Position numbers and translations under genes: made by a program
The notes under the pieces: generated by a model
The model's input: only the letters and a program-made list of their open reading frames with translations
What the model was told of the DNA's origin: nothing
The model's database searches: none
Part shown: piece by piece, positions 1 to 64,000 of the stretch
Numbering within the stretch: the stretch's first letter is position 1
How the letters are laid out: the number at the start of each line of letters is the position of its first letter
Assembly (NCBI GenBank): GCA_016283095.1
Contig: JAEEMG010000062.1
Span: 4,694 to 68,693, forward strand
Direction of reading: 5' to 3'
DNA: 64,000 nucleotides
Source: Paludibacteraceae bacterium
Lineage (GTDB): Bacteria; Bacteroidota; Bacteroidia; Bacteroidales; Paludibacteraceae

Positions 1-66
1 ATCCAACGTAATCCAAGAAGCAGAAGCGCAAAACTACGTGTCGCAGAAAAAATAGGAGGAGAATAG
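1..66 (+). CDS. rsmH: RsmH (MraW) 16S rRNA m4C1402 methyltransferase, 3' end only (gene begins upstream of window)
   Basis: Frame 1 reads IQRNPRSRSAKLRVAEKIGGE*. NPRxRSAKLRxAEK is the usual RsmH C-terminus, and the position just before ftsL/ftsI is the canonical dcw position. Confidence 0.55.
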   Translation: MQRNPRSRSAKLRVAEKIGGE

Positions 67-67
67 T

Positions 68-394
68 ATGAATGAGTTTAAGAACGGATTAAAAACTCTA
101 AAGGGAAATTTGGAATATTTCTTCTCTGTGGAGTTTATTATGAACAATATGTATCTGATGGCTCTTGTTGTCGGCCTTTGTGTCTTGACTATAGAGAACC
201 GTTACGAGTGTGACAAACAGTTCAGACAAATCGAAAAATTGAAGAAAGTGCTTCAGGATAAGAAAAATGATGCTTTGGCTGTCAACGCGGATTTGTCGCA
301 ACTAAGCCGTCAGAGCAACGTGAAAAATATGATTTCTGAGAGCAGCGTTGATGTCGCTGAGTCGACATTGCCACCTTTTATGATTAAAAAATAA
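68..394 (+). CDS. ftsL: FtsL-like cell division protein (single TM plus coiled coil)
   Basis: 108 aa with one hydrophobic helix (MYLMALVVGLCVLTI) followed by a heptad-like segment (QIEKLKKVLQDKKNDAL). Sits between rsmH and ftsI. Confidence 0.65.
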   Translation: MNEFKNGLKTLKGNLEYFFSVEFIMNNMYLMALVVGLCVLTIENRYECDKQFRQIEKLKKVLQDKKNDALAVNADLSQLSRQSNVKNMISESSVDVAESTLPPFMIKK

Positions 395-400
395 TTGGGT

Positions 401-2524
401 ATGGCAAAGTTTGACGAAAGTATGAGAAAACGCATTCTCAAGGGAATGATCTTGCCTTGTATGATTATTCTCTTGATTATGGGTCTTATTGTATGGCGGG
501 CTTGTGATTTGATGTTCGGACCAGAGGGCGACGGATGGAGGGCGGTTTTGAAGAAAGAGAGTGTCAAAGACAGCTCGATTGTGAAGCCTCAGCGTGGAAA
601 TATCTATTCGTGCGACGGTGTGCTTATTGCCAGTTCGGTGGAGAAACATAAGCTGGTGATGGATTTTCTGGCGGAAGGGTTTGACCATGCTCTGTTCAAC
701 GCTAAAATTGATTCTTTGTGCATCTGTGTCGCAAAACTTTATGGCAATGCCCATACGCCTGAATACTATAAGCGTAAGGCCATTGAGGCAAGAAAAGAAA
801 AAAAACGTGCTTTTGTGTTCGAACCAAAGTTTGTGTCGCACAGTGATTATAAACGAGCTCAGAAGTTCCCGTTCTGGAGAGAATCCAAGAAAAAGACGGG
901 TTTCTATGTGGAGACGCAGGTTGAACGCAAGAAGACGTTTGGAAACCTTGCCGCTCGTACGATCGGAGGTTTTAATCCTGAGACAGACAAAGGAAAAAAC
1001 GGTCTTGAAAGAAGATTTGATAAAGAGCTTAGAGGCGAGCCTGGAGTCGCAAGAAAGGAACTTCATGGAAATGGCAAACCGATTTGGGTGAATGATGTTG
1101 ATCCGTTGGATGGCGCGGATGTCTATACTACGCTTGATATGCGTATGCAGGATGTTGTGACCTCCGCTCTTGCTGATGTGATGCAGGCGGCTTCTGCTGA
1201 TAGCGGATGCGCGATGCTTATGGATGTCCATACCGGTGAGGTCAAGGCTATATCAAACCTTACTCGTCTAGGCACTTCATTTGTGGATCAGAAAAACTAT
1301 GCTGTCGGTATGAATTCCGAACCAGGCTCAGTTTTTAAGTTGGCTTCAGTGATAGCTCTGCTTGAAGTGGCTAAACTGGACACTTCTTATATGATAGATA
1401 CGGGAGATGGATTCTGGAAAGAAAAAGGAATGCACGACCATAATTACAAATCGGATGGCTCCGGCGGATTCGGAACGATTTCTTTGGCTCACGCTTTCCA
1501 CGTCTCTTCAAATATAGGAATCGCGAAACCGGTTCACGAATATTTCTCCAAATCTAGAGAGAAATTTGTCGATAAGATCTATTCGATGAAACTGGCTGAT
1601 CGTATGGATCTTGATATTCCGAATGATGTCAGACCAAGAATCCGTAAACCTGATGATCCGGAAGTGAGGAACGATGGTAATTATCTGACATCCATGTCGA
1701 TCGGATACAGTGTGCAGATTCCTCCAATCTATACGTTGGCATTCTATAATGCGATCGCCAATGACGGAAAGATGATCAAACCGTATTTCACCAGAGCCGT
1801 CAAGCGTGACGGAAAAACTTTGGAATCTTTCTCTACTGAGGTTATTTGTCCGAAAGTATGCTCAAATAAAACTCTTGGTAAGGTCAAAGAGATGCTTAAG
1901 GGTGTGATAGAGCAGGGAACAGGTAAGAAGGCTAAGTCGGATATCCTTGAGTTGGCTGGCAAATCGGGTTCCGCACGTATGCACTACAACAACCCGACTG
2001 GTACGCCTCGTGATTACCAGATGTCTTTCGTGGGATATTTCCCTGCTGACAAACCTCGCTATACGTGTATGGTGGTTTACTGGCAGAAAGCTCAGTACTA
2101 TAATAATGTCACTTCAAAAGCGTTCCGTACGATTGCGGAAAGAATATACGCTATGACTCCTGTCAGTTGTGAGACGGCATTGTGTGACAATGGTAGATTC
2201 GCTCCTGAGATAAAGGGTGGTTATAAGAGTGATGTTGAGTATCTGTTGAAGGAGTTGAATATCAGATATACGAGAAACAAGATAGACGATGACGATTTGG
2301 TCAACACTACAACCAGAGACAGTGTGGTGAGCATGACACAGATGAAAGTCGGCAAGTATACTGTTCCAAAAGTTATCGGACTTGGAGCAAAAGATGCTCT
2401 ATATCTGCTTGAAAATAAAGGTTTGAAGGTGACGATGCATGGCCGAGGCACTGTGGTACAACAGTCGATTCCTCCTGGTGAGACAGCATCTCCCGGCAAA
2501 TTAATTACAATTATGCTAAAATAG
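401..2524 (+). CDS. ftsI: Class B penicillin-binding protein / septal transpeptidase FtsI with C-terminal PASTA domain
   Basis: N-terminal TM. Transpeptidase motifs SxxK (PGSVFK), SxN (HVSSNIG) and K(S/T)G (AGKSGSA). C-terminal PASTA-like segment [26 protein letters not shown] at 401; the ORF track starts at an upstream TTG at 395. Confidence 0.9.
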
Positions 2525-2531
2525 TTGGCTT

Positions 2532-3983
2532 ATGAAGTTAAACGATTTGATAAACAGTGTCGACTGCGTAAAGATAGTCGGCAATACAGATAAGGAGATC
2601 TCTGCGATATGTCAGGATTCCCGCCAAGTGTCTGCTGACGCTTTGTTCGTAGCTGTTTGTGGCTATTCTATAGATGGTCACGAATATATCCAGTCTGCAA
2701 TCGAAAAGGGCGCGGCTGCGATTGTGCTTCAGAAGATGCCGGATGTTTTGAATGACGGTGTCGCTTACATTCAGGTGAAGGATTCCGCTGAGGCTCTTGG
2801 TCGTTTGGCTTCTGCTTGGTATGGCAACCCGTCGTCGAAACTGAAACTTGTCGGTGTGACTGGTACTAATGGCAAGACAACTATCGCTACTGTGCTTTAT
2901 AAGATGCACAGAGAGTTCGGACATAAGGTAGGTTTGCTTTCTACTGTATGTAATTATGTAGACGAGAGAGCTGTGCCGGCTACTCATACAACTCCGGATC
3001 CGATCTCGTTGAATAAGCTTCTTTCTGAGATGGTTGACGCTGGCTGTACATACGCTTTCATGGAGGTGAGCTCGCATGCCGCAGACCAAAAAAGAATTGG
3101 AGGCTTGAAATTTGTCGGAGGTATTTTCACAAATATCACTCGTGATCATTTGGATTACCATAAGACATTCGACAACTATATAAAGGCAAAGAAATCTTTC
3201 TTTGATTCTCTTCCTGCCGATGCATTCGCTCTTACTAATGCTGACGACCGTAACGGAAGTGTGATGGTTCAGAACAGCAAGGCTTTGAAGAAAAGTTATT
3301 CGATCCGTTCGATGGCTGATTTCAGAGCGAAGGTTGTGGAGGACAGTTTCTTTGGAATGCTTCTTAATATCGACGGAAGAGAAGTCTCAACTCAGTTTGT
3401 AGGACGATTCAACGCATCCAACCTGCTTGCCGTATATTCAGCTTGCGTATTGCTTGGCAATACACCAGAAGACACATTGGTGGCATTGAGCAAGATGACT
3501 CCAGTCAACGGAAGATTCGAGACAATCCGTGGTGTGCAGAGTGGTGTTTGTGCGATTGTTGATTATGCACATACACCAGACGCTTTGGAGAATGTGATTT
3601 CCACAATCAACGAAGTGAAAAGCCAGAATGCGGAGTTGATCACAGTGGTCGGCTGCGGAGGTAATCGTGATAAAGGCAAGCGTCCGATCATGGCGAAGTC
3701 GGCTGTAACTAACAGCGATAAGGTAGTCATCACGTCGGACAATCCAAGAAACGAGGAGCCAATGGATATCATCAATGATATGTTGGCAGGACTTACTGAT
3801 GAGGAGCAGAGAAACGTGATTGTGAATGCCGATCGAGAGCAGGCGATCAAGACGGCTTGCACGATGGCAAAGAAGGGAGATATCGTCCTTGTGGCAGGAA
3901 AGGGACATGAGGACTATCAGGATATCAAGGGTGTGAAACACCACTTCGATGATCATGAGGTTATTAGAAAATATTTAATATAG
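2532..3983 (+). CDS. murE: UDP-N-acetylmuramoyl-L-alanyl-D-glutamate--2,6-diaminopimelate ligase
   Basis: Mur ligase P-loop [14 protein letters not shown] motif ([10 protein letters not shown]), dcw position after ftsI. Confidence 0.95.
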
Positions 3984-3990
3984 AGAGATT

Positions 3991-5199
3991 ATGTTTTATT
4001 ATTTGTTTGAAGGCATGACATTCCCTGGAGCGGGTTTGTTCCATTATGTGACATTCCGTTCTGCATTGGCGTTTGTCGGAGCGTTGCTCTTTGTTATCAT
4101 TTTCGGAAAGAAGATGATTGAATATTTGCAACTTCGTCAGATAGGTGAGACTATCAGAGATTTGAATCTTGAAGGACAGATGTCGAAAAAGGGCACACCT
4201 ACAATGGGTGGTGTGATTATCATAGGTGGTATAATCATCCCATGTCTGTTGTTCGGAAATCTTTCTAATATATACATGCTTCTTATGCTTGCCATCACGC
4301 TATGGCTCGGATTCCTTGGAGGTATGGATGATTATATCAAGGTCTTCAAAAAGAATAAAGAAGGAATGTCTCCACGTGTGAAGATCATCGGTCAGGTTGC
4401 TGCCGGTCTTTTCCTTGGTTTGGTGCTATACTGTAGCCCGGATGTGGTGATAAGAGAGAATTACGCTACCGTCAACAAAGAGAATGTTGAGGTGGTAAAC
4501 TATAAGAAGGAGAATGTCAAGTCGACACAGACAACTATTCCGTTTGTGAAAAACCATAATTTCGACTATGCCTCGATATTTGAGTTTGCTGGCGATTATG
4601 CTCAGCCACTCGGATGGATCTTCTTCGTGTTGGTCACAATATTCGTGATGACATTCATTTCCAACGGAGCCAACCTGACTGATGGTTTGGATGGATTGTC
4701 CGTCGGAACGTCGATGATAATAGGAGTGGCGTTGGGTATTCTGGCATACTTGTCTGCCCATGTGGAGTTCGCAAGCTACCTTAATATCATGTACATACCG
4801 AAGTCGGAGGAACTTGTGGTTTATTTGTGCGCGTTTGTCGGCGCGACACTTGGATTCCTGTGGTACAACTCATTCCCTGCTCAGGTGTTTATGGGCGACA
4901 CAGGTAGTCTGATGCTTGGAGGTGTTATCGCAGCAGTGGCGATGATTATACGTAAAGAGTTGTTGATCCCTATTTTGTGTGGTGTGTTTATCGCGGAGAA
5001 TTTGTCTGTGATGCTTCAGGTGTCGTATTTCAAGTATACTAAGAAGAAATACGGTGAAGGACGACGTATATTCCTGATGTCGCCACTACACCATCATTTC
5101 CAGAAGAAAGGAATGCCAGAGCCTAAAATTGTGGCAAGATTCTGGATCGTAGGTTTGCTTTTGGCAGTAATTACAGTTTTGACTTTAAAGGTTAGATAA
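3991..5199 (+). CDS. mraY: Phospho-N-acetylmuramoyl-pentapeptide transferase
   Basis: Polytopic membrane protein with MraY motifs ([32 protein letters not shown]). Confidence 0.95.
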
Positions 5200-6533
5200 T
5201 GAAAAGAATAGTTGTTTTAGGAGCAGGAGAAAGTGGTGTCGGTTCGGCAATCTTGGCCCAGAAGCAGGGCTTTGATGTTTTTGTGTCGGACATGTCGCCA
5301 ATCAAAGAAAAATATGTGGCTGAACTCAACCAGTATAATATCGCTTGGGAGCAGGGGCAGCATACAGAAGAGTTGATCTTGAATGCGGATGAGGTGATCA
5401 AAAGTCCAGGTATTCCAGAGAAGGCTCCAATCATCAAGAAGTTGAGAGAGAAAGGCATCAACATAATCTCTGAAATCGAATTCGCCGGACGCTACTCAAA
5501 GTCGAAGATGATCTGTATCACAGGCAGCAATGGTAAAACGACAACCACTACACTTGTGCACTATATCTTCAAAGAGGCAGGTCTAGACGCTTCTCTTGCA
5601 GGAAACATCGGTTTCAGCTTGGCACGTCAGGTGGCTATCGATCCTCACGACTACTACATTATCGAGCTAAGTAGTTTCCAGTTGGACGGAATGTATGATT
5701 TCAAGGCAGATATCGCTATCCTGCTCAACATCACTCCGGATCACTTGGACCGTTACGAATATAAGTTCCAGAACTACGTGGATTCAAAGATGCGTATTCT
5801 GCAGAACATGACAGAGAACGACACATTCATCTATTGGAATGAAGATCCTGTCGTGACAAAGGAACTTGCAAAGTATGATATCAAGGCAAAGATGATGCCG
5901 TTCTCGATACAGACAATTGAGAATATGGCAGCTTGCTTGGAGAATGAAAAATTAGTAATCAACTTAAAAAACAATTATATAGATATGGATATTAATAAAC
6001 TTGCTTTGAAGGGACAGCACAACATCTACAATTCAATGGCGGCTGGTATCGCGGCAGGAGTTGAAGGCATCAAGAAGGACACTATCCGTAAGGCATTCAG
6101 TGATTTCAGCGGAGTGGAGCACCGTCTTGAGCCAGTGGCAAAGGTGAGAAGTGTGTTGTTCATCAACGATTCAAAGGCTACTAATGTCAATTCGTGCTGG
6201 TATGCGTTGCAGTGTATGCAGACTCCGGTTGTTTTGATTCTTGGTGGTAAGGACAAGGGTAACGACTACACAGAGATAGAGGATTTGGTAAAGGAGAAGG
6301 TGAAGGCTATCGTATGTCTTGGCGTTGATAATACCAAACTTCATGCTTTCTTCGACGGTAAGGTTGAGAATATTGCAGACGCTGGTTCTATGGAAGAGGC
6401 AGTCAACAAGTGTTTCGCATTTGCTGACAAGGGTGATACAGTGCTTCTTTCTCCATGTTGTGCAAGCTTCGATTTGTTCAAAAGCTACGAGGATAGAGGA
6501 CAACAGTTCAAGGAGTGTGTAAAACGCTTGTAA
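5199..6533 (+). CDS. murD: UDP-N-acetylmuramoylalanine--D-glutamate ligase
   Basis: N-terminal Rossmann GAGESG, Mur ligase P-loop ITGSNGKTTTT. Start overlaps the mraY stop (TAATG). Confidence 0.95.
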   Translation: MKRIVVLGAGESGVGSAILAQKQGFDVFVSDMSPIKEKYVAELNQYNIAWEQGQHTEELILNADEVIKSPGIPEKAPIIKKLREKGINIISEIEFAGRYSKSKMICITGSNGKTTTTTLVHYIFKEAGLDASLAGNIGFSLARQVAIDPHDYYIIELSSFQLDGMYDFKADIAILLNITPDHLDRYEYKFQNYVDSKMRILQNMTENDTFIYWNEDPVVTKELAKYDIKAKMMPFSIQTIENMAACLENEKLVINLKNNYIDMDINKLALKGQHNIYNSMAAGIAAGVEGIKKDTIRKAFSDFSGVEHRLEPVAKVRSVLFINDSKATNVNSCWYALQCMQTPVVLILGGKDKGNDYTEIEDLVKEKVKAIVCLGVDNTKLHAFFDGKVENIADAGSMEEAVNKCFAFADKGDTVLLSPCCASFDLFKSYEDRGQQFKECVKRL

Positions 6534-6534
6534 A

Positions 6535-7776
6535 ATGAGTGAACGCAATGCTTTCTTCAAAAAATTGTTTCTTGGCGACCTCTATATATGGATTGCTATA
6601 GCATCATTGCTCGCAATCTCGGTAATAGAGGTCTACAGCTCTATTCAAGCAAATGTGACAGTCAGAAATGGCGATTATAACAGAGAATTCTATCGCCATA
6701 TCTTTATGATCCTGACAGGACTAGGAATCACCTTGACGGTGGTGCAGGTTGGTGTCAAACGATTGTTCTCATCCAAACTGACGGGTTTTCTTGTCTTAGG
6801 TGCATTGCTGTCGTGGGTGATGCTTCTGTTGACTCCAAAATTTGGCGACCTTGTCAATGGTGCCAGACGAACGATGTTTGGCATACAATGGTCGGAACTT
6901 GTCAAGGTGTTCTATGTGATATTCTTGGCATTTTGGATAGGACAGTATTCCACGGACAAAGGATTGATGCCTACCAAAAAAGGTTGGATCACATTGTTTG
7001 TACTCTATTGCCTATGGCTGGTGCCGATCGGATTGGAGAATATGTCTGGATTGGTGCTGTTGACTGTGGTGACGATCTGTCTGTTGCTGGCTGGAGGACT
7101 GAAATTTAAGCCTTTTTTGTGCATAATGGGAATGTTTCTCTCACTAGCTCTGATTCTTGGTGCCATTGGAGAGTTTGTCCCTGCAGAAAAATTGAAGGGA
7201 ACACCTTTGCATCGTTTGCCTACTTGGGTTTCACGAGTGGAGAATTCATTTTTGGGAGGAAAAGCAGAAGACGACCCTAACCTTAAATTTGTCATTAATG
7301 ATGGAAACTATCAGGTGTCTCATGCAAAAATGGCCGTTGCCAACAGCCATGTGATAGGAAATGGTGTCGCTGGAGGCCGAGAAAGATTCCGTCTTCCTCA
7401 AGCATTTTCGGATTATATTTTTTCGATAATTCTGGAAGAGTTGGGATTATTTGTTGGTTTGTTAGTGATATTTTCCTATCTTTGTGTCTTGTGGCGGGCA
7501 ATTGTTATTGCGTATAAATCAGAAAGTATGGTCTATGCGATGCTGACACTTGCTTGTGCATTATTGATAGTCTTTCAGGCTGTGATAAACATGGCGGTAG
7601 GAGTGGCGTTGGGCGACTTTGTCACAGGTCAGCCGCTGCCTTTTGTAAGCAAGGGAGGTACCTCGATTTGGATGACAGGCATTTTGTTTGGAATAATCCT
7701 TTCGGTAAGTGTCCATGTGAAGACGTTGCAAAACAAAAGGAAGGAGAAACCGATTGTGGTAGAAGAGTCTGAATAG
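6535..7776 (+). CDS. ftsW: FtsW/RodA/SpoVE (SEDS) family peptidoglycan polymerase
   Basis: About 10 TM segments, conserved C-terminal SEDS motif (PLPFVSKGGTS), dcw position between murD and murG. Confidence 0.9.
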   Translation: MSERNAFFKKLFLGDLYIWIAIASLLAISVIEVYSSIQANVTVRNGDYNREFYRHIFMILTGLGITLTVVQVGVKRLFSSKLTGFLVLGALLSWVMLLLTPKFGDLVNGARRTMFGIQWSELVKVFYVIFLAFWIGQYSTDKGLMPTKKGWITLFVLYCLWLVPIGLENMSGLVLLTVVTICLLLAGGLKFKPFLCIMGMFLSLALILGAIGEFVPAEKLKGTPLHRLPTWVSRVENSFLGGKAEDDPNLKFVINDGNYQVSHAKMAVANSHVIGNGVAGGRERFRLPQAFSDYIFSIILEELGLFVGLLVIFSYLCVLWRAIVIAYKSESMVYAMLTLACALLIVFQAVINMAVGVALGDFVTGQPLPFVSKGGTSIWMTGILFGIILSVSVHVKTLQNKRKEKPIVVEESE

Positions 7777-7921
7777 GATTTAAGAGACGTTTGATCTTCT
7801 GCTATGGATTTTGTAGTATTGTGTGTAAAGAATATCCATGCAGATGATTGAGTATAGAGTGTAGTTGAAATAGACAAGCATTTCCGGCTTGGAGGAACAA
7901 AAGAACTTTATTTTAGACAAC

Positions 7922-9034
7922 ATGGCGGCAAACAAAAGATTCATCATCAGTGGTGGAGGTACGGGTGGTCACATATTCCCAGCTATTTCTATTGCTAATG
8001 CGTTAAAGAAACGTTTCCCAGACGGTGAGTTCCTTTTTGTGGGAGCTGAGGGCCGTATGGAGATGGAACGCGTGCCTAAGGCAGGCTATAAGATTATCGG
8101 ATTACAGGTGAACGGATTGGTGAGAAGCATGTCACCGTCAGGAATCCTTAAGAATATCAAGGTTGTCTATCGTTTTGTGAAAAGCTATTTCAAGGCGAAA
8201 TCAATTGTCAAGGAGTTCAACCCAGACGCTGTGGTCGGTGTGGGTGGTTATGCAAGTTGCCCGACACTATATGCCGCAAACAAGCTTGGTGTGCCAACTT
8301 TCTTGCAGGAACAGAATTCATACGCTGGTGTGGCTAACAAATTTTTGTCGAAAGGTGTGAAGAAGATTTGTGTGGCATACGACGGAATGGAAAGATTCTT
8401 CCCTGCTGAAAAACTGGTGATGACTGGTAATCCTGTCCGCCAGGATTTCTTGAATGTGCAGAAGGGAGCTCAGGAGGCATACGATTTCTTCGGCCTTGAT
8501 TCATCAAAGAAAACAATTCTTGTGATTGGCGGTAGCCTTGGCGCCCGCACGGTCAACAACAGTATCATAGCTGGTCTTGACGCTATCAAGCAGAGTGGTG
8601 TGCAGGTGATATGGCAGACTGGCAAATATTACTTTGAAGACGCAAAGAAGAAGGCTGACGAAAGTAATAATCCAAACTTGGTATGTACAGACTTCGTGTC
8701 ACGTATGGATTATGCGTACGCTGTGGCTGATCTTGTTGTGTCGAGAGCTGGTGCAAGTTCAATATCTGAGCTATGTCTGTTAGGCAAACCATCAATTCTG
8801 GTTCCTTCTCCTAATGTGGCAGAGGATCATCAGACTAAGAATGCCATGGCATTGTCTACAAAGAATGCGGCTGTGATGATAAAGGATGCTGAGGCAGTGG
8901 AGAAATTGGTGCCTGAGGCGTTGTGTCTGGTGGCAGATGAAGCGTCGCTCGCATCAATATCTGAGCAGGCATTCGCATTGGCACAGAAAGATTCGGCAGA
9001 CAGAATAGCAAGCGTGATTTTAGGTGAGATTTAA
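7922..9034 (+). CDS. murG: Undecaprenyldiphospho-muramoylpentapeptide beta-N-acetylglucosaminyltransferase
   Basis: ISGGGTGGHIFPA N-terminal motif, C-terminal GASSISEL and EDHQTKNA motifs. ATG at 7922 preferred over the TTG-initiated ORF start at 7889. Confidence 0.93.
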   Translation: MAANKRFIISGGGTGGHIFPAISIANALKKRFPDGEFLFVGAEGRMEMERVPKAGYKIIGLQVNGLVRSMSPSGILKNIKVVYRFVKSYFKAKSIVKEFNPDAVVGVGGYASCPTLYAANKLGVPTFLQEQNSYAGVANKFLSKGVKKICVAYDGMERFFPAEKLVMTGNPVRQDFLNVQKGAQEAYDFFGLDSSKKTILVIGGSLGARTVNNSIIAGLDAIKQSGVQVIWQTGKYYFEDAKKKADESNNPNLVCTDFVSRMDYAYAVADLVVSRAGASSISELCLLGKPSILVPSPNVAEDHQTKNAMALSTKNAAVMIKDAEAVEKLVPEALCLVADEASLASISEQAFALAQKDSADRIASVILGEI

Positions 9035-9045
9035 ATTTTGGAAAA

Positions 9046-10419
9046 ATGCTGGATAAAATTAAAAATATCTACTTTTTAGGAATAGGTGGTATCGGAATGA
9101 GTGCCATTGCCCGTTACTTCAATGCAAAGGGTTATTCTGTGGCTGGCTACGACAAGACAGAAACTGAACTTGCTGACAAACTTCGCAGCGAGGGTATACA
9201 GGTGCACTTTGAGGATAACACAGTGTTCATACCAGAGGATTTCAAGAATCCAAACTATACCTTAGTTGTGTATACTCCGGCAATCCCAGATGATCTTACT
9301 GAGTATCTGTTCTTCAAGAAGAACAATTTCACTATCATGAAGCGTTCACAGATCCTTGGCGCGATAACAAAAAGCCAGGAAGCAATCTGTATCGCGGGAA
9401 CTCATGGTAAGACTACAACTACCACGATGATTGCTCATACTCTTCACAATTCATTCTTGGATTGCAACGCTTTCTTGGGTGGATTGTCAAAGAATTTTGA
9501 AAGCAATCTGCATCTTTCCAATAAGAGCAACTTGGTTGTTGTTGAGGCGGACGAATTCGACCGCTCTTTCTTGACACTTGCTCCACAAATCGCTGTGGTG
9601 ACAGCAACAGATGCCGACCATCTTGATATATATGGCACTTACGAGGAGTATTTGAAGAGCTTTGAACAGTTTGTGGCGCTTATCAAACCAGGAGGTGCGT
9701 TGATTATGAAGGATGGACTTCCTATCAAACCAGTCGTGCAGGAAGGTGTGAAAATCTACACTTATTCTGTGGAGAAGGGAGACTTCCATGCAGAGAACAT
9801 CAAGATCGCAAATGGAAAAATCATCTTCGACGTGGTTTATCCGTTGGGCGTATTGAAGGGAGTAGACTTGGGTGTTCCTGTCTACATCAATATTGAGAAT
9901 GCAATAGCAACATGTGCGGTATCTCTTTTGAAGGGATTGTCTCACGAAGAGATCAGAAAAGCAATAGCAAGTTTCCAGGGTGTGGCAAGACGTTTTGATT
10001 TCCACATCAAGCAGGATAATTTGGTATTGGTTGACGATTACGCACACCATCCGAATGAGGTGAAGGCAAGTATTGAATCGTTGCGCAGATTATATTCGGA
10101 TAAGAAGTTGACGGGAGTGTTCCAACCACATTTGTACACTCGCACCCGTGATTTCGCGGATGAGTTTGCTGCAAGTCTGTCGCTTCTCGACGAAGTGTTG
10201 CTTTTGGATATTTATCCAGCAAGAGAAGAGCCTATTGAGGGTGTGACAAGCCAGATCATTTTGGATAAGGTGACGGCGAAAGAGAAACGTCTCATTTCAA
10301 AAGATGAGTTGCTCGACTATGTCCGCACACATCCAATAGAGGTGTTGGCTACAATCGGAGCCGGTGATGTAAATCTTATGCTTCCGCAGATCAAAAATAT
10401 TCTGTTGTCCAAGGTATGA
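9046..10419 (+). CDS. murC: UDP-N-acetylmuramate--L-alanine ligase
   Basis: GIGGIGMSA Rossmann motif, Mur ligase P-loop AGTHGKTTTT, DDYAHHP motif. Confidence 0.95.
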   Translation: MLDKIKNIYFLGIGGIGMSAIARYFNAKGYSVAGYDKTETELADKLRSEGIQVHFEDNTVFIPEDFKNPNYTLVVYTPAIPDDLTEYLFFKKNNFTIMKRSQILGAITKSQEAICIAGTHGKTTTTTMIAHTLHNSFLDCNAFLGGLSKNFESNLHLSNKSNLVVVEADEFDRSFLTLAPQIAVVTATDADHLDIYGTYEEYLKSFEQFVALIKPGGALIMKDGLPIKPVVQEGVKIYTYSVEKGDFHAENIKIANGKIIFDVVYPLGVLKGVDLGVPVYINIENAIATCAVSLLKGLSHEEIRKAIASFQGVARRFDFHIKQDNLVLVDDYAHHPNEVKASIESLRRLYSDKKLTGVFQPHLYTRTRDFADEFAASLSLLDEVLLLDIYPAREEPIEGVTSQIILDKVTAKEKRLISKDELLDYVRTHPIEVLATIGAGDVNLMLPQIKNILLSKV

Positions 10420-11150
10420 GGAAAAAGTTGCAGATAGCAGGCTTTTGCATATTGGCTATATATGCTCTTGTGATGGTGTTTTTCATTCCGTCTACAGCAG
10501 GGAGTGTATGTTGCACAGGGACAGCGGTGAATATTAACGACAGCGCAGACTATAAGTTTGTGAATAAGATGGACATCCTCAAATACATGAATTCAGCTAA
10601 CATTAATCCAAACGGGTTGAGCTATAAGAATATCAACCTGCACAATATGGAAAAGAAAATAGCTGAAATTCCATTTGTCAAGGATGCTCAATGCTATAAA
10701 AGTCCGGGTGGTCTGTTATGTGTGGATATCCTCCAACGCAAACCGATATTGAGGATAAAGACGCCGACACAGGATTTGTATCTGGATTCGGAAGGCAGTC
10801 TGATGAACACCTCCACAGCATTCTCGGCTTATGTGCCGGTGTTGTTGAGTGAGACGACGCTGGGAAAGAAATATCTGAAGACGGAGATTTATGAGTTTGC
10901 CAACTATGTGTACAACGACAAATTCTTGAATTCACTGGTGGAGCAGATATACATAGATGCCAACGGCAATGTGGAGATGGTGCCACGCATAGGGTCGCAG
11001 ATTGTTGTGCTCGGCTCGACGGAAGGCTACCAAAAGAAGATGGCCCGATTGAGGAAACTCTATGAAAAGGGTTTTTCCAAAGTAGGGTGGAACAAGTATA
11101 AGAAGATAGATCTCACATACGACAATCAAGCTGTGTGTACGAGATATTGA
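10416..11150 (+). CDS. ftsQ: FtsQ-type cell division protein (TM plus POTRA)
   Basis: N-terminal TM, POTRA-like region, 4-nt overlap with the murC stop, located directly before ftsA. Confidence 0.75.
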   Translation: MRKKLQIAGFCILAIYALVMVFFIPSTAGSVCCTGTAVNINDSADYKFVNKMDILKYMNSANINPNGLSYKNINLHNMEKKIAEIPFVKDAQCYKSPGGLLCVDILQRKPILRIKTPTQDLYLDSEGSLMNTSTAFSAYVPVLLSETTLGKKYLKTEIYEFANYVYNDKFLNSLVEQIYIDANGNVEMVPRIGSQIVVLGSTEGYQKKMARLRKLYEKGFSKVGWNKYKKIDLTYDNQAVCTRY

Positions 11151-11201
11151 CAAAGAACAAAGACAAAGAACTAGTAAATACTTTCAAAAATTTTAGTGAA
11201 A

Positions 11202-12611
11202 ATGGCGAATACACTACAATTGACGGACAAAATAGCCGTGGTGCTAGACCTGGGTACCACGAGAATAAGATCTGTGGCTGCTGTCTTAGACGACAACAAT
11301 AAAGTGTCACAGATTATTGCTACAGAAGAGGTGGATTCTAAAGGAGTCAAACATGGTAGAGTGGAAAACTATCTTGTGTTGGCAGGGGTGCTCAAACCGA
11401 TGTTCAACAAACTTTCCAACCGAGTATACAATAAATTCAAGGCTGCTATAGGAGACAGTTTCATTGGAAACACCGTTGAAATCAAAAGCGTATATATTGC
11501 TCTTGGAGGAAAAGGTATATTAGGAAAAGAGCAGAAAGAAGCTTACCGCCTTAACAATCAGTTCGTCGATGTGCCAGTAGTCCAGAAAATAGAGGAGGAT
11601 ATCAGAAAACGTGTTGAAAACGACAAAGAGATAATCTTGGATATGATCAACCAAGGTTACAATGTCGATGACGATATAAAGATGGAGGCTGTAGGTTGTA
11701 GAGCTTCCAATGTAGAGGGCCGTTTTTGTGTTGTCACAGCTGAAAAAGAGATAAAGGAGGATATTGAAAAGACATTGTCGTCAATTAATATCCAATTGGC
11801 AGGTTATTCTCTTTTGCCATTCGCCCTGGCTGATATTATGCTTTCAGATGCCGACAAAGAGGTAGGAGCGACATTGATCGACCTGGGAGCCTCATCGACA
11901 TCAATCGCCATTTATCGTGATAATGTTCGCCGTCACGTCAGAGTGTTGCCATTTGGAAGCAAACTGATCACTAAAGATATCAAAAAAGTATGTGGGTTGA
12001 CAACAGAAGCGGCAGAGAAGGTAAAGAAAAATATAGGTTGCGCCTATCCTGAAGGTTTGAAAGAAAACGTTATAGTCACAGTGGCTGGTACAGATGTGAA
12101 GATACAATCTGTAGAGTTAGCGTCGATTATAGAGGCACGCCTGGAAGAACTTATGTCTTATCTTCTAGGAGAAATGAATAAGGTGAGCGCTTTGACGTCG
12201 TCAAAGAAGATTATCCTTACAGGAAGAGGTTCTCGTCTAGATAAGGTTTGCGATAAATTCACAAATGAGTTTGGCTTGGATACGGAATTAGGAAAGATCA
12301 AAGATGTATGTTATGAAAAATACAGTCCTTATTTCACATCCTTGGATTCTATAAATGGAAACACAGATAAGACAGCTCGTAAGATGAATGATTTTGCCGC
12401 TTGTCTTGGTGTCCTTGAGTCTTGTGCTCTTGACTCTTGTGTCTTTGTAGGCAGAAAGGGGGCCGCAGATGTTAAAACAGGGAAGAAAGCAGAAGGGAAT
12501 GAGAAAAAGGGAGGTGGCTTTATCGCAAAAATCACAAACCTTTTTACTGCAGTGGGTGACACCGCAACTGATATAATTGAGGGATCTGTTAAGAAAACTG
12601 AAGTGAAATAA
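11202..12611 (+). CDS. ftsA: Cell division protein FtsA (actin fold)
   Basis: Actin-fold phosphate motifs VVLDLGTTRIR and LIDLGASSTSI, adenosine motif ILTGRGSRL, C-terminal amphipathic helix GGFIAKITNLFTAV. ATG at 11202 (GTG at 11196 in the track). Confidence 0.9.
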   Translation: MANTLQLTDKIAVVLDLGTTRIRSVAAVLDDNNKVSQIIATEEVDSKGVKHGRVENYLVLAGVLKPMFNKLSNRVYNKFKAAIGDSFIGNTVEIKSVYIALGGKGILGKEQKEAYRLNNQFVDVPVVQKIEEDIRKRVENDKEIILDMINQGYNVDDDIKMEAVGCRASNVEGRFCVVTAEKEIKEDIEKTLSSINIQLAGYSLLPFALADIMLSDADKEVGATLIDLGASSTSIAIYRDNVRRHVRVLPFGSKLITKDIKKVCGLTTEAAEKVKKNIGCAYPEGLKENVIVTVAGTDVKIQSVELASIIEARLEELMSYLLGEMNKVSALTSSKKIILTGRGSRLDKVCDKFTNEFGLDTELGKIKDVCYEKYSPYFTSLDSINGNTDKTARKMNDFAACLGVLESCALDSCVFVGRKGAADVKTGKKAEGNEKKGGGFIAKITNLFTAVGDTATDIIEGSVKKTEVK

Positions 12612-12613
12612 TT

Positions 12614-13966
12614 ATGGATATGGAAGAAAATTTCACATTTGTAGACGACTTTGAAGAAAAGAACATTATCAAAGTGATAGGCGTCGGTGGTGGTGGCGGA
12701 AATGCTACTAACTACATGTATGAAAACCATATTGAAGGAGTAGATTTCGTCATTTGTAACACAGACCGTCAGGCTTTGCGTCGTAGCCCTATTCCTCCTG
12801 AATTTCATATTCAGTTAGGAGAAAAAGGTCTTGGAGCCGGAAACGATCCGAATATGGGACGTCAGGCTGCTGAAGACTCAATAGAGAAAATCAAGTCTAT
12901 GCTTGAGGATACAGAGATGGTCTTTGTCACTGCGGCAATGGGTGGTGGTACTGGTACAGGCGCCGCTCCTGTGATCGCTCGTACAGCCAAGGAGATGGGT
13001 ATCCTTACTGTCGGAATCATAACAATACCGTTTAAGTTTGAGGGACGCCGTCGTCTTCTTAACGCATTGGAAGGAATGCAGAGGATGAGAGATGCTGTCG
13101 ACGCGATTGTCGTAATCTCAACAGACAGATTCCGTGAATTGTATGGCGACCTTGGTCTGAAAGCTGGTTTCTCTAAGGGCGACGAGATTTTGGCCATGGC
13201 AGCTAAAGGTATTGCTGAAATCATCACTGGTGATGGTTATGTTAATGTGGATATGAATGATGTCCGCACCGTCATGACAGATTCTGGTGATGCTTTGATG
13301 GGATTGGCAATGGCTTCCGGACCTGATCGCGCGGAGAAAGCGATCAAGGAGGCTTTGAATTCACCATTGCTTATCAACAACAGTATTGAAAAAGCTAAGA
13401 ATGTCTTGTTGAATATCTCTTATTCATCTGATTATGAGGTGACAATCGACGAGACTACATATATCTGTAATTATGTACAGGAGCAGATCGAGGGCCACGG
13501 AGCAAACTTGATTTGGGGTGCTACCATTAATGAAGGACTTGGTGAAAACCTTAATGTCACTGTTGTGGTCACTGGTATGAACGTTGATGAGTCGGATTTG
13601 ACAGGTGATGTCCAGATGACACAGACGTCGAATTACGGTATGTCTGCACGTGCCGCAATGGTTCAGACGGATGTGAGAGCAGACCGTTATTTGGGAGGCA
13701 GTCACGTCGTCCCTCAGAATAATAATCCTGGTTTCTCTATGACTAATGCTGAAATTGATAAGTTCTACGAAGGTCATTCTGCAAAGAAACCAGAACCAAC
13801 TCCTATACCGGTTCCAGAACCAACTCCAGTAGTTCCGGAACCAGAACCAGAACCGGAGCCAGAACAGATTCCGGAACCAGTTAAAGAGCCAGAACCAGTT
13901 GACGCTGGTCCAAGAATACCATCTAGAGAGATAGATTTGAATTCAATTGACGACGACGATGATTGA
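12614..13966 (+). CDS. ftsZ: Cell division GTPase FtsZ (copy 1; Pro/Glu-rich linker and poly-Asp C-terminus)
   Basis: T1 GVGGGGGNA, T4 GGGTGTG, T7 NVDMNDVRTVM. The central RELYGDL...AAKGIAEIIT segment looks like the usual Bacteroidetes FtsZ. Immediately follows ftsA. Confidence 0.93.
   Translation: MDMEENFTFVDDFEEKNIIKVIGVGGGGGNATNYMYENHIEGVDFVICNTDRQALRRSPIPPEFHIQLGEKGLGAGNDPNMGRQAAEDSIEKIKSMLEDTEMVFVTAAMGGGTGTGAAPVIARTAKEMGILTVGIITIPFKFEGRRRLLNALEGMQRMRDAVDAIVVISTDRFRELYGDLGLKAGFSKGDEILAMAAKGIAEIITGDGYVNVDMNDVRTVMTDSGDALMGLAMASGPDRAEKAIKEALNSPLLINNSIEKAKNVLLNISYSSDYEVTIDETTYICNYVQEQIEGHGANLIWGATINEGLGENLNVTVVVTGMNVDESDLTGDVQMTQTSNYGMSARAAMVQTDVRADRYLGGSHVVPQNNNPGFSMTNAEIDKFYEGHSAKKPEPTPIPVPEPTPVVPEPEPEPEPEQIPEPVKEPEPVDAGPRIPSREIDLNSIDDDDD
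13790..13900 (+). repeat. Coding low-complexity Pro-Glu repeat (PEPTPIPVPEPTPVVPEPEPEPEPEQIPEPVKEPEPV) in the FtsZ copy-1 linker
   Basis: Reiterated ccagaacc/ccggaacc units visible in the DNA; in frame with ftsZ. Confidence 0.8.
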
Positions 13967-15338
13967 GACTCTTGAAATAGCTAATTCTGACAAAACGTTT
14001 ATCAAGGTGATAGGCGTTGGTGGCGGTGGCGGTAATGCTGTCTCTTATATGTATAAAGCGGGAGTTGAAGGTGTTGACTTCATCCTGATGAATACAGATA
14101 AGGCGGCGTTGAAGCGTTCGTCCGTTCCTAAACGAATCCTGCTCGGCAAGAAAGGCCTTGGTGCAGGATCGGATCCTCGTATCGGTAAGGCGGCAATGCT
14201 TAGTGTGGAAGAAAATGTCAGACAGTTGCTATCTGAGGATACAGAGATGGTTTTTGTGACCGCCACATTAGGTGGTGGCACGGGTACAGGTGGAGCTCCT
14301 GTAGTCGCACGTGTGGCTAAGGAACTCGGTATCCTTACTATCGGTGTCGTCACAACTCCGTTTTCTTATGAAGGTCCGATCAGAAAGGCAATCGCTGAAG
14401 AGGGAGTGCGAGAGATGAGAAAATATGTCGATTCTCTTGTGATTATATCTAACGACAGATTGTCGTCGCAATCTAAGGATAGGAACGCATTGTCGCAATC
14501 AATGAAACTATCTTCAAGTTTTGCGGCGTCTGATTCTATTCTTGCCACTGCTGCTCAATGTATCTCCGATATGGTGACTCAGTCTGGTTACGTCAATGTG
14601 GATATGAATGATGTCCGCACCGTCATGACTGACTCTGGAGACGCGGTGATCGGATCGTCTGTGGCAGCCGGTGAATATCGTGCTATGCAGGCTATGCGTG
14701 AGGCTCTTACTTCGCCATTGCTTGTCAATAATGATATACGTAATGCCAAGAGTATTCTGGTGAACTACCTATATTCGGATAAGGAAGTCACAATTGACGA
14801 GTTGTCTGAAACGATGGAGATGGTTCAGATGAAGGTCGACGACGATGTCACTATCATTTGGGGAGCAAGTCAGGTGGAAGGCATGGGGGATAAATTGAAA
14901 ATCTCTGTTGTTGTCACAGGACAATTGTTGGCGGAGGATAAACTTGTGGGAGCGGTCTCTGATGTCTTTGTCCCTGTGAAATTTCCAGATTCTCCTAAAA
15001 AAGAAGTGGAGACAAAAAAGAAAGAGGAAGAAATACCGGTTGTTGTCACAATAGAAGACGAAGTAATAGGAGACGACGGAACTGTTGGGCAATCGGTGCC
15101 TACGCCAACTCCTACTACATTCATGCCTACAGAGGCTCACGACACAACTGTGACAAGGAAAAAATTGACACCTAAAGTGTTTGGTGATGAAGATGCAGAT
15201 GAGACTCCTGCATATACCCGTACAAAGACAGTTGTCGCGGAACGTAAGGCAGAACCGACGTCTTCTTTCACTGTCAAACTTGACGGAGAGGAGATAAAAA
15301 TGGGGGATAACAGATATCTCTCAAACAGACCAGATTAA
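13959..15338 (+). CDS. Second FtsZ-family GTPase, tandem paralogue of ftsZ
   Basis: Complete FtsZ core: GVGGGGGNA, GGGTGTG, SNDRL, NVDMNDVRTVM, VVVTG. ATG at 13959 overlaps the ftsZ stop (ATGATTGA); the track begins at TTG 13947. Own divergent C-terminal tail. Confidence 0.85.
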   Translation: MIETLEIANSDKTFIKVIGVGGGGGNAVSYMYKAGVEGVDFILMNTDKAALKRSSVPKRILLGKKGLGAGSDPRIGKAAMLSVEENVRQLLSEDTEMVFVTATLGGGTGTGGAPVVARVAKELGILTIGVVTTPFSYEGPIRKAIAEEGVREMRKYVDSLVIISNDRLSSQSKDRNALSQSMKLSSSFAASDSILATAAQCISDMVTQSGYVNVDMNDVRTVMTDSGDAVIGSSVAAGEYRAMQAMREALTSPLLVNNDIRNAKSILVNYLYSDKEVTIDELSETMEMVQMKVDDDVTIIWGASQVEGMGDKLKISVVVTGQLLAEDKLVGAVSDVFVPVKFPDSPKKEVETKKKEEEIPVVVTIEDEVIGDDGTVGQSVPTPTPTTFMPTEAHDTTVTRKKLTPKVFGDEDADETPAYTRTKTVVAERKAEPTSSFTVKLDGEEIKMGDNRYLSNRPD

Positions 15339-15362
15339 TAATAAATTTAAAATATAATAACT

Positions 15363-15812
15363 ATGGCATTGTTTGATGTTATTAGCGAGGATATAAAGAA
15401 GGCGATGATCGCCAAAGACAAAGTGGCTTTGGAGGCATTGCGTGGTGTGAAAAAAGAGTTTCTTGAGGCAAAGACTGCCAAGGGAGCAAGTGGAGAACTT
15501 GCTGACGACGCTGCATTGAAGATTCTTCAGAAGATGGTGAAACAGCGTAAGGAGTCTGCACAAATCTTCACAGAGCAGAACCGTCCTGAGTTGGCTCAGA
15601 ATGAGTTGGCTGAGGCAGCTGTGATCGAGAAGTATTTGCCAGCAAAGTTGTCTGACGCTGAACTTGAGGCTGAGATCAAGGCAATCATTGCTGAAGTTGG
15701 CGCAAAGACAGCTCAGGAGATGGGCAAGGTGATGGGTGTCGCAACAAAGAAGCTTGCTGGTAAGGCAGACGGAAAGGAAATTTCAGCAAAGGTGAAGGCA
15801 CTTCTTAGCTAA
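15363..15812 (+). CDS. GatB/YqeY domain-containing protein
   Basis: 149 aa all-helical protein. The N-terminal segment (DIKKAMIAKDKVALEALRGVK...) is typical of the YqeY family. Confidence 0.8.
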   Translation: MALFDVISEDIKKAMIAKDKVALEALRGVKKEFLEAKTAKGASGELADDAALKILQKMVKQRKESAQIFTEQNRPELAQNELAEAAVIEKYLPAKLSDAELEAEIKAIIAEVGAKTAQEMGKVMGVATKKLAGKADGKEISAKVKALLS

Positions 15813-15880
15813 AATTAAGAGTTAAGAATTAAGAGTTGGAATACCAACATTGTTACGATATTAGTAATAATTAAGAATTT

Positions 15881-15912
15881 GAGACGTGGCATTGCTGCGT
15901 CTCTTTGTTTTT
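15881..15912 (+). terminator. Rho-independent terminator ending the dcw/yqeY transcription unit
   Basis: gagacgtggc-att-gctgcgtctc forms a 10-bp stem (2 G-U pairs) followed by tttgttttt. Confidence 0.75.
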
Positions 15913-16031
15913 ATTATTTTTGTGAAAGAAAAAAGACAATGCGTCTAAGCGATGAATGTTGGAATCCGATATTTTAGTTTGACGAGATTGTAGTAACAGA
16001 TTGTTTAACAATTAACAGTAATAGTATTTTT

Positions 16032-16859
16032 ATGAAAACAGAAGAGATTAAAGACCTGTTTCAAAAATTCGAATCAATCGCATGTGATTACGAAGGTGTT
16101 GAATGTTGGAGTGCCCGCGAACTGTGTGGGTTGCTTGGGTATGCCAAGTGGGAACGTTTCGAGGGGGTGATTGCCAAAGCGAAAGAGGCATGTTTGAATG
16201 CTGGAGAAAAAATTGAGGATCATTTTCCCGGCGCCGGGAAAATGATCGAGATCGCCAAAGGAGCTCAAAGAGAGGTTGACGACTACATGCTCACACGTTA
16301 TGCGTGTTATCTTGTGGCTCAGAATGGAGATCCGAGAAAGCCTGAGATCGCTTTTGCTCAGAACTATTTTGCTGTACAGACACGTGTGGCGGAAATGGTA
16401 GAGAAAAGACTCCTTGAGTTTGAGAGAGTGCAGGCTCGGCAAAAGTTGGCAGAAACAGAGAAACGTCTGTCTGGAGTGCTTTTTGAACGAGGTGTTGATA
16501 GCAAAGGTTTTGCTATGATACGTTCCAATGGCGACAAGGCATTGTTTAATCTTGACACAGCAATGTTGAAACGGAAAATAGGAGCTCCTTCAAATCGTCC
16601 CGTCGCAGATTTCTTATCAACGATCAACATCAAAGCAAAGGATTTTGCCGCAGAGATGACCTCTGTAAATGTCCAACAAAAAGACTTGTTCGGAGTGACT
16701 CAGATAGACAACGAGCATGTGGAAAATAATCTTGCCGTCAGAAATATGATGCTCGACAGAGGCATTGTCCCAGAGAATCAACCAGCTGGTGAGGATGTGA
16801 AGAAAGTGGAACGTCGATTGACATCGGAAGAGAAAAAAGTTTTGTCGAAAAGAAAATAG
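16032..16859 (+). CDS. dinD: DNA damage-inducible protein D (DinD) family
   Basis: N-terminal half matches the DinD pattern ([22 protein letters not shown]...[33 protein letters not shown]). Confidence 0.75.
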
Positions 16860-16896
16860 TGAGATTTAAATACACGATTGTGTTGGCATAATTTGT

Positions 16897-16931
16897 AGAG
16901 ACGTGATTCTGTCGCATCTCTTTACTTTTTT
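16897..16931 (+). terminator. Probable intrinsic terminator after dinD
   Basis: agagacgtg...cgcatctct imperfect stem (one mismatch) followed by ttactttttt. Confidence 0.5.
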
Positions 16932-17066
16932 AGATGGATAATTACATCAAAATGGCTGTTTGCATATGTTACGAAAAATGCATTCGTTTAATAATAAAAA
17001 ATAAAATTGTTACATTTGTGGTGTAGAAACGCTAATAAAAACAATTCATTTTAAGCAAGTAGCAAT

Positions 17067-18053
17067 ATGGAAATCAAAAAAGGAGACTGGGTATTATATG
17101 ATGATAAAATCTCGCAAATCATTGATGTATATTCTATCAACTATGAGAAATTTGACTCCGAAGTGAAAGTAGATGAGACTAACTACGGAAAACTCAAATG
17201 CAAATATTTCCTTATACGGGATTTATGCACCATTGAAGGCAAACTTGTTTCTGGGAAACCATACATAGTGTTTATCGAAAGCTTCTTTGAAACTCTTGAA
17301 GAAGAGGATTTGCAGGTGTTAGAAAAAATCAAAAAAGAAAAAAAAGAAAAGTATGCGGAATGGGAAAGCAAAGAAGTCAACGCAAAAACGAAAGAAGTTG
17401 AATTATATTTCTCTGTGGAAGTTAAGCCGAAAGAAGGGGCCAACATTTTGAAACATTTTAAGAAAATATGCAAACAATTACCGAGTCTTTTCTCATTTGC
17501 TGAACTTGTGGAAAAAGCTTCACAGTTAGACATTGATATGACAACATGTGTAGATGATTATCAGGCATATGACAATCAAATATCGTTTACGTTAAAGTTT
17601 TACTTAGACGACATTAAAGATGGTGTCGTTTATTACCATAAAGTGTGTGAATTTGATTATACGGACGCAGAGGAGGATGCAAAATTGCTGGAGAACTTTT
17701 TCACATATGAATCGTTGTTCATTTCAATTGTCTTGTTTTTGAACAGATATACATCTGAGGAAACTGATGAAAACGCACAAACATTCAAAGCAGACATGAA
17801 GACTGCCGCCACTGCTTTGATGAATAAGAAGCTAAAAAACAGTGAACTCGCGAAACTATACTACGATTTTGTTCCCAAAAAAACATTCACGAAGGAAGAG
17901 TCCTTTGATTTGTTCAAACAATTCATCGACATGAACAAACAAAAGTATAATTTAGAAAAACTCTGTCAAACCATCGAAGAAAAACACGACTGGTCGGTCG
18001 AAGTCTATAACTTAAGCTACGATTACGCTAAGGAAATGTTTTCATTAGTATGA
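17067..18053 (+). CDS. Hypothetical protein (Lys/Glu-rich, no motif recognised)
   Basis: 328-aa ORF in an A/T-rich stretch. A TAcaTTTG -7 box lies at 17011-17018, 49 nt upstream. No family recognised by eye. Confidence 0.5.
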   Translation: MEIKKGDWVLYDDKISQIIDVYSINYEKFDSEVKVDETNYGKLKCKYFLIRDLCTIEGKLVSGKPYIVFIESFFETLEEEDLQVLEKIKKEKKEKYAEWESKEVNAKTKEVELYFSVEVKPKEGANILKHFKKICKQLPSLFSFAELVEKASQLDIDMTTCVDDYQAYDNQISFTLKFYLDDIKDGVVYYHKVCEFDYTDAEEDAKLLENFFTYESLFISIVLFLNRYTSEETDENAQTFKADMKTAATALMNKKLKNSELAKLYYDFVPKKTFTKEESFDLFKQFIDMNKQKYNLEKLCQTIEEKHDWSVEVYNLSYDYAKEMFSLV

Positions 18054-18106
18054 TGACTATGCTGCCAAATTCAGAAACTCGATTGGCTTCTGAATTTGGC
18101 ATTTCT

Positions 18107-18565
18107 TTACATTTTCCTGTACACAATCTTCGGAATCACCGGCTCAACCGCGTCTCTCAGGAATTCATCGAAATCTTCATAGTCGTTGAAGCAGAGTCTG
18201 GTGACGGTGGTTTCTTTCTTCAACAGACAGAAATATCCGTACACATCTTTGCCGTCTCTGCCTGTGCGTACATAATCAAGGTAGTAGCCGTCGAACTTCT
18301 TCAAGTCTACCTCACCTTCCTTAATCAATCCGAAGAATCTGCTCACTTTGAGAACAGTACCGTCTACTTCAAGGCTTCTGCTCTGCATCACAAGTCGATA
18401 GATAAGAAAACCTACGAATATCACCGCAAAGACGGAAAATATTATCCACCAATGTGTTGGCACGTCGCTTGGCATTATCGAAAGAACCAATCCGCAAATG
18501 GCTGGCATTAATACGAAAATAGCTGTGATGTAGTAGAATCTGGGTCTGAATTTAGTCTTTGTCAT
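18107..18565 (-). CDS. Hypothetical membrane protein (2 TM plus small soluble domain)
   Basis: Two clear hydrophobic helices (YYITAIFVLMPAICGLVLSI, WWIIFSVFAVIFVGFLIY). Preferred over the overlapping + strand ORF 18050-18511, which has no such features. Confidence 0.5.
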   Translation of the reverse strand: MTKTKFRPRFYYITAIFVLMPAICGLVLSIMPSDVPTHWWIIFSVFAVIFVGFLIYRLVMQSRSLEVDGTVLKVSRFFGLIKEGEVDLKKFDGYYLDYVRTGRDGKDVYGYFCLLKKETTVTRLCFNDYEDFDEFLRDAVEPVIPKIVYRKM

Positions 18566-18679
18566 ATTTGATTTGTTCGTGTTTTTTGTAAAAATACTTT
18601 TTTGAAATCATATATCGGCAAATTCCGCTGAAAAGTTGAGGAAAAAATGTATATTTGCGAGAATTTGATATAGTTTGCA

Positions 18680-19405
18680 ATGAATAGACTAACGGCTCAG
18701 GTGAAAGAAAAATTGTCGGGATTGAAGCTTAAGGCTGTCCTCTTTGATATGGATGGAGTAATCTTTGATTCGATGCCGCATCATGCTGTAGCATGGGTGA
18801 AGGCGTTTATCGACGAGGGTGTTGATTTCAATGAGTATGAGGCCTATAAGCGTGAAGGAATGACTGGCTTCGCTACTATTCAGGAGATGTTTCTTGCTCA
18901 GAAAGGGCGTGAGGCAACGAAGGAGGAGTGCGAAAGAATTTACGCTACAAAGTGCAAATATTTTGAGCAGGAGGGTCCTGCCGACGTGATGACTGGCATA
19001 CGTGAGGTGCTTGAATTTGTGCACGACGCTGGTTTACAGATCTTTATCGTGACTGGCTCAGGTCAGCATAGTCTGTTTGAAAAACTAGACTCTCTTTTCC
19101 CAGGTATATTCGCTCCTGAGAGAATGGTCACTGCCTACGATGTGAAAAAGGGCAAACCGGATCCAGAGCCTTACTTGATGGCATTGAAGAAAGGTGGATT
19201 TTCTGCAGATGAGGCTATTGTGGTGGAGAATGCTCCGCTTGGAGTGACATCAGCTCATGCCGCTAAGATTTTCACTGTGGCGGTCAACACTGGAATCCTG
19301 CTTCCGGAGGATTTGTTGAGTAAGGGAGCAGACGTCTTGTTTGATGATATGCATGAGTTTAGAAATGCACTTCCTGAGATTATAAACTTTGGTTTGAAAA
19401 AATAA
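18680..19405 (+). CDS. HAD-IA family hydrolase (beta-phosphoglucomutase-like phosphatase)
   Basis: HAD motif I FDMDGVIFDS, motif II TGS, motif III/IV K...ENAPLG. Confidence 0.85.
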   Translation: MNRLTAQVKEKLSGLKLKAVLFDMDGVIFDSMPHHAVAWVKAFIDEGVDFNEYEAYKREGMTGFATIQEMFLAQKGREATKEECERIYATKCKYFEQEGPADVMTGIREVLEFVHDAGLQIFIVTGSGQHSLFEKLDSLFPGIFAPERMVTAYDVKKGKPDPEPYLMALKKGGFSADEAIVVENAPLGVTSAHAAKIFTVAVNTGILLPEDLLSKGADVLFDDMHEFRNALPEIINFGLKK

Positions 19406-19419
19406 AAAACGAGTCGTAT

Positions 19420-22400
19420 ATGCGAAGATTAAGATACATAGTCGCATTGATATGGTGCTTTTTGTGGGGTGGCATTTTTGCCAGCCAGCAACTTGCATTG
19501 TCGCGTTTTGACAATTATACACAAAAGGATGGCCTAAACTATAACATCGTGCAGTGCGCATATCAGGATGCTGAAGGATATATGTGGTTCGGCACAAGTC
19601 AGGGTCTTCATCGTTTTGATGGATATACTTTTTATCCGTATAAGTATGGAAGCATAGAGGGACAGGTGAGAGGAGAGTTGGTCCGTTGCATTTTCCAGGA
19701 TTCAAAAAAACGTTTTTGGGTCGGAACTGAAAATGGAGGTTTGAATATATATGAACCACAAAGTGAATCATTCTCAGCCATTCCTTTGACTAAGAGCGGA
19801 TTGTCTAAATATTCTGCAAACTCAGTAGTAGAGACTCCAGATGGAAAAATATGGGTTGGTACAGATGATGGACTTGCTTATCTTGATTCAAATTTACTTC
19901 TTGAATACTATCATTTCCAGGAATCAGAGGCAGGAAGTGTTCCATATATAAAGACATTGGTTGCAGATACGTATGGAAGATTGTGGATCGGAACTGGTGA
20001 GTCTGGAGTAAAACTTTTTGATCCGTCGACAGAAACAATCAAATCTGTCCTTTCTGATTCTGAGGTTCGCTCAATCTGCATCAGTAAAGATAATGTTGTG
20101 TGGATCGGAACATACGATAAAGGTGTCTATACTGTTGATATCAAAGATAAAGACAATACAGAACTGAAGCATCAAACAAATTTGCCTACTACAGGGGCAG
20201 AAGCTTCGGTAAAGGCTATATGTGAAGACCGTGATGGCAGAATCTGGATCGGTACACGTTCTGGCTTGATCTGTTATGATCGTCAGACTCAGCAATATGT
20301 CATCAACGTCAATGATGTGCATAATGATATCACACTTGTGCACAATTCGGTCATTGATTTGTTTGTCGACAATAAGGGAGACTTGTGGGTTTGTACCCGT
20401 GGAGGTATCAGTTACAGAAACAGTGAAAAACAGCCGTTTGAACTTATTCAGGAGTCGAAAAACGACAATCGCTATCTGAATTGTGAGCAGGTTTACGCAT
20501 TCTTGGAAGTGCCGGGCTCAAAAGTATGGGTCGGAACAGAGAGCGGAGGTGTCAATATCTACGACATGAAGAGTGGCAAGTTTGAGTATGTCACACAATC
20601 CAATTCCGGATTGTCGGTCAACTGTATAAAGAGCTTCGCCAAGGTTGGCAATGACGTTTTGGTCGGAACTTACATGGGTGGACTGAATGTATTGGATGTT
20701 CAGACCGGTAAGGTGAAACGAGTATTCCGTCATTCCGAAACAGACAAGACCTCTATAAATAGCGACAATATATGGAGCATTTGTATCTGTCGTAACGGTG
20801 ATGTGTTGCTAGGTACTGGTAATGGAGTGGACAAGTTCAATCCAAGCAACGGTACTTTCACTCATCTGGATAAGTTGGCGTTCAACAAGGAAGTCTGGAA
20901 GGTATTTGAAGACTCCGATAAAGATTTGTGGATTTTTACTCCAGATGAAATCATCGTATATCTGACGAAGGAGGAGCGAACCATTGTCTATAAAGAGCGA
21001 GCTCGTTCGATAGTGGAGAAATCAAAGAGCCTGTTCTACGTCGGCAGTTTGGAGCGAGGTGTGGTAGAATACAATAAGTATACTGGCGAGGTAAGTACGA
21101 TTTCTGAAAAAGACGGTTTGTCTAACAATAATGTTCAGGCTCTTCTTGAGTGGCGTGAGTTCTATATCGCATGTACAACATCTGGTTTGAGCCGTATACG
21201 TAAAGGAAATAAGGAGATTGTCAATTATGATGAGCGCGACGGATTGCAGAGCCGTCAGTTCCATTATGGTGCTGTATATATCTGTTCCGACGGCCGTGTG
21301 ATGGCAGGAGGAAATGCAGGATTTAACATTGTCAATCTTGCAAATATCCGTGAAAATAAATTCATACCACCGATGGCACTTGAAGATGTGAAAATCTTCA
21401 ATCAAGAGATTCCAGCGGAACAGGTTTCAATAGATGAGAAGACGGGAGAGACATGTCTGCATTTGAATTACGACCAGAATATGGTGACATTCAAGTATTC
21501 AGCTCTTTCTTATTCCCGCGTCAACAAGAACAAGTTCAAATATCGTCTGGTAGGACAAAGCGACAATTGGATTGACGCTGGCAATGAAAACAAATGTACA
21601 TACACCAACTTGCATCCAGGATCTTATGTGTTTGAGGTGATGGGATCAAATTGTGATGGGGTATGGAATGAAAAACCGTTGCGAGTACAGCTTTACGTGA
21701 AGCCTCCATTCTGGAACACATGGTGGTTCAAGACGCTTATGACGTTGTTGATTGTGTCACTTGTTTTGATGTATCTCTACCATTATCGCAGTCGTATGAT
21801 TCTAAAAAACAAATTGGTTTTGGAGAAACAGAAGGCTGAAGAGATGGAGAAAGTTGAACAGTTGAAACTGGATTTCTTCACGAACATATCACATGAGCTA
21901 CGTACTCCACTCACATTGATTCTTGGACCATTGTCTAAAATATTAAAGGATGACGGGACATCATCTGAGTCGAAGCAGATGGCTTCGCTTGCGGAGAGAA
22001 ACGCGAATAAGCTGTTGCGTCTTGTGAATCAGATCCTTGATTTCAGAAAGATAGAGAGTGGTTCATTGCAGGCGATATACAAGCCAGGTGATCTTTCAGC
22101 ATTGCTGGAGACAGTGGTACGTGCATTCCAGACAGAGGGTGAGGCAAAAGGTATACAGATATCACTTGCTGTTGATGATGCTGCCCGTGGCAGACGTATG
22201 CTGTTCGACTCAGACAAAATAGAGAAAATAGTCGACAACCTTGTTTCCAACAGTATGAAGTTCACTCCACGTGGAGGATCAATCAAGGTGACGATGGATA
22301 TGTTGTCGCAACATAAGTATGAGGCTGGCAATATCAGTGACAGTTTCCAGATTTCAGTTATAGACACAGGAAAGGGAATGACAGAAGAAGACCAGAAACA

Positions 22401-23415
22401 TGTCTTCGAACGTTTCTATCAGAGTGCTGATGAAAAAGATGCTTGTATTGGTACAGGTATCGGTTTGAACCTTGTCTTTGATCTTGTCAAACTGATGGAT
22501 GGAGAGGTGTTGCTTAACAGCAAGAGAGGAGAAGGGACAACATTCAAAGTGATTCTTCCATTGTTTGAGACATCGGACAATGCAGAAGATGGCGACTCTA
22601 TTGATGATGTGTCGATTGCAGAAAGTCATGAAAATGACTCGGCTGAGTTGTCGGATGAGGAGAAACCAGTGCTTTTGATTGCTGAGGACAATGAAGAACT
22701 TCGTAAGTTTGTGGCGATCCATTTTGAGTCAAGGTTCACTGTGGTTGAGGCAGAGGATGGTAAAATTGCGTTGGAGAAAGCGGCAGAGCAGATCCCAGAT
22801 GTCGTTATCACCGACTTGATGATGCCAAATATTTGTGGTGATGAGTTGTGTAATAAGTTGAAGCACGACGAAAAGACGTCACATATTCCAATCATTTTGC
22901 TTACTGCGGTGCACAGCAAAGAAAGTGAGATTGAGAGTTTGAAACGTGGTGCCGACGACTATATCACCAAACCATTTGATATTGAGGTGCTCGATCAGAA
23001 AGTGATGAATATGATGCGATTGAAGGAGAAAATACGCAGTCGCTTCAAGATAGAGATGATATCAGAACCTACGAAGGTCGTAACACAGTCGCCAGATGAG
23101 AAATTCATGATCAGGGCGATGAAAGTGATAGAGGAAAACCTTTCTGATGCTGATTTTGATATCGAGAAATTTGCGGTGGAGGTTGGAGTCAGCCGTATGC
23201 AGTTGTATAGAAAGATGAATGCGATCACTGGAATGACAGTGAAGGAGTTCATAAGAAATATCCGTATCAAGCGTGCCAAGCAATTGCTTGAAGACGGTGC
23301 GATGACCGTTTCAGAAGTGGCATACAATGTCGGATTCAAAGACATCGCATATTTTAGAAAGTGTTTTAAACAACAAGTAGGAATCAATCCTTCGGAGATT
23401 TCCAAAGGAGAATAA
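19420..23415 (+). CDS. Hybrid two-component system regulator (periplasmic beta-propeller sensor, HisKA/HATPase, receiver, AraC HTH)
   Basis: Signal/TM. Repeated W(F/I/V)GT..GL propeller repeats. TM at about residue 770. H-box SHELRTPLT, G-box GTGIGL, receiver (LIAEDN...TDLMMP...K), C-terminal AraC-type HTH. Confidence 0.92.
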   Translation: MRRLRYIVALIWCFLWGGIFASQQLALSRFDNYTQKDGLNYNIVQCAYQDAEGYMWFGTSQGLHRFDGYTFYPYKYGSIEGQVRGELVRCIFQDSKKRFWVGTENGGLNIYEPQSESFSAIPLTKSGLSKYSANSVVETPDGKIWVGTDDGLAYLDSNLLLEYYHFQESEAGSVPYIKTLVADTYGRLWIGTGESGVKLFDPSTETIKSVLSDSEVRSICISKDNVVWIGTYDKGVYTVDIKDKDNTELKHQTNLPTTGAEASVKAICEDRDGRIWIGTRSGLICYDRQTQQYVINVNDVHNDITLVHNSVIDLFVDNKGDLWVCTRGGISYRNSEKQPFELIQESKNDNRYLNCEQVYAFLEVPGSKVWVGTESGGVNIYDMKSGKFEYVTQSNSGLSVNCIKSFAKVGNDVLVGTYMGGLNVLDVQTGKVKRVFRHSETDKTSINSDNIWSICICRNGDVLLGTGNGVDKFNPSNGTFTHLDKLAFNKEVWKVFEDSDKDLWIFTPDEIIVYLTKEERTIVYKERARSIVEKSKSLFYVGSLERGVVEYNKYTGEVSTISEKDGLSNNNVQALLEWREFYIACTTSGLSRIRKGNKEIVNYDERDGLQSRQFHYGAVYICSDGRVMAGGNAGFNIVNLANIRENKFIPPMALEDVKIFNQEIPAEQVSIDEKTGETCLHLNYDQNMVTFKYSALSYSRVNKNKFKYRLVGQSDNWIDAGNENKCTYTNLHPGSYVFEVMGSNCDGVWNEKPLRVQLYVKPPFWNTWWFKTLMTLLIVSLVLMYLYHYRSRMILKNKLVLEKQKAEEMEKVEQLKLDFFTNISHELRTPLTLILGPLSKILKDDGTSSESKQMASLAERNANKLLRLVNQILDFRKIESGSLQAIYKPGDLSALLETVVRAFQTEGEAKGIQISLAVDDAARGRRMLFDSDKIEKIVDNLVSNSMKFTPRGGSIKVTMDMLSQHKYEAGNISDSFQISVIDTGKGMTEEDQKHVFERFYQSADEKDACIGTGIGLNLVFDLVKLMDGEVLLNSKRGEGTTFKVILPLFETSDNAEDGDSIDDVSIAESHENDSAELSDEEKPVLLIAEDNEELRKFVAIHFESRFTVVEAEDGKIALEKAAEQIPDVVITDLMMPNICGDELCNKLKHDEKTSHIPIILLTAVHSKESEIESLKRGADDYITKPFDIEVLDQKVMNMMRLKEKIRSRFKIEMISEPTKVVTQSPDEKFMIRAMKVIEENLSDADFDIEKFAVEVGVSRMQLYRKMNAITGMTVKEFIRNIRIKRAKQLLEDGAMTVSEVAYNVGFKDIAYFRKCFKQQVGINPSEISKGE

Positions 23416-23426
23416 AGTGAAGAGGA

Positions 23427-24536
23427 ATGGCAAATAGCAAGAGTAGTTTTCTGCATAAACTGAATTTTAAGTACCGTCTTACTATTTTCAATGAGAACAC
23501 ATTGGAGGAGGCGTGGCATATACGTTTGTCAAGGTTGAGTGTGATTTCGGTCTGTTTCGCAGTCGCTGTAATCTATTTTTTGATTATAGCAGTGTTGATT
23601 ATCAAGACTCCATTGCGTTCATTTATGCCGGGATACACAAGTGCGAATGAACTTAGAAAACAGGTTATTTCTCAGGCTGTACTTCTTGATTCACTTCAGG
23701 AGCAGGCAAAAATCAACGATCAATACTTGGCGATGTTGCAGAAAGTTGTGACAGGTGACATTGCGGTGGGTGACAGTACAGCATCTCTTAAGGAAGTTGT
23801 CAAGATGGATATGTCGAAAGTACAGAACAACCCGTCTGATCGTGAGAACCAATATTGCTCGCAGTATGAAATCTCACAGCGATATGCGACAAATTCACAG
23901 ATTTCCGAAACAAGTAAAAACCGACTTATGCACCGTCCTGCACTTGGTGTTGTGCTTATGGGATTTGACCCATATTCGGGTGTGAATGGAGTGACAATAA
24001 GTGTCGACCCATTGGAAAGTGTATATTCAGCTTTGGATGGATCTGTGATCTTTGCTGGATATTCCGCCCACAACCGTTATTGCTTGCAGATACAACATTC
24101 AGAAAGTCTGGTGTCAATGTATAAGTTTACTCAGCCGTTCTTGAAGAGAATAGGTGAGCGTGTGCATGCAGGTGAAATCCTTGCCACATTGCGAGGTGGA
24201 GATCCATCAGAAATGACTTTCGAGTTATGGCTTAACGGTCAGCCTCTTGATCCAAATGATTATATCTCATTCTCTACACAAAAGAAGGTCACAGCGCAGC
24301 CCAAGGTGAAAAAATATGAGGCTGAGCCAACAGAACAACCTGTAGTCAGAAGGTCACGTCGTGATTCTACACAGACCAGAGATACAACCACTCGTGTAAG
24401 ACGTAGGAATGTGGAGCCTCAACAGACTCCGGCAGAGACTGCTCCTGTCGAAACTCCTGCACCTGCACCAGCCGCACCGGCTCCTGCTCCTGCACCAGCA
24501 CCTGCTACAGAAACTCCTGCACCAGCAGCGGAATAA
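23427..24536 (+). CDS. LytM/M23-domain protein with degenerate active site and Pro/Ala-rich tail
   Basis: N-terminal TM, coiled-coil region, LytM-like beta domain (DGSVIFAGYS...HAGEILATL). The Zn ligands appear substituted. C-terminal APAPAPAPA tail. Confidence 0.7.
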   Translation: MANSKSSFLHKLNFKYRLTIFNENTLEEAWHIRLSRLSVISVCFAVAVIYFLIIAVLIIKTPLRSFMPGYTSANELRKQVISQAVLLDSLQEQAKINDQYLAMLQKVVTGDIAVGDSTASLKEVVKMDMSKVQNNPSDRENQYCSQYEISQRYATNSQISETSKNRLMHRPALGVVLMGFDPYSGVNGVTISVDPLESVYSALDGSVIFAGYSAHNRYCLQIQHSESLVSMYKFTQPFLKRIGERVHAGEILATLRGGDPSEMTFELWLNGQPLDPNDYISFSTQKKVTAQPKVKKYEAEPTEQPVVRRSRRDSTQTRDTTTRVRRRNVEPQQTPAETAPVETPAPAPAAPAPAPAPAPATETPAPAAE

Positions 24537-24563
24537 TGATAAAGTCAGTATATCAGTATAAAA

Positions 24564-25718
24564 ATGTCACAGAAGGTAATTACAATTTTGGGCTCTACTG
24601 GTTCAATCGGTACACAGGCATTGGATGTTGTGCGTGAGAACCCAGACAGATATAAAATAGAATCTCTCACAGCAGGAGGAAACGCTTCACTGTTGATTGA
24701 GCAGATAAAGGAGTTTAAGCCGGCGATCGCTGTGATTGCTGACGAAAGCAAGTATGAGGAGGTTAAGAATGCGGTGGCAGGTCTGTCGACGAAGGTGATG
24801 ACTGGTTCGGCTGCGGTTGCAGATGTCGCTGCCAATGATGCCTCTGAGATGGTGCTTGTGGCATTGGTCGGTTATTCTGGACTTGCTCCTACGATTGCTG
24901 CAATCAAGGCACACAAGAAGATAGCTTTGGCAAACAAGGAGACATTGGTTGTGGCAGGAGATTTGGTATGCCGACTATGTCAGGAAAACGGAATCAAACT
25001 TCTTCCCGTCGACTCAGAACATTCAGCTATTTTCCAGTGTTTGGAAGGCGAACGTCACAATAAACTTGAGAAGATTATCCTTACAGCCTCTGGTGGACCG
25101 TTCCGTGGATGGACTCGTGACAAATTGGAGAATGTGACTCCAGAGATGGCGTTGAAACATCCCAACTGGAGCATGGGTGCAAAGATCACAATCGATTCTG
25201 CCTCAATGATGAATAAAGGCTTTGAGGTGATAGAGGCGAAGTGGCTTTTTGATCTTACTCCTGATATGATAGAGGTACAGGTGCATCCGCAGAGCATCAT
25301 CCATTCGATGGTGCAGTTTAACGACGGTGCTGTGAAGGCTCAGCTTGGAACTCCTGATATGCGTATACCTATATCGTTGGCAATGAGTTATCCAGAACGT
25401 ATCTATCTTGGCGGTGAACGTTTGGATTTCGGTAAGGTGAAGCAACTTACATTTGAGGCTCCAGATCCAAAAGTCTTCCGTAATCTTGCATTGGCATATG
25501 AGGCATTGGACAGAAAAGGAAACGTGGCATGTGTTGTGAATGCAGCGAATGAGATCGTTGTGCGTGAGTTTTTGAATAAGAAGATAGGTTTCTTGCAGAT
25601 GTCGGATATCATCGAAAATACAATGGCTAAGATCGCGTATATCGCGCAGCCTACGTATGAGGATTATATACAGACGGATATCGAGGCAAGAAGAGTGGCA
25701 GAAAGTTTTATAAAATAA
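24564..25718 (+). CDS. dxr: 1-deoxy-D-xylulose 5-phosphate reductoisomerase
   Basis: ILGSTGSIGTQALDV NADPH motif, LANKE, DSEHSAIFQC, NKGLE-type (NKGFEVIEA) motifs. Confidence 0.95.
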   Translation: MSQKVITILGSTGSIGTQALDVVRENPDRYKIESLTAGGNASLLIEQIKEFKPAIAVIADESKYEEVKNAVAGLSTKVMTGSAAVADVAANDASEMVLVALVGYSGLAPTIAAIKAHKKIALANKETLVVAGDLVCRLCQENGIKLLPVDSEHSAIFQCLEGERHNKLEKIILTASGGPFRGWTRDKLENVTPEMALKHPNWSMGAKITIDSASMMNKGFEVIEAKWLFDLTPDMIEVQVHPQSIIHSMVQFNDGAVKAQLGTPDMRIPISLAMSYPERIYLGGERLDFGKVKQLTFEAPDPKVFRNLALAYEALDRKGNVACVVNAANEIVVREFLNKKIGFLQMSDIIENTMAKIAYIAQPTYEDYIQTDIEARRVAESFIK

Positions 25719-25719
25719 T

Positions 25720-27027
25720 ATGATTTATACGTTAATACAGTTTTTCGCCTCATTGACATTGTTGGTGGTGATCCATGAGTTTGGACACTTTATAACAGCG
25801 AAGATATTTGGCGTCAGAGTAGAGAAGTTTTATATTTTCTTCAATCCTGGCTTTAGCTTATTCAAATTCAAACCAAAAAACAGTGATACGACCTATGGTA
25901 TCGGCTGGTTGCCACTTGGCGGATATGTGAAACTTTCCGGAATGATCGACGAAAGTTTTGATACAGATCAGATGAAGGAAGAACCGAAGAATTGGGAATT
26001 CCGCACAAAACCCGCTTGGCAGCGACTGATAATAATGATTGCTGGAGTGGTGATGAATTTTCTCCTCGCGATAGCTATTTATTCTGGTATCGCATTCCAC
26101 TGGGGAGACACGTATTTGCCAATGGAGAATGCGACTGATGGTATGGAATATTGTTGGTCGGCTCATGAGGTAGGTTTTGTTGACGGCGATAAGTTGGTTT
26201 CTGCTGATGGGAAGAAAATAAAAAGTTTATCTCAGGAATCTGTCAGAGAAATTGTAGAAGCGACGACGGTTCAAGTGGAGAGAGACGGTGCTATTGTAGA
26301 CATTGCGATCCCAGACTCATTTATGACTATGTTGATGAGAGAGGGTAAGGGATTTGCGTTCTACCGTATTCCATTCGTAGTGCAGAAAATCATAGACGGC
26401 ATGCCTGCAGCTGAGGCTGGGCTACAGGCTGACGATAGACTGTTGACTATAAATGGACAATCTGCATACTTGACACAAGCTATGAAGCAGATAGCTTCGC
26501 ATAAAAACAAGTCTATGGAGTGGAGTGTTTTGCGTGGTGCGGACACGGTGAAACTTACGGTCACTCCAGATATTGATGGCAAAGTAGGTGTGTATATGAA
26601 ATCGCCATACGACTTGTATGAGATGGAGCATGTCGAGTATAGTTTGATGGAGTCGTTCCCACATGGAATAAAGACAGCGGTCGAGAAGATAACAGGATAT
26701 GTTTCCGATTTCAAATACGTCTTCACTCCAGAAGGAGTACAGACGTTGGGTGGCTTTGGAACAGTGGCGTCGTTGTTCCCGGAGACGTTTGATTTTTATG
26801 CATTTTGGACTATCACGGCATTTTTATCTTTGGTCTTGGCGTTTATGAACTTTTTGCCTATTCCAGCACTAGATGGCGGACATATATTGTTTGTTTTGAT
26901 TGAAATCATCACACGCAAGAAGGTAAGCCAAGATGTTTTGATGAAAGCCCAGATGATAGGAGTGACGTTGCTTCTTACTTTGATGCTGTTTGTGAATTTG
27001 AACGATATAACTCGTTTATTTAAATGA
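25720..27027 (+). CDS. rseP: RIP metalloprotease RseP (site-2 protease)
   Basis: HEFGHF zinc motif in TM1, PDZ region, NFLPIPALDGGH motif. Confidence 0.9.
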   Translation: MIYTLIQFFASLTLLVVIHEFGHFITAKIFGVRVEKFYIFFNPGFSLFKFKPKNSDTTYGIGWLPLGGYVKLSGMIDESFDTDQMKEEPKNWEFRTKPAWQRLIIMIAGVVMNFLLAIAIYSGIAFHWGDTYLPMENATDGMEYCWSAHEVGFVDGDKLVSADGKKIKSLSQESVREIVEATTVQVERDGAIVDIAIPDSFMTMLMREGKGFAFYRIPFVVQKIIDGMPAAEAGLQADDRLLTINGQSAYLTQAMKQIASHKNKSMEWSVLRGADTVKLTVTPDIDGKVGVYMKSPYDLYEMEHVEYSLMESFPHGIKTAVEKITGYVSDFKYVFTPEGVQTLGGFGTVASLFPETFDFYAFWTITAFLSLVLAFMNFLPIPALDGGHILFVLIEIITRKKVSQDVLMKAQMIGVTLLLTLMLFVNLNDITRLFK

Positions 27028-27036
27028 TGAAATTTA

Positions 27037-27927
27037 TTGACTATGCATAAGTCTGGATTTGTAAATATAGTGGGTAATCCGAACGTAGGAAAATCCACAT
27101 TGATGAATACTTTGGTGGGGGAAAGAATCTCCATCATCACTTCGAAGGCGCAGACAACGCGTCATCGTATAATGGGAATTGTCAACGGAGAGGATTTCCA
27201 AATCGTCTATTCTGATACACCGGGAGTGCTGAAGCCAAACTATAAACTTCAGGAGTCTATGTTGGGCTTCTCTACAAGTGCTCTTAAAGATGCAGATATT
27301 CTGCTGTATGTGACAGACACAGTGGAGAATGGCATGAAGAACAGCGACTTCATTGAAAAGGTGAAGAAGCAACATGCTCCCGTCTTACTTATTATCAATA
27401 AGATCGATCTTACTGACCAGCAGAAACTGGAGGCGTTGGTGGCGCAATGGAGAGAGATCCTTCCGAATGCGGAGATAATCCCAGTGTCGGCAGCCAACAA
27501 ATTCAATATAGATTACGTGTTGAAGAGAATCAAGGATCTGTTGCCTGAGTGCCCTCCTTATTTTGAAAAGGATGCTCTTACAGACAAGCCTGCTCGATTC
27601 TTTGTGACTGAGATTATTCGTGAGAAGATCCTTACTAATTACGACCGTGAGATTCCATACGCAGTGGAAGTGGTGGTAGAACAGTTTAAGGAAAGTGACG
27701 ACCTTATCAGAATCAACGCTGTGATCAATGTGGAGAGAGACACCCAGAAAGGAATCATTATCGGTAAGGGAGGCAAGATGCTGAAGATAGTCGGCACAGA
27801 GGCACGTAAGGATATCGAGGCATTCTTTGGCAAGAAAGTATTCTTGGAGTTGTTCGTGAAGGTAGAGAAGGATTGGCGTAACAAGGAGATGAAGTTGAAG
27901 TCCTTTGGATACGATGCAGACATTTAA
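27037..27927 (+). CDS. era: GTPase Era
   Basis: G1 [10 protein letters not shown]3 DTPG, G4 NKID, C-terminal KH domain (GKGGKMLK). Confidence 0.95.
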
Positions 27928-27953
27928 CCCCAAAAAAGAAAGGAGAAAGAATT

Positions 27954-29270
27954 ATGGCAAGTAATCTTGTAGCTATAGTGGGACGCCCGAATGTAGGAAA
28001 GTCCACATTATTCAATCGTCTGACTCAGACGAGAAGCGCTATTGTCAATGATACGGCAGGTACGACACGTGACCGCCAGTATGGTAAAGTGACATGGTGT
28101 GGAAAAGAGTTTTCTATTGTCGACACTGGTGGTTGGGTAGTAAACTCAGATGACATCTTTGAAGAAGAGATCAGAAAGCAGGTTACAATCGCAGTTGAGG
28201 AGTGTGATGTTATCCTGTTTGTAGTCGACACAATGAATGGTTTGACTGACCTTGATTCTGAGGTGGCTCATTTGTTGCGTCAGAGCAAGAAACCAGTTGT
28301 TGTGGTTTCAAATAAAGTAGACAATAACGACTGGCAGTATGCGGCTGCTGAGTTTTATAAACTAGGACTTGGCGAGCCATATTGTGTCTCAGCGATCAAT
28401 GGTAGCGGTACGGGTGATTTGCTTGACCGTGTGCTTGAAGTCATGCCGGCTAAACCAGAAGATAATACGACAGACTCATTGCCAAAGGTGGCTGTTGTAG
28501 GTCGTCCGAATGCAGGAAAATCGTCGATCATCAACGCATTCATTGGTGAGGACAGAACAGTGGTGACAGATATTGCCGGAACAACACGAGACAGTATCTA
28601 TACACGTTATGATAAGTTTGGCTACGACTTCTATTTGGTTGATACAGCCGGAATACGTAAGAAGGCAAAGGTGACAGAGGATCTTGAGTATTTCTCTGTG
28701 ATCCGTTCAATCCGTTCGATCGAGGATTCAGATGTATGTATCCTTATGCTAGACGCCACACGTGGACTTGAGGCTCAGGATTTGAATATTGTGCAGTTGA
28801 TCCAGAAGAACAACAAAGGTTTGGTTGTCGTTGTGAACAAGTGGGATTTGATAGAGAACAAGGATGCCAACAGCTCGGCTAAGTTTGAGCAGAGAATCAA
28901 AGAGCGTTTGGCTCCATTCACAGATTTCCCTGTTATCTTCACATCCGTAGTCAACAAGCAGAGAATCTTCAAGGTGATAGAGGCAGCGATAGATGTTTAC
29001 AAGAATCGCACACAGAGAATTTCTACAAGCAAGTTGAATGAATTCTTCTTGCCATTGATAGAGAATTATCCTCCACCAGCATTGAAGGGAAAGTATATCA
29101 AGATCAAGTATGTGATGCAGCTACCGTCTACATCGGTTCCATCATTCGTCTTCTATGCCAACCTTCCTCAGTATGTGAAGGATCCGTATAAACGATTCTT
29201 GGAGAACAAATTGCGTGAACAGTGGCGTTTGACAGGAACTCCTATCAACATCTACGTTCGACAGAAATAA
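27954..29270 (+). CDS. der: Ribosome biogenesis GTPase Der (EngA)
   Basis: Two tandem GTPase domains (GRPNVGKST / [13 protein letters not shown] / DTAG, NKVD / NKWD) plus a KH-like C-terminus. Confidence 0.95.
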
Positions 29271-29276
29271 ATTTAT

Positions 29277-29297
29277 GGGCGGACTTTATGTCCGCCC
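29277..29297 (+). terminator. GC-rich hairpin downstream of der (possible terminator)
   Basis: gggcggac-tttat-gtccgccc, an 8-bp stem 7 nt after the stop. The downstream T tract is weak (aaatttagatttt). Confidence 0.4.
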
Positions 29298-29378
29298 AAA
29301 TTTAGATTTTCCACCTTAAAGTCCGTCCACATTTGATGTGGTTAGGGGAAATAGATTATTAATTAAGTACAAAATAAT

Positions 29379-30911
29379 ATGTTAGTAAAAACGTATGCGG
29401 CATCAATCAATGGTATTGATGCAGAGTTGATCACGATTGAGGTAAACCTCAGCAGTGGATTTAGGTTTTCTATTGTAGGATTGCCAGACAGTGCAGTGAA
29501 AGAGAGTCAGGATCGTATAACAACAGCGATAATGAACTCTGATTATCCATTCCCACGTAAACAGATAGTGATAAATCTTGCTCCTGCGTATATGCGTAAG
29601 GAGGGGACAGGTTATGATCTGACGCTTGCCGTCGGCATCCTTGCGGCATCAGATGTTATTGCATCGGAAGCGTTGGAAGGATATATTGTGATGGGAGAAT
29701 TGTCGTTGGATGGCTCTGTACGAGGAATCACGGCATCGTTGTCGATAGCCATAATGGCCAGACAACTTGGATTCAAGGGGTTCATCTTGCCGAAAGAGAA
29801 TGCGAAAGAGGCGGCTGTTGTGGGTGGACTCGATATTATTGGAGTGGAGAACCTGACCGAAGTTGTGGAGTTCCTAAATGGAAATATACACATTGAAAAA
29901 ACGGTTGTTGACACTCAGGAGTGCTTCTTCAGCAAAAGGGATATTTTTGAAAGTGATTTCAAGGAGGTATGTGGCCAGGAGACTGCTAAACGAGCGATTG
30001 AGATAGCTGTTGCAGGTGGACATAATCTAATTATGATTGGAACTCCGGGATCTGGAAAATCGATGTTGGCGAAATGTGTTCCGTCCATCATGCCAAGTTT
30101 CACTCTTGATGAAGCGTTGGAGACGACGAAGATCCATTCCGTCGCAGGACAATTACCTAAAGACACATCTCTGATGACGACGCGTCCGTTCAGAAGTCCG
30201 CACAACAATGTCTCAGGTGTAGCTTTGTTGGGTGGAGGAAGCTATCCCAAACCAGGCGAAATATCCCTCGCTCATAATGGAGTGCTATTTTTAGACGAAC
30301 TTCCGCAGTATAACCGGGCAGCGTTGGAAGAATTGCGACAACCGTTGGAAGATCATAAAATCAGTATTTCGAGAGCAAAGTTTTCTGCGGAATTCCCATC
30401 AAGTTTTATGCTTATCGCAGCGATGAACCCATGTCCGTGTGGACATTACGGAGATCCTAACCACGAGTGCACTTGCTCACAGATTGAAGTGCAGAAGTAT
30501 ATGAGCAGAATTTCAGGTCCATTGATGGACCGTATAGACCTACAGGTGAAGATTTCGCCACTTTCGCATAAGGAATTGTTAGAAAACAAAGGAGGGGAGA
30601 AGAGTGCCGACATCAGGGCGAGAGTGGAGAAGGCAAGAAAAGTGCAGCAGGAGAGATTCAAAAATGAGAAGACTATCCACTGCAACGGTCAGATGGAGAA
30701 ACGCCATTGCGATATGTATTGCAAGATTTCAACGGAAGCGGAGGAACTGCTAGAAAAAGCGATGAAGAAACTGAATTTTTCTGCCCGTGGCTATTTCAAG
30801 GTGCTCAAACTTGCCCGTACGATAGCTGATCTTGCCGATTCAGCAGAGATAGATTCGACGCATGTGAAGGAGGCATTGTCGTATAGAAGTTTGGATAGGG
30901 AGAGCTGGTGA
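29379..30911 (+). CDS. comM: YifB/ComM family Mg-chelatase-like AAA+ ATPase
   Basis: Lon-like N-terminal domain, Walker A GTPGSGKSM, Walker B LFLDEL, Cys cluster CPCGHYGDPNHECTC. Confidence 0.9.
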   Translation: MLVKTYAASINGIDAELITIEVNLSSGFRFSIVGLPDSAVKESQDRITTAIMNSDYPFPRKQIVINLAPAYMRKEGTGYDLTLAVGILAASDVIASEALEGYIVMGELSLDGSVRGITASLSIAIMARQLGFKGFILPKENAKEAAVVGGLDIIGVENLTEVVEFLNGNIHIEKTVVDTQECFFSKRDIFESDFKEVCGQETAKRAIEIAVAGGHNLIMIGTPGSGKSMLAKCVPSIMPSFTLDEALETTKIHSVAGQLPKDTSLMTTRPFRSPHNNVSGVALLGGGSYPKPGEISLAHNGVLFLDELPQYNRAALEELRQPLEDHKISISRAKFSAEFPSSFMLIAAMNPCPCGHYGDPNHECTCSQIEVQKYMSRISGPLMDRIDLQVKISPLSHKELLENKGGEKSADIRARVEKARKVQQERFKNEKTIHCNGQMEKRHCDMYCKISTEAEELLEKAMKKLNFSARGYFKVLKLARTIADLADSAEIDSTHVKEALSYRSLDRESW

Positions 30912-31363
30912 TGGAGAGAAGTATGATGTTTGAACAATTCACCATAGAGAAGATACAAACGAGTATTTATACGATCAGAGGTGAACAGGTGATGTTAGAC
31001 AGAGATTTGTCTCAACTTTATAATGTTGAGACAAAAGTGCTAAATCAAGCGGTCAAACGTAATATAGAACGTTTCCCAGAACGCTTTATGTTTCATCTTA
31101 CTCAAGAAGAATGGAGAAATTTAAAATCACAACTCGTGATTTTAAATGAAACTTTTGACTCTTTAAGGTCACAAATTGTGACCTTAAAGAATGGACAAGG
31201 ATAGCATTCCAAATATCTTCCTTACGCATTTACAGAACAGGGAGTGTCTCAGCTCAGTTCTGTACTTAAAAGTAAGACCGCTATAGAAGTAAGCATTATG
31301 ATAATGGATGCTTTTGTTGCTATGCGTAGGTTTCTTTCTGCAAATGCGATGAAACTAGAATGA
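30908..31363 (+). pseudogene. ORF6N (KilA-N-related) DNA-binding domain gene interrupted by an in-frame TAG
   Basis: ORF6N pattern IYTIRGEQVMLDRDLSQLYNVETKVLNQAVKRNIERFPERFMF up to the TAG at 31202-31204. The same frame continues [44 protein letters not shown], the normal continuation of this family, to TGA at 31361-31363. Confidence 0.7.
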
Positions 31364-31420
31364 TAATTCAGTTTGTTTGTATTATATTTGCAATATATTT
31401 AACATTAAAATGATATCACT

Positions 31421-31660
31421 ATGGAATCAACAATAAAAGTAACTACCACTTTTCGTATAGACAAAGAGTTGTTGGAGAAGATTAGAGCAAAGGCAAAGGC
31501 TGCAAATCGAAGCTTGAACAATTATGTAGAATGTTTGCTGATGGAGAAAGCTCAAGAGGAGCCAAATTCAACAACTCTAAAAGCCATGCGTGATGCCGAG
31601 AATAATGTTAATCTGGAGAAGGTGGAAAAAGCCAGTGATTTAATGAAGCTTCTGGATTGA
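31421..31660 (+). CDS. Type II antitoxin (ribbon-helix-helix, RelB/DinJ-like)
   Basis: 79 aa with an RHH-like N-terminus (TTFRIDKELLEKIRAKAKAANRSLNNYVECLL). Stop lies 1 nt before the YafQ-like toxin start. Confidence 0.7.
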   Translation: MESTIKVTTTFRIDKELLEKIRAKAKAANRSLNNYVECLLMEKAQEEPNSTTLKAMRDAENNVNLEKVEKASDLMKLLD

Positions 31661-31661
31661 A

Positions 31662-31934
31662 ATGAAAAAATTGTTTTATACAAGTCAGTTTAAGAAAGAT
31701 TTTAAGAAACTAAAAAATAATCCTGAACGTGCAGCAAAAATTGTTCAGGTTTTGGAAAAACTTCAGAATGGAGAACCTTTAGCTCCAGAATTAAGAGCTC
31801 ACGAGTTAAAAGGTAACTATAAAAATCATATGGAATGTCATGTAGAAAATGATGTCTTGTTAATATGGTTTGATAAGGAACACGATATTATTAAAGCGGT
31901 AAGAACTGGATCTCATTCTGAATTGTTTGGGTAA
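31662..31934 (+). CDS. yafQ: Type II toxin, YafQ/RelE family mRNA interferase
   Basis: FKKDFKKL, HELKGNYKNHMECHVENDVLLIW and RTGSHSELF match the YafQ family pattern. Confidence 0.85.
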   Translation: MKKLFYTSQFKKDFKKLKNNPERAAKIVQVLEKLQNGEPLAPELRAHELKGNYKNHMECHVENDVLLIWFDKEHDIIKAVRTGSHSELFG

Positions 31935-31943
31935 ACATTGAAT

Positions 31944-31977
31944 AAAAGGGCAGAGTTATTGAAACTTTGCCCTTTTT
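31944..31977. terminator. Bidirectional-looking intrinsic terminator between convergent genes
   Basis: aaaagggcagagtt-attga-aactttgcccttttt. 10-bp core stem flanked by an A tract and a T tract. Confidence 0.75.
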
Positions 31978-32043
31978 AATCTTCCTCATTATGATGCTAA
32001 TGAGTGTTTGATATTATCAAAAGGATTGTCTTTAGATGTATGT

Positions 32044-32559
32044 CTATAAAACGATAATTGAGTTTATTCGCTTGCTTAGTTTTGTCAAAATCCACTTGAA
32101 AGAAAAGTAAACAAAGCAAAGATAGAAACTGAAGACAAGAGTCCAGTTTAATTTGTTTAGCACATTTACTACAGAATTGTCATCTAATAAATCTCTATAA
32201 CTAAAAAATAATAGTTCTACAAAGCTGGAAATGCCAGACACGCATTCGAACACAACTTCTCCACCGAATGGGTCAATCGAATTGTATTTCCACATCTCAA
32301 TGGTGACGAGATTGTGCAGTATTATACATACAATCAGACTATAGATTTTCTTAAATGGAAGAATTACAGTTTGAAATAGGGCATAAATACATGTTACTAT
32401 AATACTTATGTATATCTTGTCCAAACTTATAAATTCATAGTTCAGGTTTAGATTGTCCTTAATAAAAACATGCAAGATCAATAAGAATGGAATATTCAGT
32501 AATTGCACATAAATAACCAAACTTACAAATTGAATAAGTCTTTTCTTTAACTCAATCAT
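32044..32559 (-). CDS. Hypothetical polytopic membrane protein
   Basis: 171 aa, 4-5 hydrophobic segments, very A/T-rich. No family recognised. Confidence 0.45.
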   Translation of the reverse strand: MIELKKRLIQFVSLVIYVQLLNIPFLLILHVFIKDNLNLNYEFISLDKIYISIIVTCIYALFQTVILPFKKIYSLIVCIILHNLVTIEMWKYNSIDPFGGEVVFECVSGISSFVELLFFSYRDLLDDNSVVNVLNKLNWTLVFSFYLCFVYFSFKWILTKLSKRINSIIVL

Positions 32560-32779
32560 TGCTCAAATTTTTATGTGTGATAAAGTTTTGACTAAGAAAG
32601 GAAAGTCGGTTTCTATCTCACCTTCTCTACAAATGTAGAAAAATCTACTGGATATAAAAACTATTGAAATTATGTATTGATTTTTTCACTTTGGACTTAT
32701 GATTTTTATTTGATAATAATATAACTTGCAAACAAGATTCTTTAATTCAAAGATATTTGTATTTTTGAATGCAGAAAAT

Positions 32780-33631
32780 ATGCGAATCATTATGGATAAA
32801 AAATTAAAAGTATTCCTTTCCGTTTGTTTTGGAATCAGTTTTATTGCAGGAGGTGTGTTTTATCTCCTAGGTGGTGACTTGTCGTCTGCCACGGGAATGT
32901 GTTTTGCCAGTGCATACATGTTGATCCCATTGATCTCAGTGATAATCACACAGTTGATATTTGGCGAAAAACCATTTTCTGATGTCGGTGTTAGTTTTAA
33001 GATAAACAAATGGTGGTTTGTGGCATGGCTTTTGATGCCGATCATCAATATTTTGGCGATGCTGTGCTCAACACTATTGCCTGACGTGTCGTTGGATCCG
33101 AATTCAGAACTTGTGAAAATTGCGATCGCGGATATGTCGACAAAAGGTCTTGAAGTTGATGGATGGGGATTGCTTGCCATTACTATTGTAGGTAGTTTGT
33201 TCGCTGGCCTTACTGTCAATGCATTTTTTGCTTTTGGAGAAGAGGTCGCATGGCGAGGATTCCTTCCACGAGTCATGTCTGCATGGGGATTCTGGAAGAA
33301 ATCATTAATTATAGGAGCCATATGGGGATTTTGGCACTCACCATTGATCCTTATGGGGCATAATTACCCAGATCATCCTGAAGTAGGAGTCTTTATGATG
33401 ATGTTGCTATGCATCACTATGACTCCATTGTTCCTTCATCTTCGTGAGAAGGCAGGTTCCACAATCGCTGCTGCCATTGCTCATGGCACACTCAATGGTT
33501 CTGCGGGTATTTCCGTGCTGTATCTGTCTGGTGGCAGTGACCTTTTATGTGGATCTACTGGATTTGTCGGAATAATGATTTTAGTGATTCTGGATCTGCT
33601 GATATATTTTTTGAGAAAGAGGTGTCAGTAA
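32780..33631 (+). CDS. CPBP (CAAX/Abi) family intramembrane glutamic endopeptidase
   Basis: Motifs EEVAWRGF, FWHSPL and AHGTLN in a polytopic membrane protein. ATG at 32780 lies just downstream of a TAttTTTG box at 32760-32767; the track ORF begins at TTG 32726. Confidence 0.85.
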   Translation: MRIIMDKKLKVFLSVCFGISFIAGGVFYLLGGDLSSATGMCFASAYMLIPLISVIITQLIFGEKPFSDVGVSFKINKWWFVAWLLMPIINILAMLCSTLLPDVSLDPNSELVKIAIADMSTKGLEVDGWGLLAITIVGSLFAGLTVNAFFAFGEEVAWRGFLPRVMSAWGFWKKSLIIGAIWGFWHSPLILMGHNYPDHPEVGVFMMMLLCITMTPLFLHLREKAGSTIAAAIAHGTLNGSAGISVLYLSGGSDLLCGSTGFVGIMILVILDLLIYFLRKRCQ

Positions 33632-33693
33632 TATAGTAGCAAAGAGTTCCAAAATATGTGGTCTCTTGTTATGGTTATGCCAAAATCTTTTCT

Positions 33694-33724
33694 TTTGTAT
33701 TGATGCAAAAAACAATTATCTTTG
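33694..33724 (+). promoter_or_regulatory. Bacteroidetes sigma-A type promoter (-33 TTTG, 19-nt spacer, -7 TAtcTTTG) for the lipid operon
   Basis: TTTG at 33694-33697 and TATCTTTG at 33717-33724, 20 nt upstream of the ATG at 33744. Confidence 0.6.
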
Positions 33725-33743
33725 CAAAAAAGAGTATACAAAC

Positions 33744-34397
33744 ATGGAACAAGAAAATCAAACTGTTGACGGAAGACGTGAGATAGCATCACGCAATACC
33801 GGTTGGGCGAATGCTGTTGCCCATAAACTTACAGAATGGGATGTCGCTCCAAACACTATATCATTGATGAGTATTTTCTTCTCAATGGTTGGTTGCGCAC
33901 TCCTTTTAGGAAACTATTTTTTTGATCTAAACCCCTACGTCGCCTACATCTTATTCGCAGGCTGCGTACAGTGTCGATTGCTTTGTAACCTTTTTGATGG
34001 AATGGTGGCTGTTGAGGGTGGTAAACGTTCACCAAACGGCGATCTATACAACGATATGCCTGACCGTTTTGCTGATGCTTTCTTCATCGTTCCAGTCGGC
34101 TATATCGTAGGCGGAATCGGAGTTGAACTATCATGGCTTGCTGCCCTTAATGCTGTAATGACTGCGTATTTCCGTTGGATTGGAGCATATAAAACAAAGA
34201 ATCACTATTTCAACGGACCGATGGCTAAGCAACACCGTATGGCCGTGCTTACATTCGCGTCGCTTATCGCTGCTGTATGTGTTCCTTTCGGCTACGATAA
34301 ACTGATCTATATGATCGCTTTGATTATCATGAACATCGGCTTGGTTGCTACTCTTATCAACCGTTTATACTTAATGACTCACGCTGAAAAACAATGA
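33744..34397 (+). CDS. CDP-alcohol phosphatidyltransferase family protein
   Basis: Polytopic membrane protein with a variant CDP-OH-P motif (DGMVA...G....D...DRFAD). ATG at 33744 preferred because of the promoter position. Confidence 0.75.
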   Translation: MEQENQTVDGRREIASRNTGWANAVAHKLTEWDVAPNTISLMSIFFSMVGCALLLGNYFFDLNPYVAYILFAGCVQCRLLCNLFDGMVAVEGGKRSPNGDLYNDMPDRFADAFFIVPVGYIVGGIGVELSWLAALNAVMTAYFRWIGAYKTKNHYFNGPMAKQHRMAVLTFASLIAAVCVPFGYDKLIYMIALIIMNIGLVATLINRLYLMTHAEKQ

Positions 34398-35389
34398 CAG
34401 GAGTTTTAAGATATTTGTTTCCAGAACAAAGTTCCGAGGTGATTTTTATGATTGCCATCATCCTCGGATCTCTTACTGTGGTGAGTGCGATTCTGTTTGT
34501 CATTAGAAAGGTTAAACCACAGTTGAATATCACTGAGATTATCAACCGCACAAAGTCGTGGTGGATAATGGTCGGAATATTTATATGTGCTATCTTCATC
34601 AACAACACAGTGTCGTATGTATGTTTGGCGGTTTTGTCGTTTTTTGCATTCCGTGAGTTGTATTCGGTGCTGCATTTCAGACAGTCGGACAGAAGTGCAT
34701 TGTTGGTGGCATTATTGGCTATTCCGATTCAGTATACACTTGCGTACTTCCGTTGGTATGGCGGTTACATTATCTTTATCCCGGTGATTATGTTTTTGTT
34801 ATTGCCGCCGATCATGGTCATTAAGCAAGACACTCACCGCATCACAAAGTCGATGGCGATGCTTCAGTGGTCGTTGATGCTGTCGGTGTTCGGATTGAGC
34901 CATTTGGCATTCCTGCTTTCTATGCCTGATCTTGAGGGTTTCTCTTCAGGAGGTAGAGGCTTGCTTCTGTTTTTGGTGTTCTTGACTGAAATCAACGACG
35001 TGATGCAGTTTGTCTGGGGCAAATCGTTAGGCAAGCATAAGATTCTTCCAAACGTCAGTCCAAATAAGACGTGGGAAGGCTTTATAGGTGGTGTGATAAG
35101 CACTACAATAATAGGCTATTTTATCGGTTTCCTAACCCCGCTTTCTACTCCGCAGGTTATTTTTACAAGTGCGATGATTGCAGTGCTTGGTTTTGCTGGC
35201 GACGTCGTGTTGTCTGCCGTCAAACGAGATAAAGGAATTAAGGATATGAGCGATGCCATCCCTGGACATGGAGGCATCTTTGATCGTATTGATTCATTGT
35301 CGTTTACAGCTCCTGCCTTTTTCCATCTAATGTATTTCTTGGCTTATCCTCCTTTCCAATCATTTGACGTAATATGGAAAAACCTTTGA
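34394..35389 (+). CDS. Phosphatidate cytidylyltransferase (CdsA) family protein
   Basis: NKTWEGFIGG and the CdsA signature SAVKRDKGIKDMSDAIPGHGGIFDRIDS. 4-nt overlap with the upstream gene. Confidence 0.85.
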   Translation: MTGVLRYLFPEQSSEVIFMIAIILGSLTVVSAILFVIRKVKPQLNITEIINRTKSWWIMVGIFICAIFINNTVSYVCLAVLSFFAFRELYSVLHFRQSDRSALLVALLAIPIQYTLAYFRWYGGYIIFIPVIMFLLLPPIMVIKQDTHRITKSMAMLQWSLMLSVFGLSHLAFLLSMPDLEGFSSGGRGLLLFLVFLTEINDVMQFVWGKSLGKHKILPNVSPNKTWEGFIGGVISTTIIGYFIGFLTPLSTPQVIFTSAMIAVLGFAGDVVLSAVKRDKGIKDMSDAIPGHGGIFDRIDSLSFTAPAFFHLMYFLAYPPFQSFDVIWKNL

Positions 35390-36048
35390 TAAAGTCTCTT
35401 TGTCTAAAAGTGATCTATAAATGGATTTGTAGACCTGTATTGAAATACTTTGTTGGTGTACAGTATCCAGATTGCTCATTTCTTAAGGATGAGAAGCAAT
35501 TCGTGATAATCGCAAACCACAACAGCCATCTTGACACGTTGAGCCTGTTGACATCGTTGCCTGGCGATATTTTGTGGAGAGTGCGTCCGGTGGCTGCCCA
35601 AGACTATTTTGGCAACACCAAGTTGAAGGCGATGTTGAGCAATTTCTTCATCAACACTCTGCTTATCAACCGTCGACCTAAAAAAGAGGACGGAAAGAGT
35701 AATGCTATTGAAAAAATGATGGAGGCTGTCGACGAGGGGTGTTCGCTGATCCTTTTTCCTGAAGGAAGCCGTGGTGAACCCGAGCAGATGAGCAAGATGA
35801 AGTCTGGAGTCGCACGATTGTTGTCGCAGCGACCAGGTCTGAAATATATACCAGTGTTTATGACAGGTATGGGCACGTCACTTCCGAAAGGAGGAATGGT
35901 GGTGCTTCCATACAATGCCACACTTCACTTCGGAGAACCTACACTTCCTGAGAGTGACGATTCGTATGCTATCATGGATCAGATAGAAAAGACTTTCGCT
36001 GACATGGTAGATAAGTACGGAATCAAAGAAGAAGAGGATGACGATTAA
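35374..36048 (+). CDS. Lysophospholipid (1-acyl-sn-glycerol-3-phosphate) acyltransferase family protein
   Basis: HxxxxD motif (NHNSHLD) and FPEGSRG motif. 16-nt overlap with the upstream gene. Confidence 0.85.
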   Translation: MEKPLIKSLCLKVIYKWICRPVLKYFVGVQYPDCSFLKDEKQFVIIANHNSHLDTLSLLTSLPGDILWRVRPVAAQDYFGNTKLKAMLSNFFINTLLINRRPKKEDGKSNAIEKMMEAVDEGCSLILFPEGSRGEPEQMSKMKSGVARLLSQRPGLKYIPVFMTGMGTSLPKGGMVVLPYNATLHFGEPTLPESDDSYAIMDQIEKTFADMVDKYGIKEEEDDD

Positions 36049-36161
36049 AATTCTGCTCTTTGTCGATGTTGGAGAATAAAAGATAAAGTTTTATCTTTGC
36101 AAAGAAACAATCTCAGGAGGCTGGGATTGAGGAAAACATTATAAAAAGTAATGGTACAAAA

Positions 36162-37022
36162 ATGGAAAAAGAAGAAAGAACAGAGATGCTGAATCCGTTC
36201 TGTGATGAAGGATTCAAACGGATTTTTGGAGATAAAATCCTGTTGATGGATTTTCTAAACTCATTTGTAGACGCCGGTTCTCCAATTGTGGATTTAACGT
36301 ATGAGAACAAGGAGATGGTGTCGGTGGAGAGTGATGGTCGGACAATAATCTTTGATTTGTTTTGCAAGTTGGATAATGGCAATAATGTCATAATAGAGAT
36401 GCAGAATAAAAATCAGGATTTTTTTGTAGACAGAGCGGTATTCTACCTTTCAAGAGCAATCTCAGCGCAGGGAGAAAAAGGAAGAATATGGAAATATGGG
36501 ATTAATTCAGTAATTGGAATATTCATCACTCAGTTTAGAGTGTTCGACAACGACGATGTCCTTTCTGAGATGAAACTGATTGATCCAAAGACACATAAGA
36601 TGGTTTCTGATAAGATGCATGGTTATTTTATACAGTTGCCTAAATTCAAGAAGTCAAACAACGGATGTGTGGACCATTTTGATGAGTGGATCTACAATCT
36701 GAAAAATATGGAGCGTATGGGGAATATAGAATTCAAGGATCAGGAAGTGTTTGAGAGATTATGGAATCTTTCAAACTGCTCTATGCTTTCCATAGAGGAA
36801 CGCCGCAAATACGAACGCAGCCTGAAAGCCTATCGTGATTATGTGAACCAATTGGATTTTGCAAAGGCTGAGGGAAGAGCGGAAGGTATTGCAGAGGGAA
36901 GAGCGGAAGGAAGAGCGGAAGAACGATCTTTCATGATATCAATGTTAAAGAAGAAAGGAATGAGTGATGAAGAAATCGCATATTATCTGGACATTGATAT
37001 AGAGGAAGTGAAATCTGTGTAG
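36162..37022 (+). CDS. Rpn-family recombination-promoting nuclease / putative transposase (PD-(D/E)XK)
   Basis: N-terminal FCDEGFKRIFG and IIFDLFC...VIIEMQN pattern of the Rpn/YhgA-like family. C-terminal AEGRAEGIAEGRAEGRAEE repeat typical of the family. TAtcTTTG box at 36092-36099. Confidence 0.75.
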   Translation: MEKEERTEMLNPFCDEGFKRIFGDKILLMDFLNSFVDAGSPIVDLTYENKEMVSVESDGRTIIFDLFCKLDNGNNVIIEMQNKNQDFFVDRAVFYLSRAISAQGEKGRIWKYGINSVIGIFITQFRVFDNDDVLSEMKLIDPKTHKMVSDKMHGYFIQLPKFKKSNNGCVDHFDEWIYNLKNMERMGNIEFKDQEVFERLWNLSNCSMLSIEERRKYERSLKAYRDYVNQLDFAKAEGRAEGIAEGRAEGRAEERSFMISMLKKKGMSDEEIAYYLDIDIEEVKSV

Positions 37023-37151
37023 GGGTATTTGTGAAGACGGAATTGTTTCCATTTTTTTTTATTTATGTCATTTCATGATTTTCTTCTTGTTGTTGGTCAA
37101 ATGTGAATTTGTTTGCAAAAAGACAAAAATCTTAAAACATCAATGAAATTA

Positions 37152-37182
37152 TTTGTGAAAATAAAAATATAATATATTTTTG
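37152..37182 (+). promoter_or_regulatory. Bacteroidetes-type promoter (-33 TTTG, 19-nt spacer, -7 TAttTTTG) upstream of the leader RNA and seven-gene operon
   Basis: TTTG at 37152-37155 and TATTTTTG at 37175-37182. Same spacing as the promoter at 33694-33724. Confidence 0.6.
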
Positions 37183-37189
37183 TGATGTC

Positions 37190-37484
37190 TCAAGCAGAAG
37201 CCCAATGGGTGGAGTTTGGGGTAGACATATTGAAAAGCGTTTACTTGACGCTTTGTTCTTGACGTTTCAGAATCTCGCAAATTCTAAATTCCTATCAAAA
37301 GCAAAGCAACAGTAGATGTCTATGGGTGTGTTTGTATGGCACTTGGTGCACCTCGTAAAAGGGGTGTGCTAAGTATTTATATAGGCATAGCGTGGGCTTC
37401 TGCGTTGCTCGTTCTAGATAGGAAGGCAATGCGAGAGCCTTGAAACGTGGGACGAGCGATAAGCACGATTCCCACGCTTTTTTT
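37190..37484 (+). ncRNA. Candidate structured leader / riboswitch-like RNA ending in an intrinsic terminator
   Basis: Long-range 11-bp helix 37194-37204 / 37393-37403. 8-bp helix 37221-37228 / 37316-37323. Hairpin 37234-37254. 14-bp hairpin 37341-37354 / 37361-37374 with four G-U pairs (plus-strand specific). Terminator stem 37446-37452 / 37470-37476 followed by T7. No convincing ORF. Confidence 0.5.
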
Positions 37485-37553
37485 GTGTCTGGGAGGAAAA
37501 AAGGAAATTTAATATTTGAGTTCGCTATTGGGGGTTGTGGCGATGGTTTTGTT

Positions 37554-38909
37554 ATGAAGATTAATACAACGTATTTGTTAGGTGTAATGACAATAGAAAG
37601 TATGGTTTTCTGTGCATCGTGTGTTGACAATCATGCTTCGTATTGTTATGAAGATTGGAATACTAAATTAGTTGAATATCACAACTCGAAATTTTCAAAT
37701 GACGAGGAAAAGTTGAAAGAAGAGTTGGATGTTTATGTAGACTATTCAACTTGTATGAAACAAGCCAATGATGATCCTAATGGATTATTTAAACAACTTC
37801 TATTATCTCCAATACTTGGTGCTCATCCAAATTATTATTCCATAAAAGGTAACCAAATTCAGCAGGAATCTGAAGATCCTAATATTTTGTTTAGGAGTAT
37901 TGTAGAAACTCCGTATGCAGATTTGAAGGGAGCTATAGAAAAGATGGCTTCCTCAAATTGTGAATCTGTGTTGATGACAGATGGAGAATATGTATTGAAG
38001 GATACTAAGGCTAATTGGAATGAAGGGACTCCTTATATGGCGGAGGCAATGAAAAAATGGTTGCTTCGTGGTCATGACATCCATATTTTAGTTGAACCAT
38101 ATATTGAGTCATTCAAAGGCAAAAACTATAACAAAAAAAGATTTTATATCTTTTTTACAGATCGATGTCTAAAGAATAATGTTTATTCTAAAATTGCAGA
38201 TAGAATCAATAAAGATAATATGAAAATTGATTCTTATCATATTTCATGTTCTCATGTAGGCTTAAAAAAACAAAATGGTACATCTTCTGTTGCTAGTCAG
38301 ATGTTAGCGGCTAAAATCACACCAAAAGAATCATTTGAGATTCAAGAGTGGCAAGTATATTGGAAAACTATAGAGGAGTCGATGGTATATAGTAGTTTTG
38401 ATCCTATTACTGGTGCTCCTATGGAAAATAGTGCACAAGTTATATCTGGACTTAGTCTTGCTGAAGATTGTTTGCTTGGATTCAAAATTAAAGATGTGGA
38501 TATGAAAGCATACTCAATATCTGATGAATTTTCTGTGTTTGCAGATTCTTCATTATTCAAGTACATTGGAGAAGCGTTCGAGGTTAAAGATTTTGTCACA
38601 CTTGACTCAAAAGAATTAAGTCAGGGAAACATATCTGTAATGTTTGCAAATCAGAATCAATACAATCCTTTGTTTATGATTAGTTCTCCATATAATTACC
38701 TTAGATTAGACTTTTATATTGGAACTGCAGAATCAACTATAGATAGTTATAAAAATATGTTCTGCTTTGACGATATCACAAAACCAGAACAACCGAATAC
38801 ATCTGTCTACGAAAGCATCAAGCAGTGTATGGACGATGCAGATATTTTGAGTAAGGTGAATGGTGCTCATTTGTATTCAATATATGTACAGTCTCCAAAT
38901 CGTGAATAA
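37554..38909 (+). CDS. Putative lipoprotein with vWA-like domain (operon gene 1)
   Basis: Signal peptide plus lipobox (MKINTTYLLGVMTIESMVFCASC). vWA-like strand/motif order VYVDYSTCM ... ADLKGAIEKM ... VLMTDGE ... IHILVEP. ATG at 37554 lies downstream of the leader terminator. Confidence 0.55.
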   Translation: MKINTTYLLGVMTIESMVFCASCVDNHASYCYEDWNTKLVEYHNSKFSNDEEKLKEELDVYVDYSTCMKQANDDPNGLFKQLLLSPILGAHPNYYSIKGNQIQQESEDPNILFRSIVETPYADLKGAIEKMASSNCESVLMTDGEYVLKDTKANWNEGTPYMAEAMKKWLLRGHDIHILVEPYIESFKGKNYNKKRFYIFFTDRCLKNNVYSKIADRINKDNMKIDSYHISCSHVGLKKQNGTSSVASQMLAAKITPKESFEIQEWQVYWKTIEESMVYSSFDPITGAPMENSAQVISGLSLAEDCLLGFKIKDVDMKAYSISDEFSVFADSSLFKYIGEAFEVKDFVTLDSKELSQGNISVMFANQNQYNPLFMISSPYNYLRLDFYIGTAESTIDSYKNMFCFDDITKPEQPNTSVYESIKQCMDDADILSKVNGAHLYSIYVQSPNRE

Positions 38910-38938
38910 TTCAATTTTAATTAATAAACTTTAATATT

Positions 38939-39385
38939 ATGAGTAGCTTGATTTTAGGTATTAAACCATTGTTTGTCTTTTTGTGGACAGTAATCATACC
39001 TGACAAAATTTTGACATTGCAGCAATTGCAGGATGTCCAGCAGAACGAGTTTTTTTTAGCGGTTTGTTGGTCTTTAACGGCTTTGTTAATTTCATTAATA
39101 GTGTCTAATTTAATTGCTTTTCAAGGTGGAGATGATAAATCATACATAAAGAGAAGAGTTTGGCATATTATAATAGGAGTCCTATCTGTTATATATTTCT
39201 ACTATTTCTATTATTTGGAAGTTATTCCAAGAATAGCTAATCCAGGATTCCAGTCGATGTTACATAAGACAAATTTGCAGTGCTTGGGTGTCACTTCAAG
39301 TGTGTATATTGTTGTAGGTCTAATCATTATGTTGTGCTGTAGACGTTCTAAATTTGGCTCTATTTTAGGTAAAGTAAAAGATTGA
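38939..39385 (+). CDS. Small 4-TM membrane protein (operon gene 2)
   Basis: 148 aa with four hydrophobic helices. 29 nt after gene 1 and 4 nt before gene 3. Confidence 0.55.
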   Translation: MSSLILGIKPLFVFLWTVIIPDKILTLQQLQDVQQNEFFLAVCWSLTALLISLIVSNLIAFQGGDDKSYIKRRVWHIIIGVLSVIYFYYFYYLEVIPRIANPGFQSMLHKTNLQCLGVTSSVYIVVGLIIMLCCRRSKFGSILGKVKD

Positions 39386-39389
39386 TATT

Positions 39390-40982
39390 ATGGCAGATTT
39401 TTTTGTTCTAGGTATAGGTGGTACTGGAATGCGTTGTATCGAAAGTCTCATTCATTTATGTGCAATGGGAATGTTCGATGACACAACCATTCATCTTCTT
39501 GCTCTAGATACCGATAAAAATAACGGTAATTTTAAGAGACTAAAAGATCTTAAAGATGCTTATGTAAAAGCAAAAGGAGGAAAAAATCCTTTATCAAAAA
39601 CGTTTTTCTCTGCGGCTATTGAGTACTATGAATTTAGCCCAAACTATCAGAGCAATAGCAATTTTGTCGAGAGATTTGACTATACAATTACACAGCAAAA
39701 GAACAGGCATAGATCAGATCTTGCTGATTTAGTATTGACAGAAAATGTTGAGAAGTTCAATCTTGATCACGGATATAGAGCACAAACACATCTTGGATCA
39801 ATGATGATGTATCATTCCATTGTCGAGATGGCAGATAAGGATTGTGATTTGACCAAGTTCCTTGACAAATTCGCTCAAAGTGCCAAAAATGGAGCTAAAA
39901 TGTTCATTTTAGGATCAGTTTTTGGAGGAACAGGGGCGTCTTCAATTCCTATTATTCCATTAGCATTCAAGGATACAATCGCAAAGAGAAGTGGTGACGT
40001 ATCTGATATCATACAAAGTGCATATTTTGGAGCTACTCTTTTGACTGCATATATTACATTTAAGACTCCTAATGAGGACCAGTTAAGGAAGGAAAAAATT
40101 GTGGCAACAAGTGATAAGTTTGATATTAATTCTCAGATTGCTATGATGTTTTATAATGCTGATCCTACAGTTCGCAATGCATACAGCAGATTTTATATGT
40201 TGGGATGCGACTCAAAATGGGATCCAATGAGTCGCCAAGAAGGAAAGATGGCTGAAACACTAACTGGAGGAGCTTCGCAGGAGAACGATTCACATTATAT
40301 TGAACTTATGGCTGCGTGTGCTGCTTTGGATTTTTATAAAACAGATGAAGCAACATTAAAGAAAACTAATGACGGACCACAATATCTTTATAGAGCAGTA
40401 GATGAGTCTGGAAAACTTGATTTTCAAGATTTTGTTGATACAGAAGATGAGAAATCTTTTGCTCAAAGATTCGGCACGTTGATTGCTTTTTCTTTGTTCT
40501 GTAATGGAGATGATGATTTTGTGTCAAAAATCCAGGAAAAAAAGCATGTTGAAATTCAAGATTTTGGAGAAATTGACGTCAATCAAATAAAGTATCTAAA
40601 ACAGTATTTTGAATTATTTCATTGGAAAAAAACGGACAATTTGAAGGACGGTGAAGGTTGGCTTCGTCAGCTTCATCGTTCTGCAGGAGGTTCGGATAAG
40701 TTTTTGTTTAATCAGAATCTATTTTCCCCAACTACTCAAAAGGAGTTGATGGGATTAAAATGGAATAAAGAATTATATCGTTCTGAAGGACTTGGTAAAG
40801 ACAATAAATACGATTATGGTCTTGTCGGTTTGGGACTCGGAGGGTCAAAATTCGATGAGTTCAAAAAGAAATTTATTGAATACTACAAAAAAGGAGATAA
40901 AGGTCAGAGTGAGAATAAGGGAGAACAGTTATACAAACTTGTTTTTGATACTCTTGCTTCATTGTATAAATTTGAAAAATAA
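39390..40982 (+). CDS. Tubulin/FtsZ-superfamily GTPase-like protein, distant (Tubulin_2 / FtsZ-like-1 type) (operon gene 3)
   Basis: N-terminal beta-strand plus Gly loop FFVLGIGGTGMRC (T1-like, 39411-39428). Second loop ILGSVFGGTGASSIPI (tubulin signature GGTG[SA]x, 39924-39941). Intervening DHGYRAQTHLG (T3-like). About 170-residue spacing, as in FtsZ/tubulin. Confidence 0.65.
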   Translation: MADFFVLGIGGTGMRCIESLIHLCAMGMFDDTTIHLLALDTDKNNGNFKRLKDLKDAYVKAKGGKNPLSKTFFSAAIEYYEFSPNYQSNSNFVERFDYTITQQKNRHRSDLADLVLTENVEKFNLDHGYRAQTHLGSMMMYHSIVEMADKDCDLTKFLDKFAQSAKNGAKMFILGSVFGGTGASSIPIIPLAFKDTIAKRSGDVSDIIQSAYFGATLLTAYITFKTPNEDQLRKEKIVATSDKFDINSQIAMMFYNADPTVRNAYSRFYMLGCDSKWDPMSRQEGKMAETLTGGASQENDSHYIELMAACAALDFYKTDEATLKKTNDGPQYLYRAVDESGKLDFQDFVDTEDEKSFAQRFGTLIAFSLFCNGDDDFVSKIQEKKHVEIQDFGEIDVNQIKYLKQYFELFHWKKTDNLKDGEGWLRQLHRSAGGSDKFLFNQNLFSPTTQKELMGLKWNKELYRSEGLGKDNKYDYGLVGLGLGGSKFDEFKKKFIEYYKKGDKGQSENKGEQLYKLVFDTLASLYKFEK

Positions 40983-40988
40983 TAGATT

Positions 40989-43900
40989 ATGTCAACAAAA
41001 GCACTTTTGATAGGTAGCACAAGTGGAGCTGCTGCAAGCGGACAGGGCCAATGGCATGTCTATGATAAAATTACATCTTTCATCGAAGGCATCAAAGCTG
41101 GTGTTTTGAAAGAAGGTGAGACTTTGGATGTTAAGAAGGTAGAGACTCTTATCTCGGGTATGCCAACTCCATGGGCTAGAGCTAAATTGTTTGGTTTGGC
41201 TTTTAAGCCAGTCACTGATAGCAAGAACAATAATACTGTAATCACTAAGTATTACGAACAGCTAATTGAAGAATGGCGTGGATTAATTACTCTTTTAGCT
41301 CTTTATGCTGATACAGACAGAATAAAGATTTCTGAACCAGTGGAAATGGATACAAATGCAGGTGTTTATGATATTACTGCTGCATTTGGACGCATGCTTT
41401 TTGATGATCGCAGTTTATGGTGCGACCAGGATGCATTGGAGAAAGACAAAAATGCTCAGCCTTTTATTCATTTGATTTATTACAAGGGTAAATTGGTTGG
41501 AGGAACATCTCCTTATACCGGTGTGTTTACAGGAGTATGTTACGATAAACTTGATTCTACCGATATTTCAGCTTGGTACAAAGACGGTAAGTTCCAGGAT
41601 CCTACTAAGCATCTAAATTCTGATCAATTACAGAAATTGTATCTATTTGTTCTCAATCTTTCAGAAAATGTAGAGAGTTTTGTGAATAAGATTTATGGTA
41701 CAGATGGTGATACCAGAAAAGTCGCCTTAAATAACTTTATTGAACAACTAAAGATCTGGAAAAAAGAGATAGAGAATAAGGGCTCAAATCTTCAAGATAA
41801 TGGACCTATTGCTAAACTTTCAGGACTTTCAGTTCCGTTCTCGTTGTTGTTTAAAAGTGATGTTCCTGTTTGCCTAAAGACAGATGGTTCATTCTCTTTC
41901 TCATTTGAGAATGGTGCAGAAAAACTTAATGACATACAAGAAATCTTAAATGATTCTGATTGGGTATTGGGTTGGACTGAAAATAGTGATGAAATGAATA
42001 AACTTTCAGATGCTCCAGTATATTATTTGAAGGTTAATAATATTGAAGATAATTCATCTGCGTATTTTACAGTTCCTTTGTCTCAGAAGGGTATTTCCAT
42101 CTTTAGAAATTGTCTTTCTAGTGTTTTAGGATATAGCACAGAAGGAAAGTCAAAGATGGTAGGTAGAATATCGGGTGATATGTTAGCAGTCTCAATGACT
42201 ATTGAGATTGATGGAAAACAGGTTGCTCTAAACCAAAAAGAATACAAGATTGACTGGGTTTGTGGCTTGGGTAAGGTTATTGTGTGGCCAAACTTTATGT
42301 CATCTAATTGGAACAAGTATTATTTGTATTCTGAATATACTCGTGTCGCACAAGAACAGTTTGATCCTTTTTTCTTTGATTTGACAAAAAATGATAAGAT
42401 TATTAAGGATAGACATAACAATTTCTTAACAGCACGTTATGTATATGATCCATCAGAAACAAAACTTGTTGATATAAATCATTTGGTAGAGTATCCTAAT
42501 GATTGCAGTGAAGAAAAAGCAAAGTATAATATATGGAATTCCGACAAACCTTTTGGTGGGTTGATTGCATATACTTCAGAGAACGGCAAAGAAAAAAATG
42601 CTGGATATTTGATTGTACGTCATGATCAAGTAAAGGACTTGTCGAACGATGCAATAATGGATACGGCTGAGGTAGGAATAGATTTCGGAAGCAACAATAC
42701 ATGTATATACTACAAGATGTCTTCACAGAATGATCCTAAACCGATAGAGTTTAAAAATTTTAGAGCAGTTTTGGTTGGTAAAGAGAATAACAATCCTCAC
42801 TCAAATGCAAATGCAGATGAGTTATTCTTTTTCACTAATTATGTTGTGTCAAACGGACAGTTCAAGTCTTGGTTGCATGAACATGATTCTCAATATGTAA
42901 GTAATAATTCTGCTGCAGAAATTGCAGGAGGAGTTCCTGTTAATCGTCCAAATGTTCAGGTTGTGGATATGGACGAGTATGCTATTACTACTCAGGTAGG
43001 AAAGTTGAACTACAACATGAAGTGGCTTAACGATGATGCTGGATTGAACAAAAAGGGTGCATTCCTTAAATCGTTGTGGTTGCAAACTTGTGCGTTCTTG
43101 TATGTGAATAGAATAACACCAAACAAATTGTATTGGAGTTATCCAGGGGCAATGATGGAGTCGGATATCAACAATCTAGACAAAAGAATGGAGAATTTAA
43201 CTAAATCTTTGCCAATTTTAGGAGCAAAAGTGTCGTTGGAGGATCCAAATACAGAAGCAGAAGCTGTGTGTAAATATGCGTTATCCCAACCCTTTGGATT
43301 GTCTAATGATAATATTTTTCTAGGAATTGATGTAGGAGGAAGTACAAGTGACATATTGTTGATAGCTAAAGATCCTTCAAATGGAAATAAAGAGACTCTT
43401 CTAAATGAAAGTTCTGTAAGATTGGCTGCTGGCGTTTTCTTCGGAGCGGTTAAGAATTCAGATGGTTTTAGAAATTCATTGGTAAAGTATCATGAAAGTG
43501 CTATAAATAAAAATGTGTTTGTTTCAAACATTAAGGAGGTAATCTCGAATAAAGGAAAAGCACCATATTTCTTGAATTGTATTTTTGATCAATTGCAACC
43601 ATCTGATTATGATGATTTCTATGATTCTATTTCAGAAAATTCAAAGCAGATATTTGCTATCCCTGCTTATGTGACAGGATTATTGTTGTTCTACTCTGGA
43701 ATGTTGATCGGAAACGTTGTAAAAGAAAGAAATATAGATAGAGTTTCTCGTGTTAAGGTAATGGCTTTTGGAAAAGGAGGACGTTTGTTCCATTGGCTTA
43801 AAGCAATCTCTTCTAGAAGTATGAATAGATATTATCAGAATTGCTTGAATGCAGGTGCTGAAATTATTTCTGGTAAGACTTTTGAGGTCACGTATGAAGA

Positions 43901-44378
43901 CTCTATAGCAGATAGTTGTAAGACTGAGGTTGCTTTCGGATTATGTTCTAATAATAGTTTTGAATCTGTCGACAAAAGCGTTCTTAAATCAGATATTTGT
44001 GGCGAAGAAGGTGTGAAATACACTACTGAATCAAATGATGAGATTTCTCTTGAAGCTTCGTCTAATTTGGATGCCAAATATTTTGAAGAATTGAATCGTT
44101 TAGATTTCACAAGCACTGCGAATTTTGAAAGGTTTGTTTCTATATTTATAAAGTATGTGAGCGAAGAAACAGACATATATCGTAGTGCCGAAACAGATTT
44201 AAGAAGTGATGTGGTGTCTTTGAGAGACGATATCGCAAATTTTATAAAGAGAGACGATGAGTATAAAAAGGCGGAGGCAATAAAGAGAAATAATGGAGAG
44301 TTTGCGTTCCATCAACCGATTATTATTGCAGAAGGTGCCGCATTTTTAAGAAAGTTTATTGATAAAGTATTTGCATAA
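40989..44378 (+). CDS. Giant (1129 aa) actin/Hsp70-fold ATPase-like protein with unrecognised N-terminal half (operon gene 4)
   Basis: Phosphate-1 VGIDFGSNNTCIYY (42675-42701), YWSYPGAM, phosphate-2 FLGIDVGGSTSDILLI (43323-43352), adenosine-like VMAFGKGGRLFHW (43764-43796), all in canonical order. Residues 1-560 match nothing I recognise. Confidence 0.65.
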   Translation: MSTKALLIGSTSGAAASGQGQWHVYDKITSFIEGIKAGVLKEGETLDVKKVETLISGMPTPWARAKLFGLAFKPVTDSKNNNTVITKYYEQLIEEWRGLITLLALYADTDRIKISEPVEMDTNAGVYDITAAFGRMLFDDRSLWCDQDALEKDKNAQPFIHLIYYKGKLVGGTSPYTGVFTGVCYDKLDSTDISAWYKDGKFQDPTKHLNSDQLQKLYLFVLNLSENVESFVNKIYGTDGDTRKVALNNFIEQLKIWKKEIENKGSNLQDNGPIAKLSGLSVPFSLLFKSDVPVCLKTDGSFSFSFENGAEKLNDIQEILNDSDWVLGWTENSDEMNKLSDAPVYYLKVNNIEDNSSAYFTVPLSQKGISIFRNCLSSVLGYSTEGKSKMVGRISGDMLAVSMTIEIDGKQVALNQKEYKIDWVCGLGKVIVWPNFMSSNWNKYYLYSEYTRVAQEQFDPFFFDLTKNDKIIKDRHNNFLTARYVYDPSETKLVDINHLVEYPNDCSEEKAKYNIWNSDKPFGGLIAYTSENGKEKNAGYLIVRHDQVKDLSNDAIMDTAEVGIDFGSNNTCIYYKMSSQNDPKPIEFKNFRAVLVGKENNNPHSNANADELFFFTNYVVSNGQFKSWLHEHDSQYVSNNSAAEIAGGVPVNRPNVQVVDMDEYAITTQVGKLNYNMKWLNDDAGLNKKGAFLKSLWLQTCAFLYVNRITPNKLYWSYPGAMMESDINNLDKRMENLTKSLPILGAKVSLEDPNTEAEAVCKYALSQPFGLSNDNIFLGIDVGGSTSDILLIAKDPSNGNKETLLNESSVRLAAGVFFGAVKNSDGFRNSLVKYHESAINKNVFVSNIKEVISNKGKAPYFLNCIFDQLQPSDYDDFYDSISENSKQIFAIPAYVTGLLLFYSGMLIGNVVKERNIDRVSRVKVMAFGKGGRLFHWLKAISSRSMNRYYQNCLNAGAEIISGKTFEVTYEDSIADSCKTEVAFGLCSNNSFESVDKSVLKSDICGEEGVKYTTESNDEISLEASSNLDAKYFEELNRLDFTSTANFERFVSIFIKYVSEETDIYRSAETDLRSDVVSLRDDIANFIKRDDEYKKAEAIKRNNGEFAFHQPIIIAEGAAFLRKFIDKVFA

Positions 44379-44380
44379 TT

Positions 44381-46810
44381 GTGGAGTTTCTTTCTTTATA
44401 CATAGATAGGTACTATATCATTGGTAATATTGTATCCGCAGAGATTACAGACGATGGGTCATATAATCTTTGCGGTTACAAACCATTGCATTTATCTAAT
44501 TCTGAAGACCGAATTTGGTTGTATTTTTTTGAAGATGTATCTGCAGACATGATAACCTATGGGTTGTCAAATAAAATTCATTGTGATAATAAAGAGCTAC
44601 ACTATTTTGAAGGTAGTGTGTTTGACAATATAGTCAATAAATATTCACAATATAAGTTAAGAGGTGTCTCAAAAGATATGAGTTCCATATTTGAGGATTC
44701 AAAAATATTTGAAGACTTAAAGTCTGGATTCAATAATAAAAGGTATATAGAAACATACGTTTCTTATTCGAATGACATACCAGTTTCTGCTAAAAATTTG
44801 TTTAATGAACTATTAATAAAAAATGGTTTTGTATTAAAGCAGTATATCGCCAGAATCGAAGAATTGACCAAAGAAAAACTTTGTCATAAAGAGGATTATG
44901 TAATAGTTCTTTCAGCATGTGATGAAAACCTTAATATATTGTTATTCGATAGAGGTTTGACTTCAACAAAACAGTTGAAAGGGAAAGGTTTGGATTTGCG
45001 TCAAAAAGCACTTGTTAAATTAGCTGTATCCAATATTAACAAAACAGCACATGTTTTAAGGTCGCAGGATGAAATAGATGATGAGATTATAAGATTGATG
45101 CCATATTCGAAGATTTGGCTGACTAAACTGGATTCGTCATCAATGCCAATTAAACTTGATATAGCTTTTGCTGTAGATCCGAATACGATACATTCTCCTC
45201 AGTTAAAAAAAATAGACGTAGAAGGTTATACAAGAGATTTAATTAAAGAATTGTCTTCGTATATTCATGAATATGTTGCAAAGAATGACGTGGATGAACA
45301 TCAGATTCAGAGAGTTATACTTATCGGTGAAATATTCAATAATGATTCTTTTAGGCAAGAGGTCTTAAGTAAATATTCGTGTGCTTATAATTGCGTTTCG
45401 GTTTCTGATTTGCCATCTATAGTGTCTTATTATACTCAGATGGATTGTTCAAAGTATGAGACAGAAAATACAGCTTTTGTAACTAGAGCAAAAAAAGATC
45501 TAGAAGAGAAACACAAAAATCAGGAACTTCAATTAAGAAAAGAACAAATTTCTCTTCAATCAGAAAAAGAAAGAGATTTAGCTATTGCACAGGCAGAAGC
45601 AAGAAAACAATTTGATTCCTTTAAGAATAAATACCAAGAAGCGGCAAGAGAATTAAGATGGAAAGATGCTATTGATTTTGCAGAAAAGACGAAATGGGCA
45701 TTGGATAAGAAAGATTTAGAATACTCATCGAAAATTGCATATATCGATGGTGATATAGATGAGTATAGAAAAAAATTATCCGAGCAAGAGTATAAATTTG
45801 AAATTTTTAAGAAAGAAATTAAATTGGCTCGAGAATTCTTTGATAATCAAAATTGGGAAGATGCAATAAAACATGCAGATAAGGCTTTGGATGCAAATCC
45901 AGAAGCAGAGGACGCTAAAAGATACATTGTTGAATCTCGAAATAAAATAGCAGAGAAGGGTAAAATTAAGGAATATATCACAAGAGCAACGTTACTTCTT
46001 GGTCAGAAAAATTATGCAGAAGCTTTGGAGGAAGTCGAAGATGGTTTGAAACTCGAACGTGCTAATGATGAATTACTTTCCTTAAAAAACGAAATCACCT
46101 TAAAAGAAAACGATTTTAAGGTTAAGGTTGAGGAACTATCTGGAAGATTAGAGTCTGCAATTTTAAATAAAGAATTAGATTTGGCATTGAACATAATTGC
46201 TGAATTAATTGAATTTGACAATGCTCACTCTGCTAAATGGTTTGACAAAAAAAATGAGGTTAGAGAATTAATTAGAGATAAAGAACAGTTTGAAAATAAG
46301 CTAAAGGTTATAAAATCAGACATCGATTTAGCGTACAAGCTAAAACAATGGGAGAAGGTCCTGTCTTTATGTTCGAATTATTTGTCTAATAAGGATGATT
46401 CCGAAGTGGCTAAAATTAAAAGAGAATCAGAAGCAAGGATCGAAGAAATTAACCAAACTAATAAAATAGTTGACCTATTCGAAGAAATTGATTCTCTTAT
46501 TTCTGAAAAAAAGTACTCTATTGCAGAGAAAAAAGTAAAGTTCCTTCAGTCGGAGTATCCTGAGGAGAGAGAGCGATGCAAAAAAATGATTGGAAAAATA
46601 TTTGATTTAGAAGACGAAGAAGATCGTAAGATAAGAGATAAAAATAGAGGAAGTGAAGATAAATCCGATTCAGATGATTTCTTTAACGAAAAACCTAAAA
46701 AAAAGACAAAAGTTAACATAGATTGTTATGATGATGATTTCTTTAATGAGAAACCTCAAAAAAGAGTAAATGTAAATAAGAACAGTTCTGATGACGATTT
46801 TGATTTTTAA
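44381..46810 (+). CDS. Degenerate actin/Hsp70-fold domain fused to periodic TPR-like/coiled-coil repeats and an acidic-aromatic repeat tail (operon gene 5)
   Basis: GTG start 2 nt after the gene 4 stop. N-terminal approx. 350 aa has relics of the fold (LYIDRYYIIG, VIVLSACDENLNILLFD, RVILIGEIFNNDSFRQ). Six modules (WKDAIDFAEK, NWEDAIKHADKAL, NYAEALEEVEDGL, ELDLALNIIAEL, QWEKVLSLCSNYL, KYSIAEKKVKFL) recur every 53-64 aa. The tail has DDFFNEKPKKK / DDDFFNEKPQKR / DDDFDF. Confidence 0.55.
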   Translation: MEFLSLYIDRYYIIGNIVSAEITDDGSYNLCGYKPLHLSNSEDRIWLYFFEDVSADMITYGLSNKIHCDNKELHYFEGSVFDNIVNKYSQYKLRGVSKDMSSIFEDSKIFEDLKSGFNNKRYIETYVSYSNDIPVSAKNLFNELLIKNGFVLKQYIARIEELTKEKLCHKEDYVIVLSACDENLNILLFDRGLTSTKQLKGKGLDLRQKALVKLAVSNINKTAHVLRSQDEIDDEIIRLMPYSKIWLTKLDSSSMPIKLDIAFAVDPNTIHSPQLKKIDVEGYTRDLIKELSSYIHEYVAKNDVDEHQIQRVILIGEIFNNDSFRQEVLSKYSCAYNCVSVSDLPSIVSYYTQMDCSKYETENTAFVTRAKKDLEEKHKNQELQLRKEQISLQSEKERDLAIAQAEARKQFDSFKNKYQEAARELRWKDAIDFAEKTKWALDKKDLEYSSKIAYIDGDIDEYRKKLSEQEYKFEIFKKEIKLAREFFDNQNWEDAIKHADKALDANPEAEDAKRYIVESRNKIAEKGKIKEYITRATLLLGQKNYAEALEEVEDGLKLERANDELLSLKNEITLKENDFKVKVEELSGRLESAILNKELDLALNIIAELIEFDNAHSAKWFDKKNEVRELIRDKEQFENKLKVIKSDIDLAYKLKQWEKVLSLCSNYLSNKDDSEVAKIKRESEARIEEINQTNKIVDLFEEIDSLISEKKYSIAEKKVKFLQSEYPEERERCKKMIGKIFDLEDEEDRKIRDKNRGSEDKSDSDDFFNEKPKKKTKVNIDCYDDDFFNEKPQKRVNVNKNSSDDDFDF
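46673..46807 (+). repeat. 60-nt periodic coding repeat (gatgatttctttaa[c/t]ga[a/g]aaacct...) giving three DDFF/DDDF motifs at the C-terminus of gene 5
   Basis: gatgatttctttaa occurs at 46673 and 46733; a related gatgacgattttgatttt occurs at 46790. Confidence 0.8.
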
Positions 46811-46832
46811 CGAAATTTAAAAAATATTAAAT

Positions 46833-47411
46833 ATGGCAGATGTAATATTAAAAAAGAAGATCACTCTTCGCCGTAAGGGAGAGTGTGTTGAGTTCACTTT
46901 CGATGATAAGTTGAAGGTACAGTTGTTTTGGACTTCTGATACAGATCAGGACCTTTGTATTTTCTTTAAGAAGAAAGATGGAGGAATTGGTGGCGTATTC
47001 TCCAATGAGTACAGAGGTAAGAAGTCTGATCTTGGTTCATTAGACAAGTTTCCATTTATGCTTCATAGAGGAGATGAGAAAGATCCTACAGAAGGAAACG
47101 AGCAGATGGAGCAGGTAGATGTAAAAAATCTTGATGAGATTGATACTGCATATGTATGTGTTGTTAACTATGGTGCTGCTATTGAAGGAGAAGACGTTAC
47201 TTTTGCAAATGAAGGATGTCGTGTTGAATTGAAATCGAACACAGGAGATTATCTTGAAGTTATTGGTGATAGCGACAAGGATGGTTATGTGTTCTGTGTA
47301 TGTTCAATTAAAAATGAGGATGGAAAGAATTCGGTGACAAAGGTTGATGAGGTATACGATCTTTCTGATGCTTTTGATAAAATTCCAGGATTCTCTTTGA
47401 TCACAAATTAA
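46833..47411 (+). CDS. TerD-domain protein (operon gene 6)
   Basis: 192 aa, the size of classical TerD. The order VILKKKITLRRKGE / QLFWTSDTDQDLCIFF / HRGDEKDPTEGNEQMEQVDVKNLDEIDTAYVCVVNY / CRVELKSNTG / GYVFCVCSIKNEDG parallels the TerD pattern (SLSKG / GLGWD..DLDASAFLL / HTGDNRTGEGDGDDE.I.V.L / AFIRL / MLFGELYR). Confidence 0.7.
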   Translation: MADVILKKKITLRRKGECVEFTFDDKLKVQLFWTSDTDQDLCIFFKKKDGGIGGVFSNEYRGKKSDLGSLDKFPFMLHRGDEKDPTEGNEQMEQVDVKNLDEIDTAYVCVVNYGAAIEGEDVTFANEGCRVELKSNTGDYLEVIGDSDKDGYVFCVCSIKNEDGKNSVTKVDEVYDLSDAFDKIPGFSLITN

Positions 47412-47417
47412 TAAGAG

Positions 47418-48029
47418 ATGGTTCAGCTTAAGAGAAAAGTAACTCTAAAAGAGAAACATGAAGTTGCTTCTTCAGAGTCGATTCCTTCAGAAACAAGAAA
47501 TCAACAGGAATCTGAAAACAAGTCAAAGTCTTGGCTTCCATTTCTCTTATGTGGATTACTAATTGTAGGTGCAGGTATATATTTCTTGACACGTAATTCT
47601 AGTGGAAACGAGAAAACATACGCTTCAAATGATGAAAATGAGGGAAAAACAGAAATTAAAAACGAAGATTCTGTTATTCCTGTATCCGATGATCAACAAA
47701 GTCCTGTTGTAAGTACAACATCAGTTGTTGAAGATAAGGATATAATACCAAATGAGGTTGTAACTGCCGTTGAATCTAAAAAAGAGTCGTCAATGCCTGA
47801 CAATCCTATAATAGAGAATAAGGTATCTTCTTCTAAATCATCTACAGATGCTAGTAAAACAGAATCTGTAGTGAGATCAGAATCTATACCTGTTTCTGAA
47901 ATAGAGCTTACAGCTAAAGAGGTAATTCGAGGAAATTATGGAAATGGTCGCATTAGAAAAGACAAGTTAGGTGATCGATATTCTGAGATACAAAGTAAGG
48001 TAAATGAAATGTATCGTAAAGGATTGTAA
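47418..48029 (+). CDS. Single-pass membrane protein with Ser/Glu-rich linker and C-terminal CW_7 (Cpl-7-like) peptidoglycan-binding motif (operon gene 7)
   Basis: TM WLPFLLCGLLIVGAGIYFL. Low-complexity linker. C-terminus ELTAKEVIRGNYGNGRIRKDKLGDRYSEIQSKVNEMY resembles the CW_7 repeat consensus (VI.G.(Y/W)GNG..R...LG..Y..VQ..VN). Confidence 0.55.
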   Translation: MVQLKRKVTLKEKHEVASSESIPSETRNQQESENKSKSWLPFLLCGLLIVGAGIYFLTRNSSGNEKTYASNDENEGKTEIKNEDSVIPVSDDQQSPVVSTTSVVEDKDIIPNEVVTAVESKKESSMPDNPIIENKVSSSKSSTDASKTESVVRSESIPVSEIELTAKEVIRGNYGNGRIRKDKLGDRYSEIQSKVNEMYRKGL

Positions 48030-48030
48030 T

Positions 48031-48068
48031 AAACACCTTAGGCAGACAAAGTCTGCCTAAGGTGTTTT
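48031..48068 (+). terminator. Strong intrinsic terminator closing the seven-gene operon
   Basis: Perfect 17-bp stem aaacaccttaggcagac / gtctgcctaaggtgttt with a 3-nt loop, starting 2 nt after the stop, ending in TTTT. Confidence 0.85.
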
Positions 48069-48092
48069 AGAGTATAGCGTATGTTATAACCT

Positions 48093-48404
48093 TTGTGTTT
48101 TTTTTGCTTTCATCTTGTTCTACAACGGATCCTTATAAAAATTATTTTCTATAAGAAAATAATTGGCTCAAGAGTATTCAATGTGTTAGTAGAACATGAA
48201 TATCTCGCAAAAGCATTGGAAACGATAGAAAGCGAATTGACCGGAGATTGTGATGATTTCGCAACACTTATAGCGACATTTATATTGTCTATAGGAGGTG
48301 AGATTCGTGTGACAATAGCGTCTGGTCCAGATGGAGGACATGCGTATACTGAAGGACGTCGGTTTAATCGATTTCAGATTTTAAATGAAGATGGTCATAT
48401 ATGA
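48093..48404 (+). pseudogene. Transglutaminase-like cysteine peptidase core fragment (probable gene remnant)
   Basis: LTGDCDDFATLIATFILSIGGEIRV...GGHAYTE matches the Cys...His part of the transglutaminase-like core (G.C.DFA.L...L.R..GIP.R.V.G....HAW.E). Only about 100 aa, no good start, and an implausible N-terminus. Confidence 0.35.
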
Positions 48405-48544
48405 TTGAATCTTGATTGGCAAACTCTATATTAAGGAGGTTTGTATTTCAATGCAGCTAGAAAAAATGTTATAAATGTATAAATCGAAAATATGTAGTTA
48501 TGGTAATTAACTAATAAAATAGAAACACTAATAATACGATAAAT

Positions 48545-51500
48545 ATGGCAAAAGAACATTACAAAGGGTTGACAGACCAAGAGGTTTTGCAATCAAGAGA
48601 AAAGTATGGAGTAAACATTCTAACTCCACCTGCAGAAGAATCCATGTGGGAGAAGATTAAGAATTGTATGCATTTTTGGTTGCTAAAAGTTGATTTGGCG
48701 ATATTCATAATTGCTGCTATAATTGCATTCGCTTTGCCAATAACAGGCATATATTCCCATGAGGGTCTTTGGGTCGCTCCTGTTCTTTCTTTTGTCTTAT
48801 TTGTTCTTACATATTTTGTCGCGTATTTAGGAGGAGAATGGAATGAAGAAGATGCTGAATTTGATATTGATTCTCTATTTACAATTTTATTGTTCGCACT
48901 TTTACTTTCAGGATCAATAGCATTTTACAATGGCGTGTTCGGAGGTGTAGAAGGATGGACTCCATATCTTGAACTTGTCGGTATTGCGGTTGCTGTCCTT
49001 TTGGCAACAACTGTGGCTCATATATTAGAGTCTCAAAATGAAAAAACATTTCAAAGTTTGAACGATGTAAATGACGATACTCTCGTTAAAGTCATACGAA
49101 ATAACAATGTTTGTCAGGTTCCTCGTCGAGATATTGTTGTGGGAGATATTGTTCTGCTTGAAGCTGGAGAGGAAGTTCCTGCTGATGCAGTGATCCTAAG
49201 ATGCATGAATCTTATAATGAATGAGTCTTCGCTTACTGGAGAACCTCAATGCTCAAAAAGTACAAATCCTGATGAGTTTGATAAGAATGCCACATATCCA
49301 TCTAATCATATTATGAAAGGTTGTACGGTGATGGAGGGTGATTGCATCGCTGAGGTATTTGCAGTTGGTGACAAAACTGCCTGTGGAAAAGTGTTTGAGG
49401 CAGCACAGGTTAAAGATGGAGAAGCTACACCATTAAGTGAGAAACTTGATGAACTTGCCGGATTAATTACTAAAACAAGTTATGGTATTGCTATTCTGAT
49501 TGTGTTAGGACGTCTTATTCGTCATGCATTGATTTTGCCAGAAACAAATTATGTTTCCCTATTTGGATATCTTGGTGTTTCTTTAGTAATTGCTGGATTT
49601 ATTTATTGGGGATTGAATAAAAAGAAGAATGATGATAATGAAGAAAGTATTGAACTATGGCAGGTTATTGTATTTATGATCCTTCCTATAATTGGTATAA
49701 TACTTTATTTCGCATTAGACTCAACAGCATCTACCAATTGGCCTCTATTTATTCAATATGCTCTAGATTCCGTTATGATTGCTGTAACTTTAATTGTTGT
49801 CGCTGTTCCAGAAGGATTACCAATGGCAGTTACGTTAAGTCTTGCATTCAGCATGAAGCGTTTGATGAAACAAAACACATTACCTCGAACAATGCATGCT
49901 TGTGAAACTATGGGTGCTGTTTCTGTGATTTGCTCAGATAAAACTGGAACTTTGACTCAGAATCAAATGAAAGTTGTAGAAACAACTTTTCCTGAATTGA
50001 AAGATCAAAAACTAGGTGACGACAGATATTCGTCACTCCTAAAAGAGTGTATTTCTGTCAATACTACTGCAAATCTTGATTTTGCGGATTCTAAGAAGAT
50101 AAAGGCAATAGGAAATCCAACAGAGGGTGCGTTATTGCTTTGGCTTAATAACAATGGAGCAAATTATTTAAGTATTCGCGAATCATTGCCTGTAATTGAT
50201 CGCTTGCAATTTTCAACCGAGCTTAAGTATATGGCTACAATCGTAAATTCAGAAGTTACAAGTAAGCGAATCGTTTATGTAAAAGGAGCTCCGGATATTT
50301 TGATGGGACTTTGTGATATTTCTGAATCTGAGATGAAGAATTACAATGAAAAACTGACTGAGTATCAAAATCATGCGTATAGGACACTAGCTTTTGCTTA
50401 TAAAGAAATAAAAGATTCTGATGATATCTTTACAGATGGCAAATTGAATATCAACGATCTTAAAATGATGGGAATTGTCGGCATTTTGGATCCTGTTCGT
50501 TCTGATGTGCCTAATGCGATTTCTGAATGTTTGAATGCAGGAATTCAAGTGAAAATTGTAACTGGTGATGCCCCTGGAACAGCTAAAGAAATAGGTCGTC
50601 AACTTGGATTATGGAAAGAAGAGGATAAGGAAGAAAATTTACTCATTGGTACTGAACTTGCTGCAATGTCTGATGAAGAACTAAAAAATCGTTTGCCTAA
50701 AGTTAAAATTATTTCAAGAGCTCGTCCTAACGACAAGGAACGTGCTGTTCGTTTCTTGAAGGATCTTGATTATATTGTTGCTGTGACTGGAGACGGAACA
50801 AATGATGCTCCTGCTCTTAACGCTGCTAATGTTGGCCTATCTATGGGTGATGGTACAGCTGTTGCTAAAGAGGCTAGTGATATGACTATTATAGACAATT
50901 CATTTAGCACTATTGCAAATGCAGTGATGTGGGGCCGTTCTCTTTACAAGAACATCAAGCGTTTCATACTTTTCCAGATGACTGTAAACGTTGCAGCATG
51001 TCTAATCGTTGCAATCGGAGCATTCATTGGGGAAGAGTCGCCTTTGACTGTAACTCAAATGCTTTGGGTTAATTTGATTATGGATACGTTTGCTGCTCTT
51101 GCCTTAGCTTCATTGCCTCCTGCAAAAACAGTTATGGATGAGAAACCACGTTCTGTAAATGAACATATTCTCAAGGATATGGGAGTGGAAATCTTAGGCG
51201 TAGGTGGAATATTCACTGTAATACTTCTTGGAATTTGTGTGTATTTCCAACACACTAATATAACTTGTTTGACAGATCTTTTCGATGGAACTGCGGTGTG
51301 GGGAGACAACGATGGACTTTCTGCATACGAATTAGGCCTGTTCTTCACAATCTTTGTGATGCTTCAGTTTTGGAATTTGTTCAATGCAAAGGCATTCATG
51401 ACTTCTGATTCTGCATTTAAGGGAATTTCTTGGAAAGATACAAAATGGTTTATCATCATTGCCTTGGTAATCTTTGTTGGCCAAGTCCTTATGACTGAAA

Positions 51501-51628
51501 TGCCAGGTTTACAGGAAATGTTTAATGTGGCAGCCGGTGGTGTTAAAGTGATAGATTGGATCATTATTGTAGGTGTTACATCGTTTGTCCTTTGGATTGG
51601 CGAATTATTCAGATTGTTTAAGAAGTAA
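48545..51628 (+). CDS. P-type (P2) Ca2+-transporting ATPase
   Basis: TGE (SLTGEP), VPEGLP in TM4, phosphorylation site CSDKTGTLTQN, TGDAPGTA, hinge VTGDGTNDAPAL, 10 TM. N-terminal cation-ATPase-N segment. Confidence 0.92.
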   Translation: MAKEHYKGLTDQEVLQSREKYGVNILTPPAEESMWEKIKNCMHFWLLKVDLAIFIIAAIIAFALPITGIYSHEGLWVAPVLSFVLFVLTYFVAYLGGEWNEEDAEFDIDSLFTILLFALLLSGSIAFYNGVFGGVEGWTPYLELVGIAVAVLLATTVAHILESQNEKTFQSLNDVNDDTLVKVIRNNNVCQVPRRDIVVGDIVLLEAGEEVPADAVILRCMNLIMNESSLTGEPQCSKSTNPDEFDKNATYPSNHIMKGCTVMEGDCIAEVFAVGDKTACGKVFEAAQVKDGEATPLSEKLDELAGLITKTSYGIAILIVLGRLIRHALILPETNYVSLFGYLGVSLVIAGFIYWGLNKKKNDDNEESIELWQVIVFMILPIIGIILYFALDSTASTNWPLFIQYALDSVMIAVTLIVVAVPEGLPMAVTLSLAFSMKRLMKQNTLPRTMHACETMGAVSVICSDKTGTLTQNQMKVVETTFPELKDQKLGDDRYSSLLKECISVNTTANLDFADSKKIKAIGNPTEGALLLWLNNNGANYLSIRESLPVIDRLQFSTELKYMATIVNSEVTSKRIVYVKGAPDILMGLCDISESEMKNYNEKLTEYQNHAYRTLAFAYKEIKDSDDIFTDGKLNINDLKMMGIVGILDPVRSDVPNAISECLNAGIQVKIVTGDAPGTAKEIGRQLGLWKEEDKEENLLIGTELAAMSDEELKNRLPKVKIISRARPNDKERAVRFLKDLDYIVAVTGDGTNDAPALNAANVGLSMGDGTAVAKEASDMTIIDNSFSTIANAVMWGRSLYKNIKRFILFQMTVNVAACLIVAIGAFIGEESPLTVTQMLWVNLIMDTFAALALASLPPAKTVMDEKPRSVNEHILKDMGVEILGVGGIFTVILLGICVYFQHTNITCLTDLFDGTAVWGDNDGLSAYELGLFFTIFVMLQFWNLFNAKAFMTSDSAFKGISWKDTKWFIIIALVIFVGQVLMTEMPGLQEMFNVAAGGVKVIDWIIIVGVTSFVLWIGELFRLFKK

Positions 51629-51635
51629 TACGAAC

Positions 51636-51680
51636 CAGAGATAGCAGAATGCTTTAATTATTTTGCTATCTCTGATTTTT
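51636..51680. terminator. Hairpin plus T tract between convergent ATPase and GH43 genes
   Basis: cagagatagc(a)...(t)gctatctctg, a 10-11 bp stem with an 18-nt loop, followed by attttt. Confidence 0.55.
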
Positions 51681-51730
51681 ATAAGTTGAGTATATGTGAA
51701 GTGTCGAATTAATTAGGAAACAATCCTCTC

Positions 51731-54544
51731 TCATTCCACCATCACCTTCTCCCCATTTACCACATACACACCTCTTGGCAATACAATTTCTTTTTTGGTT
51801 CCTGCTTTCAGATTGAAATTTTCAAGCAGTTGTCCGTTGATTGTCCATACGCAGACAGTGATGTCGGAATCGGATAGTATGCCTATGCCATTCTGTATGT
51901 TGTAGACGTGGATGTTTTCATTATTGTCGTCTACGTTTATGTCCTTATATGCAGTAGGCTCAAATCCCATACTCTGCATCCATCTGTCGTATGTGCCGTC
52001 GGATTCGTCGCTGATGGCTTCCATATCATATTTCTCGGAGTCAAAACAGAATGCGAACTGGCTGGATGTGGTTTTGGATGAACTGTTCAGACCTACCACA
52101 CCATTGGCTGTCGGTGTCGCACTGAAGTTCGTCAGGACGACGTTGCTGTTGTTGGCAGGAGACAGGTAGAAATAGCCGTCGTGTGTGCCGCTGTCCACTA
52201 TCTTCCATCGTTGTGCCGGACTGTTGTCTGCAATCGCCATGCTCAACTGTCCGTTTGTAGCGTCGAGAGCCATACCGCTTTTTTCATCTGTCAGTTTATA
52301 GAATCCATCGTCTGTTTTCGTCACTTTAAGCGACAGATTGATGTCGTCATTGTCTTCCGTCAACTGCATCTTTCCATCTTTCAGTGATAGGATTCTGTTG
52401 GCGTTCTTTGAAAGCAACACGTATGTGCTTCCTTCTTCAATCTTCGCCACTCGTCTGTAACGGTTGATCTTGTCGAAAATGGACAAATCCCAGTCTGAAT
52501 AGAAACGTATGATCGGATATCCTGTACGCATATCGATCGGCAACCATATATGCCATGACTCACCGACGTTGGCATCTGAGAAATAGTCGCCTCCTTTCCA
52601 TCTGTCTCCCATGTAGATGTAGGCATCATAACGTCCTGGCACTTTGAAGACGTAATTGCTTTGCGAATGGTAGGTGGTGGCTTTCTCGTCGTCGACGCAA
52701 GGATTGCCCAAATCGTTCCATCCGCTCAACGGTAGCTGTGAGTATGACGAGTGGGCAGGGTTGGGATCCCAACCTGTACATCCTGATGTGATTGCCACGA
52801 ATCGTTTGTGATACTTGAATATCGCTGGGGCTTCATACTGCTTCTGCACGAACATACGCTCCCACGTCGGCGATAAATCAAGGAAGTCGTTTGTCAGCAA
52901 CGTGCCGTGCATCGTCATATTTTCCTCGGCTGAACCGAAATGGTAGCCGACCTTATAGTCGGGATCGAACATCAATGTCTGGTCTCGTGAGCCGGACGGT
53001 TGCTCGTCGCCACGCGGACGCATTGTCTTCACGAAGGTGTATGGACCGGTGATTTTGTCGCTGTATAGTATGGCGACGCGGGAAGCCGCATAGCCAGATC
53101 CGTTTTCCCAGTGAACCCACATCACATATTTCCCAGTGTTCGGACAATACATTACTTTCGGACGTTCAAGTGTACGCCCGTAGTTCATATCCTGATAGTC
53201 GTTTCGTAATGGAACTTCAGGACATTTGTAAGCCATACATTCATATTTCCAGTTGTAAAGATCCGTGGATGTGTAGCAGACAATTCCGTTGCTCTTTACA
53301 GGATTCGCACGATAATTCTCGCCAAACCAATAATACACGCCGTCTTTATAAAGCACACATCCTCCATGCGCATTGATGTGGTTGCCATCCGCGTCGTTCC
53401 AGTTCATTCCCAGTCGAAGTGCTGGACTGCCAATGTGGAATTGTGAATATGGTTGTCCGAATTGTGAATCCACAGGTATCAGCATCCAATAATGTTTGCC
53501 GTCGGATCCGCTTTTGTCGCTATAGACGCCCTTGTTGTCGCTTGTGCCGTCGGTGCCAAGATATTTGCTGTTGGAAGAAAACTGTATTCTCACGTATTTG
53601 TCTTCATTCGGAGCGTAGGCAATCTTCAGATGAGCGGTCGAGTTGCTCGACGAATTTGCGAAATGGGTGTCGTATTCTCCCGTCGCATTCAGATAATTAT
53701 TTCCAGAAACACTTTTCAATGCGTATGTGCCGTCGGAAAGGGTCTCGATTGTGAATTGTTGCGACGCGTTGTATGCCGCATTCTTTATCAAAGTATTGTT
53801 GTTGGAGTTTGTCAGAAAACGGTTGCTGGCGTGGACAACGTAGTATTTTTTGCCCGTGCTGAACGGAAGGTTACGGCTGTTGTTGTAGGCAGTGATCGCA
53901 GAATTCAATTCTTTTGTCGCCGCAACAATATTCGTCTGGGAAGAGGCGTTTTCCAAGGCTGTTTTAGCCTCATCTATGGTATTCTGCAGAGATTTTCGCG
54001 CAGACGACGGATATTCTCCACCACCGTCGCCTTCAGAAGTGGATGCAAGACGGTCTTCCGCTTTGTTTATGATGCCTTGCAACCCGTCTGTCACCAGCAC
54101 AGAGGAAGAAGCCTCACGCAAAAACCAGAAGTGGAGAGTCTCCTTTCCGTTTTTATCCGAGTAGACGTAGCTGCCAGGAGCAATCGCGTCGGTGCCGAGA
54201 TAGAGATTGTTTGCGGCACATTTGAAACGGACATATTCGCCACCACAATCCTCAATTGTGAATTTGGCTGCGTTGCCGGTCGTGGAATTGTATTCCGTGT
54301 CCCAGTCGCCAGTTTTAGCGACATTTTTGTTTTGCGATACACTCTTGATGAAGTACGCATTGCCAGTAGCGGAAAATTGAAAAACCTGACCGTTTGTGGC
54401 ATCAAACGTATGGAGGTTAGGCCTACCGTCTACAGCGGAAAGCACCATTCCTGAGGAGTGGAAAATGTAGTATTTTTTGTTTGTGTCGAGAGCGTGAGCT
54501 AGTAAAGAGACGCAACTCAATAGAGTAATCAATAGTGTCTTCAT
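51731..54544 (-). CDS. Secreted multidomain glycoside hydrolase (GH43-like catalytic core, duplicated N-terminal lectin-like modules, ricin/CBM13-like module, T9SS C-terminal sorting domain)
   Basis: Signal peptide MKTLLITLLSCVSLLAHA (ATG at 54544). Two related approx. 125-aa modules. Catalytic region INAHGGCVLYKDGVYYWFGENY is typical of GH43 five-bladed propellers. PAQRWKIV QxW motif. Terminal beta-sandwich ...RGVYVVNGEKVMVE is typical of T9SS CTDs. Confidence 0.75.
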   Translation of the reverse strand: MKTLLITLLSCVSLLAHALDTNKKYYIFHSSGMVLSAVDGRPNLHTFDATNGQVFQFSATGNAYFIKSVSQNKNVAKTGDWDTEYNSTTGNAAKFTIEDCGGEYVRFKCAANNLYLGTDAIAPGSYVYSDKNGKETLHFWFLREASSSVLVTDGLQGIINKAEDRLASTSEGDGGGEYPSSARKSLQNTIDEAKTALENASSQTNIVAATKELNSAITAYNNSRNLPFSTGKKYYVVHASNRFLTNSNNNTLIKNAAYNASQQFTIETLSDGTYALKSVSGNNYLNATGEYDTHFANSSSNSTAHLKIAYAPNEDKYVRIQFSSNSKYLGTDGTSDNKGVYSDKSGSDGKHYWMLIPVDSQFGQPYSQFHIGSPALRLGMNWNDADGNHINAHGGCVLYKDGVYYWFGENYRANPVKSNGIVCYTSTDLYNWKYECMAYKCPEVPLRNDYQDMNYGRTLERPKVMYCPNTGKYVMWVHWENGSGYAASRVAILYSDKITGPYTFVKTMRPRGDEQPSGSRDQTLMFDPDYKVGYHFGSAEENMTMHGTLLTNDFLDLSPTWERMFVQKQYEAPAIFKYHKRFVAITSGCTGWDPNPAHSSYSQLPLSGWNDLGNPCVDDEKATTYHSQSNYVFKVPGRYDAYIYMGDRWKGGDYFSDANVGESWHIWLPIDMRTGYPIIRFYSDWDLSIFDKINRYRRVAKIEEGSTYVLLSKNANRILSLKDGKMQLTEDNDDINLSLKVTKTDDGFYKLTDEKSGMALDATNGQLSMAIADNSPAQRWKIVDSGTHDGYFYLSPANNSNVVLTNFSATPTANGVVGLNSSSKTTSSQFAFCFDSEKYDMEAISDESDGTYDRWMQSMGFEPTAYKDINVDDNNENIHVYNIQNGIGILSDSDITVCVWTINGQLLENFNLKAGTKKEIVLPRGVYVVNGEKVMVE

Positions 54545-54772
54545 AATAGAATCATGTGTTATCATGTCGCTAAGATACAGAGTTTTGCAGATATAAAGAA
54601 GATGATGAGGCAAAAAACAGATGAAAATAAATAATAAGAATCTTGGATATAAACCGATTTGATATTATTGTTTTAGATAATGTGGATTGTGTTCAGATGG
54701 GGATAACAAATGTTGTAGATTATGATAAAGTGAAATTTATTGTTAATTTTGCAGTCCAAATTATTTGAAAAA

Positions 54773-56809
54773 ATGACGAACACTAAGTCAACACCTACTG
54801 AACTTGGTACTGAACCGATACCTCAGTTACTGTTCAAATATGCTGTGCCAGCCATCATATCGATGGTTGTGGCATCTTTATACAATATCATCGACTCCAT
54901 TTTCATCGGTCATATTCCGAACGATGGACCTCGCTGTATCACGGCATTGGCTATCGCATTCCCGTTGATGAACCTGTCTGCGGCGTTTGGCTCGCTTGTG
55001 GGAGCAGGAGGATCGACGCTGGTGTCTATCAAACTTGGTCAGAAAGATTATCCGTCGGCAAACAAAGTGCTTGGAAATGTGACGACACTGAATGTCATTA
55101 TCGGTATCGTCATAATGGTGTTAGGTCTGTTTTTCTTGGATGAGATTTTGGTTTTGTTCGGAGCCAGTGACGAGACAATCGCTCCAGCGCGTGATTTTAT
55201 GACGGTTCTGTTGATTGGAAACGTCTTGACTCACCTGTTCTTTGGCCTCAACCATGTGATGCGAAGCAGTGGTAATCCAAGAAAAGCGATGCTCACCACT
55301 ATTCTCACTGTGGTGCTCAACATTATTCTTGCCCCATTGTTCATTTATCAGTTTGAATGGGGAATAAAGGGAGCCGCGCTCGCTACAATCACCGCACAGA
55401 CAATTTCATTGATTGTGATCTGTCATCATTTCTACAGTGGCAAGGACGTCTTGACATTCTCAATCCCGGATTTCAAATTACAGAAGCATATTGTGAAGAA
55501 TATCTTCGCAATCGGAATTGCACCGTTCACACTTAATGCATGTGCGTGTCTTGTGACTATGATGCTCAACAATACACTCTACAAGTATGGAGGAGACAAT
55601 GCCATTGGAGCGTATGGTATCTGCAACCGTGTGATTTTGGTGGCGGCTCAGGTGGTGTTCGGATTCAATCAGGCTATGCAGCCGATTGCCGGATATAATT
55701 TTGGAGCGCAATTGGTTGACCGTGTGGATAAAGTGTTGAAGATGACGGTGCTGTGCGCCACTTGTGTCATGGTGTTCATGTGGGTGTCGTGTGAAGTTTT
55801 TGCCGACAATATTGTATCCATCTTTGTGAATCAGGAAGAGAGCAACGCTCAGGCATTGATAGAAGCGGCTTCGCATGGATTGCGTATCGTAGTGATGATG
55901 ATGCCGATTGTGGGATTCCAGATGGTGGTTGCTAACTTTTTCCAGAGTATCGGACGAGCTCCAGTATCATTGTTTATGAGCTCAGTACGTCAGCTACTCT
56001 ATCTTATCCCACTTGTATGGCTGTTGCCACAGAAGTTTGGACTTGATGGAGTTTGGTTTGCAATGCCTGTATCCGACACACTTTCTGCGATTACAGCTGC
56101 GATTGTATTGAAACTGCAGTATAAGAAATCGTTGATGTTGCCAAGCAAGGAACCGAAAGTTGCGGATGTGGAGAAGAATACAGATGACAATCATGTGGTG
56201 ATCAGCATCGGACGACAGTTTGGAGCTGGAGGAAGATATATCGGAAAACTTATAGCCAACCATTACGGCATCAAGTATTATGATAGTGAATTGCTGGTAG
56301 AGGCCGCTAAGGATATGGGTTTTGCACCTGAGATATTTGCAAAAGCGGATGAAGTACCGTCGATGCAAAACACATTGGATAGATTGGCTGACTTATCGTC
56401 GCCAAACACAAGCGAGTCTGTGCTTTCCGGAGCCAACCTATTCAAAGCACAGAGCGAGACAATGCAAAGAATCGCAAACACAGAGAGTTGTGTGATTGTG
56501 GGAAGAGCATCCGACTATGTGCTAAGAGAGAGAAAAGATGTGGTGACATTTTTCTTGAGTGCACCGATGGAGTTCCGTGCGGAAAACATTGCGTCGCGAC
56601 ACAATATCGACATCAAGAAAGCCAAAAAATTGGTAGAGGAACGAGAGACCGCTCGAAAAGAGTATTACGATTATTATACGGGAAAAGAGTGGGGAGATTC
56701 CAAAGGATACGACCTCTGTGTCGATGTGTCGAAATTGGGGTTTGAGAAGACTGCGGAAATGATGATTGCCTTTATCGACTCCGTTTTTAGCAAAAAAGCG
56801 GAAAAATAG
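54773..56809 (+). CDS. MATE family efflux transporter fused to a cytidylate-kinase-like (Cytidylate_kin2) domain
   Basis: 12-TM MATE body (residues approx. 1-450). Then VISIGRQFGAGGRYIGKLIANHYGIKYYDSELL..., the P-loop-like start of the cytidylate kinase-like family, in the same frame. TAatTTTG box at 54744-54751 supports the ATG at 54773. Confidence 0.8.
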   Translation: MTNTKSTPTELGTEPIPQLLFKYAVPAIISMVVASLYNIIDSIFIGHIPNDGPRCITALAIAFPLMNLSAAFGSLVGAGGSTLVSIKLGQKDYPSANKVLGNVTTLNVIIGIVIMVLGLFFLDEILVLFGASDETIAPARDFMTVLLIGNVLTHLFFGLNHVMRSSGNPRKAMLTTILTVVLNIILAPLFIYQFEWGIKGAALATITAQTISLIVICHHFYSGKDVLTFSIPDFKLQKHIVKNIFAIGIAPFTLNACACLVTMMLNNTLYKYGGDNAIGAYGICNRVILVAAQVVFGFNQAMQPIAGYNFGAQLVDRVDKVLKMTVLCATCVMVFMWVSCEVFADNIVSIFVNQEESNAQALIEAASHGLRIVVMMMPIVGFQMVVANFFQSIGRAPVSLFMSSVRQLLYLIPLVWLLPQKFGLDGVWFAMPVSDTLSAITAAIVLKLQYKKSLMLPSKEPKVADVEKNTDDNHVVISIGRQFGAGGRYIGKLIANHYGIKYYDSELLVEAAKDMGFAPEIFAKADEVPSMQNTLDRLADLSSPNTSESVLSGANLFKAQSETMQRIANTESCVIVGRASDYVLRERKDVVTFFLSAPMEFRAENIASRHNIDIKKAKKLVEERETARKEYYDYYTGKEWGDSKGYDLCVDVSKLGFEKTAEMMIAFIDSVFSKKAEK

Positions 56810-56858
56810 GATAGATTTATCATTCTAATATTTATATTTGTAGCTCAACGCAATATAG

Positions 56859-57419
56859 ATGATTACGAAGGACGATATAATTGAAGTTGGATATGTAAGT
56901 AAAACGCATGGTTTGTCGGGCAATCTTGAGGTTGTGATTACTGTTGATTGGCTTGACGAGTTGGGCGTGGATTTTATATTTATCGATATAGACGGATGTT
57001 ATATTCCGTTCCGTATTGCAGAAGAGAGGACAAAGAACAGTGGACGACTTCTAAAGCTTGACAATATCGACACCAAAGAAGAAGCGGAACGCCTGATCGG
57101 AGCGACGGTATACCTTTCTGCAGAAGATGTAGATGAGGATACGTTGGCAGAGGCGGAGGGTGTTGATTATGAAGGTTACACAATCTACGATGCAAGTGGA
57201 GAAAAAGTAGGAGTCATCGATTATGTCGATTATGACACAGAAAATGTCTTGTTCTGCCTTGACACAACCGATTCTGCAGGATTCCAGATTATGATTCCGG
57301 CGGTTGACGATTTCATTGTAGAGATAGACGATGACAAGCAAACCATAGTTATGGATATTCCGGATGGACTGCTGGAATTGAATACGGGCGGTGCTTGCGT
57401 TGAAGACGAAGATGATTAA
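56859..57419 (+). CDS. rimM: Ribosome maturation factor RimM
   Basis: N-terminal VGYVSKTHGLSGNLEV motif and C-terminal PRC-barrel region; acidic tail. Confidence 0.85.
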   Translation: MITKDDIIEVGYVSKTHGLSGNLEVVITVDWLDELGVDFIFIDIDGCYIPFRIAEERTKNSGRLLKLDNIDTKEEAERLIGATVYLSAEDVDEDTLAEAEGVDYEGYTIYDASGEKVGVIDYVDYDTENVLFCLDTTDSAGFQIMIPAVDDFIVEIDDDKQTIVMDIPDGLLELNTGGACVEDEDD

Positions 57420-57441
57420 AACCTTAATAATGGTTTTGAGT

Positions 57442-58503
57442 ATGCGTATAGTTAACAATATAAAGACGCTTTATGCGATGATAGTTATGCTTGGAGCTGT
57501 AGGGTGCGCCCCACAGACTGAGTTTGAAGTGGCTACATGGCACGGATTCAAGCAGTGCGCTATATCATATACCATGGAAGACAGCTACGACAATCAGTTC
57601 ACGACGGCTCTGCCTATATTCTACGAACACGATTATCCATGCACGTTCTTTGTGACTACACGTTGGTGTGACCGGACAAAGTGGGATGCTTTGCGTGTCG
57701 CAACGACAGAGAGAGGATGTGAGGTAGGTAGCCATACCGTAGACCATGCGGTGTATGACACATTGTCGAAGGAGCGTCAGAAGCAAGACATACTTGATGC
57801 GAATGCAAGAATCAATGTCAAGTTGCCGATGTATAAGTGTAACACATTTGCTTATACCGACTGTGTCGTGGGAGACACAAGCATCATAAGCAAACATTAT
57901 TTTGCGGCTCGAGGATGTCATGGATATGTGGAGCGTGCGACTCCAAATGATTATTTGAATATAAGTTCTATAATGTGCGGCTCAAATGAAGCTGTGAGAA
58001 CTCTTGATGATTTCATATATGCATTCAACACTGCAAGAAGCAGTGGCGGATGGTGTATCTTCTCTTTATATGATCTTGACGACGGAAAAGGCTATTCCCC
58101 ATTGTCATCAACAGTGTTGAGCGAAAGTCTTGACTACTTGAAACAGCAGGAAAAGTCGAACTCGTTCTGGGTCACTACATTCAAGAATGCGGCAAAGTAT
58201 TCAAAGGAGAGAGATAGAGCGAAAATTGAATTCCCAAAAGAAGAGATAAAAAAAGATGGTATGTCAAAAGTGAAGGATAATGACAGGCTTATTATCTCTT
58301 TGGAAGACGGTTTGGATGACGACATTTATGATTATCCTTTGACATTGAGGTGTCCGTTGCCATTTGGCTGGAAGGATGTTGAGGTGCTTCAGAATGAGGT
58401 GGTGATCAAATCGGAAATCAAGACTATCAATGGCTGTAAATATATCATCTTTGACGCTGTGCCAAACGGAAATAAAAAGATATATCTAATAAATTTAGGG
58501 TAA
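57442..58503 (+). CDS. Polysaccharide deacetylase (NodB/CE4-like) family lipoprotein
   Basis: Lipobox MIVMLGAVGC. NodB-like motifs (ISYTMEDS in place of TFDDG, GCEVGSHTVDH). Alternative starts at 57391/57412 overlap rimM. Confidence 0.7.
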   Translation: MRIVNNIKTLYAMIVMLGAVGCAPQTEFEVATWHGFKQCAISYTMEDSYDNQFTTALPIFYEHDYPCTFFVTTRWCDRTKWDALRVATTERGCEVGSHTVDHAVYDTLSKERQKQDILDANARINVKLPMYKCNTFAYTDCVVGDTSIISKHYFAARGCHGYVERATPNDYLNISSIMCGSNEAVRTLDDFIYAFNTARSSGGWCIFSLYDLDDGKGYSPLSSTVLSESLDYLKQQEKSNSFWVTTFKNAAKYSKERDRAKIEFPKEEIKKDGMSKVKDNDRLIISLEDGLDDDIYDYPLTLRCPLPFGWKDVEVLQNEVVIKSEIKTINGCKYIIFDAVPNGNKKIYLINLG

Positions 58504-58937
58504 TGATTGATGTGGAGGAAAAAGCACAGTTGGCCTGCAGATTGAAGGCAGAAGGTTATAATTGTGCACAAGCGGTATTTGCAGCGTTTGCAGAAGATTA
58601 CGGTATCGATAAAGCTACGGCAGTTCGCATCACAGCTGGATTAGGTGGTGGTGTCGCAAAAATGAAAGATGTGTGTGGAGCATACTTAGGCGCGGCTATG
58701 TTGTCGGGATTGGAGGAAGGCAGCGTCGATCCTAGTGATATGGCAGGAAAGGAGCATGCATACAAGGTGGCTCAGGAACTTGCCATGCGTTTCAAGGAAC
58801 AGAATGGAAGCACTGTTTGTGCAGAACTTCGTGGTGTGAAGCCAAATCCTGATGTGAAGGAGATAATCCCTTGTGCAGTGCTTGTCGAGCGTGCTGCACG
58901 TATCTACGCAGAGTATTTAAATGCTAAAAAAGCATAA
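58503..58937 (+). CDS. C_GCAxxG_C_C family redox-active protein
   Basis: GYNCAQAVFAAF motif plus downstream conserved Cys residues (VCG, CAELRG, IPC). Confidence 0.8.
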   Translation: MIDVEEKAQLACRLKAEGYNCAQAVFAAFAEDYGIDKATAVRITAGLGGGVAKMKDVCGAYLGAAMLSGLEEGSVDPSDMAGKEHAYKVAQELAMRFKEQNGSTVCAELRGVKPNPDVKEIIPCAVLVERAARIYAEYLNAKKA

Positions 58938-58985
58938 AAAATCATTGTTGTTTAGAAAAAGAACGATTTATAAGCAAATAAAGTG

Positions 58986-58993
58986 TATTTTTG
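58986..58993 (+). promoter_or_regulatory. Candidate -7 box (TAttTTTG) upstream of secA
   Basis: Exact TAnnTTTG match 55 nt upstream of the secA ATG. No clean -33 TTTG at the expected spacing. Confidence 0.3.
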
Positions 58994-59047
58994 CGTAGGT
59001 TTTCGGAAAGAAGACGTAATAGATAATATAAAAAACTAATATAATAT

Positions 59048-62000
59048 ATGGGATTCGGGAATTTTTTATCCAAGATATTTGGAAATAAAGCCCAAAGAGA
59101 TAGGGAGTTGATTCAGCCTTACATAAATAAGATTGAGCTGATATACCCTTCAATACAAGCGTTGTCGAATGATGAACTCCGTGACCGTACGGAAGAAATC
59201 AAACAGAAGATACAGGATTATGTATCTGCTGAGACTAAGGAAATCGCGGATTTGAAGTCGCAGATTGAGTCTCAGGAAATCGAGCAGAGAGAGAAAACTT
59301 ATGCCCAGATTGACAAATTATCTAAATTAAAGCTTGACAAATATGAGGAGGTGCTTACAGAAGTGCTTCCTGAAGTGTTTGCTATTGTAAAGGATACAGC
59401 ACGTCGTTTCACAGAACAGAAAGAGGTTGTTGTTAAGGCAAACGACCTTGACCGTGAGTTCGCAGAGAAATTCGATTTTGTTGATATTGATGGCGACAAG
59501 GCTGTTTACCACAACGAGTGGCAGGCAGGTGGTAACCCGACTGTTTGGAACATGATCCACTACAATGTACAGTTGTTCGGTGGTGTTGTGTTGCATCAGG
59601 GTAAGATCGCTGAGATGGCTACCGGTGAAGGTAAAACATTGGTGGGTACTTTGCCAATCTTCTTGAACGCATTGACTCATAATGGAGTCCATGTCATCAC
59701 AGTCAACGATTACTTGTCAAAACGTGACTCTGAGTGGATGGGACCTCTATATATGTTCCATGGTTTGACAGTTGACTGTATCGACAAGCATAAACCAAAC
59801 TCTGACGAACGTCGTAAGGCATATATGGCTGATATCACGTTCGGTACAAATAACGAATTCGGTTTCGACTACTTGCGTGATAATATGGCAGGTAGAGTTG
59901 AGGAACTTGTACAGCGTGAACATAATTACGCTATTGTCGATGAGGTCGACTCTGTACTTATCGATGATGCACGTACTCCATTGATTATCTCTGGTCCGAT
60001 GGACAGCTCAAAGAGCAACGAGCAGTTGTTCAATGAGTACAAACCACGTGTAGAGCACCTTGTCAACTTGCAGAAGGTGATGGCTACAAACTATTTGACA
60101 GAGGCTAAGAGATTGTTGAAGGAGAGCGACAAGAAAAGCCAGGAGGAAGGTGCTTTGGCATTGTTCCGCTCTTATAAGGCTTTGCCTAAGAACCAGCCAT
60201 TGATCAAGTTCTTGAGTGAGCCAGGAATCAAGCCTCTTTTGTTGAAGACAGAAGAAATATATATCGCAGAGAACAACAAGAGAATGCCAGAGGCTACAGA
60301 TCCTCTATACTTTGTGATAGATGAGCGTCACAATAGCATCGTTCTTACAGATAAGGGTGTTGATGCGTTGACTGGTGTCAGCGAGGACCCTACATTCTTC
60401 GTATTGCCAGATATCGGTAGCGAGATGGTTGATTTGGAAGCTATGAATCTTCCTGCTGCTGAATTGGCGGAGAAGAAGGAACAGCTTATTCAGAACTATG
60501 CAGTGAAGAGTGAGCGTATCCACACAATCAACCAGCTTTTGAAGGCATATACATTGTTCATCAAGGACGATCAGTATGTTGTTATTGATGGCAAGGTTAT
60601 GATCGTCGACGAGCAGACAGGCCGTATCATGGATGGACGTCGTTATTCCGACGGTTTGCATCAGGCTTTGGAGGCAAAAGAGGGTGTGCAGGTTGAGGCT
60701 GCTACTCAGACTTATGCGACTATTACATTGCAGAACTACTTCCGTATGTATCACAAACTTGCCGGAATGACAGGTACAGCGGAGACAGAGGCAGCTGAGT
60801 TCTGGAATATCTATAAGTTGGATGTTGTGGTTATCCCTACTAACCGTCCGATCGCAAGAATAGATATGAACGACCGTATCTATCGTACACAGCGTGAAAA
60901 ATATAATGCTGTTATCGAGGAGATCGTATCGTTGACAAATCAGGGACGTCCAGTGTTGGTGGGTACAACATCAGTCGAAATATCTGAGTTGTTGAGCAGA
61001 ATGTTGCGTATGCGTGGTATCCAGCATAACGTGTTGAATGCTAAACTTCACCAGAAGGAGGCTGAGATTGTAGCTGAGGCAGGAAAGAGCAAGACTGTGA
61101 CTATCGCTACAAACATGGCAGGTCGTGGTACCGATATCAAACTTTCTCAGGAGATAAAAGACGCTGGTGGTTTGGCTATCATCGGTACAGAGCGTCACGA
61201 GTCTCGTCGTGTTGACCGTCAGTTGCGTGGTCGTGCAGGACGTCAGGGAGACCCAGGTTCATCAGTGTTCTTCGTTTCATTGGAAGATAAGTTGATGCGT
61301 CTGTTCGGTTCTGAGAAGATCGCATACTTGATGGAGAAGATGGGTGTGAAAGACGGTGAGATGATCGAAAGCAACATGGTCACTAAGTCAATCGAGAGAG
61401 CCCAGAAGAAGGTAGAGGAGAACCATTTCGGTGTCCGTAAACGTTTGATCGAGTATGACGACGTGATGAATAATCAGCGTGAGGTGGTATACCGTCGTCG
61501 CCGCCAGACATTGCGTGGAGAGAGAATGGGTGTCAACCTTATGGATATGATCTATGGAGTGGCTCAAAGAATTGTCGGAGAGACAAAGGGAATGTTGAGC
61601 TATTCAGATTTCAAGAATGAGGTTGTCCGTCTTTTGTCTTTCGAAACAACAATTTCAGAAAACGATTACAATGCATTGAAGGATGTGGAGTTGATCCAGA
61701 AATTGTTTGAGGAGGCTATGGCTACATTCAAACGCCGTACAGAGATGATTGCTGATCAGGCTTATCCTGTATTGAAGAATATCTTCGACCAGCATCCAGA
61801 AGGTGGAATGGTAGGTGTTCCTATCACAGATGGACGCTATGTATATAGCATCGCAGTTGATTTGAAAGAGGCTGTTGATTGCCATTGTAAGAATGTGGTT
61901 AAGGAGTTTGAGCGTCGCACATTGCTTCACGCTATCGATTCAAAGTGGAAGGATCATTTGCGTGAGATGGACGATTTGAAGAACTCAGTTCAGAATGCAC

Positions 62001-62401
62001 ACTACGAGCAGAAGGATCCACTTGTAATCTACAAGATCGAGTCATACAATATGTTTGCGGCTATGCTTGATGATATGAACCAGGAGGCAGTCAACGTATT
62101 GATGCGCGGACAGATCCTGATGAGACAGGAGGATGATGCGGAGACTCAGGCACGTATCGCAGAAGAGGCTGCACGCCGTCAGGCTTTGGCTGAGGCTAAG
62201 GAGGCTGAAGAAAGAATGAAAGCGATGCAGATGAACAGAAGCGAAGACCTAGAGGAGGCTCCAGAAGAGCAGTCACCACTTCAGTTAGCGTCGCAGCAGA
62301 AGCAGATGCCAGCAAATGCAGGTGTGAAGGTCGGTAGAAACGATCCTTGTCCATGTGGAAGCGGCAAGAAGTACAAACAGTGCTGCGGAAAAAACATTTG
62401 A
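59048..62401 (+). CDS. secA: Preprotein translocase ATPase SecA
   Basis: Walker [14 protein letters not shown]-like [30 protein letters not shown]-terminal zinc finger [14 protein letters not shown]. Confidence 0.97.
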
Positions 62402-62427
62402 TGATTTATTAAATCAAACAATAATTG

Positions 62428-62461
62428 AGGCGTGTTTTGCATCAGAACACGCCTCTTTTTC
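62428..62461 (+). terminator. Intrinsic terminator after secA
   Basis: gaggcgtgtt-ttgcatcag-aacacgcctc, a perfect 10-bp stem followed by TTTTT. Confidence 0.85.
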
Positions 62462-62478
62462 AATAAAAAAATAAAAAT

Positions 62479-63339
62479 ATGTTAGGATATATTACATGGA
62501 CCGTCAATCCGGTGGCGTTCACAATTCCAGGATTGGATATGGATGTGAGATGGTACGGAATGATGTGGGCATTCGGATTCTTGTTAGGTTATATTACAGA
62601 AAAGTATATATATAAACGTGAAGGTCTGCCAGATACCGCCATCGACGATTTCTTGACTTATATGGCGATATTCACTGTGGTCGGTGCACGTCTTGGCCAC
62701 TGCTTCTTCTATGATCCTGAATACTATTTCTCACATTTAGGAGAGGTGCTTTTGATCAACAAAGGAGGATTGTCGAGCCATGGTGGAGCGGTCGGAATCC
62801 TAATCGGAATGTATGTCTTCAGCAGACGTGTGGCAAAAAAAAGTTATTTGTGGGTGCTCGACCGTACTGTTATTGCTGTCGCAATCACAGGATGCTGTAT
62901 CCGATTCGGAAATCTTATGAACCATGAGATTTATGGTCATGCCACAGATGTGCCTTGGGCATTCCAATTCGTGACAAATCTTCATTCGTGGATGGCAGGC
63001 AAGGCTGAACCAATTTTCTCTGAGCCAAGTCACCCAACGCAGATTTATGAGATGCTTTACTGCATAGTGACATACTGCTTTACCATGTACTTGTATTGGA
63101 AGACTAATGCTCGCAAATACGAAGGTTTGATTTTCGCCGTCTTCTTGCAGGGAATCTTCCTGACTCGTTTCTTGCTCGAATTCATCAAGAACAACCAAGA
63201 GTCGTTTGAAGACGGAATGATGCTCAACATGGGTCAGCTGCTAAGTGTGCCTCTATTCGTCACAGGGTTCTTTTTGTTCTATAAAGCGTATAAGCAATAT
63301 AAAGAAGAGAAGGAATCTAGTCAGTTATCCGTAAGATAA
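62479..63339 (+). CDS. lgt: Prolipoprotein diacylglyceryl transferase
   Basis: Lgt motifs (VRWYGMMWAFGF, GARLGH, GLSSHGG, HPTQIYE) in a polytopic membrane protein. Confidence 0.9.
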   Translation: MLGYITWTVNPVAFTIPGLDMDVRWYGMMWAFGFLLGYITEKYIYKREGLPDTAIDDFLTYMAIFTVVGARLGHCFFYDPEYYFSHLGEVLLINKGGLSSHGGAVGILIGMYVFSRRVAKKSYLWVLDRTVIAVAITGCCIRFGNLMNHEIYGHATDVPWAFQFVTNLHSWMAGKAEPIFSEPSHPTQIYEMLYCIVTYCFTMYLYWKTNARKYEGLIFAVFLQGIFLTRFLLEFIKNNQESFEDGMMLNMGQLLSVPLFVTGFFLFYKAYKQYKEEKESSQLSVR

Positions 63340-63379
63340 TCGCTCACGGAACAGAAAAATCTAACATAAGAATAGAAAT

Positions 63380-64000
63380 ATGAAACATATAGGTGCACAT
63401 GTCTCAACATCGGGTGGAGTGGAGAACGCTCCTGTGAACGCCGCCGCAATTCAGGCGAATGCGTTTGCTTTGTTCACGAAAAACCAGCGTCAATGGTTTT
63501 CTGCCCCGTTGAGTGAGAAGTCGATAGCTTCTTTTAAGAAGAAGACGGAAGAAATTCACGTCGACCCAGCATATATTTTGCCTCATGACAGCTATTTGAT
63601 TAATCTCGGACATCCGGAGACGGAGGGGTTGGAGAAGTCGCGTGCCGCATTCTTGGATGAGATGCAACGTTGTGAGCAACTAGGCTTGACGCTTCTTAAT
63701 TTCCATCCCGGAAGCCATTTGAAGAAGATATCTGTGGATGACTGTCTGGCACGTATCGCAGAGTCGATCAATATCACTTTGTCCAAGACCTCTGGCGTAT
63801 GTGCTGTGATAGAGAATACGGCTGGTCAGGGCTCCAACGTCGGCAATAGATTTGAAGAGATTGCGAAAATCATCAGTATGGTCGACGATAAGAGCAGGGT
63901 GGGAGTCTGCATTGACACCTGCCATACGTTTGCTGCCGGCTATGATTTGCGTACAGCTGAGGCTTGTGAGTCGACATTCGCGGAGCTAGACAAAGTTGTA
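63380..64000 (+). CDS. nfo: Endonuclease IV (Nfo), 5' portion; runs off the window
   Basis: The ATG at 63380 opens [39 protein letters not shown]...[11 protein letters not shown]...NFHPGSH, a clear endonuclease IV pattern. Not in the ORF track because no stop lies inside the window. Confidence 0.88.

Follow-up and report, generated by a model that had tools for sequence, protein, structure and literature searches.

A Predicted, Highly Divergent Tubulin/FtsZ-Superfamily GTPase Encoded beside an Hsp70-Like ATPase in a Conserved Bacteroidales Operon

What does a tubulin-like gene do in a genome segment that already carries the genes of FtsZ-based division? The question is raised by an open reading frame in a 64,000-nucleotide stretch of a Paludibacteraceae bacterium (GCA_016283095.1, JAEEMG010000062.1, positions 4694 to 68693; hereafter, the window), whose product, g530, carries FtsZ-like glycine loops. 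The Tubulin_2/FtsZ-like-1 (FtsZl1) family, to which it probably belongs, figures mainly as an outgroup in FtsZ/tubulin phylogenies in the literature searched; no functional study of any protein of this type was found there, and a literature search of incomplete coverage returned no paper describing the operon around g530. The locus poses the questions of whether a tubulin-fold protein polymerizes without the canonical C-terminal domain, whether an Hsp70-fold ATPase serves as its FtsA-like partner, and what task such machines have at the cell envelope. Here, we report a computational analysis of g530 and its partner genes.

The initial annotation had proposed a divergent tubulin/FtsZ GTPase with two glycine loops about 170 residues apart and a possible T3-like loop between them. 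Both the open reading frame (530 aa) and the loops were confirmed; the T1-like loop lies in FFVLGIGGTGMRC (residues 4 to 16) and the T4-like loop in ILGSVFGGTGASSIPI (residues 173 to 188), at a spacing of 169 residues. When 74 diverse relatives were aligned, G10, G11, G128, F178, G179, G182, and A183 were invariant, and G13, R130, G136, G180, T181, and P187 were at least 90% conserved (mean column identity, 23%); the loop pattern is not a product of chance. The T4 loop has the variant form FGGTGAS (residues 178 to 184) of the GGGTG[ST]G signature, and in the AlphaFold model the T1 loop joins a strand (residues 2 to 9) to a helix (residues 10 to 26). Behind strand S2, D40-T-D42 stands at the place where both canonical FtsZs of the window read NTD, and from sequence it may be the equivalent of FtsZ T2.

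On its own, g530 fell below the Pfam cut-offs for Tubulin (PF00091; 17.9 bits, E = 0.004; cut-off 33) and Tubulin_2 (PF13809; 16 bits, E = 0.0073; gathering threshold 27), whereas at E <= 1e-3 Tubulin_2 was matched by 48 of the 74 relatives (best E = 6.6e-10) and Tubulin by 22 (best E = 1.5e-8). Tubulin_2 was also matched by 19 of 21 close relatives, a precomputed PF13809 match is attached to many homologues of 57 to 60% identity, and a homologue on a Gloeothece plasmid (tblastn E = 9e-24, with 81% of the query covered) exceeded the Tubulin_2 cut-off (40.8 bits). Membership of g530 in Tubulin_2 would thus run through transitive homology, without its own score reaching the threshold. The kinship with Tubulin_2 and the families of Makarova and Koonin put forward in the initial annotation is accordingly upheld by the relatives' matches, not by the scores of g530 itself, and we place g530, with support at the family level, in the tubulin/FtsZ superfamily as one of its highly divergent members. 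Within g530, Pfam Tubulin positions 100 to 137 align to residues 159 to 196. Searches of PDB chains with the single sequence and with the 74-sequence profile returned nothing significant, the only hints being CetZ and FtsZ at the T4 loop, and an NCBIfam search with the seven operon proteins (including g530) returned no match.

The AlphaFold model (pTM 0.83; residues 98 to 128 and 234 to 254 poorly predicted) was compared by Foldseek with two libraries. FtsZ (4u39), TubZ (4ei7), tubulins, and a phage tubulin headed both (probability, 0.96 to 1.0), with modest scores (E = 4e-3 to 0.1; TM, 0.2 to 0.42). Alignment of the g530 family with the canonical FtsZs of the window (hhalign) placed GYRAQTHLG on the T3 loop (GAGxxPxxG), bearing out the suggested T3-like loop, and FGGTGAS on T4, and it stayed in register through S5/T5 (P = 0.004 to 0.006; probabilities low); against Escherichia coli FtsZ alone, only S4 to T5 was aligned by the family profile (E = 0.027).

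Downstream of these loops, Q297-x-N299-D opens a helix (residues 302 to 317 in the model) that appears equivalent to FtsZ H7; Q297, N299, E/D305, and F315 are kept in 74/74 relatives and H302 in 71/74. The initial annotation had found no identifiable T7 loop, a statement that needs revising: 343-LDFQDFV-349, directly before a long helix (residues 351 to 372 in the model), is a candidate. D347 is kept in 63/74 relatives (85%), position 345 is aromatic in 60/74, and position 348 is L, F, or I in 69/74. A strand is inserted between the H7-like helix and this candidate. The lack of a recognizable FtsZ C-terminal domain, also claimed at the outset, agreed with a Pfam search of g530, which detected neither FtsZ_C (PF12327) nor Tubulin_C; where FtsZ and tubulin have their C-terminal domain, g530 has a mostly helical one that is specific to its family. 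The last 200 residues of g530 are highly conserved across the Bacteroidales family, which is consistent with an interaction surface. g530 retains the nucleotide-binding half of the fold (loops T1 to T4, the H7-like helix and its Q-x-N-D, and perhaps the T7-like Asp), and taken as a whole it is best explained, with reasonable though limited confidence, as belonging to a short (~530 aa) branch of the Tubulin_2/FtsZ-like-1 assemblage.

Could the glycine loops mimic T1 and T4 in some other Rossmann-like nucleotide- or sugar-binding protein? The sub-threshold Pfam scores of g530 and the low TM-scores would allow this, and Foldseek also returned Rossmann-type folds (short-chain dehydrogenases, nucleoside hydrolases, and glycosyltransferases). 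These matches were, however, lower in probability than FtsZ, TubZ, and tubulin at the head of both libraries; with the family reaching the E values given above, one homologue passing a curated cut-off, and five separate loop motifs standing in FtsZ order and register, we judge an origin outside the superfamily very improbable. A different doubt concerns assembly. The C-terminal domain of FtsZ and tubulin forms half of the longitudinal interface, and the T7 loop of the known proteins acts on the nucleotide of the neighboring subunit. Since g530 has no canonical C-terminal domain and its T7 candidate is set apart from H7 by an inserted strand, longitudinal FtsZ-like polymerization is not assured, and the protein may have lost cytomotive properties and act as a GTP-binding switch, in monomeric or dimeric form, or as a client or cofactor of the neighboring Hsp70-like ATPase. 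The same possibility was raised for FtsZl1 by Makarova and Koonin (2010). Retention of D347 in most relatives nevertheless would fit a subunit-subunit contact, since a T7 loop reaches the neighbor's nucleotide, and the conserved C-terminal 200 residues also weigh against a non-polymerizing protein, which we consider rather unlikely.

g530 is not the cell-division FtsZ, because the window also carries ftsA followed by two canonical ftsZ genes (each with Tubulin and FtsZ_C) and BLASTP found no similarity between g530 and their products. It differs from canonical FtsZ in having no FtsZ_C and, apparently, no recognizable FtsZ C-terminal peptide. The gene is instead part of an operon of seven tightly packed genes (gaps of 2 to 29 nt) that is conserved across Bacteroidales, with gene order kept in the 81 related loci on which the neighborhood counts are based (Table 1). 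The stop codon of the preceding gene lies 4 nt before the start of g530, and the following gene starts 6 nt past its stop.

Table 1. Coordinates (window positions) of g530, its motifs, and associated genes
Feature	Position	Strand	Remarks
dcw genes: ftsA and two canonical ftsZ	11196..15338		
Canonical ftsZ, first copy	12614..13966		after ftsA
Canonical ftsZ, second copy	13947..15338		after ftsA
g489, first operon gene, predicted lipoprotein with vWA/MIDAS-like motif pair	37440..38909	+	66/81 loci; immediately upstream, same order
g148, small integral membrane protein	38939..39385	+	4 hydrophobic segments (Kyte-Doolittle); 70/81 loci
g530, divergent tubulin/FtsZ-superfamily (Tubulin_2-like) GTPase (predicted)	39390..40982	+	ATG-to-stop
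T1-like glycine loop GIGGTG, G8 to G13	39411..39428	+	after strand S1
T2-like D40-T-D42	39507..39515	+	D42 74/74; D/E40 74/74
T3-like loop DHGYRAQTHLG, residues 126 to 136	39765..39797	+	paired with FtsZ T3 by hhalign
S4-T4 signature GSVFGGTGASS, residues 175 to 185	39912..39944	+	
H7-like helix	40278..40340	+	compare FtsZ H7 AANDVL
Candidate T7-like motif	40416..40436	+	resembles FtsZ NVDFADV
g1129, low-confidence conserved N-terminal peptide, alpha + beta domains, C-terminal Hsp70-like NBD	40989..44378	+	77/81 loci
Hsp70/actin-fold ATPase core within g1129 (approximate limits, residues ~555 to 1000)	42651..43988	+	invariant motifs
g809, ~370-aa N-terminal domain, long helical region with TPR, acidic-aromatic tail	44381..46810	+	Pfam TPR_14 above cut-off; 54/81 loci
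g192, small soluble protein with TerD-like motif pattern	46833..47411	+	W..DLDLC..GGVFS..HxGD..E.I.V..VNY; 40/81 loci
g203, single-pass membrane protein ending in CW_7 (cell-wall-binding) repeat	47418..48029	+	Pfam CW_7 E = 1.9e-12; TM 38-60
P-type cation-transporting ATPase	48545..51628	+	Pfam Cation_ATPase_N, E1-E2_ATPase, Cation_ATPase, Hydrolase, Cation_ATPase_C

The giant partner downstream, g1129 (1129 aa), had no Pfam match, nor had 120 homologues; three relatives (L073, L075, and L080) were without a detectable g1129 neighbor. An AF2 model built with database homologues (pLDDT 76.9) gave 232 Foldseek matches in the PDB at E <= 1e-3, the top 50 of which were all Hsp70 nucleotide-binding domains (best E = 4.5e-9). 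Across 34 homologues, VGIDFGSNNT (D565), TEAEAVC (E756/E758), GIDVGGSTSD (D781, G783, G784, T786, and D788), and FGKGGR (residues 927 to 932) were invariant, so that the phosphate-1 (DxG), phosphate-2 (DxGGxTxD), and adenosine (GGxxR) motifs of the ASKHA ATPases are found together with the fold. As sequence libraries gave no match, g1129 is a new, very divergent Hsp70-like branch. The two genes recall the FtsZ-FtsA pair, in which a tubulin-fold GTPase gene likewise lies beside an actin/Hsp70-fold ATPase gene with membrane- and cell-wall-linked partners; unlike there, the tubulin-like gene precedes the ATPase gene, and the ATPase, at 1129 aa, matches Hsp70 nucleotide-binding domains rather than FtsA.

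Homologues of g530 were found in Segatella copri, Phocaeicola vulgatus/sartorii, Prevotella jejuni/fusca, and Porphyromonas uenonis. The order of the core genes recurs on cyanobacterial plasmids, where a multi-TM protein (~160 to 170 aa) is followed by a tubulin-like protein and then by a homologue of g1129 (hhalign probability 98%, E = 2.4e-13) with the motifs DLGTS, DLGGGTSD, and GGNGSR. A 409-aa protein upstream on these plasmids was considered as a relative of g489 and rejected for want of any detectable relationship.

The true start of g489 is probably the ATG at 37554 (MKINTTYLL...), and a signal peptide with a lipobox (LSAC, LTGC, IVSC, and similar) stands at the head of its orthologues. 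Within LYVDYSTC and LLTDGEY, four residues (D101, S103, D181, and E183) never vary and T180 hardly does; this is a motif-level hint of a vWA domain, below statistical support, and neither Pfam, PDB-sequence/profile, nor PADLOC searches of g489 gave a match (0/120 homologues with a Pfam domain). The helical region of g809 looks, from sequence, like a coiled coil, and its tail consists of DDFF repeats with a C-terminal DDFDF. Its N-terminal domain was also compared by hhalign with the Hsp70-like domain of g1129, of which it might have been a degenerate copy; no similarity was found, and the idea was dropped. g192, often present as 2 or 3 tandem copies in related loci, had no Pfam or PDB match and aligned in register with a validated TerD sequence without significance (hhalign P = 0.11); this hint of TerD likeness gains slightly from related loci with TerB-like genes that score below threshold (Pfam E = 1.9e-4). 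The CW_7 end of g203 was detected in 47/81 loci.

FtsZl1/Tubulin_2 is among the described families closest to g530. It shares with g530 an FtsZ-like N-terminal domain with conserved T1 and T4 and family-specific inserts between them, has no FtsZ_C or Tubulin_C, and coexists with canonical FtsZ. Operons of FtsZl1 encode vWA, OmpA-like, and membrane proteins, that of M. magneticum also a 1,626-aa DnaK-like protein (Makarova and Koonin 2010). The g530 operon likewise combines membrane and peptidoglycan-binding proteins (the 4-TM g148, the lipoprotein g489, and g203 with its TM segment and CW_7) and possibly a vWA protein, the peptidoglycan-binding module being CW_7 instead of OmpA; it encodes neither the novel GTPase predicted in FtsZl1 operons nor their protein kinases. 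Typical FtsZl1 proteins have ~900 to 1130 aa (913 to 1133 aa as listed) and combine an extended coiled coil with a C-terminal domain made of alpha helices (Makarova and Koonin 2010), whereas g530 has 530 aa and no long coiled-coil segment in the secondary structure of its model. g530 also seems to have kept the H7-like helix and the T7-like Asp, neither of which was identifiable in FtsZl1. The 2010 list has no Prevotella or Porphyromonas entries, and the FtsZl1 of B. caccae (913 aa) has other neighbors (Makarova and Koonin 2010). FtsZl2 was rejected as an assignment: it is proteobacterial, with a ~300-aa mixed alpha/beta C-terminal region and no conserved neighborhood by description, whereas the g530 family occurs in Bacteroidota and Cyanobacteria with a strongly conserved operon.

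We favor, as a probable but far from secure reading, that g530 is the FtsZl1-type subunit of an FtsZ/FtsA-like pair at the membrane and serves there in GTP-dependent assembly or switching. In such a machine, g530 would bind GTP and self-assemble or switch, and the core would consist of the small 4-TM protein g148, g530, and the giant Hsp70/actin-fold ATPase g1129. By analogy with FtsA and FtsZ, g1129 may bind a g530 polymer or oligomer directly, couple it to the membrane protein, with which g530 would interact, and remodel it with ATP. To this core, Bacteroidales would add an exported lipoprotein with vWA-like motifs, an acidic-tailed TPR protein, TerD-like proteins, a membrane-anchored peptidoglycan-binding protein, and often a P-type cation ATPase. 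Taken together, these parts point to a system that spans the envelope and responds to stress on the envelope or from cations.

The same gene set might be read as an anti-phage or anti-plasmid conflict system, in which the two NTPases, tubulin-like and Hsp70-like, would build an assembly for threshold setting or containment and Ter-like parts would detect invaders at the envelope or keep them out. Precedent exists in GTPase-centered conflict systems, where tubulin and Hsp70 homologues occur with vWA, TPR, and membrane proteins (Kaur, Burroughs, Iyer, and Aravind 2020). The DO-GTPase-GAP1 systems share tubulin, Hsp70-like, TPR, and membrane components, and possibly vWA ones, with the g530 operon and have been proposed to form NTP-dependent assemblies; their tubulin and Hsp70 themes are, however, non-overlapping and firmicute/actinobacterial (Kaur et al. 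2020), whereas here both proteins occur together, in Bacteroidales and Cyanobacteria. Mobility would also fit: the operon block has a lower GC content than its flanks and begins at a transposase gene, the flanks vary between genera (with VapE-like/DUF3874 mobile-element genes in S. copri), and the core-bearing cyanobacterial plasmids are mobilizable. The TerB-like and TerD-like accessory genes point the same way, Ter systems having been linked to phage or xenobiotic exclusion and described as forming sub-membrane structures; the operon resembles them in g192 and its tandem paralogues, the TerB-like genes of related loci, and vWA-like and membrane proteins, the TerD-, TerB-, and vWA-like assignments all falling short of significance, and differs in having no TerC, TelA, or nucleotide-biosynthesis genes. 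To our knowledge, Ter systems do not include tubulin-like proteins. Against a conflict role, PADLOC gave no match for six of the seven operon proteins and a weak, sub-threshold PD-T4-6 match for g203 (E = 0.0083). No recognizable toxin, nuclease, protease, or other effector was found in the operon of the window, nor any DO-GTPase (no GTPase Pfam match and no conserved P-loop in the operon proteins, the two Walker-A-like strings both lying in g1129 and being non-conserved). The gene set is moreover constant over the 81 loci, a sample of ten flank proteins across six loci contained no defense gene, and no g530 homologue was found in 50,697 phage records; we treat a conflict function as conceivable but on balance unlikely. 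The phage result also tells against a DNA-segregation tubulin of a mobile element. Like TubZ/PhuZ, g530 is a divergent tubulin fold outside the divisome, TubZ is among its best structural matches, and distant homologues are borne by cyanobacterial plasmids. TubZ, however, still has a C-terminal domain of tubulin type, the loci in Bacteroidales lie on the chromosome (in the window, ~25 kb from the dcw cluster), and the neighbors are membrane, Hsp70-like, and cell-wall-binding proteins with no evident TubR-like gene and no DNA-binding Pfam match among them; a segregation role is extremely improbable.

A bolder and speculative extension, which we hold only tentatively, is that the small TM protein, tubulin-like GTPase, and Hsp70-like ATPase make up a previously undescribed cytomotive module, widely distributed in gut Bacteroidales and on cyanobacterial plasmids, in which an Hsp70-fold motor would nucleate, anchor, or remodel a tubulin-fold filament or ring at the inner membrane. 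Such a module would be an FtsZ/FtsA-like solution that arose a second time, independently, and its Bacteroidales version would be connected with periplasmic and peptidoglycan-binding parts and with cation transport for envelope remodeling (e.g., vesiculation or damage repair) or invader exclusion. The system is compact and well defined, its three-gene core being conserved from Bacteroidales to Cyanobacteria, and its hosts are abundant, partly cultivable gut bacteria; g1129 is of interest in itself as a very divergent Hsp70-like family recognized by no sequence library. The P-type cation ATPase, matched at the operon locus in 36/81 loci (upstream in Porphyromonas and downstream elsewhere), is a frequent neighbor and possibly functionally linked to the operon.

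The ATG-to-stop open reading frame of the tubulin-like protein g530 (530 amino acids) lies exactly where the initial annotation had placed it, and the strings quoted there were found at residues 4-16 (first glycine loop, FFVLGIGGTGMRC), 126-136 (DHGYRAQTHLG), and 173-188 (second strand plus loop, ILGSVFGGTGASSIPI). The gene is genuine and occurs widely: a word-indexed search returned 1654 relatives at E ≤ 1e-3, and an exhaustive profile search over 1.84 billion cluster representatives returned 1701 clusters at the same threshold (1187 at E ≤ 1e-10). The best 120 of the 1654 were 56-61% identical to g530, except for one near-identical sequence, and the few named entries among them were all Prevotella "hypothetical proteins." Among one-genome-per-species contigs, 274 stretches encoded a relative, nearly all from Bacteroidales or other Bacteroidota, with the closest (93% identity) in Candidatus Scybalocola fimicaballi (Paludibacteraceae). 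The Bacteroidales-type operon was also seen in MAGs labelled Clostridia, Eubacteriales, Oscillospiraceae, Treponemataceae, or Chlorobiaceae, which reflects recent horizontal transfer or else mis-binned contigs.

At the level of sequence, the link to tubulin/FtsZ comes from the family as a whole. Against Tubulin and Tubulin_2 (PF13809), two Pfam models named in the initial annotation, g530 itself was sub-threshold (Tubulin, 17.9 bits, E = 0.004, cut-off 33, residues 159-196 on model positions 100-137; Tubulin_2, 16 bits, E = 0.0073, cut-off 27, residues 6-186), and it had no match in PDB sequences, NCBIfam, or PADLOC. Both models were matched by 19 of 21 close relatives; across 74 diverse relatives (identity down to 21%), 48 matched Tubulin_2 (best E = 6.6e-10) and 22 matched Tubulin (best E = 1.5e-8). 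A Gloeothece plasmid homologue (tblastn E = 9e-24 across 81% of the query), annotated as "tubulin-like domain-containing protein," exceeded the Tubulin_2 cut-off (40.8 bits). Profile-profile comparison of the g530 family with the canonical FtsZ of the window placed T3, H3, S4, T4, H4, S5, and T5 in register (P = 0.004-0.006). An AlphaFold2 model (21 input sequences; pTM, 0.83; mean pLDDT, 73) was searched with Foldseek: the best PDB match by E-value was Bacillus subtilis FtsZ (E = 4e-3), the highest probabilities fell to FtsZ, TubZ (4ei7), and many tubulins (best of them, 0.96-1.0), and phage tubulin was best among predicted viral structures (probability 1.0; TM 0.42 on target). Neither the E-values (4e-3 to 0.1) nor the TM-scores (0.2-0.42) are strong, and the lower-probability matches include Rossmann-type enzymes, so the modelled structure supports the assignment without deciding it. 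Homology to tubulin/FtsZ is nonetheless very likely; the original observation is confirmed, and its interpretation as a divergent tubulin/FtsZ GTPase is supported by the family-level Pfam matches, with g530 below the cut-offs.

Residues invariant or nearly so across the 74 relatives fall in T1, T3, T4, and several further segments (table), among them the DHGYRAQTHLG stretch suggested as T3-like. The modelled helix 302-317 would be H7, by its likeness to FtsZ "AANDVL." No T7 loop had been recognised, but a candidate was seen at 343-LDFQDFV-349, which resembles the FtsZ T7/H8 junction "NVDFADV" and directly precedes a long helix (351-372) in the model; D347 is kept in 63/74 relatives, with an aromatic residue two positions earlier in 60/74 and L, F, or I next in 69/74. 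It stays a candidate because, in the model, a strand (331-337) separates it from the putative H7 helix. The model shows residues 350-530 as mostly helical, and they gave no FtsZ_C or Tubulin_C match in Pfam, in agreement with the reported lack of an FtsZ C-terminal domain. Since distant relatives match only about the first 330 profile positions, the protein would fit a conserved nucleotide-binding core joined to a lineage-specific C-terminal domain.

Features of the window, of g530, and of related loci (L numbers)
Feature	Location	Strand	Description
PBP	395-2524		dcw cluster
FtsA	11196-12611	+	dcw cluster, upstream of ftsZ pair
First canonical FtsZ	12614-13966	+	450 aa; Tubulin + FtsZ_C
Second canonical FtsZ	13947-15338	+	463 aa; Tubulin + FtsZ_C
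BRO-N domain ORF	16032-16859		Immediately downstream of second ftsZ, in GC dip (0.377)
PD-(D/E)XK family transposase gene	36162-37022		Pfam PDDEXK_2, E = 1.2e-46; lower-GC block begins right after
g489	37440-38909		Orthologues carry a lipoprotein signal; D-x-S and T-D-G-E motifs are invariant
g148	38939-39385		Four TM segments
g530	39390-40982	+	Tubulin-like protein
g1129	40989-44378		Giant Hsp70-like partner
g1129 residues 1-59	40989-41165		
g809	44381-46810		N-domain; long helical coiled-coil-looking region with TPR repeat; DDFF/DDFDF tail
g192	46833-47411		Small soluble protein; TerD-like pattern
g203	47418-48029		One TM segment; CW_7 cell-wall-binding repeat
ORF (103 aa)	48093-48404		Between operon and ATPase; possible gene fragment with a weak match (E = 0.008) to the transglutaminase core
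P-type cation ATPase	48545-51628		
g530 T1	G10, G11, G13		Invariant/near-invariant
g530 T2-like "LDTD" after strand 2	D40, D42		Invariant/near-invariant; recalls FtsZ T2 "NTD"
g530 stretch after T2	N45, G46		Invariant/near-invariant
g530 T3	G128, [YF]129, R130, G136		Invariant/near-invariant
g530 T4	F178, G179, G180, T181, G182, A183, P187		Invariant/near-invariant
g530 S5/T5 region	Y221, F222, F224		Invariant/near-invariant
g530 start of/along helix 302-317 (model)	Q297, N299, H302, E305, F315		Invariant/near-invariant
Tandem g192 paralogues and, in some, the extra TerB-matching gene	L028 17636-18611; L020 10535-11514; L011 13855-15256; L013 17814-19181		
VapE-like/DUF3874/BT4734-like gene and DUF6078 gene	L019 3930-6557		Segatella copri; upstream of operon
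Bacteroidales-type operon in MAGs labelled as other taxa	L026, L032, L039, L041, L056, L066, L072		45-58% identity to window
Three-gene core	L082 8505-13900		Gloeothece verrucosa PCC 7822 plasmid NC_014503
Three-gene core	L083 8483-13887		Picosynechococcus PCC 7003 plasmid

The g530 gene is the third of a tightly packed operon (gaps of 2-29 nt) that lies, with the P-type ATPase gene, inside a lower-GC block (~36000-51600; 0.32-0.38 versus ~0.43 in the flanks). The lower GC and the transposase gene at the block start suggest horizontal acquisition. Gene order was the same throughout 81 related loci compared by tblastn, in which g1129 was detected in 77, g148 in 70, g489 in 66, g809 in 54, the CW_7 end in 47, and g192 in 40. 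The ATPase was matched at the operon's locus in 36/81 and lies upstream in Porphyromonas and downstream elsewhere, across many genera, a pattern that speaks for a functional link over inherited synteny. Many loci carry two or three g192 paralogues in tandem, and some encode an extra helical protein of 128-134 aa with a best Pfam match, just sub-threshold, to TerB (E = 1.9e-4), hinting at Ter-like (TerD/TerB) accessory genes. The C-terminal ~70 residues of g809 repeat an acidic-aromatic "DDFF" and end in a conserved "DDFDF"; with the TPR in the same protein, this recalls EEVD-tail/TPR docking in eukaryotic Hsp70/Hsp90 co-chaperones. The genes upstream of the S. copri operon are presumably of a kind associated with Bacteroides mobile elements; flanks in other genera hold glycosidases, transporters, or a trypsin-like peptidase.

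Neither g1129 nor 120 homologues gave a Pfam domain or PDB-sequence match. The AlphaFold2 model of g1129 (34 sequences; pLDDT, 76.9; pTM, 0.72) had 232 PDB matches at E ≤ 1e-3, the best 50 of which were all Hsp70 nucleotide-binding domains (Ssb1, BiP, Hsc70, and DnaK; best E = 4.5e-9, probability 1.0), and its ATPase motifs are invariant (VGIDFGSNNT, TEAEAVC, GIDVGGSTSD, and FGKGGR). Residues 1-59 are among the most conserved parts (many invariant in 34 homologues) yet have pLDDT < 50, and may therefore be a peptide that becomes ordered on binding a partner, possibly g530. On mobilizable plasmids, Gloeothece verrucosa PCC 7822 and Picosynechococcus strains encode, in the same order, a small protein (~156-170 aa; the one copy translated, from Picosynechococcus, is hydrophobic and multi-TM-like), a tubulin-like protein (~510 aa), and a ~1100-aa protein that aligns with g1129 (hhalign probability 98%, E = 2.4e-13, 484 columns) and has more canonical motifs (DLGTS and DLGGGTSD). 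Different genes follow (coiled-coil-like, "prefoldin," and TM2-domain). Because this order is kept on cyanobacterial plasmids and the g530-g1129 pair is what persists in the most distant Bacteroidota loci, the functional unit seems to be TM protein, tubulin-like protein, and Hsp70-like protein, with the other genes as lineage-specific additions.

The closest family is Tubulin_2/FtsZl1, as the proposed kinship with Tubulin_2 and the FtsZ-like families of Makarova and Koonin (2010) anticipated; on family membership, g530 was rejected as canonical FtsZ and, from its distribution and gene neighbourhood, as FtsZl2, and is very unlikely to be TubZ. Shared with Tubulin_2/FtsZl1 are the divergent N-domain, the lack of FtsZ_C, coexistence with FtsZ, and operons with membrane, peptidoglycan-binding, and (perhaps) vWA proteins. 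In contrast, g530 is half the size of FtsZl1 and lacks its coiled coil, its operon lacks the predicted novel GTPase and kinases, the 2010 list has no Prevotella or Porphyromonas members, and the FtsZl1 of Bacteroides caccae (913 aa) is another protein, with different neighbours. That listing includes a 1626-aa DnaK-like gene in the Magnetospirillum magneticum amb2957-2961 neighbourhood, undiscussed in the main text. No description of the operon was found in the literature searched, coverage of which was incomplete. The family is known but uncharacterised. The tubulin-like call, which Pfam-based annotation already makes for some homologues, is the lesser part of the finding; its main value is that g530 is paired, from Bacteroidales to cyanobacterial plasmids, with a small membrane protein and with a giant Hsp70-like ATPase that had gone unrecognised. 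This conserved pairing offers a concrete, testable system.

Starting from the demonstrated homology, motif conservation, operon structure, partner fold, and envelope-related nature of three partners, g530 would bind GTP via T1-T4 and H7 and self-associate; in a head-to-tail arrangement, which is possible, D347 would act on the nucleotide of the neighbouring subunit. It may cooperate with g1129 in the way that FtsZ does with FtsA, with g148 as the link to the membrane. The machine would be tied, in Bacteroidales, to a lipoprotein in the periplasm, a protein that binds peptidoglycan, TerD/TerB-like proteins, and a cation pump, a coupling from which we tentatively propose an envelope or cation-stress or remodelling function; Makarova and Koonin proposed a function of this type for FtsZl1 operons.

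A conflict system is the chief competing reading of the physiological role: Kaur et al. (2020) described such systems and proposed that tubulin and Hsp70 homologues in them form NTP-dependent assemblies. The low GC of the operon block, the transposase gene, flanks that vary and in S. copri include mobile-element genes, the location of the cyanobacterial core on plasmids, and the Ter-like accessory genes all favour it. However, the gene set is constant across the 81 loci, the operon has no recognisable effector or DO-GTPase, sampled flanks held no defence neighbours, and PADLOC gave no meaningful match (only a weak one to g203, E = 0.0083). The envelope role is somewhat likelier than the conflict role, and neither reaches even odds. 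The two roles share the same molecular mechanism for g530.

A role for g530 as the division FtsZ was rejected: the dcw cluster is present in the window, with its own ftsA and two canonical ftsZ genes, and BLASTP of g530 against the window FtsZ gave no match. The tandem ftsZ pair (53% identical at the protein level) terminates the dcw cluster, after ftsA; such a tandem of divisome-type FtsZ paralogues seems uncommon in bacteria. The ORF that follows the pair encodes a BRO-N domain, which is typical of phage or mobile-element antirepressor-like proteins.

Follow-up and report, generated by a model that had tools for sequence, protein, structure and literature searches.

The window analysed here is a stretch of 64,000 nucleotides from a Paludibacteraceae bacterium, and within it lies a cassette of genes, g1 to g7, read from the same strand and separated by gaps of 2–29 nt (Table 1). 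The usual order of the cassette is a lipoprotein, a small membrane protein, a tubulin-like GTPase, g4, a TPR protein, a TerD-like protein and a CW_7 membrane protein. No internal terminator was found within the cassette and, on the basis of this and of the short gaps, g3 and g4 are predicted to be co-transcribed. The subject of this study is g4, which the ORF listing and translation define as an ATG-to-TAA reading frame.

Table 1. Positions of the cassette genes, the parts of g4 and the flanking features within the window
Feature	Position	Strand	Basis or detail
Conserved structured RNA, leader- or attenuator-like	37220..37495	+	Covariation; conservation upstream of g1 homologs
g1, predicted lipoprotein, 451 aa	37554..38909	+	Hydrophobic N-terminus, conserved Cys23
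g2, small integral membrane protein, 3–4 hydrophobic segments	38939..39385	+	Hydropathy scan
g3, predicted tubulin/FtsZ-superfamily GTPase, 530 aa	39390..40982	+	Pfam matches of the family, invariant G-box residues
g4, 1129 aa	40989..44378	+	ORF listing and translation
g4 residues 1–556, N-terminal region without assignable family	40989..42656	+	Two models, Foldseek
g4 residues 557–1129, predicted Hsp70-type actin-fold nucleotide-binding domain	42657..44378	+	Foldseek and secondary-structure order of the model
Phosphate-1 motif VGIDFGSNNT, aa 562–571	42672..42701	+	D565, G567, S568, N570 invariant
Connect-1-like strand YWSYPGAM, aa 715–722	43131..43154	+	W716 nearly invariant, P719 invariant
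Phosphate-2 motif LGIDVGGSTSD, aa 778–788	43320..43352	+	D781, G783, G784, D788 invariant
Adenosine motif AFGKGGRLFHW, aa 926–936	43764..43796	+	G928, G930, W936 invariant
g5, TPR protein, 809 aa	44381..46810	+	Pfam TPR matches
g6, predicted divergent TerD-domain protein, 192 aa	46833..47411	+	hhalign against TerD
g7, single-pass membrane protein with C-terminal CW_7 repeat	47418..48029	+	Pfam CW_7, E 1.9e-12
PMCA-type calcium-translocating P-type ATPase, frequently linked accessory gene	48545..51628	+	NCBIfam TIGR01517

The g4 protein and its family

The translation of g4 is the one from which the original prediction was made, including the blocks GMPTPWARAKLF and EEWRGLITLLALY and the four motifs listed in Table 1. 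The reading frame is real, far beyond chance, since it extends over 3.4 kb in DNA of 35% GC, has full-length relatives and carries invariant motif residues. Among clusters at 90% identity there are 402 full-length matches (49–100% identity), and 1.84 billion representatives of clusters at 50% identity, searched with a profile, returned 813 matches at E<=1e-3, 189 of them at E<=1e-30, in which an architecture of 1100–1490 aa is kept and the N-terminal region is present in every full-length relative. These relatives, more than 800 when clustered at 50% identity, are nearly all from Bacteroidota and none has been named. They include two paralogous clades with variable accessory genes, one of which is a clade of 1300-aa proteins, and distant relatives carry zinc-ribbon and GYF inserts.

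No family in Pfam, NCBIfam or PADLOC accounts for g4; phmmer against PDB sequences gave only chance-level matches (best E 0.14), as did 40 family members against Pfam. It had been proposed from its size and architecture that g4 differs from DnaK, HscA/C, MreB, FtsA, ParM and PilM, and g4 does lie outside any well-characterised family. Neither g4 nor a single one of 40 diverse members matches Pfam HSP70 (PF00012), even with the threshold relaxed to E<=1, and against PDB sequences phmmer and hmmsearch gave motif-level matches only (E 0.24–1.3). Assignment to MreB, FtsA, ParM/StbA or PilM was rejected, because none of these occurs in the top 50 Foldseek matches and in Pfam only one member matched, to MreB_Mbl at E 0.036. 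The SrfB family, which we take to be Pfam PF07520, a large actin-clan protein, is absent from the Pfam output for g4 and 47 relatives. Weak sub-threshold matches to MreB_Mbl and MutL were seen in a few members.

An AlphaFold2 model of the whole of g4 (pLDDT 75, pTM 0.69) was compared with PDB structures using Foldseek and gave 196 matches at E<=1e-3. All of the top 50 are nucleotide-binding domains of Hsp70, Hsp110, BiP or DnaK (E 6e-9 to 1e-7, probability 1.0), although TM-scores are only ~0.4 and the rmsd is ~10 Å, because of large insertions. The motifs fall on the elements expected of the actin fold: VGIDFGSNNT sits on the turn joining strands 558–566 and 570–577; the first four residues of YWSYPGAM end strand 709–718, which follows helix 683–706; a TEAEAV helix with the invariant E756 precedes the phosphate-2 motif; and the AFGKGGRLFHW region consists of strand 921–927 and then helix 929–934. 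Thus the Foldseek comparison suggested with the original prediction supports the actin/Hsp70 fold claimed there, with Hsp70 and Hsp110 as the closest structures and the motifs mapping onto a beta-hairpin, strands and helices in the predicted structure.

At the level of sequence g4 bears only a weak likeness to Hsp70 or actin (E 0.24 to 7e-4). The family profile aligns both phosphate motifs in register with an actin-family PDB chain, and phosphate 2 with Hsp70-family chains as well, and hhalign places the phosphate-2 stretch on DnaK 175–209, including DLGGGTFD. In an alignment of 40 members only 24–48% identical to the query, D565, G567, S568, N570, E756, D781, G783, G784, D788, G928 and G930 are invariant. 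From what is known of Hsp70 and from the alignment register, we assume D565, E756, D781/D788 and the Gly-rich adenosine loop to be the residues for Mg-ATP binding and hydrolysis. Judged by the alignment, g4 keeps every residue so taken, and there are no experimental data on its activity. The C-terminal ~570 residues are therefore described here, on the model and on the register of the motifs, as a predicted Hsp70-type actin-fold nucleotide-binding domain.

Compared with Hsp70 proteins such as DnaK, BiP and Sse1, the C-terminal half of g4 is alike in fold (Foldseek E ~1e-8), has the phosphate-1, connect, phosphate-2 and adenosine elements in the same order, and conserves the equivalents of DnaK E171, D194 and D201. 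It differs in that the nucleotide-binding domain is preceded by a novel region of 556 residues, its IB- and IIB-like insertions are enlarged in the model, and no substrate-binding domain or lid is recognisable. The model does contain a C-terminal extension of ~160 aa, made up of strands and helices, and the Foldseek alignments with full-length Hsp70s extend over 700 columns; by these a reduced substrate-binding domain is neither demonstrated nor ruled out.

The N-terminal half, which had been put forward as a region of unknown type, remains so, with no Pfam, NCBIfam or PADLOC family and only generic Ig-like structural matches. In the models, a conserved tip of low confidence (residues 1–59) is followed by a mostly helical segment to ~290 and by a beta-rich segment (~290–556) of two sandwich-like units. 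When residues 1–556 were modelled separately (pLDDT 79), Foldseek against the PDB gave only tandem Ig-like sandwiches (E ~2e-4, TM 0.2), and no structural match was found in BFVD. The N-terminal ~555 residues are modelled as a helical subdomain and two beta-sandwich-like subdomains that belong to no recognisable family.

The tubulin-like partner and the rest of the cassette

The gene upstream of g4 encodes a protein with the motifs GIGGTG and GSVFGGTGASSIP. Each of 19 g3 homologs matches Pfam Tubulin_2 (PF13809, best E 1e-6) and 14 of the 19 also match Tubulin (PF00091), while the copy in the window lies below the Tubulin_2 gathering score (16 vs 27 bits). The GGTG and GGTGASS motifs are invariant in the family alignment. 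From these matches and motifs, g3 is assigned to the tubulin/FtsZ superfamily, closest to Tubulin_2, which we equate with FtsZl1.

The stop of g3 and the start of g4 are separated by 6 nt, as first reported. Of 82 related loci, which range from Prevotella to Cytophagales, 75 have a same-strand g3 upstream of g4. Where the loci have diverged furthest (34–38% identity), nothing of the cassette persists except g3 and g4; g4 lacks a nearby g3 in three loci (L062, L063 and L070). The two genes are evolutionarily locked and form the core of the operon. It had also been suggested that their products are made and act together, and the conserved adjacency adds support to this, but physical interaction stays an inference.

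The remaining genes place g3 and g4 in an envelope-related setting. The lipoprotein g1 is the conserved first gene in 59 loci and its family alignment has an invariant pattern, D63-x-S65 and T142-D143, that looks vWA/MIDAS-like. This likeness is not confirmed, and g1 could not be accepted as a vWA protein, since there was no vWA match for 17 members in Pfam, nor for the g1 profile against PDB sequences. The membrane protein g2 is conserved in 60 loci, usually at 128–130 aa. Only 2 nt separate g4 from g5, the gene of the TPR protein, which 56 loci retain. In this protein a TPR array lies between an N-terminal domain of ~370 aa that could not be assigned and a disordered, charged tail; its family profile matches PDB TPR proteins with E down to 1e-14, and hhalign found no relation between g5 and g4. 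In g7, which is conserved in 46 loci, a transmembrane segment (~36–60) is followed by a Ser/Glu-rich linker and then by CW_7, a cell-wall (muropeptide)-binding repeat.

By profile comparison g6 is TerD-like, as 40 g6 sequences align with 18 bona fide TerD proteins from related cassettes at 95% probability (hhalign, E 6e-9, 169 columns). In 12 loci a canonical TerD stands in place of g6; the g6 slot of L083, L084 and L097 is taken by Pfam TerD genes, and pairs of bona fide TerD genes fill it in the 1300-aa clade. The calcium pump in the window passes the TIGR01517 equivalog cut-off (549.9 bits vs 507), and of 87 related loci 41 have a homolog, in most cases immediately downstream and in the same orientation. 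Besides the pump, TerB-like or TerD genes frequently come after the cassette. A DUF533 protein, TerB-like, is found in 14 related loci, and the neighbours of L083 include PRTase_2/TRSP, C-C_Bond_Lyase, StiP/PELOTA_1 and S6PP genes, the Ter-associated biosynthetic module. TerC, TerA and TerZ were found neither among the cassette genes scanned nor in the Pfam lists of related loci. PADLOC-DB 2.0 gave no match for g1–g6 and only a chance-level one for g7 (PD-T4-6, E 0.008). A bpMoxR system adjoins L083, which is the sole, anecdotal basis for an association with defence genes.

The DNA upstream of g1 homologs is 70–86% identical where the proteins are only 25–50% identical, and it contains a structured RNA that ends in a long stem (GCGTGGG...CCCACGC) and a U-run, ~60 nt 5' of the first gene. 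Its pairing comprises 40 pairs, 18 with compensatory changes, with 96% of cells paired as against 40–46% in slid controls, and the observed values were reached by none of 500 shuffles. The RNA has no match in Rfam and is far more widespread than the cassette.

Carriers of the g3–g4 pair are gut and environmental Bacteroidota, numbering in the hundreds and including Prevotella, Segatella, Phocaeicola and Porphyromonas; among the cultured strains with the cassette are Segatella copri 1A8_2, Prevotella jejuni DSM 26989 and Phocaeicola sartorii DSM 21941. When 185,579 species genomes were scanned with a pattern, only 214 relatives were confirmed. In ~12 loci the cassette is immediately preceded by a tyrosine integrase, L086 carries a relaxase/MobC, the flanks vary between strains, and the GC content of the cassette is 31–37% compared to 41% for the window. 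PLSDB plasmids and GenBank phages yielded no relative. In Bacteroidota the cassette often travels as cargo on integrative elements that carry an integrase.

Comparison with known systems

One parallel is FtsA with FtsZ, where genes for an actin-fold ATPase and a tubulin-fold GTPase are likewise adjacent in a membrane- and cell-wall-linked context. However, the order of g3 and g4 is reversed, neither protein is in the FtsA or FtsZ family, the nucleotide-binding domain of g4 resembles Hsp70 rather than FtsA, and g3 and g4 form an accessory, mobile pair, not an essential and universal one.

FtsZl1 operons are predicted to be membrane-associated and their FtsZl1 proteins, of ~900–1200 aa, are typically linked to vWA proteins, kinases and a novel GTPase (Makarova and Koonin, 2010, PMC2875224). 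One such operon, Magnetospirillum amb2958-2961, combines FtsZl1 and vWA proteins with a 1626-aa HSP70-domain protein (supplement, PMC2875224). The cassette resembles these operons in that g3 is closest to Tubulin_2 and its neighbours are membrane-associated, but g3 has only 530 aa, a linked vWA protein is not confirmed, and the Bacteroides caccae FtsZl1 example (PMC2875224) is a different cassette from g1–g7. Tubulin and HSP70 components are also found in NTP-dependent conflict systems (Kaur et al., 2020, PMC7159879), where the DO-GTPase/GAP1-N2 systems belong to Firmicutes and Actinobacteria and the tubulin and HSP70 themes do not overlap (PMC7159879). These systems are like the g3–g4 cassette in having tubulin-superfamily or HSP70-family proteins with membrane-proximal components; on the side of g4, the zinc-ribbon and GYF inserts of its distant relatives belong to this comparison. 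A DO-GTPase/GAP1 conflict system was nevertheless rejected, as a Pfam scan detected no such domain in any cassette protein. With Ter clusters the cassette shares TerD-domain proteins, a DUF533 protein and, in or beside it, PRTase, C-C lyase and PELOTA genes. We know of no described Ter cluster with a tubulin-like and Hsp70-like core.

A hypothesis for the action of g4

We hypothesise that g4 is an ATPase paired with g3 as an adaptor or switch, and that the module to which they belong is mobile, of Ca2+/Ter type and serves in envelope stress or defence; we hold this reading tentatively, and it falls just short of probable. On this hypothesis g4 would be driven by ATP and act on a polymer of the g3 GTPase, in a manner analogous to FtsA with FtsZ or to the clamp of the Hsp70 nucleotide-binding domain. 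Its N-terminal region, or g5, would make the binding of partners on the cytoplasmic side of the inner membrane depend on the nucleotide state, and the module as a whole would be an envelope stress-response or phage-exclusion device. The envelope link comes from the transmembrane segments of g2 and g7 and the CW_7 repeat; mobility from the upstream integrases, the relaxase/MobC, the low GC and the few confirmed relatives; and the Ca2+/Ter link from TerD-like g6, TerD in the same slot, DUF533, the PMCA-type pump and the Ter-associated genes by L083. The Ca2+ link therefore rests on neighbouring genes and not on g4 itself. Precedents for the hypothesis are the FtsZl1 operons, with the Magnetospirillum example, and the conflict systems with tubulin and HSP70 components described above. 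Whilst the fold and linkage are established, the mechanism of g4 is inferred, without experimental data for any member of the family.

Both actin-like and tubulin-like NTPases serve in positioning plasmid and phage DNA, and g4 could instead be a filament-forming (cytomotive) protein in the manner of ParM, MreB or FtsA, which with g3 segregates or positions its own mobile element. Intact catalytic residues in an actin-fold ATPase, the carriage of the cassette on integrative mobilisable elements and the weak MreB_Mbl and MutL matches noted above are all compatible with this. We consider it distinctly unlikely, however, as the top structural matches are without exception Hsp70/Hsp110 and include no MreB, ParM or FtsA, nothing in the cassette can be recognised as a centromere-binding or DNA-binding protein, and the partners are a lipoprotein, membrane proteins, a CW_7 cell-wall-binding protein, TerD and a Ca2+ pump; moreover, the elements are integrated and relatives are absent from PLSDB plasmids and GenBank phages.

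The same structural matches would suit a bona fide Hsp70-class folding chaperone for a client encoded in the cassette, as would the long Foldseek alignments with full-length Hsp70s and the best natural PDB matches of g5, which are Hsp70/Hsp90 TPR co-chaperones such as DNAJC3, HOP and PP5. These g5 matches, though, reflect generic consensus-TPR similarity, no g4 member matches Pfam HSP70, neither a substrate-binding domain nor a J-domain or GrpE was detected in g4 or the cassette, and a large extension before the nucleotide-binding domain gives a domain order unlike that of Hsp70, so that such a function is very doubtful. Least credible, to the point that we would scarcely entertain it, is a housekeeping role for g4 in the cytoskeleton of Bacteroidota, whether in cell division, in shape or in gliding: a tubulin-fold and actin-fold pair with envelope-associated partners does recall FtsZ–FtsA, but the distribution is sparse (the 214 confirmed relatives), the flanks are strain-variable, an integrase or relaxase adjoins the cassette, the GC is atypically low, and there are two paralogous clades with variable accessory genes.

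Taking the adaptor or switch hypothesis further, we can speculate that g3, as a tubulin-fold GTPase polymer, and g4, as an Hsp70-like actin-fold ATPase, are an unrecognised accessory 'mini-cytoskeleton' on mobile elements. The entry of Ca2+, sensed through TerD, would trigger it and the PMCA-type pump would reset it, and under phage attack or envelope damage it would seal or remodel the cell wall and inner membrane. This is rather unlikely as it stands. If true, bacteria would have a counterpart of the membrane repair that Ca2+ sets off, and g3 with g4 would be the first partnership of tubulin and actin folds besides FtsZ–FtsA.

The family defined by g4 is large and without a Pfam, NCBIfam or PADLOC model, and its 556-residue region matches no named family or specific solved structure. 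The role of g4 bears on the function of FtsZl1-type tubulins, for which no experimental study was found in the literature searched, and also on the mode of action of Ter-type modules, which to our knowledge is still unresolved. Actin/Hsp70 and tubulin/FtsZ are the two great NTPase cytoskeletal superfamilies, and we know of their cooperation in bacteria only for FtsA–FtsZ; g3 and g4 are a second case, an actin-fold/tubulin-fold pair that is tightly linked and evolutionarily independent.

An Hsp70-type ATPase domain joined to a novel N-terminal half

The C-terminal half of the protein encoded by g4 (residues 557-1129) is an Hsp70-type actin-fold ATPase domain with its catalytic residues intact. 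An AlphaFold2 model of g4, built on 31 homologs, was moderately confident (pLDDT 75, pTM 0.69), and a Foldseek search of the PDB with this model gave 196 matches at E<=1e-3; the 50 best were all nucleotide-binding domains of Hsp70, Hsp110, BiP or DnaK (E 6e-9 to 1e-7, probability 1.0). These alignments span ~480 columns with a TM-score of ~0.4 on the target and an rmsd of ~10 A, values which are to be expected because the domain has large insertions. The original prediction had read the motifs of g4 as canonical elements of the actin/Hsp70 type, and the structure prediction and Foldseek search bear this out by placing them on the actin-like fold of Hsp70/Hsp110 nucleotide-binding domains. Specifically, in the model the phosphate 1 motif (VGIDFGSNNT) extends across the turn that joins strands 558-566 and 570-577; the connect strand motif (YWSYPGAM) closes, with its first four residues, strand 709-718, after a long helix; TEAEAV starts helix 756-766; the phosphate 2 motif (LGIDVGGSTSD) lies between strands 775-782 and 787-795; and AFGKGGR, of the adenosine motif, connects strand 921-927 with helix 929-934.

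A profile of the g4 family is in agreement with this placement, in that both phosphate motifs align with their counterparts in an actin-family PDB chain, and phosphate 2 also with its counterpart in Hsp70-family chains. Using hhalign, residues 759-798 of g4 fall on residues 175-209 of DnaK, and from this register and the known residues of DnaK we take E756, D781 and D788 to correspond to DnaK E171, D194 and D201. Across 40 aligned family members, which are only 24-48% identical to the query, D565, G567, S568, N570, E756, D781, G783, G784, D788, G928 and G930 are invariant, and since these motif residues do not vary the nucleotide-binding domain is predicted, from sequence, to be catalytically competent. 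Directly before the adenosine motif, residues 888-911 form a hydrophobic, Gly-containing helix, IFAIPAYVTGLLLFYSGMLIGNVV, that is very strongly conserved. No other part of g4 has transmembrane-like hydropathy, and the helix may either be buried in the core or contact the membrane.

The N-terminal half (residues 1-556) is novel. It was modelled alone on a deeper alignment, which included a paralogous clade of 1300-aa proteins, and gave a pLDDT of 79 and a pTM of 0.74. Against the PDB, Foldseek found only generic tandem Ig-like sandwiches (antibody light chains; E ~2e-4, TM 0.2) and, against a viral structure library, no match below E 1e-3, so that the earlier description of this region as being of unknown type still stands. 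The predicted layout is a conserved but low-confidence tip, in which M1, K4-I8 and W22 are invariant, then a helical part (~60-290) and a beta-rich part (~290-556). Extra structure is also found in relatives: the 1300-aa clade (P0195 and its relatives) has a large additional block just before the TEAEAV helix, between the connect strand and phosphate 2, and the distant relatives P0152 and P0181 carry GYF_2 or double zinc-ribbon inserts at roughly residues 840-1000 of those longer proteins. The region from the connect strand to phosphate 2 looks, in these sequences, like a preferred site for acquiring interaction modules.

The reading frame runs from ATG to TAA as originally predicted, and its translation contains every peptide block quoted at the time. 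Word-indexed searching retrieved 402 relatives, of which the 120 best are all full length with 49-100% identity; those that are named are all annotated 'hypothetical protein' and a Pfam domain is found in none of the matches. When 1.84 billion cluster representatives (50% identity) were searched exhaustively with a profile, 813 relatives were found at E<=1e-3, 189 of them at E<=1e-30, and the full-length matches, nearly all of 1100-1490 aa, align from first residue to last. A chance reading frame is excluded. Direct assignment of g4 to a known family failed, as Pfam, NCBIfam and PADLOC matched it to no family and searches of PDB sequences gave chance-level matches only. When 40 diverse members were compared with Pfam at E<=1, only scattered chance-level matches were seen, the sole recurring one being the actin-clan family MutL (4 members). 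The g4 protein founds an uncharacterised family inside the actin/Hsp70 superfamily.

The cassette and its inheritance

In the window, g4 comes fourth in a run of seven closely spaced genes on one strand, separated by gaps of 2-29 nt and with no terminator-like sites internal to the run. It begins 6 nt past the stop of g3 and is followed after 2 nt by g5.

Features of the cassette and its surroundings (positions in the window)
Feature	Position	Strand	Description
Transposase gene	36162-37022	+	Rpn/PDDEXK_2; directly upstream of the cassette region
Structured RNA	about 37220-37495	+	~280-320 nt; immediately 5' of g1
Cassette g1-g7	37554-48029	+
g1			Predicted lipoprotein
g2			Small membrane protein
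g3	39390-40982		Tubulin/FtsZ-superfamily GTPase, 530 aa
g4	40989-44378	+	Hsp70-like ATPase with N-terminal region, 1129 aa
Helix 888-911 of g4	43650-43721		Conserved hydrophobic helix
g5	44381-46810	+	TPR protein
g6	46833-47411	+	Divergent TerD-domain protein, by profile-profile comparison
g7			Single-pass membrane protein, CW_7 repeat at end
Ca2+ pump	48545-51628	+	PMCA-type Ca2+-translocating P-type ATPase, just downstream; passes NCBIfam equivalog cut-off
Lectin-repeat protein	51731-54613	-	960 aa
MatE fusion ORF	54740-56809	+	689 aa

The g3 homologs tested match Pfam Tubulin_2 in 19/19 cases and Tubulin in 14/19, and their GGTG and GGTGASS boxes are invariant. For g5, the best natural PDB matches of the TPR array are the Hsp70/Hsp90 TPR co-chaperones DNAJC3, HOP/STI1 and PP5, which may reflect generic TPR similarity but are suggestive given that g5 starts 2 nt after an Hsp70-like gene. 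Motif-like strings (IPTYISFS, VxLLG) had raised the suspicion that g5 is a second, degenerate actin/Hsp70-fold protein; this was rejected, as the probability was 0.4% when the g5 and g4 families were compared by hhalign, and only the TPR part of g5 matches the PDB. Similarly, a conserved D-x-S...TD pattern pointed to a vWA/MIDAS protein in g1, which neither Pfam (17 members) nor a profile search of the PDB supports, and it remains a lead only. There is no match between g6 and Pfam TerD; hhalign against the TerD proteins of sister cassettes, in which one or two canonical TerD genes occupy the g6 slot, gave a probability of 95% (E 6e-9). The cassette has membrane-embedded, lipid-anchored and cell-wall-binding parts and links to TerD and a Ca2+ pump, and the pump and the TerD-like g6 jointly suggest that the module has a calcium theme.

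Scanning 185,579 species, each represented by a single genome, confirmed 214 relatives, and the 80 that were fetched are almost all from Bacteroidota, with carriers in Prevotella, Segatella, Phocaeicola, Porphyromonas, Muribaculaceae, Alistipes, Draconibacterium, Cytophagales and Sphingobacteriales; the closest, at 85%, is from Candidatus Scybalocola fimicaballi. Cultured carriers include Segatella copri 1A8_2 (NZ_CP146520), Prevotella jejuni DSM 26989, Phocaeicola sartorii DSM 21941, Xylanibacter rarus 109 and Porphyromonas uenonis 60-3. The order g1-g2-g3-g4-g5 is kept in most loci and g3 lies upstream of g4 on the same strand in 75/82, four of the seven exceptions being cut by a contig end. 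Three loci have g4 alone. Where divergence is greatest (34-38% identity), nothing but g3 and g4 is still together, and therefore the pair is the evolutionary core of the cassette. It had been proposed that g4 is made and acts together with the tubulin-like gene. The first part stands, in that g4 is co-transcribed and co-inherited with this GTPase in a mobile cassette; that the two act together is an inference only.

Further genes recur in part of the 87 loci compared: a PMCA-type pump homolog in 41, in most of them shortly downstream with the same orientation; a conserved 150-190-aa protein in 30; a TerB-like DUF533 protein in 14; canonical TerD in 12, mostly those without a detected g6; and a tyrosine integrase directly upstream in ~12. 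A relaxase and MobC are also present in locus L086, and an integrase in L084 and L087. The layout is shared by the paralogous g4 clade of ~1300 aa (Muribaculaceae and others), in which the g6 slot is taken by two bona fide Pfam TerD genes. One such sister cassette, in L083, has upstream of it (1-6100) a bpMoxR ternary conflict system that includes a protein kinase, and downstream (18900-23100) PRTase_2/TRSP, C-C_Bond_Lyase, StiP/PELOTA_1 and S6PP genes, which we take to be the Ter-associated biosynthetic module.

Within the window, the GC content of ~36-51.6 kb (cassette and pump) is 31-39% vs 41% for the window, and this low-GC block and the upstream transposase gene fit DNA that was acquired; the window yielded neither a tRNA nor an integrase. 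A phage or plasmid origin was considered and rejected: tblastn found no g4 relatives in 50,697 GenBank phage records or 72,556 PLSDB plasmid records, only 10 IMG/VR contigs have one, and in the single such contig with ORFs listed (L093) the genes are arranged as in the integrase-bearing elements. Five loci from MAGs labelled Clostridia, Oscillospiraceae or Oscillibacter (L005, L012, L032, L033, L036) carry a Bacteroidales-type cassette with g1-g5, in some g6/g7, and a g4 that is 44-51% identical to the window protein, which points to mis-binning or inter-phylum transfer. Beyond the pump, the window holds a protein with FIVAR, three ricin-type beta-trefoil lectin repeats and a C-terminal DUF6383, which probably binds carbohydrates as a secreted or surface protein, and an ORF with an unusual pairing of MatE (MATE transporter/flippase) fused to the cytidylate-kinase-like Cytidylate_kin2.

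The structured RNA upstream of g1

The RNA preceding g1 has a DNA identity of 70-86%, far above the amino-acid conservation of the cassette proteins. Of its 40 predicted pairs, 18 have compensatory (covarying) changes, and 96% of cells are paired vs 40-46% in slid controls, the observed values being reached by no shuffle. Its 3' end is a long stem with a U-run, ~60 nt before the start codon of g1. There is no match to it in Rfam 15. It is also present at loci L004, L013, L022, L028, L029, L039, L084, L096 and L099-L178, and a second, inverted copy was seen beyond the Ca2+ pump in L028 and L029.

The RNA is much more widespread than the cassette: in a scan of metagenomes, where it is common in those from the gut, it was found in 79/80 fetched loci and the cassette in 0/80, which rules out a cassette-specific riboswitch. 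At these loci a same-strand ORF typically follows 40-100 nt after the RNA; the representative of the largest group of such ORFs (16 loci) matches the Pfam NusG domain (UpxY-like), and one gene upstream of the RNA encodes a conjugative coupling protein. Probably, the RNA is a leader or attenuator of cargo operons on Bacteroidales mobile elements, and this suggests that transcription of the cassette is controlled by termination.

Relation to described systems and proposed role

Literature searches on this gene combination found nothing specific. FtsZl1 operons are predicted to be membrane-associated, and the supplement of the same study has one operon with FtsZl1, vWA and a large HSP70 (PMC2875224); the membrane link is alike, but the vWA of our cassette is unconfirmed. 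Tubulin and HSP70 components are known from NTP-dependent conflict systems, and the cassette shares this theme with the DO-GTPase/GAP1 systems but lacks DO-GTPase/GAP1 domains (PMC7159879). Because of the absence of these domains and the unconfirmed vWA, the cassette falls outside both described systems. CoCoNuT systems also contain Hsp70-like units (PMC11090510), whereas no McrB or McrC domain appears in the Pfam results of the cassette genes. The FtsZl1 operon that Makarova & Koonin described in Bacteroides caccae was considered as an identical system and rejected, as it is a different cassette with a 913-aa FtsZl1 beside a cysteine protease.

The function of g4 and of the module is inferred here and has not been shown. 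A self-polymerising, ParM-like segregation ATPase fits worse than a partner of the tubulin-like polymer, as the structural neighbours of g4 are Hsp70-only and there is no recognisable DNA-binding partner. A classical chaperone also fits worse, as g4 has no recognisable substrate-binding domain and no co-chaperones are encoded with it. Nor does a housekeeping cytoskeleton sit well with a distribution that is sparse and mobile.

We propose instead that g4 would serve the tubulin-like polymer as an ATP-driven adaptor or switch, acting, by analogy, as FtsA does with FtsZ or as an Hsp70 nucleotide-binding-domain clamp. The module as a whole may then be a Ca2+/Ter-type envelope stress or phage-exclusion device, a proposal which agrees with two published themes, that of membrane-associated FtsZl1 operons and that of tubulin/HSP70 conflict systems.
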